A stretch of DNA of 64,000 nt from an uncultured Hyphomicrobiales bacterium (GTDB lineage: Bacteria; Bacteroidota; Ignavibacteria; Kapaibacteriales; Kapaibacteriaceae). Positions within the stretch are counted from its first letter, which is position 1. Every line of letters begins with the position of its first letter. Below are positions 1 to 64,000 of this stretch, piece after piece. The stretch covers positions 89,529 through 153,528 of the forward strand of contig CAZUGQ010000003.1 in NCBI GenBank assembly GCA_964620125.1. The letters are read 5' to 3'. Below the pieces are notes generated by a model. It saw only the letters and a list, made by a program, of their open reading frames with translations. It had not been told where the DNA came from and ran no database searches. Made by a program: the position numbers and the translations under genes.

Positions 1-985
1 TCCATAGCAGTGTGCCGAACTCCGTGAATTTTGCAACGAAGCCATCGGAACGAGCTTTCCACCGTGGTTGAAAGACACCTGGGCTTTGTGGGAGAGTAGT
101 AATGAATGTGGTTCCGGCTAGGAACACATTGCCAAAAATGTCGTTGGCAGTTTGCACGTCGCCCGAGGTTACTTGTTTGCCGGCGTAGTAGGTAGCCCAC
201 ACAAGCTGTGGGTCGATGATGAGTTCCTGGGAACGGTCGTAGTCACCTACGGAGTATGTGATCGTGTTCCCATCCAAAACTGTTTTGATGGGAACCGAAG
301 CCCCCTGACAAAAGGCGACAGGTGCTTCTTCCTGGATAAGGCCCAGAGGAGTGGTAAAACGGACGCCGCCATCTGGTGAAGGGGAGGCTGATGAAACGCC
401 ATCGTAGAGTAGGCGGATTGAATGTGGATCGGCACCGGGGCGAAGGATGTAGTCAACTTTAACACCTTTGCCGTTTGCGGACAGTCGCATATCGACACCC
501 GGCAGCACATCCACGTATCGAATTTGTTGGTAGCGATCTGCCCGAGCCCCCTTCAATCCAGTGGATGGGGTGATGAAGAAATCGTATCCATTGGCTGCAC
601 GTTCAACCACCAGTCGCGCCTGGGTATTGGCACCGAGCAGGCGAACATCGGTGCGAAAGAGGTCGACGTGAGCATAGAGAGCAGCAGTGTTTGCGATGCT
701 GGGGTTGATCCTAGTGGGAGGAGGCACGGAGGTTTGGGGCGAGTGCCACCGTTCCTGCACGAGGTGGATGCCACCGGCAAAGACGTAGGCCACCATGTTT
801 GGGGCGGAGAGTGTTACGTCGACATGTGATGCAGGTTGGCCGTTTGGGTACGACACTTGGCCCACGTTGTGCACGAATGCCGGGAGCTGGGGGGAAGGGG
901 TTCTGGGGGTAGCTGCCGGTGCAACCGAAGGAAAAGCGAGCGCTGCGATGATGGAGAAAACGACCAGGGAGGTGCGGATGCACAT
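1..985 (-). CDS. secreted SBBP beta-propeller repeat protein, N-terminal part (gene continues beyond window start)
   Basis: Minus-strand frame is open from the ATG at 985-983 to the window edge, so it is absent from the ORF track. Translation starts MCIRTSLVVFSIIAALAFPSVAPAA (signal peptide). It contains ...VLDGNTITYSVGDYDRSQELIIDPQLVWATYYAG..., the same blade motif as the SBBP proteins at 14066 and 17305. Confidence 0.55.
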   Translation of the reverse strand, partial: MCIRTSLVVFSIIAALAFPSVAPAATPRTPSPQLPAFVHNVGQVSYPNGQPASHVDVTLSAPNMVAYVFAGGIHLVQERWHSPQTSVPPPTRINPSIANTAALYAHVDLFRTDVRLLGANTQARLVVERAANGYDFFITPSTGLKGARADRYQQIRYVDVLPGVDMRLSANGKGVKVDYILRPGADPHSIRLLYDGVSSASPSPDGGVRFTTPLGLIQEEAPVAFCQGASVPIKTVLDGNTITYSVGDYDRSQELIIDPQLVWATYYAGKQVTSGDVQTANDIFGNVFLAGTTFITTLPQSPGVFQPRWKARSDGFVAKFTEFGTLLW

Positions 986-1084
986 GGGGACCTCGTGAGT
1001 ACGGATTCGGTGGGATCGTACAAAATGGGGGTAAGTGAGGATAATGGCAAGGGATTAGGTGCCGAGAGAGGAGGAATTCCGGTA

Positions 1085-1292
1085 ATGGTACCGGGAGAAG
1101 AGGTGTCCCGGTAAGGGTACCGGGAGAAGAGGTGTCCCGGTAAGGGTACCGGGAGAAAAGGTGTCCCGGTAATAGTACCGGGACAGAAGGTGTCCCGGTA
1201 CCAGAACCAGGAGAAACGGTGTTCCGGAGATGGTACCGGGAGAAAAGGTGTCCCGGTACTGGTACCGGGAGAAGAGATATCCCGGTAAGTTT
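1085..1292. repeat. tandem array of about 7 palindromic 30-bp units (GGTACCGGGAGAAGAGGTGTCCCGGTAAG) in a divergent intergenic region
   Basis: Direct reading: units at ~1087, 1117, 1147, 1177, 1206 (degenerate), 1231, 1260. Each contains the inverted repeat TACCGGGA...TCCCGGTA. The six-frame ORFs here (711..1352-, 836..1114+, 1230+) show mirror 10-aa periodicity, which is an artefact of the repeats. Confidence 0.85.
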
Positions 1293-1319
1293 CCCGCTAT
1301 CATCTTTAATTTCCTTCGC

Positions 1320-2117
1320 ATGACGCAATTGGAGACGCTTGCCAGCGTTCAAGGACGCTCGCTACTGCGCGATATCTATCGCGAACTGCGCTATGAAAGG
1401 CGTCTGGGAACATTCCAGACGCTTGGTACCATGTGGAGAATTTGCACCACTGAACAAGAGCTGATCCGCCGAACGCGGCACGATGTGGTTGTGCTCCACC
1501 CGCTAGGATGGTGGCAAGGTACTACGTTATGGATGCAGGAGGTCATCAACCGATACTACTTTGCTGCCATCAATGCATGGGTGTATGCTGGTGCTGCAAT
1601 ACTGCTTGTTGCGGTTGGACTCAATCGCGTTGGCGCGATCAATCAACCGTCATTCATTGTTGGTGGCATTGTTCTAGAAGCAGTTCTTCTGCTTGCACTC
1701 TTTGCAGTGATGTACTTTACTCCCCCAGATGAACCGGATGTTGCTCCACATTCATCAGCTGCCTCGGAAGGAACCATCGAGTTGCTGCGTGAACTCGGTG
1801 AGATAGGACGTGATTACGCAGCAATGGCTGTTCAGCTGGAAGCTATCTCAAGCGCACTGAACGACATGGTAGAACGACAAGACGCAATTGTTGAGAGCGT
1901 TCGCGAGAGCGTTGACGCAGCAGTCAAGGCTGTGCAACCCAACCCTGACCTCATGGCTTCCATGAAGGTCACTACTGCGTCGCTTGAACGTTTTTCAGAA
2001 AGTGTCGACGCATTAAGTGATCGCTTGCGTGCTATGGAAACACAGGAAGTAGAGCGAATGGTCCGTGCCGAACTTGAGCGTATCCTTTCCCGTAACATCC
2101 TCAACACCAAGGGATGA
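1320..2117 (+). CDS. two-TM membrane protein with long cytoplasmic coiled-coil tail; topology resembles GldL/PorL
   Basis: ORF 1230..2117 trimmed to the first ATG outside the repeat array (alternatives 1431, 1533). Two hydrophobic helices (AWVYAGAAILLVAVGL; FIVGGIVLEAVLLLALFAV). After them comes an acidic, Ala/Glu/Arg-rich predicted coiled coil. Stop overlaps the next gene start (ATGA). Confidence 0.5.
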   Translation: MTQLETLASVQGRSLLRDIYRELRYERRLGTFQTLGTMWRICTTEQELIRRTRHDVVVLHPLGWWQGTTLWMQEVINRYYFAAINAWVYAGAAILLVAVGLNRVGAINQPSFIVGGIVLEAVLLLALFAVMYFTPPDEPDVAPHSSAASEGTIELLRELGEIGRDYAAMAVQLEAISSALNDMVERQDAIVESVRESVDAAVKAVQPNPDLMASMKVTTASLERFSESVDALSDRLRAMETQEVERMVRAELERILSRNILNTKG

Positions 2118-3577
2118 TTGCACGTCCACGTCGCAGGCGCATCGAGGTCTACTTTATTCTATACCTTGTTGCCCTCGTACTTCTGCTCCCCGATAGCCCA
2201 CAGCGCACCACCAGCGTTGCAACGGTTCCTACCGATCTGAGCCTGGACCTGCAGCCTGAGCGAGTACGACTCGAATGCCAGCTTATAAGGGATTCCGCAG
2301 GGGGCTTGAGGCTGCGTAACCTTGATAGTGTGAACGTGATTCGGTACAGTGGTGATGTTGAGAACATACAGGTTGTGGCCAGAATCGAAGATGTTCTCAC
2401 TGGTCAGATTCTTACTCTCGAACCAGGCAATTCCGCTACGTCGCTGTTCCAGCTTGTACCTCAACCAGATCGGCAAGCTGTCCTGTTTCGCTGGAGTCCT
2501 GATCTGACCGGTGGAATGCCGCGCACCCTTCGTGTTACCGTGACTGGTACAGCGATGCCTCCAGCTACTGGAGGACCGAATGCGTCGGATGCTGACCTTT
2601 TGCCGCAAGGCCTGCGGATCAGTGGGTCAACGCAGTTTGTCCTTGCCACGACGATCGTTGACGAATCCGGAGCCCCCTCCCGTCCATACCAGCTATTCGT
2701 GGATACACTGCGAGTAATTGAGCGAGATGGACGCAGCCTTGGAAATTTCTGGGTTGTTGCTTCTAAAGATGTTGTTAGTGCAGCACCGCTCCAACCGTGG
2801 AGTGTGCGCCTGAGCATGGGCGGAGCAGACCCATTACGGGATCTTGACGGTATGCCTCAGGTGAGAACAACCGTGCCTGGTGTGGATATTGAGAGATTCT
2901 TAGACACAGCAGCACGAAGTGTTGTGCTTCGTGGGCGTGCACCGCGCACGGGTTCGTACGTTGTCATGGTGAATGCCCGACGACGGGATGGGGAGGTAGC
3001 AGAAGCTTCCTTTGTTGTGCAAAGCATATCGTTGCCAGCCGTTAATGTTCCAGACGTGATGTATCCAGGTGTTGAGTACAGTTTTGATGCGCACGTGCCT
3101 GACGTGGCCAGTGCTCAAGCTCTCATCATGAACGGCAATGTTGAGGTAGCGAGTACGCGTTCAGGAAAGTTGACGTGGATGCCACGGCCCTCGGACACGG
3201 GGAAGGTGTACTACTTTGTGCGACACATTGATGGGCAACAGACCGAGGCACCGCGGCCCATCTCAATCCGGAGCTTTCCTCCACCGGAGATAAGGGATGT
3301 GAAGGACATTGGCTCGGGCGACAAGAAGAAGGTTGTTGTTAAGTTCTTTGGCGATCGAAATCAGGATCGACCAATTCTTGAAGTTTTAGAGGGAAACGCG
3401 CGCACTCCACGCAAGCTATTTGGCAATCAACACGCTGCTAACCCGAATGAATCACCGAAGGTGTCTTGGATAGAAGAGTTCGAGATTAGCCGCAGGGATC
3501 CGAGCAAACCGTTTGTGTTTGTTATTCAAGCGCGCGATCCAAGAGGCAGGGTATCGGGAATCTGGGTTGAGAAATGA
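2114..3577 (+). CDS. bitopic membrane protein (N-terminal signal anchor, large periplasmic portion); possible GldM/PorM-like partner
   Basis: 487-aa ORF. The N-terminus RPRRRRIEVYFILYLVALVLLL is a basic stretch followed by a single TM. The rest is hydrophilic and beta-rich. It is translationally coupled to the upstream two-TM protein. Confidence 0.5.
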   Translation: MIARPRRRRIEVYFILYLVALVLLLPDSPQRTTSVATVPTDLSLDLQPERVRLECQLIRDSAGGLRLRNLDSVNVIRYSGDVENIQVVARIEDVLTGQILTLEPGNSATSLFQLVPQPDRQAVLFRWSPDLTGGMPRTLRVTVTGTAMPPATGGPNASDADLLPQGLRISGSTQFVLATTIVDESGAPSRPYQLFVDTLRVIERDGRSLGNFWVVASKDVVSAAPLQPWSVRLSMGGADPLRDLDGMPQVRTTVPGVDIERFLDTAARSVVLRGRAPRTGSYVVMVNARRRDGEVAEASFVVQSISLPAVNVPDVMYPGVEYSFDAHVPDVASAQALIMNGNVEVASTRSGKLTWMPRPSDTGKVYYFVRHIDGQQTEAPRPISIRSFPPPEIRDVKDIGSGDKKKVVVKFFGDRNQDRPILEVLEGNARTPRKLFGNQHAANPNESPKVSWIEEFEISRRDPSKPFVFVIQARDPRGRVSGIWVEK

Positions 3578-3582
3578 CGAAA

Positions 3583-3609
3583 GTACCGGGACATCTACTC
3601 TCCCGGTAC
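3583..3609. repeat. single palindromic unit GTACCGGGACATCTACTCTCCCGGTAC (same family as 1085-1292)
   Basis: Perfect 8-bp arms TACCGGGA/TCCCGGTA around a 9-nt loop. It lies between convergent genes (2114..3577+ and mltG-) and is probably a bidirectional terminator/REP-like element. Confidence 0.7.
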
Positions 3610-3621
3610 GTCTCCGCTACC

Positions 3622-4593
3622 TCAGCCCCCTGCCCTCGCCGCACGATACCGCGCCACATTCCTTACATGCTCCGCATACGTCTTCGCAAACCAATGCTTG
3701 CCGCTGCCGTCACCCCGTGCAACGAAAAAAAAGTATGCATGCTCCTCCGGATCTTGTGCAGCTCGAATTGCTCGTAACCCCGGATTGCAGATCGGCGTGG
3801 GCGGCAGTCCCACGTGCACATACGTATTCCACTCATGGCCCACAGCCAGATGCTCATACAGTACTCTTTCGCGTTTGCCAAGGCCATACTGCACCGTTGG
3901 GTCCGACTCCAGCCTCATCCCACGTTTCAGCCGATTCATGTAAACTCCTGCAATCCTCGGCATCTCGGCTTCATCGGCAGCCTCCGCCTGCACGATCGAA
4001 GCAAGGATTAACTGATCATTCGTGGGCTCACTGTCGGCAACCTGCCGCTCGTATTCTCGAACAAGTCGTTCAGCTACTGCTTCAGCCCCTTCACGCCAAA
4101 AGAACTCGTACGTGTTTGGAAATAGTCGGCCCTCAAGGCTATCAAACGCCGATGCCAACGATGCCGTGTCAGTATCGAGCTTCTGCCCAAGCAACAGCGC
4201 GGTTTCGTGTGCCGTTAGGCCCTCGGGTATGGTTACCTGCACCGTGGGCCTGCGCCGACCGGTAAACAAGGCCTCCAGTACATCGAACTGCTCGTCACCC
4301 TGATGAAATACATACCACCCACTATGGATCGTTGTTAGGGGGCTTAGGCGCATGGTTACTCTTGCGGCGAGCTTTACCAACCATGGCGTAGGCATCGGGC
4401 ATTGCGCGTCTATGCTGTCAATAGCAGCAACCACACTGGTGTTTCGCGGAATGAAAACCATGCCGTTCTCACCAGCATTGATTTCCATCGAGAGTACCCA
4501 CCACGCCAATCCGGCGACCATCACACAGAATCCCAGGATCAGGGATCCGGTTAGGATTGCTGTCTGCCGTACGGACCGTCGTCGTCTACTCAT
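3622..4593 (-). CDS. mltG: endolytic murein transglycosylase MltG (YceG family)
   Basis: ORF 3622..4647 with the start placed at MSRRRRSVRQTAILTGSLILGFCVMVAGLAWWVL (signal anchor). YceG hallmarks are present: IPEGLT, LESDPTVQYGLG, NTYVHVGLPPTPICNPG. Confidence 0.8.
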   Translation of the reverse strand: MSRRRRSVRQTAILTGSLILGFCVMVAGLAWWVLSMEINAGENGMVFIPRNTSVVAAIDSIDAQCPMPTPWLVKLAARVTMRLSPLTTIHSGWYVFHQGDEQFDVLEALFTGRRRPTVQVTIPEGLTAHETALLLGQKLDTDTASLASAFDSLEGRLFPNTYEFFWREGAEAVAERLVREYERQVADSEPTNDQLILASIVQAEAADEAEMPRIAGVYMNRLKRGMRLESDPTVQYGLGKRERVLYEHLAVGHEWNTYVHVGLPPTPICNPGLRAIRAAQDPEEHAYFFFVARGDGSGKHWFAKTYAEHVRNVARYRAARAGG

Positions 4594-4674
4594 GAGCAAA
4601 AATCGGCTGGACGGATGGTAACGTCTTCTACAACAAACAGAACGCACTTGTTTACTCGTGCCGAATGTATCACA

Positions 4675-4694
4675 AAACGCTTTCAGCGTTTTTG
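4675..4694. terminator. bidirectional rho-independent-type hairpin AAAACGCTTTCAGCGTTTTT
   Basis: 8-bp stem AAAACGCT/AGCGTTTT with A/T runs on both sides. It is located 3' of the minus-strand ABC ATPase gene and 5' of mltG. Confidence 0.45.
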
Positions 4695-4797
4695 CACCTA
4701 TCGTAAATGATAGTCCTTGACCAGCGCTAACTGTTCCGTCGATCCTATCGTACGCAAAGGGCGTTTGCTTTTTGGTACTGAGGATGCTTCAACTGTG

Positions 4798-5688
4798 TCA
4801 TGCTCCTACACTCTTCACGAAGATGTCGTGCAGGCTCGGCTCGGCAAGCTCGAATCTGGTGATGTGCACTCGGTCAATGAACAGTCGTAAAAGGGCATCT
4901 GATGTAAGCGAAGGGTCGGTGATGCGAAGCTCAACCCTGCCTACCGTGGAGCTCACTACCTCGGTACCGGGAACCTCACGCACGGCATCGTCGTTGCCAT
5001 CGTACCTGATGATGACGCGATCACTACGATACTCAGCCTTGATGCTTCGAACGCTCCCATGCAAAATCACTTCGCCGCGGTTGATCAATGCAATGTCATC
5101 ACAGAGCTTTTCTACCTGATCCATCTGGTGTGTTGACAGGAGTACGGTTGTCTGCTCATTCCGAAGTTCCTTCACCGTATCTATCAACAGCTGAGCATTC
5201 ACGGGGTCAAGCCCACTGAATGGCTCGTCAAGGATTACCAGCCTTGGGCCATGCAACAGAGTGCTGATGAACTGCACCTTCTGCTGCATACCTTTCGAAA
5301 GCTCTTCAATCTTCTTACGCTCCCAACCACTAGCATCAAGCTTCTCAAGCCAGAACGCCACTCGTTGTTTTGCTTCGTGCTGCGCAAGGCCTTTCAGGCG
5401 AGCGAAGTACTCGAGCTGCTCGGCAACAGTGAGTTTTTTGTACAGGCCGCGTTCCTCAGGCAAATAGCCGATTCTCTCCTGCGCAAGCTCATGCACAGGT
5501 TCACCATCTAATAAAATTTCACCACTATCTGGTTGAGTGATGTTGGTGATCATCCGTATTAGCGTAGTCTTGCCGGCACCGTTGGGGCCGAGCAATCCAA
5601 AGATTCTACCGGGAACGGCTCGCATGCTTATTGCGTTATTAGCCACATGGTTGCCGTAGCGCTTCACCACATTTCGGACTTCAAGCAT
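4798..5688 (-). CDS. ABC transporter ATP-binding protein (ABC-2/NatA-GldA-like)
   Basis: Walker A GPNGAGKTT, Q-loop, signature LSKGMQQKV, Walker B LVILDEP, H-loop STHQ, plus a C-terminal regulatory extension. No permease gene is adjacent. Confidence 0.85.
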   Translation of the reverse strand: MLEVRNVVKRYGNHVANNAISMRAVPGRIFGLLGPNGAGKTTLIRMITNITQPDSGEILLDGEPVHELAQERIGYLPEERGLYKKLTVAEQLEYFARLKGLAQHEAKQRVAFWLEKLDASGWERKKIEELSKGMQQKVQFISTLLHGPRLVILDEPFSGLDPVNAQLLIDTVKELRNEQTTVLLSTHQMDQVEKLCDDIALINRGEVILHGSVRSIKAEYRSDRVIIRYDGNDDAVREVPGTEVVSSTVGRVELRITDPSLTSDALLRLFIDRVHITRFELAEPSLHDIFVKSVGA

Positions 5689-5863
5689 GTGGCAAGATAG
5701 CAGTTCTTTACAGCTTGATGAGAGGCTAGCGAATTACCAGACCATTGTGCATCGTCGTGGGGCCATGTGGTGTCATGACTCTTCACAATCGTCATGCTTA
5801 AAACGCCAACCTCGAAGCGTGAATACGTAACTTTGGCCGGGCGAAACATGAGGAACACAATCA

Positions 5864-6547
5864 ATGCGGTCATTTAGCGCGGTCTGGAATAGCACCATCA
5901 TGCAGAAATGGGTGATGGCGGTAACGGGCATCGGTTTGGTACTGTTTCTGCTTGGCCACTTAAGTGGCAATCTGCTGGTATTCCTCGGGCCAGATCACAT
6001 GAATTCCTATGCTGTAGAACTCCGTGAGATGCTTCACGGAGCGGCGATATGGGTTGTGCGTTTGGGTCTGCTGCTGTTTTTCCTCCTTCACATTTGGTCG
6101 GGCATCAAACTCGCCCGCCTTAATCGCACAGCAAAGGGGGAGGGGTACGAGCGTGCAGATTATCGAGCATCGACTCTGGCTTCGCGTACGATGATGTATT
6201 CAGGCCTGCTCATCCTTGTGTATGTGATCTACCACCTGGCTCACTTCACATGGGGTATCGTGCATCATGAGTTCTATCATTTCACGGATAAAATGGGTCG
6301 GCACGACGTGTACAGGATGGTTGTGGAGAGCTTCCATCAGCCACTGATCAGCGTTTTCTACGTGGTTGCGATGATCGTAACCGGTTTCCACCTTAACCAC
6401 GCCATCAGCAGTGCCTTCCAAACATTAGGCATCAATCACCCGCGATATACACCCCTGATTCGCATCATCGGCCCCGTGCTCGGTGCCGTGATTGTTCTGG
6501 GATTCCTGTCTGTGCCAATTGCCATCATGACTGGAATCGTGAAATAA
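5864..6547 (+). CDS. sdhC: succinate dehydrogenase/fumarate reductase cytochrome b subunit (b558 family)
   Basis: 227-aa polytopic protein with conserved His-bearing helices ([24 protein letters not shown]). It sits immediately upstream of sdhA/sdhB. Confidence 0.8.
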
Positions 6548-6563
6548 GGGGCTTGAGCAGACT

Positions 6564-8480
6564 ATGAACCTTAATAGTAAGATTCCGTCAGGCCCACTTG
6601 AACAGAAGTGGGACAAACACAAGTCCGAACTCAAGCTGGTAAATCCGGCCAACAAACGGAAGTTTTCCGTGATCGTGGTCGGCACCGGTCTTGCTGGTGC
6701 TTCAGCAGCAGCATCTCTTGCGGAACTGGGGTACAACGTGACCGCCATTACGTACCACGATTCTCCTCGGCGGGCACATAGTATTGCTGCTCAAGGTGGA
6801 ATCAATGCTGCGAAGAACTACCAGAATGATGGCGACAGCATCTGGAGGCTTTTCTATGACACCATCAAGGGGGGGGACTTTAGGGCTCGTGAAGGGAACG
6901 TCTACCGCTTGGCTCAGGTGTCAGTCAACATTATTGACCAGTGTGTGGCGCAGGGTGTTCCTTTTGCTCGTGACTATGGTGGATACTTGGATAATCGCTC
7001 CTTTGGTGGTGCACAGGTTAGTCGGACATTCTATGCTCGTGGACAAACGGGACAGCAGCTGCTTCTGGGTGCGTATCAAGCACTCTCCCGTCAGATTGGC
7101 CTCGGCAGGGTGCGGATGCTCAACCGTCGGGAGATGATGGATCTTGTGGTAATCAACGAGCGTGCTCGTGGCGTTGTTACTCGCGACCTTACAACAGGCC
7201 GAATTGAAACCGTGCTTGCAGATGCTGTTTTGCTCTGCACAGGAGGTTATGGCAATGTCTTCTACTTGAGCACAAATGCCAAGAATTGCAATGTGACGGC
7301 TGCCTTCCGGGCATATAAACGAGGCGCTGTCTTCGGCAATCCTTGTTACACGCAGATTCACCCCACGTGTATTCCTGTGAGCGGCGACTATCAGAGTAAA
7401 CTCACGCTGATGAGCGAATCGCTGCGGAACGATGGACGGATCTGGGTGCCAAAAAAGCAAGGAGACACTCGCAAGCCCTCCGACATACCCGAGAGTGAAC
7501 GAGACTACTACCTGGAACGTAAGTACCCAAGTTTTGGCAACCTCTCACCAAGAGATATCGCATCGCGTGCGGCGAAGGAAGCATGCGATGATGGGCGCGG
7601 CGTTGGCCCGGGCGGTCGGGGTGTATACCTCGATTTTGCTGACGCCATTGCTCGCTTGGGCAGAAAGGTTATCGAGGACCGCTATGGCAACCTGTTCGAG
7701 ATGTACGAACGCATTACTGGTGAGGATCCGTACTCCGTGCCAATGCGTATCTACCCTGCCGTTCACTATACAATGGGCGGTCTGTGGGTTGACTACAACC
7801 TGATGAGTAATATCCCTGGTCTATTCGTTCTTGGCGAAGCAAACTTTTCGGACCATGGTGCAAACCGCCTTGGTGCAAGTGCTCTGATGCAGGGCCTGGC
7901 TGATGGATACTTCGTGATTCCCTACACCCTTGGAGGGTACTTCGGTGAGGTAGGCCCAAGCCCCCTGCCATCATCTGATGCGCCTGAAGTGCGGCAGGCT
8001 GAACAGGCTGCAGCAGACAAAGTGAACAGACTGCTATCCATTAATGGCAAGCGCACACCAACAAGCTTTCACCGTGAGTTGGGTAAAATCATGTGGGACA
8101 AGTGCGGCATGGCCAGAAATGAAAGGGGGCTACGGCAGGCGCTGCAAGAAATACCGGCGTTGCGTGAAGAGTTCTGGCAAAATCTGCATGTGCCGGGAAG
8201 TGGCGCAGAGCTCAATCAATCACTTGAGTTGGCATCGCGTGTGGCTGATTTCATGGAGTTCGGTGAGCTAATGGTCCGCGATGCTCTCCATCGCAACGAG
8301 AGTTGTGGCGGGCATTTTCGTGAAGAGTACCAAACAGAGGATGGCGAGGCCAAGCGGAACGATGAAGAGTATGCCTACGTTGCGGCGTGGGAATATGCTG
8401 GTGAATCTGCAGAGCCAGTCTTGCACAAGGAGAAGCTGGAATTCGAGAATGTGCATTTGGCAACGAGGAGCTACAAGTGA
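6564..8480 (+). CDS. sdhA: succinate dehydrogenase/fumarate reductase flavoprotein subunit
   Basis: Dinucleotide fold [12 protein letters not shown], covalent-FAD region [12 protein letters not shown], active-site HYTMGG, RLGASAL; 638 aa. Confidence 0.9.
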
Positions 8481-9229
8481 TGAAACTCAGACTACATATT
8501 TGGCGACAGGCAAACGCCGATGATCAAGGGATGCTAAAGACGTACGATCTAGCGAACGTAAGCGAGCATATGAGCTTTTTGGAAATGCTCGATGTGCTCA
8601 ACGAGCAACTGATCGAATCAGGTCAGGATCCCGTGGCGTTCGAACATGATTGTAGAGAAGGTATCTGTGGTAGCTGCAACATGGTTATCAATGGTCGACC
8701 ACACGGTCCAGTTCCGCGCACTACTGCATGCCAGCTACACATGCGCTCGTTTAAGGATGGAGACGAGATATACATTGAACCATGGAGGGCAAAAGCCTTT
8801 CCCGTGATTCGCGACCTGGTGGTTGATCGAAGTGCATTCGACAGAATCATTCAGTCAGGGGGCTTCATCAGTGCAAACACCGGCACAGCCCCCGATGGGA
8901 ACGCCATCCCCGTACCGAAACAGCAGGCAGACCGTTCTATGGATGCTGCAGCATGCATTGGCTGCGGTGCATGTGTAGCTGCATGCCCAAATGCTAGTGC
9001 GATGTTGTTCGTTGCAGCTAAGATTGGGCATCTGGGCACGTTGCCACAGGGCCAGGCAGAGCGCAACGAGCGTGCAGTGAATATGGTCTTGCAGATGGAT
9101 GCGGAAGGCTTTGGTGCATGCACCAACCATTATGAATGTGAGGCAGCGTGCCCTAAGGGTATCAGCGTCGAGTTCATTGCTCAGATGAATCGCGACTTTG
9201 TAGGTGCCTCGTTGTTTGGTCGTGGATAA
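8477..9229 (+). CDS. sdhB: succinate dehydrogenase/fumarate reductase iron-sulfur subunit
   Basis: 2Fe-2S motif [17 protein letters not shown], 4Fe-4[13 protein letters not shown], 3Fe-4[13 protein letters not shown]. Overlaps the sdhA stop. Confidence 0.9.
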
Positions 9230-9231
9230 TC

Positions 9232-9930
9232 GTGGCAACCATTCTCATCATCGAGGATGACCCCGCGATAATCATTGGCTTGCAGGATGCATTGGCCGCA
9301 GAGGGTTTTACTGTGTTGGTTGAGCGTGATGGTGAATCAGGCTTGCGGCAGGCACGAAGGGAACAGGCAGACTGTATATTACTTGACGTGATGCTGCCAT
9401 TTATGAATGGCCGTGATGTGTGTCGCACTCTGCGCGCGGAAGGGATCAACACACCGGTGCTCATGCTCACAAGTAAGACGGATGAAACGGATGTAGTTCT
9501 CGGCCTTGAGGTTGGGGCAGACGACTATGTAACGAAGCCCTTCAGACTGAATGAGCTCATCGCTCGCATTCGAGCGCTACTCCGCAGAAGAACTGCCCTT
9601 GCGAAGCGCGTTGAGGGTAGTACTCGATTTGGCAACGTTGAAGTGGATATCGAGCGAATGGAATTGAGAGTGGCTGGGCAGGCCGTCAAGGTAAGTGTAC
9701 GAGAACTCGAAGTGCTAAACTTCCTGATGAAACACGAGAATGAAGTTGTGACACGGGAAATGCTGCTTGATACCGTCTGGGGCTACAACCATTATCCTTC
9801 AACCAGAACGGTTGACAACTACATTCTGTCTCTCCGTAAAAAGATTGAGCCTGACCCAGCTCATCCAATTCATTTACGCACTGTACACACGGCAAGATAC
9901 CGTTTTACGAAAGAGGAAACGTCATCGTAA
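9232..9930 (+). CDS. OmpR-family response regulator (REC + winged-helix)
   Basis: ILIIEDD...D51-like LLDVMLP...TSKTD...K in the REC domain; C-terminal TVWGYNHYPSTRTVDNYILSLRKKIE wing. GTG start 2 nt after the sdhB stop. Confidence 0.85.
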   Translation: MATILIIEDDPAIIIGLQDALAAEGFTVLVERDGESGLRQARREQADCILLDVMLPFMNGRDVCRTLRAEGINTPVLMLTSKTDETDVVLGLEVGADDYVTKPFRLNELIARIRALLRRRTALAKRVEGSTRFGNVEVDIERMELRVAGQAVKVSVRELEVLNFLMKHENEVVTREMLLDTVWGYNHYPSTRTVDNYILSLRKKIEPDPAHPIHLRTVHTARYRFTKEETSS

Positions 9931-11969
9931 AGCGCGATCCTACACCAACGCTGCTTGATACGTGGACTCGCCCACCGTTGCCCACTACGGCATGCTGAAC
10001 GAGCGCTAGTCCCAATCCGGTACCACCTGAGGCAATCTCTGACGTATCGTGAACGCGGGTGAATGGCTGGAAGATCGATTCGATCTGTCCCTTTGATTCC
10101 GATTCCGTGGTCAGCAACAACAATACTTGCTTCGTTCGATGTTTGCGTTACGGTGACTTCGATTCTGCGGTCAGTCGTGGAGTATTTCATGGCGTTGCTA
10201 AGCAAGTTCAATACACAGTTCGTTAGTGCATCAGCATCCACGTTACTTACGGCCTGCATGCAGTATTGCTCTGATACGGTAAACTCATGGATTGTGAGTT
10301 GATAGCGTAACATCTGAACGGCCGTTTTCACCAGGAGCACAAGGTCGTACGGTCGCTGACGATAAACCATACCGCCACCTTCGATCTTGGCGTATGCTAG
10401 GGCTTGGTCAATCATCCGCAGCAACCGCTCGCTCTCGCCATCAATGATGTCGAGGTACTTCAGTTCGGTTTCGTTCGTGGTGCGTTGCTGCAGTAGGTTC
10501 GCAAACATGCGAATAGAGGTGAGTGGTGTTTTTAGATCATGTGTGACACCGTTGATGAAGAATGATTTCATGGCAAAGAGTTCCGCCTTTCTCTCTGCTT
10601 CAATGCGTTGCTCCTCAACTGAGTGGTTTAGGGCAAGGCGCTCTAGTTGTTGTTCAGCAGCCAGGAGCAGGCTGTTTAGGAGGTCCAAATCCTCGTCGGT
10701 GTACAACTGCCCTGATCGAAGAGAGCCCAACCGTATCGTGCCATGAACGGTAGCGTCGGCAGTGCAGAACGTTCGCTCGATAGAATGCACAGCAAGACTC
10801 CCATCCTCCTTGACTAGCGTAGTTCCGCTGTTTTCATCGATGAGCTCAATTCGAATTTCTTATGGGGCAAAGGCTGTGGTAACATGGTGGTAGAGCCGAT
10901 CAAGCAAGTCCCGCTGAGACAGTGCTTCGCGTAGTTCCCGAGCTGCCTTGATCTGAGCATCGCGGTATCGATACTGTACGCGAAAGAACAACCAATCCAC
11001 TGCCTGCTGCACTAATCCACGTGCAGGAAAGAAGAGTAAAACATCAATAAGTACGATGCTAGGAGTCAGTACACGCGTATCAATCTGAAGCCGAAAGTAA
11101 TCCATCGCCAGACTCGCGAAGCCAGAGTATATACAAACAGCAATAAGGGTTATCGCAACCTGAACCATACCACGATTCACAATCACATCGATATCCAGTG
11201 CCCTGTCGCGAACGATGCTCGTAGCAAAAGCAATTGGTGCGACTGAAGTAAGAAGTATCGCCCACTCTTCTGGGAACGTTGTTGTTCCCAATGCCTCTGG
11301 AATGATCGACAGAATGATGTACCCACCAGCAGAGATACTTACTCCGCTGATCAGCCACAGCAGTTTGCGGCGGCCCGAGAGATTCTCGGTACGGAAATAC
11401 GTAGCCACAAGCACGGCTAGTCCGACTCCCGAGCTGATACTGAAGACGATTTTCAACCCGTCAATCCAAGCCGTATATACATCTGGTGCAGTGGCGGGAA
11501 AGTGCATGAAGCCACATGCTTCTAGCAACAGAATCACGTTCGCCAAAACAGTGGCGGCACCAATGGAGAAGTAGGCGACTTTGAAAACATCAGAACGGTA
11601 CCACGATCCACGCTGTGGGAACACAGCCACGAAGTGAAGGAGGAGAACGGGCACAAGAAGGTAGCTACCTGCATATACCGACTGCAGAATGGTGTACATG
11701 ACCGGACCAGTAACGTTCTCCGTGCCTGGGGTGGTGCAAACAAGTATGGCAACAGATAGTGAGAGGAAGTGGAAGATCTGTGCGGCAGAGTCGCTTTCCG
11801 TTCGGTGTAAGACCTGTAACGCAAGCGTGTAATACAGAAAACCAACGAAAACGCTGACTACCACATAGGTGGTGCTGAATGGGTTCTCCCACATCTGCCA
11901 TAACCCAATCGCCATGACCAGCGCGATCACGATGTGGAGCACAGTCATCGCTGGATGTACTTTCGCTTT
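9905..11969 (-). pseudogene. sensor histidine kinase (about 10-TM sensor + GAF-like + HisKA + HATPase_c) disrupted by an in-frame TAA and a frameshift
   Basis: Three same-strand pieces. ORF 10860..12101 holds the polytopic sensor and the start of a GAF-like region. The TAA at 10860-10862 is in frame with ORF 9870..10790 (remaining GAF, HisKA HDLKTPL, N-box NAMKYS, G1 DHGIGI). A +1 slip in the GGG run (+strand CCC ~10089-10091) leads into ORF 9905..10123, which carries the G2 box GGTGLGLALV and the true C-terminus. Start trimmed to MKAKVHPAMTVLHIV. Confidence 0.55.
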
Positions 11970-12078
11970 CATTATGCAAAGTAGTCGCGATTGTGCGACC
12001 AAGAAACAGCCCGACATTTTTTTGACAATCATGGCGCTCATCAACCTTGACATACGCCAGGCACATACGCTGCCAAGC

Positions 12079-13227
12079 ATGTGGTATAGAAGCGAAGACA
12101 TCTATCGTAACACGATAGAGCGAGCCTTCCCTTCGTCGTGGCAATACGTTGCCGATGTTGTTCCGCAGCACCATCATACGCTGGAACCAGCAACGATCCT
12201 GCCGCAGGCCATTGGTGAACCAATTCTGATCAAGCGTGCCTCTACCCACAAAGGCTCGATTCGTCCACAATCTGATACGGCTGCTGCACCAGCCGATGTC
12301 GGTACTACGAACACCAACGTGGTTTCCATTCTCTCCAACGTGTGCACGCACCGAGGAACAATCTTGGTATCAGAGTCGTGCAGTCCACGTGAAATACGCT
12401 GTCCCTATCATGGCAGGCGGTTCGATCTGCGTGGCAGGTGCATTCACATGCCTGAATTCACCGAAGTTGAGGGCTTTCCGAGTGAGGCAGATCATCTAAG
12501 CCCCCTACCGCACTTCACCATTGGCCCCATGGTGTTTGCGCGCATCGCAGCACCGGAGTCTGCCGGGGAGCAGCGAAATCACGAAGTGGAGCCGCTCCCT
12601 GCCGATGGTTCGTTACAGACGTTTCCTTCTGACCTTACGGACCTGTTGCATCAGTTGAGTCCACATAGTCCTTTGGGTAGGAAGATTGCAGAGTGTGAGT
12701 TACAGCCTAGTGGATCCAGGACTTTTGAGATCAACGCACACTGGGCGCTGTATGTGGAGAATTATCTGGAAGGGTTTCACGTGCCGTTTGTGCATGGTGG
12801 GTTGAATGCGGTACTGGACTACGGTGCCTACGAGACGCAACTGTATCCGGGGGGAGTGTTGCAGGTAGGAATTGGTAAAAGCGGTGAAAGCTGTTTCGAG
12901 GAATTGCCTGGAAACGTTGCAGCCTTATACTACTGGCTATTTCCGAATACCATGATCAATGTGTACCCGTGGGGCATCTCACTCAATGTTGTCGAGCCCG
13001 CAGGCCTCTCACGCACACTGGTTCACTACCGCGTGTATGTTATGGACGAGGCCAAAATCAGGGAGGGGGCTGGTGCGGACCTGGACAGAGTGGAATTGGA
13101 AGATGATGCCATTGTGGAGAGTGTACATCGAGGGATGCGATCGCGTGTTTATGTGCGTGGACGGTATTCAGCTACACGTGAGCAGGGGGTGCATCATTTT
13201 CATCGGATGATTTCGCGGTTTGGCTGA
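12079..13227 (+). CDS. Rieske [2Fe-2S] non-heme iron oxygenase, alpha-subunit-like
   Basis: Rieske CTHRG...(17)...CPYHGRRF. Catalytic domain with ENYLEGFHVPFVHGG and downstream His/Asp ligands. The ORF-track start at 11869 is trimmed to the ATG at 12079 to avoid overlap with the divergent kinase gene. Confidence 0.7.
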   Translation: MWYRSEDIYRNTIERAFPSSWQYVADVVPQHHHTLEPATILPQAIGEPILIKRASTHKGSIRPQSDTAAAPADVGTTNTNVVSILSNVCTHRGTILVSESCSPREIRCPYHGRRFDLRGRCIHMPEFTEVEGFPSEADHLSPLPHFTIGPMVFARIAAPESAGEQRNHEVEPLPADGSLQTFPSDLTDLLHQLSPHSPLGRKIAECELQPSGSRTFEINAHWALYVENYLEGFHVPFVHGGLNAVLDYGAYETQLYPGGVLQVGIGKSGESCFEELPGNVAALYYWLFPNTMINVYPWGISLNVVEPAGLSRTLVHYRVYVMDEAKIREGAGADLDRVELEDDAIVESVHRGMRSRVYVRGRYSATREQGVHHFHRMISRFG

Positions 13228-13233
13228 TTAGCT

Positions 13234-13286
13234 AACCGGGACAATAGCACTCCCGGTACCGGTACCGGGAGTGCTATTGTCCCGGT
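13234..13286. repeat. 53-bp perfect palindrome made of two inverted copies of the TACCGGGA/TCCCGGTA unit
   Basis: AACCGGGACAATAGCACTCCCGGTACC followed directly by its reverse complement GGTACCGGGAGTGCTATTGTCCCGGT. It lies between the convergent Rieske oxygenase and pdxJ genes. The loop sequence TGCTATTG is 1 nt different from the 19.9-kb array units. Confidence 0.85.
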
Positions 13287-13289
13287 CAT

Positions 13290-14000
13290 TCACCGCAACA
13301 CAGCTAAATACTCCCTCACGGCCCGATCCATCCCCACCATCACAGCATGGCCAATCAAAGCATGGCCGATACTTACCTCCTCTATATAGGGTACCTCGAC
13401 TATCCCAGAGAGGTTGTGAAGATTCAAACCGTGCCCGGCCTTCACGATTAAACCGTGCTCCGTTGCAAGTTCGGCGGCTGCATGCAGGCGCGTCAACTCG
13501 GTTGTAATGCTGCCTCGCGTTCGTGCATGGGAAAATGGTCCTGTGTGAAGTTCCACCATGTCGGCCCCGGTACGTGCAGATGCTTCAATTTGCAGTGGCT
13601 CAGGCTCGATGAACAGGCTAACTTCAATACCACGACTCTGGAATGTGTCCACGAGCTCCGACAGCACTTCTTCCTGGTCGGCAACATTCAGTCCACCTTC
13701 CGTAGTAAGCTCCGCACGCTTTTCGGGTACGATGGTTACCATGTCCGGTAGAATTTCTAAGGCGAATGCCACGATCTCAGCATTGGCTGCCATTTCGAGA
13801 TCGAATTTTGTTGTGACCACTTCCCGTAACGCACGGACATCTCGGTCGTTAATATGTCGCCGATCCTCACGAAGATGCGCAACGATGCCATGAGCACCTG
13901 CCACTTCTGCAAGAATTGCGGCATGAACGGGGTCAGGCTCGACCCCACCACGGGCCTCACGCAGTGTAGCCACGTGGTCTATGTTTACCGACAGCTTCAT
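13290..14000 (-). CDS. pdxJ: pyridoxine 5'-phosphate synthase
   Basis: MKLSVNIDHVATLREARGG...PDPV..A, EGGL...H, typical PdxJ TIM-barrel motifs. Start placed at MKLSV within ORF 13290..14018. Confidence 0.85.
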   Translation of the reverse strand: MKLSVNIDHVATLREARGGVEPDPVHAAILAEVAGAHGIVAHLREDRRHINDRDVRALREVVTTKFDLEMAANAEIVAFALEILPDMVTIVPEKRAELTTEGGLNVADQEEVLSELVDTFQSRGIEVSLFIEPEPLQIEASARTGADMVELHTGPFSHARTRGSITTELTRLHAAAELATEHGLIVKAGHGLNLHNLSGIVEVPYIEEVSIGHALIGHAVMVGMDRAVREYLAVLR

Positions 14001-14065
14001 ATCTTTTTGGTTACGCAACGTTACAAAATTGAGCGGGGTTATTCCCGCACTAAGGGAGAGTGAAT

Positions 14066-17000
14066 ATGATCGTTCGGCACAACCTCGTGGCCTTCGGTTT
14101 GTGTATGGTTATGGCACTACCAACTCTTGCGCGTGTAAACACCCGCGTTGGTGGTTTTGTTCAGAATCGTGGGCAGTGGCCGGCAGAAGTACTATTTCTG
14201 CACAGAGCTCAGAATCTGGATACATGGATAACTCGCGATGGAATGGTTATCGACCAGTACAAGCGCGAAGGAAACGTGAGAAAAGGTCACGTCATTCGAC
14301 TTCGGTGGGTAGGCAGCAATGGTCAGAGTAATGCGTTAACGGAACAGCCGCGTTCTACCGTGACCTATATGGCAGGATCCGACCCGAGCCAAACGATTGC
14401 TACTCAGGCCTACACCTCGGTACGCTTCGCGAATGTTTTCGACGGCACTGGCGTTGTGTACTACATGGATGCCTCTGGTCAGCTTCGGTATGACCTTGAT
14501 GTTGCTCCAGGTGCAACAGCGGATCACATCGCATTCGTCATCGAAGGTGATATGGGGCTTATAGTTGATAGCAAGGACGTTCGGTTGCGCACAACAATGG
14601 GCGGTATTGTTATGACCGACCTTTACGCCTACGTATTAGGCCAGAAGGCTACGGCAACACCAGTATCATTTGAAGCCACCTCGAATGGCGTTCGCATTAA
14701 CGTACCTGCTCGGAATCTTGACCAGCCACTGGTGATTGACCCAGTGGTATATGGCACCTACTTGGGTGGCTCTGATGATGATGCTGTTGAAGCCGTGGCA
14801 TACAAGAATGGGAAAGTATACGTCGCAGGAGGAAGCTCAAATGTTTCCTTCCCTGACGACGTAGGTGCCTACAGCAAGGACGTTACTGGCAATACCGATG
14901 GCTTTGTTGCCTGTCTCTCCGCAGACCTTGGTGAAATCATCAGCTTCACGTACATAGGTGGAACGTCCGTTGATCGTATTAGTGCAATTGATGTTGACAA
15001 TAACAGAAAAGTTTGCGTAGCCGGTAATACCGAGAGTAAAGACTTCCCTATCACTGCTGGGGTAGTTGGGCAAACACATAAAGGTCAAATTGATGTTTTC
15101 ATTAGCCGGTTTTCAGAAGATTTGAAGAACCTGGAAATCTCTACCTACCTGGGCGGCAACAGAGACGACCGCGCCCGAGCCGTGAAAGTAGACCAAGTGA
15201 ACGGAGGCATCGTTGTGTGCGGTGGAACCAACAGCAATTCGGGCTTTCCAATTACCCTGGCGCATCAAAGCACCTATGGAGGAGAGTGGGATTGTTTCAT
15301 TGCCAAACTCGCCGCCGGTGGCGGTTCCTTCCTGTACTGTACATACTTCGGAAAGGCAGGCAGTGAACAGTTCACGGCACTTGCTCTCGACGCCGCAGGT
15401 TCGCCGTACGTTACTGGATCAACGACTTCCTCGAACTTCGAAACAGCACCCGTTCCAGGTTGGTTCTCTTCTGGCCGGGTGCCGTACGACCGCACATTTA
15501 ACGGCGGCAATACGGATGCGTTCTTAATCAAGTTTTTCCCAGATGGCTCTCTTTCACGCCGAGATGACGGAACGTTCTCCACATACTTTGGCGGCGCAGC
15601 AGATGAAGAGGGAAGAGGTGTTTACGTTGATGCACTTGGCCGTCCAATCCTGGTTGGGGTTACAACTTCGAGTGGGCTACCTACAGCAGGCAGCACCGTT
15701 TACCCGGAACGGATTGGTAAACAGGACATCTTCATGTGCTTGTTCACGGACGACGGCAAGGCACTTACTGGTTGCACATACTTCGGCGGGACAGGCGATG
15801 ATGACGTTCGCGGCATGGTCTCCGATCTTGCCCAGTCACACGGCCTTATTTGGGGTACCACAAATTCAACGGACTTCCCAACGCTTGGAGCGGGAGCAAG
15901 TGCCGAACGCCTGGGTGCAACGGATGGTTTCATTGCTAGACTCAATCCATATAACCTTGGGTTCAGTACGATTGTTGGTAGTTATGGTGCCGACACCGTT
16001 CGCTCGGTGGCGGAGGATGCAGAAGGAGACTTCTTCCACTTGATAACCGGTACTTCAATCGATCTTCCCACTCACACTGGTGCTCTGGAGCCAGAACCGA
16101 TCGGAGGTACCGATGGCTACATTGGGAAATGGGCAAATGGTACGCTGTCTTTGGTAGCACCAGTCGGCGGTGAAAGCTGGTGTACGGGAAGTAACCGCAC
16201 CATCGCCTGGGGCACGGAAGGCATGAAAGAGACAGATAGATTCCAAGTTCTGCTTTCTTCAGACGCGGGGGCTACCTGGTCAACTGTTGCTTCGGACATT
16301 TCAAGCCTAAGCTACACATGGAAGCCAAGCACAAGCCTTGAGTCGGGATCCAACTACATGATACGAGTTCAAACAACTCGTGGTCACGTTGTTACGAGCG
16401 AGTCATTTACGCTCTCCTCTCCACCAAGTATTACCACACAACCGAAGAATGCTTCTGCTTGTGAAGGTGCTCCGGTAACCCTCAGTGTAGAAGCAACTGG
16501 TGCTAACCTTCGGTATCAATGGCGACGTAACGGCAGTAACATAACAGGTGCAACTTCGGCTCAGTACACAATCCCGGCTGTGAATGCCTCGCAATCTGGA
16601 TCGTATGATTGTATGGTTACGGGTTCATGCTCGCCTGTTGCCACATCTGCAACAGCAAACGTATCGGTGGCTGTAGCCACTGCGATTACCACACAGCCAC
16701 AGAACGTTTCAACACGTGTCGCAAGCCCCTTTACACTTTCCGTTGTTGCCAAAGGTTCAGACCTGACCTATCAATGGTACAAGAACGATGAACCTCTCGC
16801 AAATGGTAAGAGTGCAACCTACTCCGTTGCGAACGCAACCACATCCGACGCCGGCACATACAAGTGTACCGTAACCGGAGGGTGCGGATCAGCGACTTCA
16901 AACCCAGTGACTGTAATCGTTGAGCCTGCGAGTTCAGTTTCGGAAGACGTTACAAGCGGAAACACCACACTCCGAATTCTTGGACCCGTACCAGCTGGTG

Positions 17001-17221
17001 AGCAGCTCGCGTTGATGTTGAATATGAAGCAGGGGGCTCAGGTTTCTGTTCGCTTTGTTTCAGCTAACGGACAAATCTTAACATCCACTGCTCTCGGTCA
17101 TTTGTCCGAGGGACGGCATTCGTTAAATGTGGACGTGCTCTCACTCCCATCCGGTGTGTACGGCCTGGAAGTAGTGGCCGGCGCAGACGTTGTGCGCACC
17201 GTTGTGCAAATAGGCCGATAA
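14066..17221 (+). CDS. large secreted SBBP beta-propeller repeat protein with three Ig-like (I-set) repeats and type-A T9SS C-terminal sorting domain
   Basis: RBS AAGGGAGAG precedes the ATG at 14066. Signal peptide MIVRHNLVAFGLCMVMALPTLA. About 9 blades of the SBBP motif (D.F..K......GG...D.....AVD..GN.YV.G.T.S.DFP). Three repeats of QPKNASACEGAPVTLSV...YQWRRNG...SGSYDC.VTG. C-terminus ...GVYGLEVVAGADVVRTVVQIGR. Confidence 0.8.
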   Translation: MIVRHNLVAFGLCMVMALPTLARVNTRVGGFVQNRGQWPAEVLFLHRAQNLDTWITRDGMVIDQYKREGNVRKGHVIRLRWVGSNGQSNALTEQPRSTVTYMAGSDPSQTIATQAYTSVRFANVFDGTGVVYYMDASGQLRYDLDVAPGATADHIAFVIEGDMGLIVDSKDVRLRTTMGGIVMTDLYAYVLGQKATATPVSFEATSNGVRINVPARNLDQPLVIDPVVYGTYLGGSDDDAVEAVAYKNGKVYVAGGSSNVSFPDDVGAYSKDVTGNTDGFVACLSADLGEIISFTYIGGTSVDRISAIDVDNNRKVCVAGNTESKDFPITAGVVGQTHKGQIDVFISRFSEDLKNLEISTYLGGNRDDRARAVKVDQVNGGIVVCGGTNSNSGFPITLAHQSTYGGEWDCFIAKLAAGGGSFLYCTYFGKAGSEQFTALALDAAGSPYVTGSTTSSNFETAPVPGWFSSGRVPYDRTFNGGNTDAFLIKFFPDGSLSRRDDGTFSTYFGGAADEEGRGVYVDALGRPILVGVTTSSGLPTAGSTVYPERIGKQDIFMCLFTDDGKALTGCTYFGGTGDDDVRGMVSDLAQSHGLIWGTTNSTDFPTLGAGASAERLGATDGFIARLNPYNLGFSTIVGSYGADTVRSVAEDAEGDFFHLITGTSIDLPTHTGALEPEPIGGTDGYIGKWANGTLSLVAPVGGESWCTGSNRTIAWGTEGMKETDRFQVLLSSDAGATWSTVASDISSLSYTWKPSTSLESGSNYMIRVQTTRGHVVTSESFTLSSPPSITTQPKNASACEGAPVTLSVEATGANLRYQWRRNGSNITGATSAQYTIPAVNASQSGSYDCMVTGSCSPVATSATANVSVAVATAITTQPQNVSTRVASPFTLSVVAKGSDLTYQWYKNDEPLANGKSATYSVANATTSDAGTYKCTVTGGCGSATSNPVTVIVEPASSVSEDVTSGNTTLRILGPVPAGEQLALMLNMKQGAQVSVRFVSANGQILTSTALGHLSEGRHSLNVDVLSLPSGVYGLEVVAGADVVRTVVQIGR

Positions 17222-17304
17222 ATGCCAAATAATTGTCCGAAACATCGTTATTGTAGATTCGTGGGTGCGGTCACACTAATGGTGATCGCACCCACAGTCT
17301 TTTC

Positions 17305-19863
17305 ATGAGCAACAAGCACATGTCCATGGTTGTCATTGTCAGCGCACTGCTAGGCGCACTGGTACTGGGTGCTCCCGCATTCTCAGCTGAGGCTGGTGGT
17401 CCACTTGTGTCAGGGATGATACGCTCAGGCGAAGGCAGAGTGGAAATCACCGATGTTAAGGCACTAGCGGACGGAAGAATTGTGATGTGTGGTTGGATGG
17501 AGGTGCCTGTTGCTTGGCCAGCTCCAGGATGGAATCATGAACATGCTGGCGGTTCGGATGGATTCGTGGCTATCGTTTCCAAGAATCTTGAAGAGTTGGA
17601 GGCCTTTACCCTTATCGGTGGTGGATCTGATGATCAACCAACCGCGCTCACCACTGACAGCAAGGGAAACATCTACGTAGTAGGGTGGACCATATCGAAC
17701 AATTTCCCAACATCTGCCAACTCGATCGGTTACCTTTATTCATCTGCCACTGATGGATTCGTAGTTGGATTTACGCCTTTTCTCGACTCACTGCTGTTCG
17801 GTTCCTACATCCGCGGTAATCGTGACGAGTTTCCAACTGATGTTCAGGTGGACGCTGCATCTACCATTTACATCTGCGGTTCAACAAACTCAAATTCCGG
17901 ATTTCCTAATACGAACGGAATATTCAAGACTCCATTTGGTGGCAGAGATGCTTTTGTAATGCGCCTAGGTGCCAATGCCACTTCCGTGTTATTCAGCACG
18001 TACTTCGGCGGCACGGGTGATGACACCTTCAATGGAATGCTGGTTCATACAAACGGAGCAATCTACCTGGCCGGTTCGACAAGTTCTGTAGACTATAAGA
18101 CGTTTCCGGTAATCAATCCATCCACCTGGTGGCAGTACAGCGAACGACCTTATGACTGGACTTTCAACGGAGGAATTACAGACGCAACGCTGGTTATCCT
18201 CTCCGACGATGGAGCACGTGCAATTGCCTCCACATATCTAGGAGGATCTGCGAATGATGCAGCTATGGACGTAGCAGTGATTGATAGCAATATCATATTA
18301 GTTGGCTCAACGCAGTCACCAGATTTTCCTGTTGCGAGCCCAGTCCAGAATCACCTGCGAGGAAGTAGCGACGCGTTTATATCACGCTTCACACAACTCG
18401 GACAGTCTCTGCCCTCGTCTACGTACTACGGTGGGTATGGAGACGAGGTCGGCACATGTGTGCACATCTACCCACCAGGCCAGTATGCAATCGCGGGCGT
18501 TACAACCTCAAGTGATTTCCCGAATGTAGGAATTGGTACAAGTGGTGATCGACAAGGAGCACACGACGGATTTGTGCTTTTCTCGAACATTTCGTCCGCT
18601 AGCTTCGCCACAACACTTGGTGGAACCGACACAGACAGCATGTATGCGATGGCAGTTCAACCAGACCGTGGGGTTGTGGTTGCTGGATGGTCGAGGAGCT
18701 CGGTCATAGAACTCAGTCCATACGCGCTTGAATCCAACCCAATAGGTGTAAGTGCGTGTGCCATAAGAATTCAGCCAGGAAGCGTGAGCCTCATTGATCC
18801 CGTAGGCGACCAGCGTTACTGCGAAGGATCAACAATGCGCGCCACCTGGCTTGGTACTGAAATGCTAACCTCGGATCGTTACACGCTGGAGGCTTCGGCA
18901 GACGGAATCGTCTGGACGGAACTCGTCTCTGACATAAACGCCCAACGTGTCGACTGGGTAGTATCTCCCGTCGTTGAGCTAGGGCAGCGTTACTTCATTC
19001 GGATACGATCGAGTCGCGGACATACAAGTAGAACGGATACTCCATTATGGCTTGACCCAAAGCCAATGATTACGAAAACGCTCCCAGTCGAGGTATCAAT
19101 CTGCCCTGGGGGAAAGACTGTTCTTCGTGGCAACGCTACCGGTGTTGGAATATCGTACCGCTGGCTGGCCTCGGGCTCGGAAATCAGTGGAGAAATTGAA
19201 GATTCACTTGAAGTTGGCCATGGCACGCCGTATGGAGCAGGCGACTATCAGATGCGGTATCGAGCTCTATGTGGAGTAAACGGCATCGTTGGCACAACCA
19301 AGGTTACTGACGGCATACCAACTGAGATTGAGGCACATCCACAGAACGTGGTTGCTAGTATCGGAGGCTCAGCCACCTTTTCAGTACAGGCTACGGGTAG
19401 CAGACTCCAGTATCAGTGGTTTCGAAACAATAGTCTTATCGAAGGGGCTACCCAACGAGCGTATACCGTAGCTTCGGTTTCCTCAGCTTCAGCTGGACAA
19501 TACACGTGCAAAGTGGTTGGCGACTGCGGCGAGGTTACGAGCAGGCCGGGAACCCTTGTAGTATCTGCAACCGGTGTTCATAACAATGAAGGCACTCCGT
19601 TGCGTGTGTTCCCGAATCCAACGAGCGGTACGGTTACAATCTCGCTACGTACATCGGATGGTGCTGTAAGCGAACAATCTTATCCGCGAACACTAACACT
19701 CTTAAACTCCATTGGTCAGGAAGTGCTGAGCCTTCGGATACCCGACGGCCAGGCTGATATCACTTTCGACATAGGTGATTTGTCACCTGGATTATATCTG
19801 ATTTGCCCTGTTTCGCAATCCCGTAATCGAATGATTGACGGACTACAGCTGATAGTCCGGTAG
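17305..19863 (+). CDS. secreted SBBP beta-propeller repeat protein with Ig-like repeat and type-A T9SS C-terminal domain
   Basis: Signal peptide MSNKHMSMVVIVSALLGALVLGAPAFSA. SBBP blades (GNIYVVGWTISNNFP, ...). Ig repeat HPQNVVASIGGSATFSVQATGSRLQYQWFRN. C-terminus FPNPTSGTVTI...GLYLICPV...LQLIVR. Confidence 0.8.
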   Translation: MSNKHMSMVVIVSALLGALVLGAPAFSAEAGGPLVSGMIRSGEGRVEITDVKALADGRIVMCGWMEVPVAWPAPGWNHEHAGGSDGFVAIVSKNLEELEAFTLIGGGSDDQPTALTTDSKGNIYVVGWTISNNFPTSANSIGYLYSSATDGFVVGFTPFLDSLLFGSYIRGNRDEFPTDVQVDAASTIYICGSTNSNSGFPNTNGIFKTPFGGRDAFVMRLGANATSVLFSTYFGGTGDDTFNGMLVHTNGAIYLAGSTSSVDYKTFPVINPSTWWQYSERPYDWTFNGGITDATLVILSDDGARAIASTYLGGSANDAAMDVAVIDSNIILVGSTQSPDFPVASPVQNHLRGSSDAFISRFTQLGQSLPSSTYYGGYGDEVGTCVHIYPPGQYAIAGVTTSSDFPNVGIGTSGDRQGAHDGFVLFSNISSASFATTLGGTDTDSMYAMAVQPDRGVVVAGWSRSSVIELSPYALESNPIGVSACAIRIQPGSVSLIDPVGDQRYCEGSTMRATWLGTEMLTSDRYTLEASADGIVWTELVSDINAQRVDWVVSPVVELGQRYFIRIRSSRGHTSRTDTPLWLDPKPMITKTLPVEVSICPGGKTVLRGNATGVGISYRWLASGSEISGEIEDSLEVGHGTPYGAGDYQMRYRALCGVNGIVGTTKVTDGIPTEIEAHPQNVVASIGGSATFSVQATGSRLQYQWFRNNSLIEGATQRAYTVASVSSASAGQYTCKVVGDCGEVTSRPGTLVVSATGVHNNEGTPLRVFPNPTSGTVTISLRTSDGAVSEQSYPRTLTLLNSIGQEVLSLRIPDGQADITFDIGDLSPGLYLICPVSQSRNRMIDGLQLIVR

Positions 19864-19883
19864 CGCAATTCGAGTTTCCGAAT

Positions 19884-20150
19884 GTTACCGGGAGTGCTCT
19901 TGTCCCGGTACGCAATTAGGCTAAATCGTAGTTACCGGGAGTACTCTTGTCCCGGTACGCAATCATGCTAAATCGTAGTTACCGGGAGTGCTCTTGTCCC
20001 GGTACACAATCGTGCAAGACTGCAGGAACCGGGAGTGCTCTTGTTCCGGTGCGCAAACATGCCAGACCGTAGGTACCGGGAGTGCTCTTGTCCCGGTACG
20101 CAAACATGCCAGACCGTGGGTACCGGGAGTACTCTTGTCCCGGTACACAA
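19884..20150. repeat. tandem array of 6 units (~47-50 bp) each carrying TACCGGGAGTGCTCTTGTCCCGGTA
   Basis: Units at ~19884, 19931, 19978, 20025 (degenerate), 20072, 20121. The inter-palindrome segments are related to one another (GCAATTAGGCTAAATCGTA / GCAAACATGCCAGACCGT), so this is not CRISPR. It lies between the T9SS cargo gene and sufB. Confidence 0.85.
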
Positions 20151-20271
20151 TCATGTACCCCTTCAATCATCCGCAGCAAACAAGCGCCAGCCGTCGGACG
20201 ACGCTGCCACATCTCCAATATAGGACTGATTAAGTCGTATATTGTGCCACATCACAAAGCACGGAGTTGCA

Positions 20272-21710
20272 TGGCAACTGACATCCTCCACAGCGTTGTT
20301 GGACGCGAGTACGAATACGGTTTCGAGAGTCCTATTGAGCAGGAATTACTCCCAAAGGGGTTGAACGAGGGCGTAATTCGCTTCATTTCTTCCAGGAAAC
20401 AGGAACCTGAATGGATGCTCGAATGGCGTTTGCAAGCCTACGAGCATTGGCTGCGCATGAAGCAACCTCGCTGGGCCAATGTTTCGTATCCAGACATTGA
20501 CTTTCAGGACATCATCTACTACGCCGCTCCAAAAAAGAAGCCTACACTGAGCTCTTTAGATGAAGTTGACCCCGAGTTGCTTGCAACCTTTGCCAAGCTT
20601 GGTATTCCGCTCGAAGAACAGAAGGTTCTTGCAGGTGTTGCGGTTGACGCCGTTCTGGACAGCGTGAGTATAAAGACCACGTTCCAAGAAGCACTCAAGG
20701 AAAAGGGAGTAATCTTCTGCCCAATGAGTGAGGCAATTCGCGAACATCCCGAACTTGTTCGCAAGTACCTAGGATCCGTAGTACCAGTCACCGATAACTT
20801 CTATGCGGCACTCAACAGTGCCGTGTTCAGTGATGGATCGTTCGTCTACGTCCCCAAAGGGGTACGCTGCCCGATGGAACTGAGCACATACTTCCGTATC
20901 AACGCTCGGAACACAGGTCAGTTTGAAAGGACCCTTATCATCGCAGACGAGGGAAGCTATGTAAGCTACCTTGAAGGATGTACAGCGCCACGGCGAGACG
21001 AGAACCAGCTGCATGCTGCCGTTGTGGAACTTGTTGCACACGCCGATGCCGAGATCAAATACAGCACTGTGCAGAACTGGTACCCCGGCGATAAGGATGG
21101 CAAGGGTGGCGTGTACAACTTTGTGACCAAGCGTGGCATCTGCGAAGGAGCGCGTAGCAAAATCTCTTGGACGCAGGTGGAAACAGGGTCGGCGATCACA
21201 TGGAAGTATCCAAGTGTTGTCCTCAAAGGTGATGAGAGCGTTGGGGAGTTCTATAGTGTGGCAGTTACAGCTAACCACCAGCAGGCCGACACTGGAACGA
21301 AGATGACGCATATCGGAAGGAACACGCGGTCGCGTATCGTTAGCAAAGGTATCTCGGCAGGCAAATCACAAAACAGCTATCGCGGCTTGGTGCGCTTCAA
21401 TGCTCGTGCTCACAACAGTAGAAACTATTCGCAATGTGACTCACTGCTCATCGGTGATCAGTGTGGTGCACACACGTTTCCATATCTCGAAACGGGCAAC
21501 CCAACCTGTACGGTGGAGCACGAAGCAACAACGTCGAAGATTGCCGAAGATGTGCTGTTCTACTGCAACCAACGCGGGATCTCAACAGAAAAGGCTGTAG
21601 CCCTGATCGTGAATGGTTATGCTCGCGAAGTGCTCAATCACCTTCCCATGGAGTTTGCCGTCGAAGCGCAAAAACTCCTTGCCATTAGCCTCGAAGGGTC
21701 GGTTGGCTGA
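20272..21710 (+). CDS. sufB: Fe-S cluster assembly protein SufB
   Basis: ORF 20082..21710 trimmed to [24 protein letters not shown], excluding the repeat array. Conserved SufB/SufD fold motifs; 479 aa. Confidence 0.9.
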
Positions 21711-21744
21711 TTCAACAGTGTGAATAGCTCAGAACTCAAGTACC

Positions 21745-22521
21745 ATGGACAATCAAACGATGAACCCGATCCTCACAATTTCGGATTTGCATGCAGGCAT
21801 AGAAGGACGTGAAATCCTGAAGGGCGTAACACTCAATGTGTACCCGGGAGAAGTTCATGCAATCATGGGTCCGAACGGCTCTGGAAAGAGCACGCTGGCC
21901 AGTGTGCTTAGTGGAAGAGAGGACTACTCGGTATCCGCTGGCACAATTACGTTTCAGGATAAGGATCTGCTATCCATGTCGCCGGAAGAACGAGCATGGG
22001 CAGGCATTTTCCAAGCATTTCAGTATCCAGTGGAGATCCCGGGAGTAAGCACTGCCAACTTTGTACGCACGGCATTGAACGAAATCCGCTCAGCACGTGG
22101 CCTTGAGCCCCTTGATCCAGCCAGCTTTCTGATGCTCATGAAAGAACGCATGAAACTTGTGGATATGGATCCGGCGTTTCTTCAGCGATCACTCAATGAA
22201 GGGTTCTCTGGTGGCGAAAAGAAGCGGAACGAAATCTTTCAGATGGCAATGCTAGAACCAACACTGGCCGTGCTGGATGAAACGGACAGCGGCCTCGATA
22301 TCGACGCCTTGCGCATCGTGGCAAATGGTGTGAATGCACTTCGAACGGATCATAATGCAATTGTGCTCATCACACACTACCAACGGCTCCTCACGTATAT
22401 CGTGCCTGATGTGGTTCATGTTCTCATGGATGGCCGCATCGTTCGCACCGGCGGAAAGGACCTCGCGCTTGAACTAGAAGAACGCGGATACGATTGGATT
22501 CGAAGTGGAGTCGAAGCATGA
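21745..22521 (+). CDS. sufC: Fe-S cluster assembly ATPase SufC
   Basis: Walker [10 protein letters not shown], signature [11 protein letters not shown], Walker [14 protein letters not shown]-loop THY. Confidence 0.9.
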
Positions 22522-23732
22522 GTGAAGAATCTGCCAAGGGGCTCGAGGCAGTCGTGTCCAATTCCACTGTAACGGAACAACCGCTGGTGCGAAATGGGTG
22601 GCAAGATGCTTTAGAATACGCTGTTAAAAGCACGCTGCGGCATGAAGAGTGGAAGTATCTGAACTTGCTTCCATTGCTAAAGCTCGGCTTAGCATTCGAA
22701 AGCAGTCTTACTAAAACAGAAGGTAGCAGCTTTCACCCTGCAGGGTCGCAACAGTCAGAACTTGGCCCGTCTATCGTGATTGAAAACGGCAATGTGCTGC
22801 AGCTTACACATGATGCCCAGGTGGTTGCCAACGCTGCACATCACCATGTGGTTCGTGGCACTGCAACGGAGAGTCCGTTTGTTGCATTTGCTACAGACGT
22901 CGCACCGACGGTGGTAGAAGTTGTTATTCCTCCGGGGACTGTGCGGTCCGAACCCCTTCGCATCATCGTGTCGGGCAATAGCTCACAGCATGGAATTGTT
23001 TTTGCCACACGCGTTCGAGTTATTGCTAGCGAAGGCTCATCGGTCGTTATCGAAGAAACACATACGGCTCAGGGACAGGCTCACGTGCTCGGGCTTATGG
23101 TAACCGAACTACAAGCCCACCCGAACAGCCACATCGAGTATGTGAAAACAACCAATCTGCCCGATAATGCAAGGCATATTGGAGCTACCTTGATTCAGGT
23201 AAAAGCTCACGCCCGCGTGGACACACATACGTTCTGTCTGGGAGGTCCACTCGTTCGTAATGACCTCTATGTGCGATTAGAAGAGAGTGGTGCAGAAACC
23301 TATCTGAACGGTCTGTCGCACCTCCATGGCAACGAGGTTGCAGATAATCACACCGCAGTTGATCACCTGGTTCCGCACTGCCATAGTGAAGAACTCTATA
23401 AAGGCATTTATCATGATGCTTCAATGGGCGTGTTCAACGGCAAGATCTTCGTTCGGCACAATGCACAAAAAACAACGGCCTACCAAAGCAGTCGTTCGCT
23501 ATTACTTGGCGATCGTGCACAGGTGAATGCCAAGCCACAATTGGAGATATGGGCTGACGATGTGAAGTGTTCCCATGGTGCAACTACAGGGCAGTTAGAC
23601 GAAGAAACCATCTTTTACCTTCGATCCCGGGGCATCCGGCACGAAAAAGCAAAGGCACTTCTCGTTGAAGCCTTTGAACAGGAAATGTATGAGCGCTTAC
23701 CTGCAGCACTAAGAGCAGAACCTTCAGCGTGA
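22518..23732 (+). CDS. sufD: Fe-S cluster assembly protein SufD
   Basis: ATG overlaps the sufC stop (ATGA). C-terminal SufBD beta-helix ([20 protein letters not shown]...A..LL). Confidence 0.85.
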
Positions 23733-24952
23733 AAACCGACCTGTCCATCTTGCATACAGAGTTTCCGCTTCTATCACGAACGATACATGGCGGGAAGCCC
23801 CTTGTCTATCTAGACAATGCAGCTACTACGCAGAAACCACAGGTTGTGATTGATGCAGTCAACAGGTTCTACCGTGAAAAGAACAGCAACGTTCATCGCG
23901 GTGCACACGCCTTGGCTTCCGAAGCCACAGAAGCCTACGAGGCGGCACGGAGAGCTGTGGCCAAGTTTCTGCACGCCGATCGAGCTGATGAAGTAGTTTT
24001 TACCAAGGGAACTACGGAGAGTATCAACCTGGTAGCGAGCGCGTGGGGGGGGAAGCACTTGAGTCAGGGAGACGAGATCCTCCTCACCGGCATGGAACAC
24101 CATGCAAACATTGTACCCTGGCAGATGATTGCAGAACGCACCGGTGCTCGAATCGTTGTTGTCCCAGTCGAAGACGATGGCTCGATTGATGTGAAGGCTG
24201 CTGCAAACCTTATAACGGATAGAACGGTGCTGTTCAGCTTCACACATGTGAGCAATACGCTGGGTACAGTAAATCCAGTACGCGAATTGTGTGCACTTGC
24301 AAGAAGCCACGGTGCTCTCACGCTTGTTGATGGAGCACAGGCCGTGGCACATGAACAGGTGAACGTTGCAGACATTGGTTGCGACTTCTATGTGTTCTCG
24401 GCTCATAAGCTGTTTGGGCCAACAGGCATTGGCGTGCTGTGGGGACGCTACGACATACTGAACAGTATGCCACCCTATCAGGGCGGCGGAGCCATGATCC
24501 GTAGTGTGTCTTTCGAGGGCACCACATTCAACGACGTCCCATACCGGTTCGAGGCTGGTACTCCGCACATTGCCGGTGCTGTTGGTTTACATGCCGCTCT
24601 CAACTGGTTCAGTGAGCTCGACTCGGAACTGGTTCGCAAGCACGAAAACGCACTTCTCAAGCACATGGTGGATGGTCTAACGTCGATACACGGCGTGCGA
24701 TTCATCGGTCAAGCAAGCAACAGGGTAGGTATCGTGTCTTTCGTTGTGGAAGGTGTTCATGCCCACGACCTTGGCGTACTGCTTGATGAGCAGGGGGTTG
24801 CAATCAGAACAGGTCACCACTGCACGATGCCACTGATGGAGCGTTTCGGATGTAGCACCGTTGCCCGTGCATCACTGGCTGTGTACAACACCCATGATGA
24901 TGTAGATGCATTTCTTTTAGCGGTCACACGATCGGTGGAGATGCTTGTATGA
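23729..24952 (+). CDS. sufS: cysteine desulfurase SufS (class II aminotransferase V)
   Basis: YLDNAATTQKP, PLP-lysine SAHKLFGPTGIGVLWG, persulfide loop RTGHHCTMPL. GTG start overlaps the sufD stop. Confidence 0.9.
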   Translation: MKTDLSILHTEFPLLSRTIHGGKPLVYLDNAATTQKPQVVIDAVNRFYREKNSNVHRGAHALASEATEAYEAARRAVAKFLHADRADEVVFTKGTTESINLVASAWGGKHLSQGDEILLTGMEHHANIVPWQMIAERTGARIVVVPVEDDGSIDVKAAANLITDRTVLFSFTHVSNTLGTVNPVRELCALARSHGALTLVDGAQAVAHEQVNVADIGCDFYVFSAHKLFGPTGIGVLWGRYDILNSMPPYQGGGAMIRSVSFEGTTFNDVPYRFEAGTPHIAGAVGLHAALNWFSELDSELVRKHENALLKHMVDGLTSIHGVRFIGQASNRVGIVSFVVEGVHAHDLGVLLDEQGVAIRTGHHCTMPLMERFGCSTVARASLAVYNTHDDVDAFLLAVTRSVEMLV

Positions 24953-25752
24953 TTCAGCAAGAACCGCCACGCATCTCCGTGTCTGCACAGGAAACGGTGA
25001 AGAACCTTGAGCAAGAGTTTGCATTCTTTGACACGTGGGAAGATCGGTACGCACACATCATTCACATGGCACGGCATCTGGAGCCATATCCCGAGGAGCA
25101 TCGTACAGACGAATACCGGGTTCGCGGCTGTACCTCGCAGGTGTGGTTGTATCCAACATTCGATGGCGCGCGCTTACATTTTGCTGCCGACAGTGATGCC
25201 ATCATAGTTAAGGGCCTTGTGGCCATGCTCCTGCGTGTGTATAATCACCGCACCCCTGATGAAGTGTTGGCCGTTGACCCCGATTTTATCAAGCGGCTAG
25301 GACTCGACACGCACCTCTCTCCCAGTCGTGCAAATGGCCTAGTATCCATGATACAGCAGATTCGCAACTACGCATCTGCAAGTAAACTGCGTGCGGAGAA
25401 TAGCCCACAAACGATAACTAGCTCCGATTCATCTTCAAGCACGAACCAGCCACCAACACGTGATGCCATTATCGAGGCCATGCACACGGTGTTCGACCCC
25501 GAAATACCCATCGATATATACGAGCTTGGGCTGATCTATGAGATAACGGTAGACAAGGCCGGTGTTGTAAACATTGTGATGACGCTTACAACGCCGAACT
25601 GCCCCAGTGCTCAAACGTTACCGGCAGACGTTGAGCGAGCTGCACGTGCCGTTCCAGGTGTGAAGGATGTGAATGTGACCATTACATTCGATCCACCATG
25701 GGACAAGACCATGATGTCGGAAGCAGCACTTTTTTCCATTGGACTCTTTTAA
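24949..25752 (+). CDS. sufE: SufE sulfur-acceptor domain fused to DUF59/SufT (MIP18-family) Fe-S assembly domain
   Basis: N-terminal SufE with the conserved Cys in RVRGCTSQVWL. A Ser/Thr-rich linker (SSDSSSSTNQPPT) follows. C-terminal DUF59: FDPEIPIDIYELGLIY...TPNCPSAQ...PPWDKTMMSEAA. Confidence 0.75.
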   Translation: MIQQEPPRISVSAQETVKNLEQEFAFFDTWEDRYAHIIHMARHLEPYPEEHRTDEYRVRGCTSQVWLYPTFDGARLHFAADSDAIIVKGLVAMLLRVYNHRTPDEVLAVDPDFIKRLGLDTHLSPSRANGLVSMIQQIRNYASASKLRAENSPQTITSSDSSSSTNQPPTRDAIIEAMHTVFDPEIPIDIYELGLIYEITVDKAGVVNIVMTLTTPNCPSAQTLPADVERAARAVPGVKDVNVTITFDPPWDKTMMSEAALFSIGLF

Positions 25753-25755
25753 CCG

Positions 25756-26865
25756 GTGGCCGTCACATTCCATCCGTTAACCATTGCTGACGTTGTGCGA
25801 GAAACGCCCGACGCAATTTCCATTTCTTTTAACGTGCCCGACGATCTGCGGCCCATGTTCCTATACAAGAGTGGCCAGTACCTAACGGTACGGGTTGTGG
25901 TGAACGGCGTGGAACACCGAAGGAATTACTCCCTCTGCAGTTCTCCTGCACACCAGGAGCCCCTTCGCATCGCCGTAAAACGCGTGCATCAGGGCGCTGT
26001 GAGCCAATGGTTGAATGAACATGCCGCACCAGGGATGCCGTTGGAAGTGTACCCTCCGATGGGGAACTTCACCAAGGAACTTCATCCCGACAACTCCCGA
26101 CATTACGTGATGGTGGCAGGGGGCTCTGGTATAACACCCATCCTTAGTTTGCTAAAGTCGGTTCTTCGCATCGAGCAGAACAGTGTTGTAACCCTCGTAT
26201 ACGCCAATCGCAATGAGGAGAGCATCATTTTCGCTGCTGAACTTGCTCGCTTGGCCCAAACACACCCAGAGATCTTGCGTGTGGTGTACGTTCTCGAGGA
26301 GGCATCGGCTCACGGACTCGAGCAGTTCATTGGAAGAATGGATGAAGGCGTAACACGGCAGGTAATCAACTCGGTGGTGCCGTCACTCGAATTGGTAGAG
26401 GCTTTTGTGTGTGGCCCACCCGGCATGATGGAGAGCGTTCTTTCCGTCTTTACATCACTTGGTCTAGCACCTGAGCGCATTCACCGTGAATACTTTACAA
26501 TTAACAAACACCCGGAACTCACAACCGCGAGCGGAATGGACAGTACAGCAACAGACCTTGAAGAACTACCTGGAACGGATCAAATTGTTCCTCGCACAGT
26601 AACCGTGCGGCTGTATGGTGATGAACACACCTTTGAAGTGCAGCCGGATGAAACGATTCTACTTGCAGCCCAACGGGCTAACCTTGACCCCCCATATGCA
26701 TGCCAGATCGGAGCATGCTGTACGTGCAGAGCAAAGATTGTTCGAGGGCGTGTGAAGATGGATGAACGCGAAGCCTTGAGCGACGACGAAATCGCCGAAG
26801 GATATGCCTTAACCTGTCAGAGCCACCCGCTCACCGACGACGTAATTGCAGATTACGATCAGTAA
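25756..26865 (+). CDS. FNR-like FAD/NAD(P)-binding oxidoreductase with C-terminal plant-type [2Fe-2S] ferredoxin domain (PaaE/PaaK-type reductase)
   Basis: FAD-binding R.YS and GQYLTVRV; NAD-binding MVAGGSGITP. C-terminus CQIGACCTC...(28)...C with YALTCQSHP. Confidence 0.75.
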   Translation: MAVTFHPLTIADVVRETPDAISISFNVPDDLRPMFLYKSGQYLTVRVVVNGVEHRRNYSLCSSPAHQEPLRIAVKRVHQGAVSQWLNEHAAPGMPLEVYPPMGNFTKELHPDNSRHYVMVAGGSGITPILSLLKSVLRIEQNSVVTLVYANRNEESIIFAAELARLAQTHPEILRVVYVLEEASAHGLEQFIGRMDEGVTRQVINSVVPSLELVEAFVCGPPGMMESVLSVFTSLGLAPERIHREYFTINKHPELTTASGMDSTATDLEELPGTDQIVPRTVTVRLYGDEHTFEVQPDETILLAAQRANLDPPYACQIGACCTCRAKIVRGRVKMDEREALSDDEIAEGYALTCQSHPLTDDVIADYDQ

Positions 26866-26899
26866 CCACGAAACATGTAGCAGCCACTATCCCATTATC

Positions 26900-27331
26900 A
26901 TGATTCGCCTGAGTAAGAAAGTTGAGTATGCGCTTCTTGCCGTGCAACACATGGCATGTAGGCCAGGGTGTGTTGTGAGCAGCAAAGACATCGCAACCAC
27001 GTTCAACATCTCCTTGGCCTTAGTGGCCAAGGTACTCCAGGCATTGGTTCATGCTGGTGTTGTTCGCTCGTATCACGGTGTGAACGGTGGATACGAATTG
27101 GCAATGCCGGCACAGCAGATCAGTGTTGCCGATGTAATGGCTGCTATCGAAGGTTCGGCGGCTGGCATCGTTGACTGTCAGCATTCGGACCACGAAATTT
27201 GTGACGTGCTCCAAACGTGCACGATACGAAAGCCCCTTTCCATTCTTCAGGAAAGGATTACGGCAACCTTTGCCTCCATGAGTGTGGCGGAGTTGGCCAA
27301 CCCTTCACTTGTAAACATTTCATTGTCATAA
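26900..27331 (+). CDS. Rrf2-family transcriptional regulator (IscR/NsrR-like, 3-Cys cluster site)
   Basis: MIRLSKKVEYALLAVQHMA... wHTH; Cys triad in CQHSDHEICDVLQTC. Start trimmed from ORF 26846. Confidence 0.75.
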   Translation: MIRLSKKVEYALLAVQHMACRPGCVVSSKDIATTFNISLALVAKVLQALVHAGVVRSYHGVNGGYELAMPAQQISVADVMAAIEGSAAGIVDCQHSDHEICDVLQTCTIRKPLSILQERITATFASMSVAELANPSLVNISLS

Positions 27332-27340
27332 GGAGTAACA

Positions 27341-27739
27341 ATGTCCGTTACCATGATTGGTGCCGATGCACTCTCTATCCCAACGGGAATCACCGGCACG
27401 GATGCTGCAGACAACATCACCATCACCAGTAAAGCACTGGCTCAAGTACGAGAGATAAAGCAACAGAACAACATTCCCGACACGCACGGTTTGCGCATTG
27501 GTGTTAAAGGCGGTGGTTGCAGTGGCATGAGCTACACACTCGGCTTTGATAGCGAGTCGCGTGAACATGACATGATTCTTGACGCCGAAGGTGTAAAGGT
27601 GTTTATCGACGCCAAAAGCATGTTCTATCTGATGGGTGTAACGCTCGATTACAGCGATGGACTCATGGGAAGAGGTTTCACCTTCAATAATCCTAATGCT
27701 ACCAAAACCTGTGGTTGTGGTAGTTCGTTTGGAGTGTAA
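27341..27739 (+). CDS. iscA: A-type Fe-S carrier (IscA/SufA/HesB family) with N-terminal extension
   Basis: ITITSKALAQVREI..., CSGMSY, and C-terminal CGCGSSF motifs. Confidence 0.8.
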   Translation: MSVTMIGADALSIPTGITGTDAADNITITSKALAQVREIKQQNNIPDTHGLRIGVKGGGCSGMSYTLGFDSESREHDMILDAEGVKVFIDAKSMFYLMGVTLDYSDGLMGRGFTFNNPNATKTCGCGSSFGV

Positions 27740-27830
27740 GTAGCGAACCTGACTTTCACAGAGCTTCCCCTGAAGGGGGCTTGGTCTGCCAATCTTTCAA
27801 CACTGATACAAATCAACCACGGGAGTAACG

Positions 27831-28454
27831 ATGAGCTACGAATGGAAGTTCAATGCACGGCCATATACAGACGAGGAAGCCAAGGATTTGCTGAAGGATG
27901 TTGTCTCGCCCGAAACGTCGGACTGGCACTACAACACCCATCATAAGGGGTACGTCACGTTCCTGAACAAGATCGAGGCGGCATTACCAGCAGCAGACAA
28001 GTCGGCAGCTAATGGTAACTGGAGCGAATTCGGCGAGCTTAAGCGCAGGCAAACATGGAACCATGCCGGAACGGTTCTGCACGACGTATACTGGGAAGTG
28101 TTAGGGGGCGATGGTAATGTAGAAGCAGGCCCCGAAATTAAGGCAGCAATCGAAGCGGAGTTTGGCTCTGTGGACGCGTGGAAAGCAGATTTTAAAGCCA
28201 CGGCCGTTGCTGCCAAGCTAAGTGGCTGGGGCGTGCTGTGTATAGACAAACTGTACTCTGGTCGTCTACTCAACGTGTTGGTTGACGAACATCACTACGG
28301 CGCCATTTGGGGGGGGATCCCACTCATCTCCTGTGATGTGTTCGAGCATGCATACTATCACAAGGACGGTCCTGGTCGGGCCAAGTACATCGAGAATTTT
28401 TTGAACAACCTGCACTGGGGTAGAATCAACCAGCGCTATTTGTCGTTCAAGTGA
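27831..28454 (+). CDS. sod: Fe/Mn superoxide dismutase
   Basis: N-terminal YNTHHKGYV, C-terminal DVFEHAYYHKDG...AKYIENFLNNLHW. Confidence 0.9.
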   Translation: MSYEWKFNARPYTDEEAKDLLKDVVSPETSDWHYNTHHKGYVTFLNKIEAALPAADKSAANGNWSEFGELKRRQTWNHAGTVLHDVYWEVLGGDGNVEAGPEIKAAIEAEFGSVDAWKADFKATAVAAKLSGWGVLCIDKLYSGRLLNVLVDEHHYGAIWGGIPLISCDVFEHAYYHKDGPGRAKYIENFLNNLHWGRINQRYLSFK

Positions 28455-29080
28455 GGGTAGGACTCTTCCCCCTGAATCTGGTGCTGTTCCCAGGAACACG
28501 CCTGCCTCTGCACATTTTCGAGCCGCGGTACCGGACACTCATCGCTGAATGTTTGGAACGCGGCTCCCGTTTTGGCGTGAACCTCATTGAACACGGGCAT
28601 CTGTTTCCTGTGGGCTGCCTTGCACGAGTGACTACGTTAACTCAGAAGTATTCGGATGGACGGATGGACATCGTAATCGAAGGCACGGACAGATTCAGAT
28701 TGCTGAACGTGCATGACGGCGATCATCCATACGTGGAGGGAGATGTAGAAGTCATCGTTGACGAGCCTATTGCTATCGATCCATCGTTGGTTTCGGACTG
28801 CAGTGGACTCTACAATCAGATTATCCAACTCGTCTATGGCAATACCGAGCCGTTGTTTCAACCAGAGGAGTTGGGTAGTCACAGTCCATCCTTCGTGATG
28901 GCACCGAAGAGTGGGCTCACGAATGACCAAAAGCAGAAGCTCCTGGAGGCTGGTTCGGAGAACGAACGTCTTGAATTGCTCCGTGATCATCTCATGCAGA
29001 TCGTTCCCACCATCCGTCAAGCTGAGCACGTGCAGCGCATCATTCGTTCTGACGGTTATCTAAAGGCGATTGAAGAGTGA
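28451..29080 (+). CDS. LON substrate-binding (Lon N-terminal) domain protein, no protease/ATPase domain
   Basis: MRVGLFPLNLVLFPGTRLPLHIFEPRYRTLIAECLE matches the LON N-domain start. 209 aa; overlaps the sod stop. Confidence 0.75.
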   Translation: MRVGLFPLNLVLFPGTRLPLHIFEPRYRTLIAECLERGSRFGVNLIEHGHLFPVGCLARVTTLTQKYSDGRMDIVIEGTDRFRLLNVHDGDHPYVEGDVEVIVDEPIAIDPSLVSDCSGLYNQIIQLVYGNTEPLFQPEELGSHSPSFVMAPKSGLTNDQKQKLLEAGSENERLELLRDHLMQIVPTIRQAEHVQRIIRSDGYLKAIEE

Positions 29081-29622
29081 TCATTGCCGGTCTTGGCAAC
29101 CCAGGAGAAGAATACGCTGCAACCCGCCATAACGTTGGGTTTATGGTTGTGGACGCATTTGTGAAGAAACATGGGGGTGCATGGAAAACGGAATCAGGTC
29201 TGTACTCTGAATCCAACCTGCGATATGCAAGCAAGAATGTGAGTGTGATCAAGCCCCTTACCTACATGAACGAAAGCGGCCGTGCCATCAGGAAGGCCAT
29301 GGCAGTTCACGGAACTAAACCACAGGATGTGGTGGTGGTGGTAGATGAATTCAATTTCCCGGTAGGCCGAGTACATCTCCGATCCGGTGGTAGCGACGGC
29401 GGTCATAACGGGGTTGCCAGCGTGATTAAGGAACTGGGGACTCCACACTTCTGGCGACTTCGGCTTGGCATTGATCGGGATTTTGGTCCTGGTCAGCTCG
29501 TGGACTATGTGCTTAGTCCATTCCCGTCTGAAAAGTTGGATGCCGTTCGATCAATGCTGGATACGGCTGTCGTCACACTTGAAGCCATCGTTCGATTGGG
29601 ACCAGCCGCTGCACGGACGTAG
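29077..29622 (+). CDS. pth: peptidyl-tRNA hydrolase
   Basis: MIIAGLGNPGEEYAATRHNVGFMVVD, ...HNG; 181 aa; overlaps the previous gene. Confidence 0.9.
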   Translation: MIIAGLGNPGEEYAATRHNVGFMVVDAFVKKHGGAWKTESGLYSESNLRYASKNVSVIKPLTYMNESGRAIRKAMAVHGTKPQDVVVVVDEFNFPVGRVHLRSGGSDGGHNGVASVIKELGTPHFWRLRLGIDRDFGPGQLVDYVLSPFPSEKLDAVRSMLDTAVVTLEAIVRLGPAAART

Positions 29623-30085
29623 CCTCGCAGCCGGACAACCATATACCCGGAATCAGCGAAACGCGGCTCAGGAAAGTCAGATACCGCTGTTTACGTTTTT
29701 GCCACATGCTAGAAGATACTTGAGAAAGACGAATGCAAGTCTGCATGGTTCCTGCGAATAACTGCGTACGTAGATTAACGATTAAACATGTGGAAAACTA
29801 CTTGATAGTACGAGTTAATACGTATATTGTCAGTCCGGTAAACCGTCCATAGGGTCGGAATCTTATATCACTACAGGAGTATTTACTGGGATTTTGTATC
29901 TGTGTTACCACGCAGTTACGGAGTTTCACGTAGGGACTTGTTGTCGCAACTCGTTGCCCTACAACAATTTGCATGGTATTACTGAACACTTTTCCATGCG
30001 TAGGCTCTAGTTTTGTTGCTGTTAGAGAGTGGGGTGGGACCTTCTCTCAAGCAGCATCGGGACAAGTGCCACGTACTATCAAACC

Positions 30086-33000
30086 ATGACGAGACCAATA
30101 GAATGTCTCGCCACAGGACGGCTTCGTAATAGAGCCGCCAGGGCAGTTTTTTTGCTCGTGGCAGCACTTTCGGCAGTCGTTGCAGCGATACCTATATATA
30201 CACAGCCGTATACCGATAACGTTGGTATCGGGACTGCATTGCCTGACCCCTCCGCCTTGCTCGAACTGCGCAGTTCAGAGAAAGGTTTCCTCATCCCGAG
30301 AATGACGCAGTTGGAGCGTGATGCCATTCAGCAGCCTGCAACAGGATTGCTCATCTTCAACTCCACTGCCAACGCCATTCAGTACAACATCGGTACCAAG
30401 TTCTCCCCGGTTTGGGTGAGCATGTTGTACATCAACGTCGACGGGGGATCAAGCTCCGGCGTGTTCTGGTCGCTTCTTGGCAACGACTCTGTTGATGCCA
30501 CGAAAAACTTCCTTGGAACGACCAACGACCAGCCGCTCATCTTAAAGACAGATAGTGTTACTCGGATGACGCTCACAGCTACCGGTGAGATCATCATCGA
30601 AGGGCCAACGAGCATCACGGGGCAGCTCGACCTTACGGGCATCACCTCGCCACTTACACTTGATGGCAATGCCGGCACACCCGGGCAAGTGCTCGTGAGC
30701 AACGGTCCTGGAGTAACACCCAGATATACGGATTCGCTCACCCTCAGCCAGCTCGTCACTACGGGTGACGTACTGGTCGGTGGTGACCTGGTAGTTAGTG
30801 GTAATGCCACATTTGTGGATACAGCCTACTTTGACGTGTTGCCGAGTATTCCCCTGAACTATGGCAACATTCTGGTTGGTGATTCTACCAACCGAGCTGT
30901 TCCGCTGGTGCCCGGCCTTGAGGGCTCGCTCATGCAGATTTCCAGTGGCAGACCGATGTGGATCAAGCCCGATGAAGCCGCATACTGGTCCATCACCGGC
31001 AATGCTGGCATGGGGTCGGCAAACTTCCTTGGCACCTTGGACGCGTCGGACCTTCAGCTGGCCAGCAACGGACAGCTTCGGGCCTCGATTACGGCACTTG
31101 GCCAGTTCAACATCCTGATTCCCACGAGCATTACCGGCAGTCTGGATCTCGTTGGTCCAAGCTCGCCGCTCGTTCTGCAAGGAAATGCTGGCATAGCCGG
31201 GCAGGTGCTCGTATCGCAGGGGCCGGGTACGACGCCTATATACTCCGATAGCCTCACCCTCCGATCGCTCACTGTTATTGGCCCGGCATTCTTTACCGAT
31301 ACGGTAAACTTTAGCCGACTACCTTCCATCCCGCTCAACAACAACCACTTGTTGGTAGGCAATGCCAATAATCTGGCAACCCCCTTTCCTCCAGGCGGCG
31401 ATAGTACCTTTCTAGCAATCTTCGATGGCAACGTTCAGTGGTTCGATCTTGGACTGTTACTCCGCAATACAGCCTGGATTGTGGGTGGTAACAGCAGTGT
31501 TGGCAGCCCTATCCTGGGTAATCTCGACACAACGGGCATGCGAGACCTTCACCTCTACGCAGGTGGCAAGCCCCTTCTCACGTTCGATGGCACCAACTAC
31601 ACCGCTGCCTTGGCTGCACCGCTCAACCTGCAGGGTGCAAGCACCTCCTTGTCACTTGACGGTGACCCTGGCATTGCCGGACAGGTATTGATCAGTCAGG
31701 GGGCTGGGGTTACGCCTCGGTATACGGACTCTCTCGTTCTTAGCTCACTTACCGTTACTGGCCAGAGCCGTTTCCAGGACACGGCCACGTTCGACGTGTT
31801 CCCCGTGTTCCCACTGCTTCATGGCAACATGATTGTAGGAGACAGCACCGGCAAAGCAAGGGTTCTTCCACCCGGACTCGAAGGCTCGCTCATGCAGGTG
31901 TACAATGGGCAACCAACCTGGGTTACTCCCGACGAGGCCAACTACTGGTCACTTGATGGTAATGCCGGTGTGGGCACATCGGCTTTTCTTGGAACCACCG
32001 ACGCTAACGACCTTCGCATTGGTACCAGCGGTGCTTTACGTGCCACCTTTACAGCCGGAGGTGTTCTGGACGTGCAGGTACCTACGACCATCACAGGTTC
32101 GTTGAACCTCGTTGGCCCAAACAGCCCCTTGCAGGTTAATGGTGATGCTGGCTTCAGCGGCTGGGTGTTGATTAGTCAGGGTATCAACCAAACACCGGCG
32201 TATACGGATTCGTTGGTACTGCGTGCAGCCGTGATCAACAGCAGTCTTACGCTTGCCGGTGTCAGTTCGGTGATCATGCTGAACGGCGATGCAGGCACGG
32301 CCGGACAGATCCTTGTATCGCAAGGACCGTCCGCCACGCCTCGGTACACAGACACTCTCACCCTTAGTTCCCTTACTGTAACCGGCGAAAGTTTCTTCCA
32401 GGATACGGCGCACTTTGCCGTGTTCCCGGATTTTCCGCTTCAGCACGGTTTCTTGATTACAGGCGACAGCACTAACAGAGCACGGCAGTTTGCCCCGGGT
32501 CTTGAAGGATCGCTTCTGCAGGTGTACAATGGCCAACCAACCTGGGTAAGTCCGGACGAAGCCAACTACTGGTCTCTTGACGGTAACGCCGGTGTGGGTC
32601 CCACGGCCTTCCTGGGCACCACTGATGCCAACGACTTGCGTATCGGTACAAACGGTGCCTTACGAGCAACCTTTACGGCAACAGGCCTTCTGGATATTCA
32701 GGTGCCTACAAGTATCACAGGCTCCCTAAACCTGGCAGGTTCTTCTTCTCCGTTGTTGCTCAACAGTGATGCGGGGGTATCTGGCTGGGTACTCATCAGT
32801 CAGGGGCCTGCACAAACACCAGTATATACAGACTCATTGCTGCTTCGGGCCGTTGTTGTTAACAGTAGTCTCACGCTCGACGGTCCGTCTACCGAATTTT
32901 TCCTAAACGGTGATGCTGGCGCATCCGGCCAGGTACTCATTTCGCAGGGGCCCGGAGCCACGCCACGATATACGGATACATTGTCGCTCGGATCACTCAC

Positions 33001-33688
33001 AGTAACCGGTGAGAGTTACTTCGTAGACACGGCGCACTTCAGCGTATTCCCGGACTTCCCACTCGAGCATGGTTATCTCATTGTAGGCGATAGCACCAAC
33101 ACTGCCGTTCCGTTTGCTCCCGGACTTGAAGGTTCACTTCTGCAGGTCTACAACGGTCAGCCCACGTGGGTAAGCCCCGACGAAGCGCAGTACTGGTCGT
33201 TATCCGGCAACGCAGGTGTTGGTCCCGCTGCATTCCTTGGTACCACCGACGCCAATGACCTACGTTTTGGCACCAATGGTGGACTGCGAATGACGATCGG
33301 TGCCGTTGATGGAGCCGTAACCATTGAGAGTTTATCGGGTGTGCCTTCCACAGCCCCCTTAACAGCAAATGATGGATTAGTGATTGCCGATGGATCTGGT
33401 ACTATTACGAAAAGGGATAAGAGTGTACTTCTGGACCTGCTGGGTATAGCGGCTGGTCGATTCGAGAATACGGGCGCAACCACGCAATTCAACGTGGTGA
33501 TCAATATTCCTGGTGGGTTCCAAATGGATCCTGCCGCGAGCATTACCATTACGCCAGAAGCCACGAGCAGTGTGAGCATCACACCATTTGTGGTCGCGGG
33601 CAGCCGCACGCCAACGTCGTTCACCATCAACTTTCCGGGTGGCCTTGATCCGGGAGAAGCCATCAACTGGCTGGTAAAGAACCCCTGA
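30086..33688 (+). CDS. secreted fibre-like protein: signal peptide, N-terminal tail-fibre-like motif, six ~190-aa internal repeats, C-terminal WLVKNP-class module
   Basis: ORF 30029 trimmed to MTRPIECLATGRLRNRAARAVFLLVAALSAVVAAI. Motifs VGIGTALPDPSALLELRSSEKGFLIPRMTQLERDAI and NFLGTTD...L.I.T......R..I. The units containing TGSLNLVGPNSPL...GDAG..G.VLISQG......YTDSL.L..L.V.G...F.DTA.F.VFP.FPL.HG..I.GDST......PGLEGSL.QVYNGQPTWV.PDEANYWSL.GNAGVG are repeated six times. Confidence 0.75.
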   Translation: MTRPIECLATGRLRNRAARAVFLLVAALSAVVAAIPIYTQPYTDNVGIGTALPDPSALLELRSSEKGFLIPRMTQLERDAIQQPATGLLIFNSTANAIQYNIGTKFSPVWVSMLYINVDGGSSSGVFWSLLGNDSVDATKNFLGTTNDQPLILKTDSVTRMTLTATGEIIIEGPTSITGQLDLTGITSPLTLDGNAGTPGQVLVSNGPGVTPRYTDSLTLSQLVTTGDVLVGGDLVVSGNATFVDTAYFDVLPSIPLNYGNILVGDSTNRAVPLVPGLEGSLMQISSGRPMWIKPDEAAYWSITGNAGMGSANFLGTLDASDLQLASNGQLRASITALGQFNILIPTSITGSLDLVGPSSPLVLQGNAGIAGQVLVSQGPGTTPIYSDSLTLRSLTVIGPAFFTDTVNFSRLPSIPLNNNHLLVGNANNLATPFPPGGDSTFLAIFDGNVQWFDLGLLLRNTAWIVGGNSSVGSPILGNLDTTGMRDLHLYAGGKPLLTFDGTNYTAALAAPLNLQGASTSLSLDGDPGIAGQVLISQGAGVTPRYTDSLVLSSLTVTGQSRFQDTATFDVFPVFPLLHGNMIVGDSTGKARVLPPGLEGSLMQVYNGQPTWVTPDEANYWSLDGNAGVGTSAFLGTTDANDLRIGTSGALRATFTAGGVLDVQVPTTITGSLNLVGPNSPLQVNGDAGFSGWVLISQGINQTPAYTDSLVLRAAVINSSLTLAGVSSVIMLNGDAGTAGQILVSQGPSATPRYTDTLTLSSLTVTGESFFQDTAHFAVFPDFPLQHGFLITGDSTNRARQFAPGLEGSLLQVYNGQPTWVSPDEANYWSLDGNAGVGPTAFLGTTDANDLRIGTNGALRATFTATGLLDIQVPTSITGSLNLAGSSSPLLLNSDAGVSGWVLISQGPAQTPVYTDSLLLRAVVVNSSLTLDGPSTEFFLNGDAGASGQVLISQGPGATPRYTDTLSLGSLTVTGESYFVDTAHFSVFPDFPLEHGYLIVGDSTNTAVPFAPGLEGSLLQVYNGQPTWVSPDEAQYWSLSGNAGVGPAAFLGTTDANDLRFGTNGGLRMTIGAVDGAVTIESLSGVPSTAPLTANDGLVIADGSGTITKRDKSVLLDLLGIAAGRFENTGATTQFNVVINIPGGFQMDPAASITITPEATSSVSITPFVVAGSRTPTSFTINFPGGLDPGEAINWLVKNP

Positions 33689-33833
33689 TCCGTTCACTTT
33701 TCGACTGACCTCGATGAACGCAAACCAATCAACCTCACTGACCTCATTTCTTCACACAACGGGAGTGCTTACCATGAAAACAAACAAGGGTAAAGAACCC
33801 ATCATTTCTATCCACAATACATGGAGAACATCC

Positions 33834-34772
33834 ATGACATTCAATTCACTTTGGAAGGGGCTTGCCATTGCGGCTACCCTGTTCCTTATCGGCTCGGAAG
33901 CTTTTGCTCAGCTTCCTGTACGGACGCGTCAGTTGGAGATGCTAGGCACCACTGCTGGTCGCCTGCTGTTCGATACTCCAGCTACCATAACGAACTACAC
34001 TGTTACTTGGCCAGCGAATGCTACTGGATTCCTCGCTGATGGTGATACAGCCATCATCGTTGGTGTGCGAACAGCCGCTAACGACATTGATCTCGGCTGG
34101 AGACAGGTAACCGGTGACCTGATCGACGGTATCGGTACAGCTGGTCAGGTAGCTTGGTTCCAAGATGCCAACACAATCGTGTCGGATGGAGGCTTCACAT
34201 ACAACTCGGCAACGCAGGATGTTGGAGTTGGTAATGACGTGAACGCTGGCAACGACGTGAATGCTGCCAACGACGTAGATGCTGCTAACGACGTCCGTGC
34301 AGGCACCACCATTACCCTTGATGGTTCTGCCGGTGACATCGTTTTTAATGGAGTTACGCTGCAATCTGGAACTTCCACGGGAACTACGATTGCGTTCGAC
34401 AACGCACCAAACGGAGGAAGCTATTACGTCACTCCATCTACAAACCCTGCAATTCTGGCAACGGATGGATACATCCTTGTATCAAACGGAGATGGTACTG
34501 CAACCTGGATTGCTAACCCTGCTTCCGGATTCAAGGCAGGTGTGTACACGCATGCTGGTGCAGACACGTACACGGTAAACATCACCTTTACGAACGCATA
34601 CCCTGCACTTACTGTGCCTTCGGTTACGCTTACCTACTTCGATGCCACAAACGCCAACATCGTTCAAGCCACAGCGATATCGAACACAGGGTTCACGATT
34701 ACAAGCACAGCACCAATCGTTGCTGGTGATGCAATAAGCTGGATGGCAAGCTCACCGGTTGACCTTCCATAA
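33834..34772 (+). CDS. secreted protein, member of the fibre-array family (short form)
   Basis: Signal peptide MTFNSLWKGLAIAATLFLIGSEAFA followed by QLPVRTRQLEMLG, which is shared with the next gene. Has VNAGNDVNAANDV repeats. C-terminus ...DAISWMASSPVDLP. Confidence 0.65.
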   Translation: MTFNSLWKGLAIAATLFLIGSEAFAQLPVRTRQLEMLGTTAGRLLFDTPATITNYTVTWPANATGFLADGDTAIIVGVRTAANDIDLGWRQVTGDLIDGIGTAGQVAWFQDANTIVSDGGFTYNSATQDVGVGNDVNAGNDVNAANDVDAANDVRAGTTITLDGSAGDIVFNGVTLQSGTSTGTTIAFDNAPNGGSYYVTPSTNPAILATDGYILVSNGDGTATWIANPASGFKAGVYTHAGADTYTVNITFTNAYPALTVPSVTLTYFDATNANIVQATAISNTGFTITSTAPIVAGDAISWMASSPVDLP

Positions 34773-34782
34773 CACTCTCCGT

Positions 34783-34838
34783 CCGGGGGCGCAGCCCCCG
34801 GCTTCTGGAGGGCAGGCAACGCCCTGCCTTCCAGAAGC
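34783..34838 (+). terminator. two consecutive GC-rich hairpins between tandem paralogs (CCGGGGGCGCAGCCCCCGG; CTTCTGGAGGGCAGGCAACGCCCTGCCTTCCAGAAG)
   Basis: Direct reading: 8-bp and ~15-bp stems immediately after the stop of the 33834 gene and 9 nt before the GTG of the 34847 gene. No T-run, so this is an attenuator/partial terminator or an RNA-processing structure. Confidence 0.4.
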
Positions 34839-34846
34839 TACATACA

Positions 34847-36472
34847 GTGAAGCTACGCGCCTACCATAGCCCCCTTTCAATCAGCATCATCGTGATGATG
34901 GTGGCGGTGTGCATTGTGCCCATACAGGCACAGTTGCCGGTGCGTACGCGGCAGGTGCAGCTATTGTCGAACAACAACACCAACTACACGACACTACGGA
35001 GTGCCGACGGGCAAACCACAAACTGGAGCCTGATCCAGCCGACGACGGTAGGGACAACCGGTAGTCTGCAGTTGAGTACGGTTACTGGTTCCGATGCACA
35101 GTTAAGTTGGCTTGCACCGGGATTGCCGGGGTACATCCTAGGCCTTGCGGCTGGCATTCCAGCCTGGGTGGATCCTGCCACATACCTGAGTGGTAGCTTC
35201 TGGGCGCTTACCGGCAACGCCGCCACCAACCCGGCTACCAACTTTCTTGGCACCACCGATGCGCAGCCTCTGGTGATTCGTACCAATGCCACCGAGGCCA
35301 TGCGAGTACTGAGCACAGGGCAGGTAGGTATTGGGACGGCAACACCTGGTGAGTTGCTTGAGGTGGAAGACGGCAACGTTCTCATCGGAACCAGTGCGGC
35401 AGGCAGCACGGGTGAGTTGCGCTTGGAAGAAGCGGGTGCCAATGGCAACAATTACGTAGGCTTCCAGGCAGCCGATGCCATGGCTGCGAATACAACGTAC
35501 ACGTTGCCGGATGCCTACCCATCGGTAAACAACTACGTGTTGGCTGCCACAACGGCTGGAGTAATGAACTGGCAGGATGCCAATGCATTGGTAGACAACT
35601 TCTGGTCGCTTGACGGTAATGCGGGAACCAACCCAGCCACACAGTACCTGGGCACGCAGGATGCACAACCACTTGTGATTCGTACCAATGCCACCGAGGC
35701 CGTGCGCATTAATGCCACCGGTGAGGTAGGCATTGGCACTACGGCTGCGGCGGGCTACCTACTGCATGTGGATGGCACGGCCGGTACACCGAACATTCGG
35801 TTTACAAGCGTGAGCGGAATTGCCAATGCAAGCATACCGGGAGGATTCGATAGGGTACTGATTTCTGATGCAACAGGCAATGTAGACCAGGCTTCGTATG
35901 CAGCTGTTGTTGGTACCACTGCATGGACACTGACCGGAAACGCCGGTACCAGCGTGGCTACAAACTTTGTTGGTACCACGGACAATGTTGGCCTGGTGTT
36001 CCGAACAAACAATACCGAAGTTGCACGCTTCAATGCGACGGGGGAGTTTGGTTTGGGTACCACTGCAGCAGCAGGATATCGGTTGCATGTTGCAGGCACA
36101 GGCGGCACGCCAAACGTAAGGATTGCAAGCCTGTCGTCGGACGCAGCAACAGTGCCCTCGGGTGAAGGCGTCGTCACTGCCGATGCCAACGGTGATCTGC
36201 GCCGACGCAGTGCTAATGACCTGTACACAATTCTGGGTATCGGCAGGGGCATCTACACGCCGGGTGCCGCAGGCAGCTCGTTTACTGTAACAACTACCGG
36301 ATTCGACATTGCTGCCGGTGCAACCGTAAACATTACGGTGTTCGGACCAACAGGTGGTGCCGTTCATGCTATGCTCACTTCGATTAGTGCCGCTACAGAC
36401 CAATTCTCCTTTACCACGTCTGCCACGATCGACGCCACCTACAGCATTCACTGGATGATCTTCAACCCGTGA
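34847..36472 (+). CDS. secreted tail-fibre-like repeat protein (fibre-array family)
   Basis: Signal peptide MKLRAYHSPLSISIIVMMVAVCIVPIQA + QLPVRTRQVQLL. Two copies of FW.L.GNA.TNPAT.[FY]LGT.DAQPLVIRTNATEA.R....G.VGIGT. Repeated VDGTAGTPN.R..S.S modules. C-terminus ...YSIHWMIFNP. Confidence 0.7.
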   Translation: MKLRAYHSPLSISIIVMMVAVCIVPIQAQLPVRTRQVQLLSNNNTNYTTLRSADGQTTNWSLIQPTTVGTTGSLQLSTVTGSDAQLSWLAPGLPGYILGLAAGIPAWVDPATYLSGSFWALTGNAATNPATNFLGTTDAQPLVIRTNATEAMRVLSTGQVGIGTATPGELLEVEDGNVLIGTSAAGSTGELRLEEAGANGNNYVGFQAADAMAANTTYTLPDAYPSVNNYVLAATTAGVMNWQDANALVDNFWSLDGNAGTNPATQYLGTQDAQPLVIRTNATEAVRINATGEVGIGTTAAAGYLLHVDGTAGTPNIRFTSVSGIANASIPGGFDRVLISDATGNVDQASYAAVVGTTAWTLTGNAGTSVATNFVGTTDNVGLVFRTNNTEVARFNATGEFGLGTTAAAGYRLHVAGTGGTPNVRIASLSSDAATVPSGEGVVTADANGDLRRRSANDLYTILGIGRGIYTPGAAGSSFTVTTTGFDIAAGATVNITVFGPTGGAVHAMLTSISAATDQFSFTTSATIDATYSIHWMIFNP

Positions 36473-36513
36473 TAAGCACAACTCACGATAGGAAACCTTC
36501 AATTCTCACTGGT

Positions 36514-39500
36514 ATGAGATACAGTCCACGGCTAGAGCAAACGTGCAGCCGGTTGTTGGCTGTGCTTCTCGTTGTCTGGTTACTACTGGCCGGTACGGGC
36601 ATGACGTTGGCTCAGGGCACACTTACGGATTCACTCATCCTCCGGAACGCTACGAACGGACGCCTAACGTTTGCACCGAACACTGCAACAACGCCTGCAG
36701 GATCATGGAGGCTTACATGGCCTCAAAGCGCTGGTAGCACAGGGTCGATCCTGTACGGAACGCTAACCGGAAGTGATGTGGCGCTAAGCTGGTTGGCCCC
36801 TGGTATCAACGGACAGGTCTTAACGTTAAGTGGCGGTGTGCCAACGTGGGCTTCTGCGCCAAACTGGCTAACTACTGGCAATGCTGGCTTGAACACGGGA
36901 TCTCTCGGATCTCCGGGTCCGAACTACCTGGGCACCAATGATGCACAAGACTTGCCGTTCGTTGTGAACAGTATCGAACGTATGCGCATTCGTAACGGTA
37001 GCTTTATTGACTGGCGCAACATTGTAACCGCGGCTGGTGGGCATACCGGCACTGTACTGACGCTTGACTACAGAACAGCCACAGGTGGTCCATACACGCA
37101 AAGCGGAACTACGCGAGGTCATTGGGTAAGCCCTGTCCTTGGCGGTGCCGGACTTGGTACGGCAAGCTCGGGTACGATTGTTTCATTTTTCTCGCAGTAT
37201 GATATTCAGGCAGCCGGCGACAACACAGGTTCCCTCATTGGTTTTCAGTCGCGTTACAACGTCAACGCCTCCTCGGGTGGGGTGTCTGGCGAAGCTATTG
37301 CGTTTAACGCAACACTGCAGATGCCCGGAGGAACTATTGCCAATCATTACGGTTTCAGGGAAAACGACATTACGGCTGCTGGCACAATCACCAACAAGTG
37401 GGGCTTCCGCGCCACCCCGCCGGGAAGTGCAACCAATTATGTTGGTGTGCAGATAGATAACATTGGCTTGAGTGGATCGCAACGCCGCAGACCTTTCTTC
37501 TACAATGCCACGAACCTTAACGAGCAGTTTTTGGTAAACGGTGCCGGCTTTATGGCTCTTGGCGACAGTTCACTGTCTGCAAAGTTTGTGATTGCCGATA
37601 ACGCAGCCCGCACGGCGGCTTTCACAGGGCAGTTAATCAATAACTTTGCTACCAGTTCAACCGCTGCAATCAACAAGATTGGCCTCGACATTGCGAGTAC
37701 AGGCTCCTGGACAGGGCTTGCGGCAACCAACATCGGTTTGCGCGTGCTTGTGTCGGGTGGCACAACGAACTATGCTGCTACATTCACGGGTGGCAACGTT
37801 GGTGTTGGTACAACCGCACCTGCCGCAGCATTCCATGTTGATGGCACAGCTGGCACGCCCAACGTTCGGCTTACGAGCGTAAGTGGTGCAGCAGCTGGCA
37901 CCGTTCCTCTTGGGTACGATCGGGTGTTGATTGCAAACAACACAGGCGACGTTAACCAGGCCAGCTACAACGCCGTTGTGGGAACAACTGCATGGTTGTT
38001 GGCTGGTAACTCCATAACCGCCAGTTGGGATGGAATCACTGGCTCGTTCCTTGGCACTACCAATACACAGGATCTTGTTCTCAACACCAATAACGTATTC
38101 AGAGCGCGCCTGGTTGGTGGTGCCGTCAACACAGGTAACCTCGTGCTAGGCACTACGGCTGCATCGCCAACAAACTCGACTGCAGCAAGTGCTACGGACA
38201 GGCTCACCGTGCTGGGTGGCGACATTTCTCTGAACTCCGAAACCAACAGCGCAATTACCCGCCAGATACTGTTCCGAGGAACTTCCGGGGCTGGCAACTT
38301 CCGCGTTGGTGCCGATGGTGGCGACATCTTCTGGCAAGGCGGCGGTGGACAGCAACTTCAGATGGGTTCCTTTTGGGGAATCCAGCTTCTTGGCCAGCGC
38401 GGCGTTGTTGGTTTCCCTGCATTCGCCGCTGGAGCAGCAGCAAACCCGCATGTAAACGTCATCCTTCAGCAGAATGCTGTCACCGGTCTAGCAATTACAC
38501 CAACACTCACCTTCACGGCAAACCAGCAGGAATGGCGAAACAATGCTGGCACAGCATTAAGTGTGGTGAATGCTAGCGGCAACTTCGGCTTAGGCGTTAT
38601 TACAGGAATCACTGCAAAGTTGCAGGTGAATGCCAACACTACTTCCGGAAATGCCATCCAATTGGATCCACACGGCGTCGCCGCTGGGAATACGAGTCAG
38701 ATTCGCTTCCTGGAGTTGGCAGCAAATGGCACCAACTATGCAGCCTTCAGGAGTGCCGACAACATGGCTGCAAACAACATTTACACACTTCCAGCGAGTG
38801 TTGGAACAGCCGGTCAAACATTAACGATTGCCTCCGTTACTGGTACGGATGCAACGCTTACGTGGAGTACGGCAGGTTCCAGCATTCACGAAGAAGTAAC
38901 AGCCGGCACGGGCGACATTCGTCGGCGCGTGGCCTACACCAACGGTACTGTTGGCAACCCTGGTGATTATGCCAACGACTTCATGGGAGTGCGAACTGCA
39001 GCAACCATGACGGCTTCTGGAAACTACTCTGGAATTTTAACCGGTACCTCCAATACAGCCTCAGGGCAGTACTCTCTTGTGGTTGGTGGTGCAAGCAACC
39101 AGGCAACCAATAGCTATTCCTCAGTGCTTGGCGGATCGTTCAATATCGTCGGCGGACAATACTCCTTTGTCGGTTCAGGAACAAGCAACAACGTTAGTGG
39201 TAATTACTCTGCCGTACCCGGTGGGGCATCAAACAACGTGTCCAGTAACTACAGTCTTACTGCTGGCCAATTAAACTCCGTATCTGGGAACAACACATTT
39301 GTTTTTGGATACGGTGCTAGCGTTTCGCAAAGCAACAGTGTTGTGTTCAACTTCCCAACGGCAGGCACTGATGCTACCCGAGTTGGCATCAACACCAACT
39401 CACCAAACACCAACCTAGACGTAGACGGTGGTGTGGCCATACGTCCACCTGCCAACGTGCAAATCAACGCCAACGGTGCGACGCTTACGCCCGGTCACCG

Positions 39501-39744
39501 CTCGTACATTGTCCTAGACCCAAATGGAGGTGACAGGACCGGACTCATCCTTGCAAACGGCGTCCAAACTGGACAAATCCTCATTCTTAGAATCCTTGAA
39601 ACTTCCGGTAACTTCATTCAACTTCCCGATGCCGGTGCCAACAATGCATCTCTAACTGGTAACTGGGTTGGAAGAGCCGATGATACCATAACGCTCATCT
39701 GGTCTGGTGTGGACTGGGTAGAGCTTTCGCGAAGCAACAACTAA
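36514..39744 (+). CDS. large secreted beta-helical fibre/adhesin-like protein with C-terminal WVELSRSNN module
   Basis: ORF 36469 trimmed to MRYSPRLEQTCSRLLAVLLVVWLLLAGTGMTLAQG. N-terminal module (SWRLTWPQSAGSTGSILYGTLTGSDVALSWLAPG) is shared with the 34847 gene. YadA-like GNYSGILTGTSNTASGQYSLVVGGASNQATNSYSSVLGG repeats. C-terminal ...TGLILANGVQTGQIL...LPDAGANNASLTGNWVGRADDTITLIWSGVDWVELSRSNN. Confidence 0.75.
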   Translation: MRYSPRLEQTCSRLLAVLLVVWLLLAGTGMTLAQGTLTDSLILRNATNGRLTFAPNTATTPAGSWRLTWPQSAGSTGSILYGTLTGSDVALSWLAPGINGQVLTLSGGVPTWASAPNWLTTGNAGLNTGSLGSPGPNYLGTNDAQDLPFVVNSIERMRIRNGSFIDWRNIVTAAGGHTGTVLTLDYRTATGGPYTQSGTTRGHWVSPVLGGAGLGTASSGTIVSFFSQYDIQAAGDNTGSLIGFQSRYNVNASSGGVSGEAIAFNATLQMPGGTIANHYGFRENDITAAGTITNKWGFRATPPGSATNYVGVQIDNIGLSGSQRRRPFFYNATNLNEQFLVNGAGFMALGDSSLSAKFVIADNAARTAAFTGQLINNFATSSTAAINKIGLDIASTGSWTGLAATNIGLRVLVSGGTTNYAATFTGGNVGVGTTAPAAAFHVDGTAGTPNVRLTSVSGAAAGTVPLGYDRVLIANNTGDVNQASYNAVVGTTAWLLAGNSITASWDGITGSFLGTTNTQDLVLNTNNVFRARLVGGAVNTGNLVLGTTAASPTNSTAASATDRLTVLGGDISLNSETNSAITRQILFRGTSGAGNFRVGADGGDIFWQGGGGQQLQMGSFWGIQLLGQRGVVGFPAFAAGAAANPHVNVILQQNAVTGLAITPTLTFTANQQEWRNNAGTALSVVNASGNFGLGVITGITAKLQVNANTTSGNAIQLDPHGVAAGNTSQIRFLELAANGTNYAAFRSADNMAANNIYTLPASVGTAGQTLTIASVTGTDATLTWSTAGSSIHEEVTAGTGDIRRRVAYTNGTVGNPGDYANDFMGVRTAATMTASGNYSGILTGTSNTASGQYSLVVGGASNQATNSYSSVLGGSFNIVGGQYSFVGSGTSNNVSGNYSAVPGGASNNVSSNYSLTAGQLNSVSGNNTFVFGYGASVSQSNSVVFNFPTAGTDATRVGINTNSPNTNLDVDGGVAIRPPANVQINANGATLTPGHRSYIVLDPNGGDRTGLILANGVQTGQILILRILETSGNFIQLPDAGANNASLTGNWVGRADDTITLIWSGVDWVELSRSNN

Positions 39745-39785
39745 CAACACCAACAGGATTTTTTCGGGAACACAGGAGAACCACG

Positions 39786-41675
39786 ATGCCATCAGGAAAG
39801 ACCACCGACCTCAGGTCTGCACAGATGGCCGCCACCCTGGCCACACTCACCATCTTGGCGGTCTGCGGACCACATGCGCTCGCACAGACCAACGATCAGG
39901 TTACGTGGGGTACGTTTCGCATTGAGCGCAACGCTGCTCCAGGTACATACATCACCTTTGAACCCCCGCTAACTTCTATTACGCCGTATACAATCCGGTG
40001 GGGAGCTACAGGACCAAGCAGCAACTATGTTTTTGTTGGAACTCTTGTTGCACCAGATAGCGTGGTATTGGAAGGTGAGTTGTCTTCACAATACATCTTG
40101 GAATTGGTATCGAGCGGGCAGCTCAATATCCGCCGGTCCTCGTTAGCACTAGCGCCTGGCAGTCCGCAGGCAACACCCGGGTATGTAGCACACGACTTTC
40201 AAGGTGCGCGTACAAGCAGCGACCAGACGGCAAGCGGAGACCGATCGGTCATCTTGGGAGGTGCATCCAACCGCGCGGATGGTTCGAAGGCCGCCGTTGG
40301 TGGTGGCCTTGGCAACCGAACGTCCAGCACCAATGATGTGATTGCTGGCGGTTCCGGCAACTACGTCTCGTCGAGCGACGGTGCAATTCTCGGTGGAGGA
40401 AACAACTACATCAACCAGAACGATGCCGTGATCATCGGTGGCTACGACAACAGTGCCAATGCTAATCGCGGTGTGTTGCTTGGTGGCACCGATAACAGCA
40501 TCACTGCTAATCAGGCGTTCATTGGCGGTGGTAGTAGTAATTCAAACAGCGGCGACAATGGAACACTTTTCGGCGGATACGACAACACAACATCTGGAAC
40601 ACATTGTGTTCTAATCGGTGGGTGGATGAACACCGTATCCTCTACCAACGAAGCCACACTCTTCGGTGGTCAGAACAACTCCATCAACGGTAATCACGTG
40701 TTTGTTGGAGGGGGCTTTACCAACACAGCAAACAGCGGTCAGTGCGTGATTTTTGGTGGGAGCAACATGAGCGTGGCCGGAAATCAATGCGTGGGCCTGG
40801 GCGGTCAGCAGAATCAGACGAACGGATCCCAGAACACGGTGCTGGGTGGCCAGACGCATACCTTCAGCAGTAGTGGGCAAATGTCAATCGGTGGTGGCAA
40901 TACAAATCAAACGCAAGCCAACTACACTACTGTGAATGGTGGCAGAACGAACACGGTGCAACAACAATACAGCACCATCATGGGTGGAAGAAACGGAACC
41001 CTCAACGCTCAGAACTCTCTCATGTTCAGTGGAGAAAGCTCATCTACGTTAACCGTGACAACAACGGCAACGGCAACGTTCACCAATGTTGATATCTGGT
41101 TGGCAAATAATGACGGCACTCCACGGCAGTTCCGGTTTTGGGAAAGCAGTGGATCGTCTGGGTCATACCCAGGTGCTACCACCAACTACGTTGCCATCGT
41201 TGCACCGTCGGCAACAAACTCCAACCTTGATAACAGCTACACGCTACCGGATAGAATACAGACAAGTGGATTACGAGCACTTGCCATTGCATCCAGTCCG
41301 GCACCAACATCCACATCAGCAACTCTCGAGTGGGTAACGGCACCAGTGTATACCGTAACCACAGTGAACGCCACTGGAGCAACCACAAACCTCTCAGCTG
41401 CCAATCTGAATGTTGACCAGCCAGTAAAGATTAACCCAAATAGCACACCAGCTAACAGGCGAGTAACCCTTGCTAACGGAACCACTGATGGTCGGGTGGT
41501 AACCATTTATGTATACAATGGCACGGCGGGCAACGGCATCCGAATTCAGGGAACTGACACCAACCTTGCTCTGCAAGGCGGTGCCAATGTAGACCTTGAT
41601 CAGAATGACTCCATTTCACTCATCTGGGACAACACATCCACGAAGTGGATCGAGATAGGGAGGTCGGTAAACTAA
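39786..41675 (+). CDS. secreted YadA-head-like (Hep_Hag-type Gly/Asn-rich beta-roll) repeat protein with conserved N- and C-terminal modules
   Basis: Signal peptide ...LAVCGPHALAQTNDQ. N-module VTWGTFRIERNAAPGTYITFEPPLTSITPYTIRWGATGP. About 18 repeats of the GG.SN.A.G..A.I.GG.NN type. C-module NRRVTLANGTTDGRVVTIYVYNGTAGNGIRIQGTDTNLALQGGANVDLDQNDSISLIWDNTSTKWIEIGRSVN. Confidence 0.75.
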   Translation: MPSGKTTDLRSAQMAATLATLTILAVCGPHALAQTNDQVTWGTFRIERNAAPGTYITFEPPLTSITPYTIRWGATGPSSNYVFVGTLVAPDSVVLEGELSSQYILELVSSGQLNIRRSSLALAPGSPQATPGYVAHDFQGARTSSDQTASGDRSVILGGASNRADGSKAAVGGGLGNRTSSTNDVIAGGSGNYVSSSDGAILGGGNNYINQNDAVIIGGYDNSANANRGVLLGGTDNSITANQAFIGGGSSNSNSGDNGTLFGGYDNTTSGTHCVLIGGWMNTVSSTNEATLFGGQNNSINGNHVFVGGGFTNTANSGQCVIFGGSNMSVAGNQCVGLGGQQNQTNGSQNTVLGGQTHTFSSSGQMSIGGGNTNQTQANYTTVNGGRTNTVQQQYSTIMGGRNGTLNAQNSLMFSGESSSTLTVTTTATATFTNVDIWLANNDGTPRQFRFWESSGSSGSYPGATTNYVAIVAPSATNSNLDNSYTLPDRIQTSGLRALAIASSPAPTSTSATLEWVTAPVYTVTTVNATGATTNLSAANLNVDQPVKINPNSTPANRRVTLANGTTDGRVVTIYVYNGTAGNGIRIQGTDTNLALQGGANVDLDQNDSISLIWDNTSTKWIEIGRSVN

Positions 41676-43531
41676 TGATGAACCCAACCAACACTCGCAT
41701 GATCGCGGTCTTCCCCGCGACTCTGATACTTCTTGCGTTCGGACGTACTCTTTCAGCGCAAACGAACGACGTTATCACCGTTCAAGAAATCCGCATTGAA
41801 CGCAATGCCCAGCCCGGCACATACATCACTCTCAGCCCGCCAACCACAGCGATCACGCCCTATACCATGATCTGGCCGCCAACACCACCATCTTCAAGCG
41901 GTCTTGCACTAGCCTCTACGGGAACGAGCAGTCCCTACCAACTGCAATGGGGAGTTGCGGCGGGATTGACGATTGAACTGGTAGAGAGCACGAACGGCAA
42001 CCTGCGGCGTATCGGTTCGCTGAATGAAGGGGGTATTGTTGGTACTCCTGGAGCATACTCCAACGACTTCTCCGGCAGCCGAGACAATTCTTCGATGACG
42101 GCGAGCGGCAACTATGCGCTGATTGGAGGTGGCGAAGACAATACGGCAAGTGGTAACTATAGTGTTGTACTTGGTGGTCAAGACAATACGGCTTCGGGTT
42201 TGAACAGCACCGTTGCTGGTGGTGCAAACAACGTTGCCAGTGGAACAGGAGCGGCCATCCTTGGTGGTACTACAAACTCAAGTGCCGGTGACTACGCCTC
42301 GATAGGCGGCGGTGGCAACAACAGCATCTCTGCCTCCGGTGACTATGGCTTCATTGGGGGGGGGACCAATAACGTTCTTTCTGGCATGGGTGGCTTTATT
42401 GGCGGAGGCGAAAACAATAATGCCAGTGGTTTGTACACGGTGATTGGCGGTGGTGCAAACAACGACGCCACCGATACCGCTGCCGTTGTTGGTGGAGGAA
42501 GCAACAATACTGCCAGTGGCCGACGCAGTGTTGTTGGAGGTGGTGATGGCAACACCGCCAGTGGAATACTCAGCTTTGTTGGTGCTGGAACGGGTAACCT
42601 TGCTAGTGGTCAGGGGGCTGCGGTAGGCGCCGGCACGAGCAATACGGCAAGTGGTCAGTACGCATTGGTTGGTGGGGGTGCTAGCAACACCGTTGGCCAG
42701 AACTATGGCGTTATTGGCGGAGGCCAAAGCAACACGGTAAACACCGGAACGCACAGTGCGGTTGTTGGTGGTGCTAGCAACAGCGTCACAGGTAGCTACA
42801 GCTTCATCGGGGGAGGGCAGAACAACAGCATTGCTAGCGACTATTCTGCTATCCCTGGTGGGCAAGGAATGACGTTAGCAAGTGGCTCAACTGGTTCCTT
42901 TGGTTGGAATGCTACGGGAACCAGCATGAGCATCTCCACGCCGAATGTGTTTGTAGTGGCCAATGCAGATATCTGGCTGGCAAACAACAACAGCAATCAA
43001 GGTGAGCTGAGACTGTTTGAAGCCAATAGCACCACAGGCAGCTTCCCGCCCGCCAATACCAACTACGTGTCTATCCAAGCCCCTTCCAGTACAAATGGCA
43101 ACCTGAACAACACCTACACCCTGCCCGACAGAGTTGGTAGTTCAGGGCAGGTTTTAACCATTGCATCAGGAGCCACAACGACTGCTGCAACCTTACAGTG
43201 GTCCAGTGTGATTAGCCAAAACGTGAACACGGTGAACGTAACTGCTGATGATCAAGCAATCACGGCTGCACAGATGGACGGCATAACGTATCTGCGGCTG
43301 AACTCCGACGGCACTGCCGGAAATCGTACGGTTACATTGGCCAACGGAGTAGTTGATGGCATACGTTTGGTGGTTCGGTGCGTGGCCACGGCAGGCAACG
43401 GAGTCGAGCTGGCAGACGCAGGAAACCTAGCTCTGAATGGAACAATGACGATGGGTAATCAGGATGCCATCGTGCTGATGTGGGACGCAACGAACACGCT
43501 ATGGGTAGAGCTCAGCAGGAGTGACAACTAA
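41675..43531 (+). CDS. paralog of the 39786 gene (YadA-head-like repeats, same N- and C-modules)
   Basis: ATG overlaps the previous TAA (TAATGATG). MMNPTNTRMIAVFPATLILLAFGRTLSAQTNDV. N-module ITVQEIRIERNAQPGTYITLSPPTTAITPYTMIWPPTPP. C-module NRTVTLANGVVDGIRLVVRCVATAGNGVELADAGNLALNGTMTMGNQDAIVLMWDATNTLWVELSRSDN. Confidence 0.75.
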   Translation: MMNPTNTRMIAVFPATLILLAFGRTLSAQTNDVITVQEIRIERNAQPGTYITLSPPTTAITPYTMIWPPTPPSSSGLALASTGTSSPYQLQWGVAAGLTIELVESTNGNLRRIGSLNEGGIVGTPGAYSNDFSGSRDNSSMTASGNYALIGGGEDNTASGNYSVVLGGQDNTASGLNSTVAGGANNVASGTGAAILGGTTNSSAGDYASIGGGGNNSISASGDYGFIGGGTNNVLSGMGGFIGGGENNNASGLYTVIGGGANNDATDTAAVVGGGSNNTASGRRSVVGGGDGNTASGILSFVGAGTGNLASGQGAAVGAGTSNTASGQYALVGGGASNTVGQNYGVIGGGQSNTVNTGTHSAVVGGASNSVTGSYSFIGGGQNNSIASDYSAIPGGQGMTLASGSTGSFGWNATGTSMSISTPNVFVVANADIWLANNNSNQGELRLFEANSTTGSFPPANTNYVSIQAPSSTNGNLNNTYTLPDRVGSSGQVLTIASGATTTAATLQWSSVISQNVNTVNVTADDQAITAAQMDGITYLRLNSDGTAGNRTVTLANGVVDGIRLVVRCVATAGNGVELADAGNLALNGTMTMGNQDAIVLMWDATNTLWVELSRSDN

Positions 43532-43610
43532 CATGGCAAACCGAGTATACATGTGTAACCGAACTCCAGCTAGTCCACCGACTCGTTCGAGAGAAGGCAC
43601 AGGAGTTCGG

Positions 43611-44006
43611 ATGCAGTTGCCTTTGGTCAGTGCAGTTGTTGTCACACTTGCATGGCTCGGGTGTGCTCTACCAGGCATGGCTCAGCAGCCGGTGCTCGTA
43701 AACATGGGAGCTACGATCACCGTTACCGGTGGGGGGCTTCTGTATGTGTCTGGTCCAACGGAAATACGCGCAGGCCGCATCGATGCAATGGACCTCTCAC
43801 AGGTGCGATTCAATGGTCCAATGGCGATTTACACAGGTGGTCTGTACCTGTTTAAAGATGCAACGGGACTCATCACAGGTGATTTGGACATCAAACTCGA
43901 TGGCGTATGCTGGCGGTATAAACCTGGAGTGCTAACCGTTGAAGGAACCATTTACAATGACGGAGAACTCAACAACGACGGAGAAATCGTCATCGGCAAA
44001 CCATAA
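43611..44006 (+). CDS. small secreted protein (about 131 aa) embedded in the fibre array
   Basis: ORF 43521 trimmed to MQLPLVSAVVVTLAWLGCALPGMAQQ (signal peptide). Gly-rich beta-type sequence; ends NDGELNNDGEIVIGKP. No recognisable family. Confidence 0.5.
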   Translation: MQLPLVSAVVVTLAWLGCALPGMAQQPVLVNMGATITVTGGGLLYVSGPTEIRAGRIDAMDLSQVRFNGPMAIYTGGLYLFKDATGLITGDLDIKLDGVCWRYKPGVLTVEGTIYNDGELNNDGEIVIGKP

Positions 44007-44053
44007 TCTGCACGTAGGGTTCTAGGTCGTAAATCTCCTGTGGGGTAAACATC

Positions 44054-45340
44054 ATGCGAACAATCAACACGCTCATTTGCTTCTGCCTATCCAGTGCCAT
44101 TCTTTCTGGTCAGGATGACTCGTACCAAACATTCAACGCAATACGATTGGAGAACAGCAGCAACCCAGGTGCTTTTGTCCAGCTCAATGCACCAACGGGC
44201 CTAACATCCTATAACCTTACTTTGCCCGCAACTGGTCCGTTAAACACCACACAACGTTGGGCCTTCTCTCTGAACGGTTCCAACAATGCCTTGAGTTGGT
44301 ATGCAACACCATTAGGCAACACCAATCAGATTGCTTACTTCACTGGTACCGAATCCATTGTTAGTGGTAGCAACCTGACGTGGAATCCTACAACCCAGCA
44401 GATGGGCGTGTCGGGTACGTTGAACAACACCCTGTTGAGCCTTACAAAGTCAGGTGCAATAACAGGCAACGATACTTTGCTCATGATTACAGCAACATCC
44501 ACTGGAAGTACGGCAATCTCTCAAACATTGCTTGAGCTTAATGCATCAAGTACGTTAACTGCAGGCACTCGGCGTGGTCTTCACATAGCTGTTACCGGTG
44601 CTACCAACAACTATGCAGCCATTTTTGAGTCAGGAAGGGTTGGTGTTGGTGTAGTTGCACCGAATACCACCTTCGATGTTAGTGGCACGACAGCAACTCG
44701 TGAGTTTAACTACACTGCCAATCTTAGTGCTACGAACAACAACGTGGATTTTACTGGTGATGGTAACACGTCTTCGTTCGTCCGGGTTGGCTCAACTACT
44801 TCGGGAACAGTCTCAATTACCGGATTTGCAGGTGGATCAAATGGGAAAGTGCTAACCGTTTACAACGCAACTGGGTACGGATTGCGCTTGGAGCATAACG
44901 ATGCGGGATCTACGGCTGCCAATAGAATAAAGGCTCCTAACAGTACGGACTTTGTAATAATTCCTGGCGCAGCGTACCAGCTTGTGTATTCCGAAACAGA
45001 TCAACGTTGGATAGTAGCCTTTTCAGGACCGGGCGAGATAACGACTCTCGGTAATGCCAACGTTACGGTGACAACAAGCTCTAGCTACCAGCTGCCTTCG
45101 TCAATGTCCTCCTACATTCAAGTTACCAGCAATTGCCCAGGAAACGACTGCTTTGCTACGTTCGAGGATGGCATTTCGCCGGGACAGATTCTGGTTGTTC
45201 AGAATCTTGGTCCCGATATACTGAAATTCTCAGGTTCAAACTTTGCACCGGACAACAGCACCAACCTTCAGGATGACGAGTCAATACCCTTTATCTGGAA
45301 TGGTACGAAGTGGGTGCAAATGGCGGAGGCATCAAACTAA
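44054..45340 (+). CDS. secreted fibre-array family protein with two copies of the C-terminal WVE-type module
   Basis: Signal peptide MRTINTLICFCLSSAILSGQ. N-module FNAIRLENSSNPGAFVQLNAPTGLTSYNLTLPATGP. Internal module GKVLTVYNATGYGLRLEHND...AAYQLVYSETDQRWIV. Terminal GQILVVQNLGPDILKF...DDESIPFIWNGTKWVQMAEASN. Confidence 0.7.
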   Translation: MRTINTLICFCLSSAILSGQDDSYQTFNAIRLENSSNPGAFVQLNAPTGLTSYNLTLPATGPLNTTQRWAFSLNGSNNALSWYATPLGNTNQIAYFTGTESIVSGSNLTWNPTTQQMGVSGTLNNTLLSLTKSGAITGNDTLLMITATSTGSTAISQTLLELNASSTLTAGTRRGLHIAVTGATNNYAAIFESGRVGVGVVAPNTTFDVSGTTATREFNYTANLSATNNNVDFTGDGNTSSFVRVGSTTSGTVSITGFAGGSNGKVLTVYNATGYGLRLEHNDAGSTAANRIKAPNSTDFVIIPGAAYQLVYSETDQRWIVAFSGPGEITTLGNANVTVTTSSSYQLPSSMSSYIQVTSNCPGNDCFATFEDGISPGQILVVQNLGPDILKFSGSNFAPDNSTNLQDDESIPFIWNGTKWVQMAEASN

Positions 45341-45599
45341 TGATGCCACAATGTTTTCTCAATAAGAGTTGCCGCTCGACTGTTTCCGTGATTCGTAGCA
45401 GGTTCGGCACCTTTGCTGTTGGAGAATCCATCCTAAAGGGTAGCCTACTTGATACAAGTAGCGAAAATTACGGCTGGAAAGCCAATAGGTGTACACTGGA
45501 TCGCGTGCACCCAGCGTACTGCCGGGCAACCACAACGCTGATGATCAACTTCCGAGGGGTTCACGTGGTACGTGATGAGGGAAGTGTGGTGATGGTCAA

Positions 45600-45687
45600 T
45601 ATGGGAATGTGGGAATGTGGGAATATGGGAATATGGGAATATGAGAATATGAGAATGTGGGAATGTGCAAATGTGGGAATGGTAGAA
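45600..45687. repeat. simple-sequence repeat: ~11 tandem copies of an 8-bp unit (TGTGGGAA/TATGGGAA/TATGAGAA) ending at the start codon of the next gene
   Basis: Direct reading of 45601-45695: ATGGGAA TGTGGGAA TGTGGGAA TATGGGAA TATGGGAA TATGAGAA TATGAGAA TGTGGGAA TGTGCAAA TGTGGGAA TGGTAGAA TGCAGACA. Several ATGs in different frames lie inside the repeat. Confidence 0.85.
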
Positions 45688-47807
45688 TGCAGACAATAGG
45701 AACCAATGTTCCGAGATGTCTGGGCAGGCGAGTGCGCCATATCGTATTTGCCTGTTTGTCCATGTCCTTTGCCATGTTCTCGCATGCCGCTGCTTACGCT
45801 CAGCATCTTGAGAACAGAGCCACGGGCACTGTTCGTAACTCCGGCACAATCCGGTTTCGCAGTGATTCGGGGAAGTATAAAAACGATGCTGCCTATACCA
45901 ACATCACTAATAACGTAATCCAGTTTGAAGGGTCAAACAACCAGTTCACGGACCTCTCCGGACAAATCGTGGGCACCACTGCTCTTGGACAGAATCCGGC
46001 ATGGCGTGTTCCTGGAATGGTTCGGTACAGCAATCCAACTAGCGCGATGCAGTACGTGCAAAAACGATACTACACCGACTTGGAGATGGCGGATAGCTCT
46101 TCAAAGTGGATACCAGACAGCGTTTTTGTAGGGGGCAGGTATACGATCTTCCTGTCCGGTCCGAGAACCTATAACGGAACCTTCTTCTATGATGGCTCAC
46201 AGCCACAAGACATCATGCAGGAGAAGGAGTTAAGTGGCACTACCAACCGTTACAACAACATAACGTTGCTTCATAGCCCCAAGAATGTGCGTTCAGGCTA
46301 CGAAGTACGTATGGATGGAATATTCCTCAATGATACGCTGAGCCCCTTGTATGTTGAAGGCGACTTTACATGGGGTTCAAACTCATATGTGAATGCACCG
46401 GTAACGGTCTGGGCTGGTGGCAAACAAACCACAGGATATGGTGTTACAGAGTTACGAGCTGACGTAGAAGTGCAGAATGGACTGTTCCTCGTAGCAGATG
46501 ATGCCGACACCGTGACCATCTTTCCAACGTACGAGTTGAGGCAGCAAGCTGATCCAGCCGCCCTTTTTGCCATGGGGCGCAACACACGCTTGTTAGTGTT
46601 GGGTGACTATCGCAATCTGTATGGTCCGCTCACGAATAGCACGTTTGATACCACGTCGCTCGTTGACTACGCCGGAGTACAGGATCCGCAGATAATGCAG
46701 GCAACTGCAGCTACACACCCGTATGGACATCTGCGCACTTCCAACTCCGTGAAGAATGCCAACGGAGATGTCCATGTGGCTTCTACGTTGAGTGTAAACG
46801 ATACGAATGTTGTTATGGTGCCTCACACGATGAGTCTCACTCTCGGTGCTGCTACCTACACGAATAACGCCGAAGTGATTGGTGCCTTCCGCCGAGTGTT
46901 GGCGGGTGCTACCACCACGAATGCATATACATTCAATAACAGCGAGACAACAGCACTGTTCGTTACCGTACCCAACCAGCTCACACTCGATGTACGGCCG
47001 CAAACACGCCCGAACGACTACGATCCTACTACCGACATCTTCCGAAAGATCACGGTAACACACGACGGTAATTGGAAGGCAACGATCAGAGTGGGGTATA
47101 AAGCCGAAGACATTCCAAACACCTGGGTGCCAAGCACGGCCGAACGCTTGCTCAAGATGTACAACGCCTACCCGCCACCTAATGAATACTCCATAAAGCT
47201 CACACCTACCGTGCCGCCAACGTACATCCGACGTCCACTTGCACAAAGCACGGGCATTGCTTTTATTGAGTTGTTCGGAATCGAAAATCAAGGTCCGGAC
47301 AATCTTCGACTTGATAATGGAAACGATCTGCTGCTACGTGCAAGCCGCGACACACTCAAGGCTGTTGCCTCCGGGCGGTGGAGTAACCCATTTACGTGGG
47401 ATGAAGCCCGTGAACCAGAACCTGAAGACAGAGTTGTGATTGACGGATTCACCGTTCACACTGGATACATACGTGCCAACGACAACTATGCTGTCCGTGA
47501 AGCGTGGCCGGACAGCATGGCTCTGCAGGTAACCATTGGCACATCACCAAACAGTGCCTTGCTGTTTGGTTATGAAAGCCCTGGAGTTTGGGACGCTTTC
47601 TCGCTGGTTCCTAACTCATCCGTAAATCTCATCACGCGCCGTATTGCTCCAGCGTTTGTTCAGGCGGACGTTCTTGACCAAACAGCGGCCGATATAGATG
47701 GTGGTCTGATTGTTTACCGCGGAAGCACGTTCCTGTCGCCGAATCTCATTCTCGCACCTAATGCTACCGTAAACAATGCCGGTACGCTTGTAGTGGGGGT
47801 GCCCTAA
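45687..47807 (+). CDS. large secreted protein of unknown function (paralog of the 47894 gene)
   Basis: MQTIGTNVPRCLGRRVRHIVFACLSMSFAMFSHAAAYAQ signal peptide. The upstream in-frame ATG at 45657 lies inside the SSR. N-terminal region GTVRNSGTIRFRSDSG...VIQFEGSNNQF aligns with GVIKNTGMIKIRGDAS...HIHFEGTSRKM of the next gene. Confidence 0.65.
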   Translation: MQTIGTNVPRCLGRRVRHIVFACLSMSFAMFSHAAAYAQHLENRATGTVRNSGTIRFRSDSGKYKNDAAYTNITNNVIQFEGSNNQFTDLSGQIVGTTALGQNPAWRVPGMVRYSNPTSAMQYVQKRYYTDLEMADSSSKWIPDSVFVGGRYTIFLSGPRTYNGTFFYDGSQPQDIMQEKELSGTTNRYNNITLLHSPKNVRSGYEVRMDGIFLNDTLSPLYVEGDFTWGSNSYVNAPVTVWAGGKQTTGYGVTELRADVEVQNGLFLVADDADTVTIFPTYELRQQADPAALFAMGRNTRLLVLGDYRNLYGPLTNSTFDTTSLVDYAGVQDPQIMQATAATHPYGHLRTSNSVKNANGDVHVASTLSVNDTNVVMVPHTMSLTLGAATYTNNAEVIGAFRRVLAGATTTNAYTFNNSETTALFVTVPNQLTLDVRPQTRPNDYDPTTDIFRKITVTHDGNWKATIRVGYKAEDIPNTWVPSTAERLLKMYNAYPPPNEYSIKLTPTVPPTYIRRPLAQSTGIAFIELFGIENQGPDNLRLDNGNDLLLRASRDTLKAVASGRWSNPFTWDEAREPEPEDRVVIDGFTVHTGYIRANDNYAVREAWPDSMALQVTIGTSPNSALLFGYESPGVWDAFSLVPNSSVNLITRRIAPAFVQADVLDQTAADIDGGLIVYRGSTFLSPNLILAPNATVNNAGTLVVGVP

Positions 47808-47893
47808 TGGTGTGGGTAGATCACATCTTAGCTCGATGTGCATCGTTCTTGGCACGTATTCCTTTACCGTTGCCACCAGGTAGCACATGGGCA

Positions 47894-49996
47894 ATGCCTA
47901 ACCTTGTCGGGTTGGCAGTTATGCTCCTCGCACTCTGCTTACCATGCTCCAGCCTCTTATCGCAGCAGCCTTCCATTCTGTTCTCGGAAGGAGTGATAAA
48001 GAATACAGGTATGATCAAGATACGCGGCGACGCAAGCTTAACACAGGATAGCATCGGTGGTGTTGTGCGCTACGAGCGCAATCATGCTGCAGATACTCAG
48101 CTTGTAGCACAGCTCACCTATGCACACATTCACTTCGAAGGTACAAGCCGAAAGATGATCCTTGACCCAACAAGGCCGCTCATCGCCGATAGCACCTTCT
48201 GGTCAGTTGCTAGAGATGTTCAACTAACTCTCAGCCCAGACACATACATCCAGGCAAATAGAACTGTACGCCACGAAGGTGTGATCAACCTCAACCTCCG
48301 CTATGGACGGTTTGTTCTTCGTGGTACGGAAAATCAAGATGTAAGTGGACAAGGTTTTATCCCGATTCTCGAGCTTGATAACCCAACGGGAGCAACAATC
48401 ACCCGAGGGGGGGGGCTGCGGGTGTACGAGCGCCTGGACTTGCAGCGAGGCCAGCTTTCCAACTCACCTGCCGACAACATTTCCGTGTTGCAGGGGGCTT
48501 GGGTTTGGCGTGATGACAGTGGCTCAATTGCCGTGGAGCCACAATGGAACACACGCCTCAACCTTCGGTATTATGGTGATAGTGCGATGCTCGGGGGGCC
48601 AGAAATGGTTCGGAACACCAACGCAATCGGTCACCTGGTGAATGACGACCTAGCCGGTCTCACCCTACCCTACACGATAACCGTTAATGACTCGCTGATT
48701 CTGCGTGGGCACATTCATACCGAGCAGGATGATGTGAACCGTCATGAATTGGTGTACAGTGCAACAATGGACCCTAACTATGTGGGGGTATGGCCAGAAG
48801 TGATCGGCACGCTTACCCGAAGTACACTGCTGGATGGTCGTACAATGAGAATGAACAACAGCTTCACGACCATCTACTTCGCGAATTCTCAAGATCGCGG
48901 CAGTGTGGTCCAATATGCAGTGCGAAGCAAACCTAAAACCACACCACTGCCACTAACGGACATTACCTATAAGGTAGACAGATTCCTGCAGCTCCAAGCA
49001 CGAGATTTTGTGGGCGACACCGTTGCTGATAGCACGTACACGCTCACGCTTGGGTATGCCTGGCGCAACCGAGAGATAGCTGGAGTGGAGCAACCGACTG
49101 TTGTGGAAACCACTGCTCCGTTGCAGGGCCTTGAAGACCAGTTGGTTCTAATGCGGTATAATGGCCTGTCATATAACCCATACGGCTTTTCGATTACGCC
49201 AACAACACCTCTACCGGATCCGCTTGAGGCGTGGCGGTACAGTACAGCAAGTTTGGTGCGTGCCGGCGGTGATTTTGCAATTGGGCTTTCAACAGGACCA
49301 ATCTGGGTGTTAAACACTCGAGTATTCCTCGAAGGTCCGATGCGCACGTATGGTGAGAACTTCACGCCAGAAATGTCGACCGATCTTGCGGCCCTCGGTC
49401 TTGTGCCCAATGTTGCCCCAGACGTATACCCGTACTCGCTCGACCCGGACAGGCTTACAGACACTGCCATCGCCATCGGAGACAGTATCGTTGACTGGGT
49501 GACCGTGGAATTTCGTACCTCGCCAACCGCCAGTGGTCCAGCAGACCTAATTGAAACCTTACTGCTCACAAAGGATGGTCGGGTGTTGGATCCGCAAACG
49601 TTACGACCCAGAATTATCGAAGGTATTCCGTCAGGCTTCTACAACATTGCTGTTCGACACCGAAATCACTTGGCTGTCATCACTGAGCAAAAGGTGTTGG
49701 TAGACAGATCCAACCTCGGGTATGTGGTGGACCTTACAACCGGCACTGGCATGTTCGGTGGAGCCGCTTCGCAAAAGCTGATTGGAACGGCAAACGGACG
49801 GCGGTGGTTTGGCTTGATCGCTGGAGAGGTAGAGGGGGGGGACGAAATACTCCGCTCCGACTACAACCTTGTTTGGGATGCCAGAAATCTGGAAGGCTAC
49901 CTGATCACAGACACCGACTTGAACGGCATCGTGACTACACGGGATGTGAACGTAACATGGAACAATCGGGAGCGCAGCAGTGTGGCCCCGAGATAA
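47894..49996 (+). CDS. large secreted protein of unknown function (paralog of the 45687 gene)
   Basis: ORF 47807 trimmed to MPNLVGLAVMLLALCLPCSSLLSQQ. Contains G9 and G8 homopolymer tracts (~48404, ~49833) encoding Gly runs. Confidence 0.6.
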   Translation: MPNLVGLAVMLLALCLPCSSLLSQQPSILFSEGVIKNTGMIKIRGDASLTQDSIGGVVRYERNHAADTQLVAQLTYAHIHFEGTSRKMILDPTRPLIADSTFWSVARDVQLTLSPDTYIQANRTVRHEGVINLNLRYGRFVLRGTENQDVSGQGFIPILELDNPTGATITRGGGLRVYERLDLQRGQLSNSPADNISVLQGAWVWRDDSGSIAVEPQWNTRLNLRYYGDSAMLGGPEMVRNTNAIGHLVNDDLAGLTLPYTITVNDSLILRGHIHTEQDDVNRHELVYSATMDPNYVGVWPEVIGTLTRSTLLDGRTMRMNNSFTTIYFANSQDRGSVVQYAVRSKPKTTPLPLTDITYKVDRFLQLQARDFVGDTVADSTYTLTLGYAWRNREIAGVEQPTVVETTAPLQGLEDQLVLMRYNGLSYNPYGFSITPTTPLPDPLEAWRYSTASLVRAGGDFAIGLSTGPIWVLNTRVFLEGPMRTYGENFTPEMSTDLAALGLVPNVAPDVYPYSLDPDRLTDTAIAIGDSIVDWVTVEFRTSPTASGPADLIETLLLTKDGRVLDPQTLRPRIIEGIPSGFYNIAVRHRNHLAVITEQKVLVDRSNLGYVVDLTTGTGMFGGAASQKLIGTANGRRWFGLIAGEVEGGDEILRSDYNLVWDARNLEGYLITDTDLNGIVTTRDVNVTWNNRERSSVAPR

Positions 49997-51305
49997 TTAC
50001 CGGCCTTATAGAACACAGCGTGTTTTAACAGCTCTGGGTTGCTTGGTGTTCCTTGCCGGACTTGTTCGTGCTCAGGTAGACGGCCGTATCGTCGTGCGGC
50101 CGATGTTGGATCCAGCATACGGGCGATTTACCTTCGACCTTACCATCAGGCGAGAGAGTTCGCGGTGGACGTATCTGGCTAATACGACCATACGGCTTGA
50201 AAGCGTTGACCTTGATCCAACCGGCGGATTCAATCCTGCAGTTCATCAGATCACATTTGTTCCTGATAGCAGCGATCTAAACCTTGTTCCATACAACGCG
50301 CCATCAATGGATGGGTACTATGTTGACTATGGCATGGTGAATGGTGACCTTGTGGTGCACGTGCTAGGTCCGGACAGTGTGCAGAATGCTCACGATATGA
50401 CCAGTACGCTCGATTCCGCTCGAGTTGGCCGATTCATCATCGAGAGCAATGACGGCTCGTATGTGCCTGAACAGCTGCGCATGGCTCAGCCCCTTGACTA
50501 CTATCAGGCAACGGCGTTCAAGATTGACCATGACAGCGTAACGGGTACGGGCTTCGACCGGAACGTCTGGTTTAACAAGCACGACAACCCACCACTCGTC
50601 ATGGCATTTGATGAGCTGCCACCCCCACCGGACACCTGTGGAGCCATTTTTAACTTCTATGGATCCTACGTTGGTGATCTGAGAGTAATGCTTGGCTTCG
50701 ACGTTACGGACGAACACTGCTATGAAGGTTTCATCATCGAACGTGCCTTAGTTGATCGGACACAACCTGACGTTCTGGACTTTCAGGGCAGACCGCAGTT
50801 AACCTATCTCAATGAACCCCGCTTGTTAAGCTGTTTGTGCCTCGAGCCACAAGTGCATGACAGTTTGTTCGACGAAGTAGAATTCAGACGTGAGATTTAT
50901 GCCTATCGCCTGATTGGCAAACGGTTGCCATTTTACGGTGACTCAAATGAAGTGATTGACACGATTTTTCTTCGAATTCCCAATGCGATCATCTCCAACG
51001 CTCGCATACTTGAGAATCCGTTCAAGGACGTAACCACCATTCGGTTCAATGCCGATGATCGGTTACGACTCGATGCAAAAGTGTTTGATCTTGGTGGACG
51101 CCTGATCGGATACCTGGAGAATGAGAAGGGGCAACCAGCGGAAAACATGGAGTATCCGCTTGGAATAGGATATGAGTTGAAATTCAATGCTCCCGACATA
51201 GCATCGCAAGGGCTGTACAACATCCTACTGGTAGGTACACCAGTTGATGATGAAAGTGTGGCGGAGGGTAGTCGAGTGATCATCAAGGCGCAGCTTCTAC
51301 GATGA
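49980..51305 (+). CDS. secreted protein with type-A T9SS C-terminal sorting domain
   Basis: Signal peptide ...VLTALGCLVFLAGLVRAQ. C-terminal ~90 aa ILENPFKDVTTIRFNADDRLRLDAKVFDLGGRLIGYLEN...GLYNILLVG...RVIIKAQLLR fits the T9SS CTD pattern. Confidence 0.7.
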   Translation: MWPRDNYRPYRTQRVLTALGCLVFLAGLVRAQVDGRIVVRPMLDPAYGRFTFDLTIRRESSRWTYLANTTIRLESVDLDPTGGFNPAVHQITFVPDSSDLNLVPYNAPSMDGYYVDYGMVNGDLVVHVLGPDSVQNAHDMTSTLDSARVGRFIIESNDGSYVPEQLRMAQPLDYYQATAFKIDHDSVTGTGFDRNVWFNKHDNPPLVMAFDELPPPPDTCGAIFNFYGSYVGDLRVMLGFDVTDEHCYEGFIIERALVDRTQPDVLDFQGRPQLTYLNEPRLLSCLCLEPQVHDSLFDEVEFRREIYAYRLIGKRLPFYGDSNEVIDTIFLRIPNAIISNARILENPFKDVTTIRFNADDRLRLDAKVFDLGGRLIGYLENEKGQPAENMEYPLGIGYELKFNAPDIASQGLYNILLVGTPVDDESVAEGSRVIIKAQLLR

Positions 51306-52108
51306 GACCTCTGTTTACCATCGGACTGATCATCATGTGCAGTGCCTTCACAGCAAGTGGACAGATAAGTCAGACTGGGACGGATGAAGGCCTGCAGTAT
51401 CCTCTTGATACGCTCGTGCGAAAGCATGAATGGTGGCTTGGCATCGGAGGCAGTGCGTACTACGCGATGAATTATGGTACCCTGACTGTTGACATCCTGG
51501 GAGGTACCGCACCAAATAGCCCGTCCTTCACCGTTCAGCCATCCGGTGGGTATGGCTATGGGGCCGGATTCGGGCCAGTGGTGGAGTTTCGGCCGATTTT
51601 TTCCCAGTTGGGTTTCCTGTTAACAACGAATGCTGAGTGGCGCTGGGCAACTGCACAAACTGAGGTGCCAATAGCATCTGATATCTTTGCGTACAACGCG
51701 GTATTTGAAGCTCAGTCGCAAGTGTTGTATCTAGCAACCTCGTTCTCAGTGAAAGCCCAGATTGGAGTAACCGGATTGTTTGCCATGGCGGGTATTACTG
51801 CAGATGTTCCACTATCGACGCAGGAAACCTATGTATGGCAACACGAGATTTGGGAAGGCGAGCCACCAAGCAACCTTCCCGGAGCTCCGCAAACAAGCAT
51901 TAAATGGCAAACCCAGGTAGAGTACAGTCCGCGGTTGGGATTGCAAGTCGGAATTGGCCACGACTTTTTGGCTGGTATGTTTGGATATCGAGAACAGTTG
52001 GTAACGCCTTATCTGGTTATTCAGGGAGCAACACCGGCGGTGTTCGAGCCAAGTGCATGGAATAGCATCAGTGCCCGTCTAGGCTTTTTGTGGCGAGCGG
52101 GCTTGTAG
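51302..52108 (+). CDS. signal-peptide protein, putative outer-membrane beta-barrel partner of the upstream T9SS cargo (possibly PorP/SprF-like)
   Basis: MRPLFTIGLIIMCSAFTASGQ signal. Alternating amphipathic beta-strand-like segments with aromatic girdle residues; ends ...ARLGFLWRAGL. Start overlaps the cargo-gene stop (ATGA). Confidence 0.45.
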   Translation: MRPLFTIGLIIMCSAFTASGQISQTGTDEGLQYPLDTLVRKHEWWLGIGGSAYYAMNYGTLTVDILGGTAPNSPSFTVQPSGGYGYGAGFGPVVEFRPIFSQLGFLLTTNAEWRWATAQTEVPIASDIFAYNAVFEAQSQVLYLATSFSVKAQIGVTGLFAMAGITADVPLSTQETYVWQHEIWEGEPPSNLPGAPQTSIKWQTQVEYSPRLGLQVGIGHDFLAGMFGYREQLVTPYLVIQGATPAVFEPSAWNSISARLGFLWRAGL

Positions 52109-52124
52109 AAAATCGCACTCCTTT

Positions 52125-52257
52125 TACCACTCGTGCGAATTGAGGTCAGCCAACGAGCCCCGGTTTTCGGACCGGGGCCCTGCGGCAGGGGAGCCACCAG
52201 TGGTTGTGCGAATTGAGGTCACAGTGAGCCCCGGGCAACCGGGGTTTGCTGTTTTAA
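52125..52257. terminator. duplicated ~75-bp module, each copy with motif GTGCGAATTGAGGTCA and a GCCCCGG...CCGGGGC hairpin; second hairpin followed by TTTGCTGTTTT
   Basis: Direct reading: copy 1 at 52127-52180 (hairpin GCCCCGGTTTTCGGACCGGGGC); copy 2 at 52200-52256 (hairpin GCCCCGGGCAACCGGGG + T-rich tail). It lies between convergent genes. Confidence 0.5.
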
Positions 52258-52267
52258 GCTTGGGTTG

Positions 52268-54310
52268 TTATGCCGATGGCATTTTCAAGGCGAAGATTGC
52301 GCCAGGTCCATCATGATCCACATACTCAATGGTTGCATTCATGCGTTGCGCCATGCGTTTTACTAGGTACAGTCCAAGCCCAATACTGTCCTCACCCCCT
52401 GTTGGGCGAGCACTCAAGCGAGCATACTTGGTGAAGAGTTTTGCGCGCTCAGCAGCAGGTACTCCCGGACCCGCATCTTGCACATGAACGGCAACTTCCT
52501 TGTTCTCCGTGAACACCGTGATTGTGATGGTGCTGTCGCGTGGACTATACTTAATGGCATTCGATATCAGATTATCCAAAACAGCATCAACGATTGAGTG
52601 GTCGGCGTAAGCCCACGCCTCGCCGGTACTTTTTACAAGGATGTTAATCTTCTTTGAGTAGGCTCTAGCTTCATAGCGCTCAACGGCACGATGCGCCATG
52701 TGCACGATATCCAGTTTGTCCAGACTTAAACCATTGCTTCTCCTATCCGTGCGGCTTACTTCAAGAAAGGCATGCACCGTGGCGATCATTCGCGTTACAG
52801 CTGATAGGAGTTCTTTGCAAACATCCAACACATCGTCGCGTCCAAGAACATCATAGTGTGCGATGATGCTTTGCAGCATGGTGCGCATGTCGGCCAGTGG
52901 ATTGCGTAGGTCGTGAGCAGCGATTGCCATGAACTCATCTTTCTCAGTTGCCAATTCCGAAAGCTCCTTGTTCATGCGAGTGAGCTTTTCGTTGGCCGCA
53001 ACCAGTTCCACATTTCTCAGGCGTTGTATTTCATCTTCCTTTTCTTTTCTGTCCTTTTCACGTGCCGCCTGTAACCGACGCATGCGTGTTTCCATGCTGT
53101 CTGCATGCTGTTGTGTGTAAGCCGATGCCCATGCAGACATCAGCTCATATGCTTCACGTGTAGCGCCAACGCCTGCTTGCGCTCGGGCGAGTTCAGAAAA
53201 CGCACGTAACGTGTCAACATGTGCTTGCACGGCAGCCAGGTAATCGCGCGCCTTCGTAAGTACTGAAATGGCCTCCTTGTATTTCCCTTGATCGTTGTAC
53301 ATTCTACCGAGTACCAGAAGCCAATGCCCACAGGCATACCTATCCCCTTCCATTTCACTGATTGATAGGGCTTCATTCAACAGTGGCTCTGCCTTTTCGT
53401 ACTCCTGTTGACTCACATACATCTGCCCGAGGTTTCCCAGAACCTTACTGCGAATGCTTTCAAATGGATAGCGCTCAAGGTAGGTTTTTGCATCGAGCAA
53501 GGAACTGATTTGAGCCGTTTTGTCGCCCAGTGATTCAAAGATCGAGGCAGCATTGCTCTTTACTATAGCAATGACCATTTGTACTGCCGATTCTATTGCA
53601 GCTGCAGTGCTTTCCTCGAAGTATCGAAGTGCCTCGTCTCTGTTTCCACGCCGAGCATGCAGTTGAGCCAGGTGGGATGCAGATTGTGCCAATCCACTCA
53701 TGTTTCGATAATCACGTTCGATATTGTAGCACTTACTGAAATATTCCAGTGCACGCGCATCATCGTCACGGCGCATACAGAACTCAGCGTAATTATAATA
53801 CACCGTAGCAAGGCCAAGGGGATCGCCAATGGCCTCGCGTAACTCAAGTGCTGCCTGATAGCTCTGGTCGGCCCTGTCCGTTTCGCCGAGTGAGTCCAAT
53901 ATGCCTGCTCGCAGCGTCTGCAAACGAGCAGCAACCAATTTGTTGTTTACCTCACCTACCTTCTCATACGGCTCAAGTACCGTGAGAGCCTCCCGCAGGC
54001 GGCGTTGCCGCATAAGAATTGCAGCGTGTGTATATGCAATCCACGCTTGAGCTGAATAATTGTCTCCTGCGCAGGCTCGGGCTTTATTAAGCCATTCGTA
54101 GCTACTGTCGAATTCGGCGTAGTTGTGAAAGTGCAGAGCAAGAACGCAGTAGAACTCGGTTTTCAGTTCAACATCACTACATGACTCGGCAGCCGATGCG
54201 GCCAGTTCACGAGCGTTTCGGATTCGCTCCGATGATGGGTTGGTGATCAGGTCACGGCGAACGGTGGCCAAGACGGCACTATAGTCCGAGGGTTGATTGA
54301 GTTCTATCAT
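52268..54310 (-). CDS. cytoplasmic TPR-repeat sensor histidine kinase (TPR x ~8, coiled coil, HisKA, HATPase_c)
   Basis: C-terminal H-box IAAHDLRNPL, N-box ISNAIKYSP, G1 DAGPGV, G2 GLGLYLV. The N-terminal two-thirds are TPR-like (YELMSAWASAY, ALRYFEEST...). Start placed at MIELNQ within ORF 52268..54364. Confidence 0.75.
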   Translation of the reverse strand: MIELNQPSDYSAVLATVRRDLITNPSSERIRNARELAASAAESCSDVELKTEFYCVLALHFHNYAEFDSSYEWLNKARACAGDNYSAQAWIAYTHAAILMRQRRLREALTVLEPYEKVGEVNNKLVAARLQTLRAGILDSLGETDRADQSYQAALELREAIGDPLGLATVYYNYAEFCMRRDDDARALEYFSKCYNIERDYRNMSGLAQSASHLAQLHARRGNRDEALRYFEESTAAAIESAVQMVIAIVKSNAASIFESLGDKTAQISSLLDAKTYLERYPFESIRSKVLGNLGQMYVSQQEYEKAEPLLNEALSISEMEGDRYACGHWLLVLGRMYNDQGKYKEAISVLTKARDYLAAVQAHVDTLRAFSELARAQAGVGATREAYELMSAWASAYTQQHADSMETRMRRLQAAREKDRKEKEDEIQRLRNVELVAANEKLTRMNKELSELATEKDEFMAIAAHDLRNPLADMRTMLQSIIAHYDVLGRDDVLDVCKELLSAVTRMIATVHAFLEVSRTDRRSNGLSLDKLDIVHMAHRAVERYEARAYSKKINILVKSTGEAWAYADHSIVDAVLDNLISNAIKYSPRDSTITITVFTENKEVAVHVQDAGPGVPAAERAKLFTKYARLSARPTGGEDSIGLGLYLVKRMAQRMNATIEYVDHDGPGAIFALKMPSA

Positions 54311-54446
54311 CGAAAAACACGTTGCTAAGTTGCAAGAGCAATTTACGGAGGTATACACCCCCAACTCATGCCGGCATGGGCAAGGAAAGCTTACTATATT
54401 GCGCCGCTTTTCGAGGTACCTTCTTCAGCATGGAAAACACTCGCGT

Positions 54447-55979
54447 ATGGGCGTTGTAGCACTGTTGTGTACGTTGTTCGCACCACTGGTGGGTGCGGCA
54501 GCGGTGGTATTAACGGAGAAGGATCAGGAGCGTGCCATCCGCATTACTGCACTGGTCAGTGCTATCGGTACGTTCATCGCTTCGCTGTTTCTCCTACCCG
54601 AGTTTGATCTTGGATCATCAGCCATGCAGTTCATGGTAAACATGCCATGGATCACGCAACTGGATGCCGGTTTTCGAATTGGGATCGATGGCACCAGTTT
54701 GCTCCTTGTGCTTCTTACCACCCTCATCATGCCGATTGCCCTGCTGGCAAGCTGGCAAAGCATCACCCATCGCGTTAAGGAATATCATGCCTTGATGCTA
54801 CTTCTGCAGTTCGGGATGACCGGAGTGTTCATTGCTCTCGACACATTTCTATTCTATGTGTTCTGGGAGCTGATCCTGATACCGATGGTATTCATCATTG
54901 GTATCTGGGGCGGGAAAGACAAGGTGTACGCTGCCATCAAGTTTTTCCTGTACACCCTCGTAGGTTCTCTGCTGATGCTTGTGGCCATTTTGTGGCTAGG
55001 ATTTGCTGCCGAAGCACAGGGTTTGGGTTTTACAGCCGATCTCATGAAGCTGCGAATGGTTGGGCCTGCAATCCCAATGTCTATCCAGCTTTGGTTGTTT
55101 CTGGCCTTTGCTTTGAGCTTTTGTATCAAGGTACCGCTCTTCCCATTTCACACATGGCTGCCTGATGCACACGTTCAGGCACCAACGGCGGGATCCGTAG
55201 TGCTTGCCTCTGTACTGCTCAAAATGGGAACGTACGGCTTGATCCGTTTCAATCTTGAGTTGTTTCCTCAGGCATCGGCTGAACTTGCAGGGCCTATCTG
55301 CGTCCTTGCCGTGATTGGAATTATCTATGGCGCACTGGTTGCCATGGTGCAAACCGACGTGAAGAAGCTCGTTGCCTACTCCTCGGTGAGCCACATGGGT
55401 TTTGTTGTCCTTGGCATCTTCTCACTCACTGTTGAAGGTGTGCAAGGGGCTGTGATTCAGATGGTAAACCACGGACTCAGTACAGGCGCACTGTTCCTTT
55501 GTGTTGGAGTGTTGTATGAAAGGCGCCATACTCGCGAGATAGCCGACTACGGTGGCGTTACCAACGTGATGCCTCGGTTTGCCGTACTGTTTGCGATTGC
55601 AATGTTCGCATCAGTTGGTTTACCCGGCCTGAATGGATTCGTTGGCGAGTACCTCACGTTGCTTGGAGCCTTCCAGAGCCCCTTCCTGAACAACTGGACC
55701 TATGCCATCGTGAGCGCGAGCGGCGTGATTTTCGCTGCTGTGTATCTGCTCTGGATGTTCCAACGAGTGATGTTCGGCAAGAATGAGAATCCCGCAAACC
55801 ATCATCTAAGAGATCTGAACAAGCTTGAGTATTGGCAGCTGGTGCCTCTCACGATTATGATGATCTGGATTGGCGTGGCACCGCGAACGTTTATGGATTT
55901 GTCCGAACAAAGCATACGTAAGGTGGTCTCCACAGTGGAGCACATCAGGTTTGGAAGCACTGCACACAACATCCGCTGA
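54447..55979 (+). CDS. nuoM: NADH-quinone oxidoreductase subunit M (complex I antiporter-like subunit)
   Basis: ORF 54297 trimmed to MGVVALLCTLFAPLV. 14-TM protein with FYVFWELILIPM, HTWLPDAH and LKKLVAYSSVSHMGFV motifs. Confidence 0.85.
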   Translation: MGVVALLCTLFAPLVGAAAVVLTEKDQERAIRITALVSAIGTFIASLFLLPEFDLGSSAMQFMVNMPWITQLDAGFRIGIDGTSLLLVLLTTLIMPIALLASWQSITHRVKEYHALMLLLQFGMTGVFIALDTFLFYVFWELILIPMVFIIGIWGGKDKVYAAIKFFLYTLVGSLLMLVAILWLGFAAEAQGLGFTADLMKLRMVGPAIPMSIQLWLFLAFALSFCIKVPLFPFHTWLPDAHVQAPTAGSVVLASVLLKMGTYGLIRFNLELFPQASAELAGPICVLAVIGIIYGALVAMVQTDVKKLVAYSSVSHMGFVVLGIFSLTVEGVQGAVIQMVNHGLSTGALFLCVGVLYERRHTREIADYGGVTNVMPRFAVLFAIAMFASVGLPGLNGFVGEYLTLLGAFQSPFLNNWTYAIVSASGVIFAAVYLLWMFQRVMFGKNENPANHHLRDLNKLEYWQLVPLTIMMIWIGVAPRTFMDLSEQSIRKVVSTVEHIRFGSTAHNIR

Positions 55980-55980
55980 T

Positions 55981-57417
55981 ATGCAGATAGACTTTTTTGG
56001 CGCCCTGCCGCTCGTTGTGATCTGGCTTGCCTTGGGAGCCATTGGTATCGTTATCCAAGCTTTTGTGAAGGGTGATTCGAAGCTTGTATACGGATACTAT
56101 CTGGCAACACTTACCGCTACAGGCGTTCTGGCAATCGCCACCATGTGGCATCGCGGAGCAACCTTTCACAACATGATTACGCTTGGTGGTACGGCGGCAT
56201 ATTTCGACCTGCTGTTCTGTACTGCCGGCATCCTTGCCATGCTTGCCGCACGAGACTATCTCGAACGGTGGCACAGCGGGTATGATGAGTTCTACACCAT
56301 GCTTGTAAGCAGCGTGGCTGGTATGATGCTCATGGCACATGCACGCAACCTACTTGTGCTGTTTGTTGGCGTGGAACTAATGTCCATCAGCTTCTACATC
56401 ATGGCGGGATTCCTACGCCACCGATCGCGAAGCGTGGAGAGCGCGATGAAATACTTTCTGCTGGGCGCGTTTGCCAGCGGTTTCCTGGCGTATGGAATGG
56501 CCCTGTTGTATGGAGCAACGGGATCATTCGACTATGATCGTATCCTAGGTGTTGTTGCGTCGGGCACGAGCGCATACCCAGCACTCCTTGCCATTGGGGC
56601 AGTGCTTTTGGCGGTCGGCCTGTCCTTTAAAATTGCTGCCTTCCCATTTCATCAGTGGGCACCAGACGTATATGAAGGCGCACCTACAGTGGTTACGTCA
56701 TTCATGAGCACGGCCGGCAAAGCAGCTGCGTTTGCGGCAATCGTGCCTGTGTTTACCGTACTCATGCCCATGGTGCAGACGGCACCTCTTACGCCAGGAC
56801 TGCAAACAATGTTGGCTGTGATCTCGGCCATCACCATGCTTGTTGGTAACATCACGGCCGTTGCACAGACAAACATCAAGCGCATGCTGGCCTACTCGTC
56901 CGTGGCACATGCAGGATATCTGCTCATGGGTGTTGTTGCAGGCACTGCGCATGGCCAGGAGGCAGTCATCTTCTACCTCACGGCATACACCTTCATGCAG
57001 CTTGGTGCCTTTGTCGTAGTCGGTTTGCTAGAGAAGGAAGAAGCGGATTCGCTGGAACTCTCCTGGTATGCTGGACTGTCGAAACGCCACCCGGCCTTGG
57101 CGGCGGTTATGGCTGTGTTCATGTTTTCGCTTGCGGGCATACCTCCCTTTGCCGGATTCTTCGGAAAGTATCTTCTGTTTCTATCAGCCGTGGAAAGCGG
57201 CTTCACATGGCTAACGATCGTTGCTGTTGTTTCGTCGGTGATCTCTGTATGGTTCTACCTGGGCCTCATCGTGAAAATGTACTTCCAGGAGAGTCAGGTG
57301 GAAGTCTCTCCAGCACCGGCTGGCCTGGCTGGTGTGGCTATCGCCGTATGCACCATTGCCAGCATTGGCTTGGGTATACTACCAATGCTTGTTGTGAACC
57401 TGGTCTCCACATGGTAG
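55981..57417 (+). CDS. nuoN: NADH-quinone oxidoreductase subunit N
   Basis: MQIDFFGALPLVVIWL..., FHQWAPDVYEGAPT, KRMLAYSSVAHAGY. ATG 2 nt after the nuoM stop. Confidence 0.85.
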   Translation: MQIDFFGALPLVVIWLALGAIGIVIQAFVKGDSKLVYGYYLATLTATGVLAIATMWHRGATFHNMITLGGTAAYFDLLFCTAGILAMLAARDYLERWHSGYDEFYTMLVSSVAGMMLMAHARNLLVLFVGVELMSISFYIMAGFLRHRSRSVESAMKYFLLGAFASGFLAYGMALLYGATGSFDYDRILGVVASGTSAYPALLAIGAVLLAVGLSFKIAAFPFHQWAPDVYEGAPTVVTSFMSTAGKAAAFAAIVPVFTVLMPMVQTAPLTPGLQTMLAVISAITMLVGNITAVAQTNIKRMLAYSSVAHAGYLLMGVVAGTAHGQEAVIFYLTAYTFMQLGAFVVVGLLEKEEADSLELSWYAGLSKRHPALAAVMAVFMFSLAGIPPFAGFFGKYLLFLSAVESGFTWLTIVAVVSSVISVWFYLGLIVKMYFQESQVEVSPAPAGLAGVAIAVCTIASIGLGILPMLVVNLVSTW

Positions 57418-59678
57418 TTCGGCAGGGGGCTTTCCCACTCCTGCTTATAATCCTGTCAACGTTATGTGCCGGGCTACTCCATGCGCAGCCTAACGTGGAA
57501 GTATTCTGGTTGCCAACCAATAGGGCAGACACGGTGATGGATTTTGGGGTAACGCTAGAAGGGTTCCCTGTTCGATTGCCGTTTCATGTGATCAACCACG
57601 ATGTTGTGCCTGTTGGTATCCTGCCCACGAACAGTCAGGCAGAGCCTTACTATGCAATCGTGAACACTCCGGCATTGCCACCACCACACCAGATGAAGGA
57701 TGAGTTCGAGCGCGTAGGTAGTCTGCCATATATCGTACAACCAGGTGATACTGGAAGCTTCGAGGTTGAATACCAGGCGTGGACAGGAAGTCCGGGACAT
57801 CCTCCCGATAGCGTGGCAACAGCACTCCTGGAGATTAGAGTGGTGAAGATGACGGATTCGTTGGGTCCTGCCATCTTTCGGCGGTTTCTGCTACGCGCCC
57901 TTAAAACACGATATGCACTTGCCACCACCACACCTCTCATTCGATTCGACAGCGTGTACGTCAACCCTCAGCCAAAGCCACCACAAGAACCATACGCTGT
58001 TACAAATGCTAGTTCACTCGCCATACCGGTGGAACGACAGGTTCTAGATTTCAAAACCAGTGTGTCGGGTGATGCAGAAATCTTGATAGATACGCTGCGA
58101 GACGCCGTCTTCGCACCACGAACATCGTTGCTGTGGAACGTTGAATACAAACCCCACAACATGGGTAAAGACTCTGCACACTTCCATGTTGTGTACCGTC
58201 CGAACCCTGGCAGTGAGACCGATTCCGTTACACTCCGCGTTTCCGGTACTGGTGTGTTGCAGCAGATCGCTGTAGACAGCGCCAATGCCGTTCCGCCATC
58301 GGTTGTGGTACGGGGCGACACGATAGATTTTGGTGATGTTGATGCTGATGGCAGCGGCGGCAAGCTTGCCAGAATCATTGTCCGAAATACAGGAAACATC
58401 AACGTTCGATATACCAGTGAACGCGAAGTTGGGACAGTGGGAGATACTCTGGCCTATCAGATCGAGCGTTCTTTGCAATCTGGTGGTTCAGATCTGCTAA
58501 CGAATGCGTGGGACACCCTGTTGGTGCGATTTGCTCCAGTAAATGGCGGTCCTCACATCATCCAGTATGTGATCGAAACCGATCTGATGTCGAGGCAGGT
58601 GAAAGGTGTTCCCGACGGTGCACACCAGCGAGTATTCACCTTCCGTGGCTTTGCACGGAAACCGCAGATGGCTGTGCTGCCAACATCCGTTGACTTTGGT
58701 CCTGTTGTTCTGTTGCCTGCATGTTCCTCTGCCGTGGAGCGTACCGTTGTGGTTCGTAACGTTGGAAACATCCTTCTGCGAATTGACAGTGTGCGTGTTC
58801 ATCCTCCAACGTCGGCCATAACCGTGAACCCGCCCGAGCCTATTCCGGCGATTGAGGTTGATGGCTCGCAAACACTCATCGTGCGGTATCAACCGGCACA
58901 GATCGAACAGCTTTCGGCGTTTCTTGTTCTGTACACCAACGCGTTTGGTCCACCAGTTCACATACCACTCGCAGGCTCGGCTATTGGTGCGGACACAATC
59001 ACGGTATCCGTTCCCTCACAGGCACTTCGGCCTGGTTCCACGTTAGCACTGCCGATACATGTGGATGCTGACAGAGTCATGTTAGCCCAGACGTCGAAAC
59101 TCACGTTGAGCTTTGATCCATCGCAGTTACGGTATCGAGGATTGATCACCGGAGGCACGAGCACGGAAGGTGCAACCGTTCTGAACAGCGCCGAGAATCC
59201 TCGTGGCGTGCTCAAGCTGGAGTTCGAAGCCAACGGATCGTTTGCGGAACGCGATACCTTCGTCATCGTGGTGTTTGATACCTACCTCGGCACCAATGCT
59301 GCCACGGAGTTGGCGCTTAACAGTTCTACCACGCAGTTCGGAAATGCGGGCTGCGCCTCCATTTTACGCGTTACTACGGTGAATGGAACATTCGCAGCAG
59401 ATAGTGTTTGCGGACTCCCATTCAAGACGGCAACCAACGGCACACTAAACATGAGCATTGCTCCACTCCCTGCAGGTAACGAGGTGCATGTTACCGTAGA
59501 GAGTTCAACGGGGCAGGCGGTGCAGCTTGCACTCTACGATACCTATGGAACGTTACTTTCTACGTTCGAAGGTAGACCGCACACTCGAATTGACCTGCAG
59601 GCCCTCCCTGTGGGTTTGTATGTACTCGTGGCTCGTAGTGGTGGGCTATGGCGTGAGCGGGTGATTGTGCATCAATGA
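57411..59678 (+). CDS. secreted protein with repeated ASH/choice-of-anchor-D-type Ig-like domains and type-A T9SS C-terminal domain
   Basis: ATG at 57411 overlaps the nuoN stop (ATGGTAG). Signal peptide MVVRQGAFPLLLIILSTLCAGLLHA. Repeats of the DFG.V.....R.V.VRN.GN..L.I type. C-terminus ...GLYVLVARSGGLWRERVIVHQ. Confidence 0.7.
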   Translation: MVVRQGAFPLLLIILSTLCAGLLHAQPNVEVFWLPTNRADTVMDFGVTLEGFPVRLPFHVINHDVVPVGILPTNSQAEPYYAIVNTPALPPPHQMKDEFERVGSLPYIVQPGDTGSFEVEYQAWTGSPGHPPDSVATALLEIRVVKMTDSLGPAIFRRFLLRALKTRYALATTTPLIRFDSVYVNPQPKPPQEPYAVTNASSLAIPVERQVLDFKTSVSGDAEILIDTLRDAVFAPRTSLLWNVEYKPHNMGKDSAHFHVVYRPNPGSETDSVTLRVSGTGVLQQIAVDSANAVPPSVVVRGDTIDFGDVDADGSGGKLARIIVRNTGNINVRYTSEREVGTVGDTLAYQIERSLQSGGSDLLTNAWDTLLVRFAPVNGGPHIIQYVIETDLMSRQVKGVPDGAHQRVFTFRGFARKPQMAVLPTSVDFGPVVLLPACSSAVERTVVVRNVGNILLRIDSVRVHPPTSAITVNPPEPIPAIEVDGSQTLIVRYQPAQIEQLSAFLVLYTNAFGPPVHIPLAGSAIGADTITVSVPSQALRPGSTLALPIHVDADRVMLAQTSKLTLSFDPSQLRYRGLITGGTSTEGATVLNSAENPRGVLKLEFEANGSFAERDTFVIVVFDTYLGTNAATELALNSSTTQFGNAGCASILRVTTVNGTFAADSVCGLPFKTATNGTLNMSIAPLPAGNEVHVTVESSTGQAVQLALYDTYGTLLSTFEGRPHTRIDLQALPVGLYVLVARSGGLWRERVIVHQ

Positions 59679-60439
59679 AAACGCTCGCCATTCTGTGCTT
59701 GCTTCTGGCTATTGCCGCTGATGGTAAGGGGCAGGGGTATGCGTGGGAGTTTAGCCCTCGATTTCCGATGTTCATGCCAACTCGATTTGTTGGCATCGAA
59801 GTAAGTGGCAGCTATGCATTCCATTCGGCGAGTGTGCTGTATGTAGAAGACTTGCTTCCGTGCTGCACATTCAAGGATGGAACAGGCGTTCCACTCCGCA
59901 TTGTAGTTACTGGTGAGCAATGGTTGAATGCCAACCTGGCTGTTGGTGCTGGATTGGGTGTTCAACTTCAGTCTGCAGTTCTCACAGCTCCAGGCGACAC
60001 CTTGCCCGTGATCGACGGCAATACTGTTGAATTGATGATCACCGAGTGGGAACTGGCAACCAGCGTAACCTACGCAAGCATCGAAGCAAACTCCCGTTTG
60101 CGATTGTTCACTTCGGCTCTTTCAGTCGGTGTTGGACTCCGGGGCCACATTCGCATCACATCGCAAGCTCAGGTTATCGAAAGAATTATTCAACCCGAAG
60201 ACGCTTTCTTCCAGGATTCACAGAGCAATGAGCGTGTTTCGGCCACTGCCGACTTTGACCAGAGTGCTCTGTTTGTGCTTGAGCCCGCACTCTCGCTGCA
60301 GTATGATGTTCCATTGAGTACAGGGCTTGTGTTATCACCATCAATACTGGTATCGAAGCCCCTTACAAGCCTTAGCTCACAACAGGATTGGAGTTACCTG
60401 GCCTTGGGTTTTGGCGTAAGAATTTCCAGGGGACTCTGA
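59675..60439 (+). CDS. signal-peptide protein, putative outer-membrane beta-barrel partner (architecture parallel to the 51302 gene)
   Basis: MKTLAILCLLLAIAADGKGQ signal; 254 aa; amphipathic beta segments; ends ...YLALGFGVRISRGL. Overlaps the stop of the upstream T9SS cargo gene (ATGA). Confidence 0.45.
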   Translation: MKTLAILCLLLAIAADGKGQGYAWEFSPRFPMFMPTRFVGIEVSGSYAFHSASVLYVEDLLPCCTFKDGTGVPLRIVVTGEQWLNANLAVGAGLGVQLQSAVLTAPGDTLPVIDGNTVELMITEWELATSVTYASIEANSRLRLFTSALSVGVGLRGHIRITSQAQVIERIIQPEDAFFQDSQSNERVSATADFDQSALFVLEPALSLQYDVPLSTGLVLSPSILVSKPLTSLSSQQDWSYLALGFGVRISRGL

Positions 60440-60576
60440 AAGGTTTGCCGTGAAACTTATCGTGTTGCGAGCACACCTACGATGGCCCTTCGTAATTTCG
60501 AAGGGTGTTGTGCGTCACACCGCACGTTCAATCTCCAACAGAACATTTTTTACAATTTCAGAATAGTGGAGGAAAC

Positions 60577-61401
60577 ATGCGTTCAGGATTCCTGATGCTC
60601 TCTGTGCTTGCATTTGCCGCTGTCGTGGGATATGCGCAGACTACTACCACGCCAGCACAAACCCCAGCGACCCAGAGCAAGCTGGAGATTATTGGCGGTG
60701 ACACGTATGATTGGGGTAAAACCAAGCCGCCGACAGAGGGCCACCTGGAAGCAACCATCAAAATGAAAAATGCTGGTACGGCCGGCATGAAGTTGGTGGA
60801 AATCAAGCCAGGATGTGGATGCACTAAGACCGACCCGGATAAAATGGAAGTCCAGCCCGGTGATGTGAGCACGATGGGCGTGAAGCTGAACGTAAGCCCA
60901 TCCCAGAACGGACCAATCACGAAGAGCATCACCATCCGGTGGATGGACCTAGCCGCGTATGAGGCACGGGAAGCAGCACGCAAGTCCGGTCAAGCCGTCC
61001 CTGCCAACCTTGATACAACCGAAAAGGTTGCCTACCTGTTTTTGAAAGCCGACATTCAGCGTGCCATCGCGCTCTCGCCTAGTATCTACTTCTCTTTCCA
61101 AAACCTGGAGATTGGGCAAAAAAGCAACGCTACCGTTACCATCTCGAACAACTCCGATCAGGAGGTAACCTTTAGCGACTTTAAGGCAGACAATGGCCTG
61201 GTGTTAAGCAAGAGTGGTAAGGTTACGCTGAAGCCCGGTGAGTCCTTCGATCTTACTGCAACACTTGTACCTTCCATGAAGGGCCAATATTCTGGGCTGG
61301 CACAGTGCAAGACAAGCCATCCCGAACATCCCACGGTAGAGATTAGAGCGTACGGCTTCGTTAAGGAGAACGAAAGTCCAGTGTACCAGCAACCCAAGTA
61401 A
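60577..61401 (+). CDS. DUF1573 domain lipoprotein/secreted protein (two DUF1573 Ig-like repeats)
   Basis: ORF 60505 trimmed to MRSGFLMLSVLAFAAVVGYAQ. The first repeat has the diagnostic IKNAGTAGMKLVEIKPGCGCT. The second is FQNLEIGQKSNATVTISNNSDQEVTF. Confidence 0.7.
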   Translation: MRSGFLMLSVLAFAAVVGYAQTTTTPAQTPATQSKLEIIGGDTYDWGKTKPPTEGHLEATIKMKNAGTAGMKLVEIKPGCGCTKTDPDKMEVQPGDVSTMGVKLNVSPSQNGPITKSITIRWMDLAAYEAREAARKSGQAVPANLDTTEKVAYLFLKADIQRAIALSPSIYFSFQNLEIGQKSNATVTISNNSDQEVTFSDFKADNGLVLSKSGKVTLKPGESFDLTATLVPSMKGQYSGLAQCKTSHPEHPTVEIRAYGFVKENESPVYQQPK

Positions 61402-61472
61402 GGTTTGGTAGCCAGGGCGAGGTCAAACGTCTATACTGTCCTTTACAGCCCTGCGTTCAGCTACAACTCACA

Positions 61473-62087
61473 CTAGGCGCTCATTTCGATAAGGGAACTG
61501 CACCACGTTCGTTCCTCACTATCGTTGGTAGCAAGAATCACGACACCGCCATGTTGGCGGTGTCGTGTTATTTCTGCCCGAACCAAACTCTTGCCAGCCT
61601 CATCAAGGGTGGTAGATGGCTCGTCAAGCAAGAGCAAACGAGGCCTCCGATGAGTGGCCAGGGCAAGCATCACTCGTTGGCGCAAACCACTGCTTAGAGA
61701 TCGAACAACATCGCGAGATCGGTTTGCAATGCCAAGTCGATCCAGAGTTTGCAGTGCCTCGGTGGGTAACTGGTTCTCTCCGTGCAAGTGCGCCTGAAGG
61801 GCTAGGAGTTCCAAGGGGGTGAACTCATCGTAAAGACTGTACCATGGGGCCACCAGGCCGGTGGTGGACAGTGGTTCCGCAACAATCACCCTATCAACCG
61901 TTAAATGAACAGACCCAGCATCTGGCTGTATCAACCTGCCTAGTACTTTTAAAAGCGTACTCTTCCCGGAACCGTTCGGCCCCACGAGGCCTAGGCATTC
62001 ACCGCCGTGTACGGTTACGTTAAGGTTGCTGAAAATCGTTCGATTACCATACGACTTAGCAACCCCCTTGGCCACAAGCTCCGTCAT
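61473..62087 (-). CDS. ABC transporter ATP-binding protein (small, CcmA-like)
   Basis: Walker [10 protein letters not shown], signature LSSGLRQRV, Walker B LLLLDEPSTTLD. Start placed at MTELVAK; overlaps the upstream gene's stop. Confidence 0.8.
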   Translation of the reverse strand: MTELVAKGVAKSYGNRTIFSNLNVTVHGGECLGLVGPNGSGKSTLLKVLGRLIQPDAGSVHLTVDRVIVAEPLSTTGLVAPWYSLYDEFTPLELLALQAHLHGENQLPTEALQTLDRLGIANRSRDVVRSLSSGLRQRVMLALATHRRPRLLLLDEPSTTLDEAGKSLVRAEITRHRQHGGVVILATNDSEERTWCSSLIEMSA

Positions 62088-63709
62088 CTGCGCACCACCA
62101 CCTTGTGCAGCGTAGGCACGCCGTTGCTCGTGCACCGAACAAGGTACGTTCCCGGACTCACGGTTGGTGCAAGTTCCAGAAGTGCCACAATTCGGTCATT
62201 GTCCAGCGAAACGGTTACTGACTGCTTATCAACACCCACAAAGTTCATTGTGAGAACCTCCACGTCGACCACGTCTCCCGGTTTGGCACCCTCCACCGGT
62301 ACAAATACGTTTCTTGATGCGCTTAGAACAACTGGGTGGGGATAGGGGGATGGAATGCGTTGCGTAACGGAGCCGTCAATCCACGCTGCAATGGATGGGG
62401 GCTCTACCCGGATTCCCCACGTGGTTCCAGCAAGCAATACATCAGTGGTCAGCGGGTTCTGGAGTACTGATACAGTGAACATCTTTCTTTCGAGTGCATC
62501 CGCTCGGATGAAGGCATCTGTATCTGGCCAGGTGATGACAATTGCCGTGCTCATATCTTCCCCCCCCGCAGCCGATGGCAGGGCGCAGCGAAAGGCACGC
62601 ACCTCCATGGCTCGTAACTCGCCAGTGAATTGAATGCTTGGGGGTATGGCTTTACTATCGGCAGATAGGAATACTTCTGGTAGCAGTGCTGTGTGCGGTA
62701 GCACATCATTGGGCAGACTCCGTGACCCTGTGCGGTAAAAAAAGTCCAGGCTGCTGGCCAATCGTTGCCCAAGTGGAGCTCCAAAGGCTTCACAGGCTCG
62801 AGCCAAGGCGGGGAACGGAAGTTCACCCAAGGCTATGTTCTCCCACGCTGTTCGAAGAATGGCATCATTGCCGTTCTGGTGAAGGATGTTGCCAAAGAAC
62901 CCCCATACATACCCAGCCGAGCTGGACGTTTCGCTCATTGGCCAAGCCGCGGGTGTTTCGAACAATCGTTTGCTATAGGTTACCCAGTCAGGAACATTAG
63001 GAAGAGTGCGAATCTCCATCCAGGTTGATGTGAGCTCATACACCATCCTCTGCACATCGGTTACTCCGTAGGAGCCAATCTGGAATACATGATGCAGTTC
63101 GTGACTGCACGTTACCCGCAAACCATCGATACCAGTGGTTGCAAACACAGGATTACCATTTCGATTGCGGTCGTCAGCAGAAAAATCGTTGTCCATCTCC
63201 ATCCAAGCCGTGAAACGCTCGGGGGTCATGGCACTGATCCGCGTTTCAGGCACTGTGCGGCCATACCAGCCTAGGCCTTGCTCACCCGCCTGGCTTAAAT
63301 CGTGCAGATAAACGTCCACAGCATCAGAGCCCCCTACCAGCCCATCTCTTGGGGGCACCCGATAGCCCATGGTATCGGCAAACGTTCGCCATGCCGTGGT
63401 AAGTGCGTCAAGTCCGGCCTCAACGAAGTCTGGCAGTCCATTGTTATTGGAATCTTCGAGTGGAACGGCATCGGGGCCGGAACGCGTAAAGTGAATACGG
63501 AAGCGCCTGTCGGGACTGTCTGCAAACTCCGTTAACTGAGGCCTCTCCTCACTAGCTAGTCCGTGGCGGATCTCTGCCAGTCGTTGCACACCGGCGGCAT
63601 CGAACAAGCCACAGCGCGCGCCTAGATGGGCGTCGGAAGCCAGAAGTGAAGTGTAGGGGGCTAAGCTAAGCGCGAGGCAAACGATATAAACCCGAAACAC
63701 GGGGAGCAC
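62084..63709 (-). CDS. secreted HEXXH zinc-metallopeptidase-like protein with T9SS-type C-terminal domain
   Basis: GTG start with signal peptide MLPVFRVYIVCLALSLAPYTSLLA. HELHHVFQ motif. C-terminus SPYPHPVVL...VDVEVLTMNFVGVDKQ...GTYLVRCTSNGVPTLHKVVVRR resembles the T9SS CTD. Confidence 0.65.
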   Translation of the reverse strand: MLPVFRVYIVCLALSLAPYTSLLASDAHLGARCGLFDAAGVQRLAEIRHGLASEERPQLTEFADSPDRRFRIHFTRSGPDAVPLEDSNNNGLPDFVEAGLDALTTAWRTFADTMGYRVPPRDGLVGGSDAVDVYLHDLSQAGEQGLGWYGRTVPETRISAMTPERFTAWMEMDNDFSADDRNRNGNPVFATTGIDGLRVTCSHELHHVFQIGSYGVTDVQRMVYELTSTWMEIRTLPNVPDWVTYSKRLFETPAAWPMSETSSSAGYVWGFFGNILHQNGNDAILRTAWENIALGELPFPALARACEAFGAPLGQRLASSLDFFYRTGSRSLPNDVLPHTALLPEVFLSADSKAIPPSIQFTGELRAMEVRAFRCALPSAAGGEDMSTAIVITWPDTDAFIRADALERKMFTVSVLQNPLTTDVLLAGTTWGIRVEPPSIAAWIDGSVTQRIPSPYPHPVVLSASRNVFVPVEGAKPGDVVDVEVLTMNFVGVDKQSVTVSLDNDRIVALLELAPTVSPGTYLVRCTSNGVPTLHKVVVRR

Positions 63710-63714
63710 CCCGA

Positions 63715-64000
63715 TTATCGGAACATCTCTTTAATCATGCCCCAGGTGCGTTTGATGCTGCTAACGCTATGGGAAACACCGGCCGTTACGCTGTAGTCGG
63801 CCGTCCTGTCAGTTCGCACGAGCCGCAAACGATAGGTGAAATAACTTGCTGCAACCTTGTTGCCATCAGGTTTATTGAAGGCTTCATTGTCGGTGTACTC
63901 ATACGTCTGGTTGTTCCCCTTTGCCTCGACCGTAGCTACGTATCGGAAGATGCCATCCTGTCCGGCGCGCTCAACTTCGTACTTGGCAACATTGTTTTCC
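63715..64000 (-). CDS. 3' end of an upstream minus-strand gene (5' end beyond the window), product unknown
   Basis: Open minus-strand frame to the window edge ending ...YSVTAGVSHSVSSIKRTWGMIKEMFR* with stop TAA (+strand TTA 63715-63717). Same strand and 6-nt spacing from the metallopeptidase gene. Confidence 0.45.
   Translation of the reverse strand, partial: ENNVAKYEVERAGQDGIFRYVATVEAKGNNQTYEYTDNEAFNKPDGNKVAASYFTYRLRLVRTDRTADYSVTAGVSHSVSSIKRTWGMIKEMFR

Follow-up and report, generated by a model that had tools for sequence, protein, structure and literature searches.

Overlapping gene pairs join exported proteins to small outer-membrane β-barrels: candidate dedicated partners for T9SS cargo in an uncultured Kapaibacteriaceae bacterium

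Introduction

In models of the T9SS, cargo proteins with a type-A CTD travel via the general shuttle PorV, and private PorP/SprF-like partners are reserved for type-B cargos. PorP/SprF barrels are encoded alongside the type-B CTD proteins that they bind, and SprF-like barrels are needed for the secretion and anchoring of their cargo; type-A CTDs are reported to pass in general via PorV, with attachment to A-LPS or release as the next step (PMC9143113, PMC12618676). PorU and PorZ, both CTD proteins, are retained at the surface by a specific barrel instead of A-LPS, PorV serving as the anchor of PorU and PorQ as that of PorZ (PMC12365241).

Can type-A cargos outside these cases have a barrel of their own? 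The question is raised by a 64,000-nucleotide stretch of DNA from an uncultured Kapaibacteriaceae bacterium, the whole of which we call the window, where two genes for exported proteins (cargo 1 and cargo 2) are each followed by an overlapping gene for a small secreted protein (partner 1 and partner 2). The presence of several CTD proteins in the window suggests that the source genome encodes a T9SS. The original prediction, made from the sequence alone, read both exported proteins as T9SS-CTD cargos and likened the arrangement to SprB/SprF or PorU/PorV pairs.

Gene layout

All four predicted open reading frames are present (Table 1). The junctions read cgATGAga in pair 1 and caATGAaa in pair 2; both contain ATGA, and stop and start therefore overlap by 4 nt in each pair, just as had been described. 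On this evidence each barrel is predicted to be translationally coupled with a specific upstream exported protein, and such coupling, strongly conserved as it is, marks out a dedicated partner at the genomic level.

Table 1. Coordinates and predicted products of the two gene pairs and their neighbors
Feature	Position in window	Strand	Description
Operon gene 1	43611..44006	+	~130 aa, exported, ends NNDGEIxIGKP
Operon gene 2	45657..47807	+	~706-716 aa, exported, without known domain
Operon gene 3	47807..49996	+	~700-729 aa, exported, without known domain
Cargo 1	49980..51305	+	441 aa, exported, fold unknown; fourth gene of operon
Partner 1	51302..52108	+	268 aa, predicted outer-membrane β-barrel; final operon gene
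Cargo 2	57411..59678	+	755 aa from GTG start, exported, signal peptide
Partner 2	59675..60439	+	254 aa, predicted outer-membrane β-barrel
Third module gene	60577..61401	+	~275 aa, Sec-exported, DUF1573 and HYDIN/ASH Ig, without CTD
Hairpin	61539..61567	.	13-bp stem, 9 GC pairs, strong, bidirectional; 3' of DUF1573 gene

The small proteins as outer-membrane barrels

In both partner 1 and partner 2 an invariant Gln comes directly after the hydrophobic helix of an N-terminal signal peptide, and AlphaFold models each as an all-β barrel (pLDDT 77.7 for partner 1; pLDDT 93.9 and pTM 0.84 for partner 2). The Foldseek matches of both are outer-membrane barrels only (OmpA, OmpT/Pla, NspA, OmpW and Legionella porins), partner 1 finding OmpA/porin barrels and partner 2 OmpT/Pla/OmpA-type barrels. 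Both proteins thus combine the signal peptide, all-β model and barrel neighbors expected of an outer-membrane β-barrel, bearing out the suggestion that they are secreted and barrel-like. Their C-termini had been called aromatic-rich, but the conserved end is R-x-G-L in both barrels, with Leu as the final residue. Each would have roughly 8-10 strands, and the long strands of partner 2 (22-27 residues) suggest a protruding, OmpT-like barrel. Judged by 8-10-stranded barrels such as OmpA, OmpX and OmpT, their Foldseek neighbors, partners 1 and 2 are too small to let folded proteins of 45-80 kDa through as translocation pores.

BLASTP finds no similarity between partner 1 and partner 2, but at the profile level the two are distantly related. 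The hhalign comparison of the two family profiles runs end to end over 236 columns (probability 97.2%, E 4e-11) and stays at 95.9% with the signal peptides removed, against 0.2-0.5% for reversed-profile controls; when the partner-2 family HMM is run over the window, the only other match is partner 1 (E 9.6e-4). By these comparisons partner 1 is a divergent paralogue of partner 2. The partner-2 family comprises at least 409 clusters at 50% identity (E<=1e-3), all annotated as hypothetical, from Kapabacteria, Ignavibacteria and uncultured Bacteroidota. Its motifs are an N-terminal QG[FY]xW..S.R.P (QGFDWQYS.R.P), Cys63(-Cys64) and the C-terminal R-x-G-L, with Cys63 in 71/72 members and a Cys-Cys pair in most. 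Partner 1, whose 23 homologues come from one clade only, retains the fold and has neither the N-terminal motif nor any Cys.

Comparison with named barrel families

Identity with PorP/SprF- or PorV-type proteins did not survive the HMM searches. In Pfam and NCBIfam the window proteins have no match at E<=1 to PF11751 or TIGR03519 (PorP/SprF), and these models match none of the 23 partner-1 and 72 partner-2 relatives; the T9SS component models present in NCBIfam, sought with PorQ, PorV and PorT in mind, likewise give nothing at E<=1 in window proteins or relatives. We accordingly reject membership of either partner in PorP/SprF, PorV or PorQ. What the barrels share with PorP/SprF is a gene that adjoins a cargo gene. 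A type-B CTD (TIGR04131) is not matched by cargo 2 or its homologues (n=8). At 254-268 aa the barrels are also far from an usher of ~800 aa, and PF00577 and pilin matches were not found.

Neither partner reaches the threshold of any Pfam or NCBIfam model. PF13568 (OMP_b-brl_2), which we take to cover PorT-like proteins, is matched weakly by 14/72 partner-2 relatives (best E 2.4e-8) and by 1/23 partner-1 relatives (4.8e-5), with no match in partner 2 or partner 1 itself, a pattern consistent with a relationship at the superfamily level only. Other weak NCBIfam matches among partner-2 relatives are to the TDE1717 family barrel (15/72, best E 2.9e-4) and CglE (2/72). We propose that the two barrels form one previously unnamed family, distantly related to the OMP_b-brl_2 superfamily.

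Pair 2 as a conserved module

Cargo 2 is built from several HYDIN/ASH ('choice-of-anchor D') Ig domains, a cohesin-like domain and a type-A T9SS CTD. Its Pfam matches are HYDIN_VesB_CFA65-like_Ig (E 1.9e-11), Cohesin (E 9e-4) and Por_Secre_tail (E 6.5e-4), and PDB profiles add HYDIN, the cohesin 2vn5 and the T9SS CTDs 8glk/8glj. The type-A CTD foreseen for this protein is upheld by TIGR04183, which passes on residues 684-752 (25.1 bits vs cutoff 23); the Pfam CTD model (PF18962) falls below its own cutoff (20.4 vs 27). Homologues of cargo 2 match TIGR04183 and choice_anch_D in seven of eight cases (best TIGR04183 E 5.5e-9), and three Cys, an odd number, are invariant in the family (Cys columns 30/30).

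To gauge conservation we turned to Kapabacteria, Ignavibacteria and Bacteroidota MAGs and took 38 distinct loci in which a partner-2 relative has 600 nt or more of sequence upstream of it. A gene of the ~760-aa cargo-2 family ends at the barrel start in 35 of these, 21 of the 35 with the exact 4-nt overlap, and the pairing persists at barrel identities of ~25-45% and amid unrelated flanking genes. Since so many loci are paired, mostly by a 4-nt overlap, the arrangement is not due to chance. The other three barrels, which keep the Cys, have no adjacent cargo gene. Judged from these genomes, pair 2 is a deeply conserved, widespread and unnamed gene module, whose probable role is to keep a single, specific secreted protein on the cell surface.

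The product of the third module gene matches DUF1573 (E 4.9e-17) and a HYDIN-like Ig model (E 2.7e-15) in Pfam. A DUF1573/ASH homologue lies downstream or divergently upstream in 18 of the 23 wide-flank loci and is missing in five. The hairpin 3' of this gene is likely the end of a nuoMN-cargo2-barrel-DUF1573 transcription unit, and no comparable hairpin occurs between 57411 and 61401. Terminator counts across the region show no excess over shuffled expectation.

The partner logic does not extend to type-A cargos in general: the type-A CTD gene at 17305-19863 of the window has no barrel gene after it. In pair 2 the barrel goes with one particular ~760-aa family, and in pair 1 it belongs with an operon of five genes.

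Pair 1 as the tail of an operon

First described as a stand-alone cargo and barrel, pair 1 consists of the last two genes of a five-gene operon that, by comparison of related genomes, is conserved in a narrow clade. The pair is retained in 5/5 related genomes examined (L001, L003, L015-L017), and in the same five the homologue of operon gene 1 keeps its position, as does that of cargo 1 (57-70% identical). Operon gene 2, whose true start is likely the ATG at 45687, has homologues 66-70% identical in five genomes, and operon gene 3, which overlaps the cargo 1 gene by 17 nt, has homologues 62-70% identical, also in five; neither product has a Pfam, NCBIfam or PDB match. The operon lies behind an array of fibre-like proteins.

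Of the two exported proteins thought to carry a T9SS CTD, cargo 2 does, and cargo 1 has a weak, divergent CTD-like end. Por_Secre_tail matches residues 346-383 of cargo 1 at E 0.14 and is found in 1/6 homologues. In hhalign its C-terminus aligns with a 30-sequence type-A CTD profile at 73.9% (score 28.4), with 20 column shuffles scoring at most 14.4, which lends weak support to a divergent CTD-like end spanning the C-terminal ~105 aa. The remaining operon proteins have no CTD.

Discussion

What might the barrels do? The reading that we favor, and to which we give an even chance, is that they dock particular proteins exported by the T9SS at the outer membrane, each as a family-specific partner. 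Each barrel would be produced by translational coupling in a fixed ratio with one exported protein, be exported by Sec and then act as the dedicated docking partner of that protein in the outer membrane. In pair 2 the type-A CTD would take the ~760-aa multi-Ig/cohesin protein across the outer membrane via the T9SS, after which the cognate barrel would bind that protein non-covalently and keep it at the cell surface, probably helped by the two-Ig periplasmic DUF1573/ASH protein. Pair 1 would be a derivative peculiar to its lineage, with the paralogous barrel as the anchor for one or more products of a five-gene operon for a surface structure. We infer the barrel-cargo binding, the surface location of the cargo and the roles of the T9SS and the third protein from the conservation of the genes. 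The handling of type-A CTDs by PorV, followed by A-LPS attachment or release, counts against docking, since a protein anchor is then not obviously needed; the three solitary barrels among 38 loci, the weak CTD of cargo 1 and the lack of CTDs in the other operon proteins weigh on the same side. More tentatively, and with somewhat less than even confidence, we suggest a third class of cargo-dedicated T9SS partner, in which a ~250-aa barrel binds and anchors or shuttles one multi-Ig/cohesin protein with a type-A CTD, aided by a PapD-like two-Ig periplasmic helper.

The barrels might instead replace PorV as shuttles for their own cargo, binding the CTD at the translocon and being required for secretion, in the way that type-B CTD substrates need PorP/SprF-like proteins. 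The gene logic is that of SprF-SprB and the Fjoh type-B/PorP-like pairs (PMC12618676), the cargo-barrel pairing is tightly conserved, and the CTD of cargo 1 is divergent and may therefore not fit PorV. We nevertheless find this unlikely: nothing in the HMM searches ties the partners to PorP/SprF or PorV, the CTD of cargo 2 is an ordinary type-A domain of the sort reported to use PorV (PMC12618676), and shuttles of the PorV and PorP classes are 35-43 kDa (PMC5445135), against ~26 kDa here. An explanation of similarly low probability makes the barrel the working part (a small channel, a receptor or something enzyme-like) and the Ig-rich protein a surface accessory or cap, the T9SS delivering only the cap. 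Such a complex would be in the style of the barrel-plus-surface-partner assemblies of Bacteroidota (compare SusC/SusD), and it would suit the high conservation of the family, including the QGFDWQYS.R.P segment and Cys63, the occurrence of solitary barrels, and the OmpT-like protrusion suggested by the long strands; but catalytic or transport family matches were not found in Pfam or NCBIfam, relatives included, a barrel of 8-10 strands offers little if any pore, and partner 1 keeps the fold without the motifs or Cys.

Less probable still is a platform for polymer assembly, with the DUF1573/ASH protein as a PapD-type chaperone and the barrel as the base on which an Ig-rich fibre is built. DUF1573 and ASH domains are generally grouped with PapD-like/MSP Ig folds, the third gene is present at most wide loci, and the fibre-like array precedes the pair-1 operon; against this, the barrel falls far short of usher size, no usher or pilin match was found, each module has a single cargo gene, the T9SS CTD already accounts for export, and five of the 23 loci dispense with the third gene. 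That the barrels are ordinary structural outer-membrane proteins which merely chance to adjoin CTD-protein genes would fit their lack of a named family and the silence of BLASTP between them, but is very improbable and effectively refuted by the conservation data, namely pairing in nearly all loci at ~25-45% barrel identity, in differing surroundings and mostly with a 4-nt overlap.

A third class of this kind would break the rule that PorV and A-LPS serve all type-A CTD cargos and, through homology, would hint at the role of small PorT-like barrels. A widespread module that couples a private small barrel to a type-A CTD protein would be a new route of T9SS cargo targeting and anchoring. A large 'hypothetical' outer-membrane family of poorly studied FCB lineages would thereby gain a function, and the two or three proteins of the module would make a tractable system in which to ask how small PorT-size barrels engage CTD proteins.

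On our best reading, the barrel family and its link to type-A CTDs are new, and the partner logic is that known from SprF–SprB and PorQ–PorZ. Like SprB/SprF and other type-B/PorP-SprF-like pairs, the pairs described here place a cargo gene ahead of its own outer-membrane β-barrel gene; they differ in that the barrels match neither PF11751 nor TIGR03519 and are ~26 kDa rather than ~35 kDa, and in that the CTD of cargo 2 is type-A and not type-B. PorZ-PorQ and PorU-PorV of the P. gingivalis attachment complex offer the precedent of a specific barrel that holds a type-A-like CTD protein (PMC12365241), but no HMM similarity links them to our barrels, their cargo is a β-propeller or sortase rather than an Ig/cohesin protein, and the genes studied here overlap and give no sign of taking part in core secretion. 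In size class the barrels resemble PorT/SprT and OMP_b-brl_2 proteins, and some relatives weakly match PF13568; unlike PorT/SprT, they come as two paralogues, each linked with a different gene upstream, and the window proteins lie below the Pfam and NCBIfam thresholds. PorT is a 26.7 kDa β-barrel of unknown function (PMC5445135). In PorK-PorG, a small outer-membrane barrel is covalently tied to its partner via a conserved Cys (PMC12365241). Although the solitary barrels here retain their Cys, most family members have a Cys-Cys pair and partner 1 is Cys-free, the nearly invariant Cys63 of the barrels and the three invariant Cys of the cargo-2 family recall that linkage, purely as a lead.

Two cargo genes, each overlapping the gene of a small partner

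All four open reading frames of the original prediction are real, the length of cargo 2 being counted from a GTG start, and the ATGA overlaps claimed for the two pairs are true 4-nt stop/start overlaps at both junctions. The bodies of cargo 1 and cargo 2 have no homology to each other.

Features of the window considered in this analysis
Position	Strand	Feature	Remarks
14060-17221	+	T9SS-type surface protein	DUF7948 and Ig domains
17305-19863	+	T9SS-type surface protein	SBBP beta-propeller repeats, Ig domain, Por_Secre_tail 31.6 bits
20082-25752		complete suf Fe-S assembly operon
30029-45340	+	seven large exported fibre-like paralogues	1219, 352, 541, 1091, 629, 628, 428 aa
43611-44006		first gene of operon 1	~130 aa
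45598-45681		tandem array	10.5 copies of 8-nt unit AATGTGGG, 88% matches
45657-47807		second gene of operon 1	716 aa
47807-49996		third gene of operon 1	729 aa
49980-51305		cargo 1	441 aa
51302-52108		partner 1	268 aa
52268-54364	-	TPR-rich histidine kinase	HisKA + HATPase_c, no obvious receiver
54297-57417	+	two Proton_antipo_M (NuoM/NuoN-like) genes	no other complex I genes alongside
57411-59678		cargo 2	755 aa
59675-60439		partner 2	254 aa
60577-61401		third module gene	DUF1573 domain + ASH Ig domain, no CTD
61539-61567		strong hairpin	3' of module
62084-63709	-	MXAN_6640-family HExxH putative metalloprotease	NCBIfam 140.5 bits (cutoff 140)

The partners are related outer-membrane barrels

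A hydrophobic helix opens both partners, and the Gln that comes next is fully or almost fully conserved in the alignment of each family. In the Bacteroidetes, signal peptidase I cleaves before Gln (PMC5837995), and the partner N-termini are consistent with such a cut before the conserved residue. Neither protein matches any Pfam or NCBIfam model. AlphaFold2 models built with family alignments are all-beta for both, with roughly ten long antiparallel strands (pLDDT 77.7 and pTM 0.69 for partner 1; 93.9 and 0.84 for partner 2), and Foldseek against the PDB bore out the beta-barrel prediction for both, returning small-class outer-membrane barrels exclusively (OmpA, NspA, OmpX, OmpW, OmpT/Pla, OpcA and Legionella Dot/Icm-associated porins) at TM-scores of 0.3-0.5 and about 10% identity. 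PDB sequence searches with profiles of both families gave no useful match. Since small outer-membrane barrels alone were found, at these scores and identities, the modelled fold class is clear, that of an outer-membrane barrel with no specific solved relative.

The two small proteins had also been proposed to be related to each other. BLASTP finds no similarity between them, and hhalign with a shallow 5-sequence profile gives a probability of 22%; the link becomes visible solely with the 72-sequence partner-2 profile, which aligns end to end with the 23-sequence partner-1 profile (97.2%, E 4e-11, 236 columns; 95.9% after removal of the signal peptides). Reversal of either profile, a control that retains composition and strand periodicity, brings this down to 0.2-0.5%. 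Searched against all six-frame ORFs of the window, the partner-2 HMM matches partner 1 alone besides partner 2 (E 9.6e-4), and both families end in R-x-G-L. On the profile alignment, the match within the window and this shared C-terminus, we judge partners 1 and 2 to be divergent paralogues. An exhaustive profile search extends the partner-2 family to 409 representative clusters at E<=1e-3; a word-indexed search with the same profile returns almost no matches.

As to wider families, OMP_b-brl_2 (PF13568) weakly matches 14 of the 72 partner-2 and 1 of the 23 partner-1 relatives, and the NCBIfam TDE1717 barrel family weakly matches 15 of the 72. No PorP/SprF, PorV or PorQ model matches the window proteins or any of these 72 + 23 relatives. 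The suggested likeness to SprB/SprF or PorU/PorV pairs thus holds for the logic of the pairing and fails for the family.

Pair 2 is a widespread module

Cargo 2 consists of a signal peptide, HYDIN/ASH-type ("choice-of-anchor D") Ig domains, a cohesin-like domain and a C-terminal domain that scores above the cutoff of the type-A T9SS model TIGR04183. We gathered the contexts of its partner from exact-sequence look-ups of distant barrel representatives, a genome scan (yielding 3 genomes) and a metagenome scan with the motif QGFDWQ[YF], which together gave 47 distinct barrels. For 38 of them the sequence reaches 600 nt or more upstream; of these, 35 have a full-length cargo-2 homologue directly 5' (HMM E 1e-44 to 1e-290) and three are solitary; the overlap is exactly 4 nt in 21 of the 35 paired loci, and most others lie within +/-17 nt. 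Because the flanking genes vary from lineage to lineage, the conserved unit is the cargo-2/barrel pair itself. The third gene, whose family comprises Sec-exported proteins of ~250-300 aa, is found downstream or divergently upstream in 18 of the 23 loci with wide flanks. The carriers are MAGs labelled Candidatus Kapabacteria, Ignavibacteria or Bacteroidota, and the module proteins, where the source names them, are "hypothetical".

In the cargo-2 family the invariant Cys number exactly three (at ~437, 647 and 666; 30/30 sequences), and the barrel family carries Cys63 (71/72) and Cys64 (53/72) just past the first hairpin; Cys is absent from the partner-1 family, and four are invariant in cargo 1. 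An intermolecular disulfide linking Cys63 of the barrel to the odd Cys in cargo 2 is possible, as in PorK-PorG. The solitary barrels lend this idea no support, as barrels without an adjacent cargo retain the Cys.

In the window's clade (L003, L004 and L015-L017) the nuoM/nuoN-like genes are joined 5' to the module, the second running 7 nt into the start of cargo 2; distant module carriers lack this linkage. A scan for promoters and terminators performed overall at chance level. The metalloprotease gene, whose product ends in a weak likeness to the type-A CTD (E 0.11), adjoins the module in L004, L007 and L016 as well.

Pair 1 closes a five-gene operon

The partner-1 family is small (23 proteins at >=45% identity), and its gene is always the last of a conserved set encoding about 127, 706, 700, 435 and 270 aa (L001, L003 and L015-L017). 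All five products bear signal peptides. Searches of Pfam, NCBIfam and the PDB detect no relatives for the 706- and 700-aa proteins or for the body of the 441-aa protein, and within the operon the 441-aa protein alone has a CTD-like end. This end gives E 0.14 against the Pfam CTD model, which detects it in 1 of 6 homologues, and 73.9% with a score of 28.4 against a 30-sequence type-A CTD profile, compared with <=14.4 in 20 column-shuffled controls; the resulting case for a CTD-like end is modest.

The ~130- and 716-aa proteins have the C-terminal tail N-x-G-x-[IL]-x-[IV]-G-x-P-COOH in common, and the 716- and 729-aa proteins share N-x-G-T-I-x-x-R-x-D just past the signal peptide, motifs reminiscent of the strand-exchange ends of fibre subunits. 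An EF-hand/dockerin-like loop in the 729-aa protein (DTDLNGIVTTRD) suggested a dockerin, which Pfam does not detect.

The 8-nt repeat array immediately precedes the genes that run into pair 1, and it stops about 5 nt short of the ATG at 45687, the likely start of the 716-aa gene. As its unit length is not a multiple of three and it precedes this gene, it suggests slipped-strand phase variation of operon 1; related genomes have no spacer at this site.

Downstream, the TPR-histidine kinase gene faces pair 1 in convergent orientation and diverges from the nuoMN-pair 2 unit; the kinase is a candidate regulator of either unit. It lies between the pairs in all five related genomes, with three tandem copies in L001.

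A cognate anchor is the favoured role of the barrel

Conservation, chiefly that of the translational coupling, which persists where barrels share only ~25% identity, speaks for joint action of barrel and upstream protein in a fixed ratio. By their models the barrels belong to the 8-10-strand class. Barrels of this size, of the OmpA, OmpX and OmpT types, have no pore that passes a folded 45-80 kDa protein, so docking is a more plausible role than translocation. Since the barrel is small and cargo 2 carries an export signal of its own in the type-A CTD, we favour the reading that the barrel is the cognate outer-membrane anchor of its upstream cargo: the cargo would leave through the T9SS and then be kept at the surface by its own barrel. 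In holding a cargo, such a barrel would resemble SprF, which binds SprB, and PorP, which binds PG1035 (PMC9143113); in anchoring an exported protein, it would resemble PorV and PorQ, which anchor PorU and PorZ (PMC12365241).

Three main alternatives take the same pairing differently. The barrel may be a true shuttle taking PorV's place. It may instead be the centre of a complex in which the upstream protein forms a surface cap, or part of a chaperone/platform system with the DUF1573 protein. Chance adjacency of barrel and cargo is excluded.

The genomic evidence for a cargo-barrel module is strong, and from it we infer the anchoring mechanism. According to the literature, PorV recognises all type-A CTDs, and having a private PorP/SprF shuttle is characteristic of type B (PMC12618676). 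Our literature search found no paper on this module; set against known cargos with cognate barrels, it is built from a new barrel family, with a type-A CTD on the cargo and frequently an Ig protein as third member.

Other surface genes in the window

A private barrel is not a general feature of type-A cargos: the type-A CTD gene at 17305-19863 is followed by sufB of the suf operon, and neither it nor the preceding T9SS-type gene has a barrel gene after it.

Operon 1 always lies 3' of the genes for fibre-like proteins, in all related genomes as in the window. These paralogues have GGxxNxAxG beta-roll repeats with LbR_Ice_bind matches. Common to them are a segment at the N-terminus and, at the C-terminus, a beta-sandwich of ~90 aa that ends W.E..RS.N; this sandwich matches Phage_depo_C over the cutoff (E 5e-8 and 9e-6) and might be a signal for sorting or assembly that is linked to the five-gene operon.
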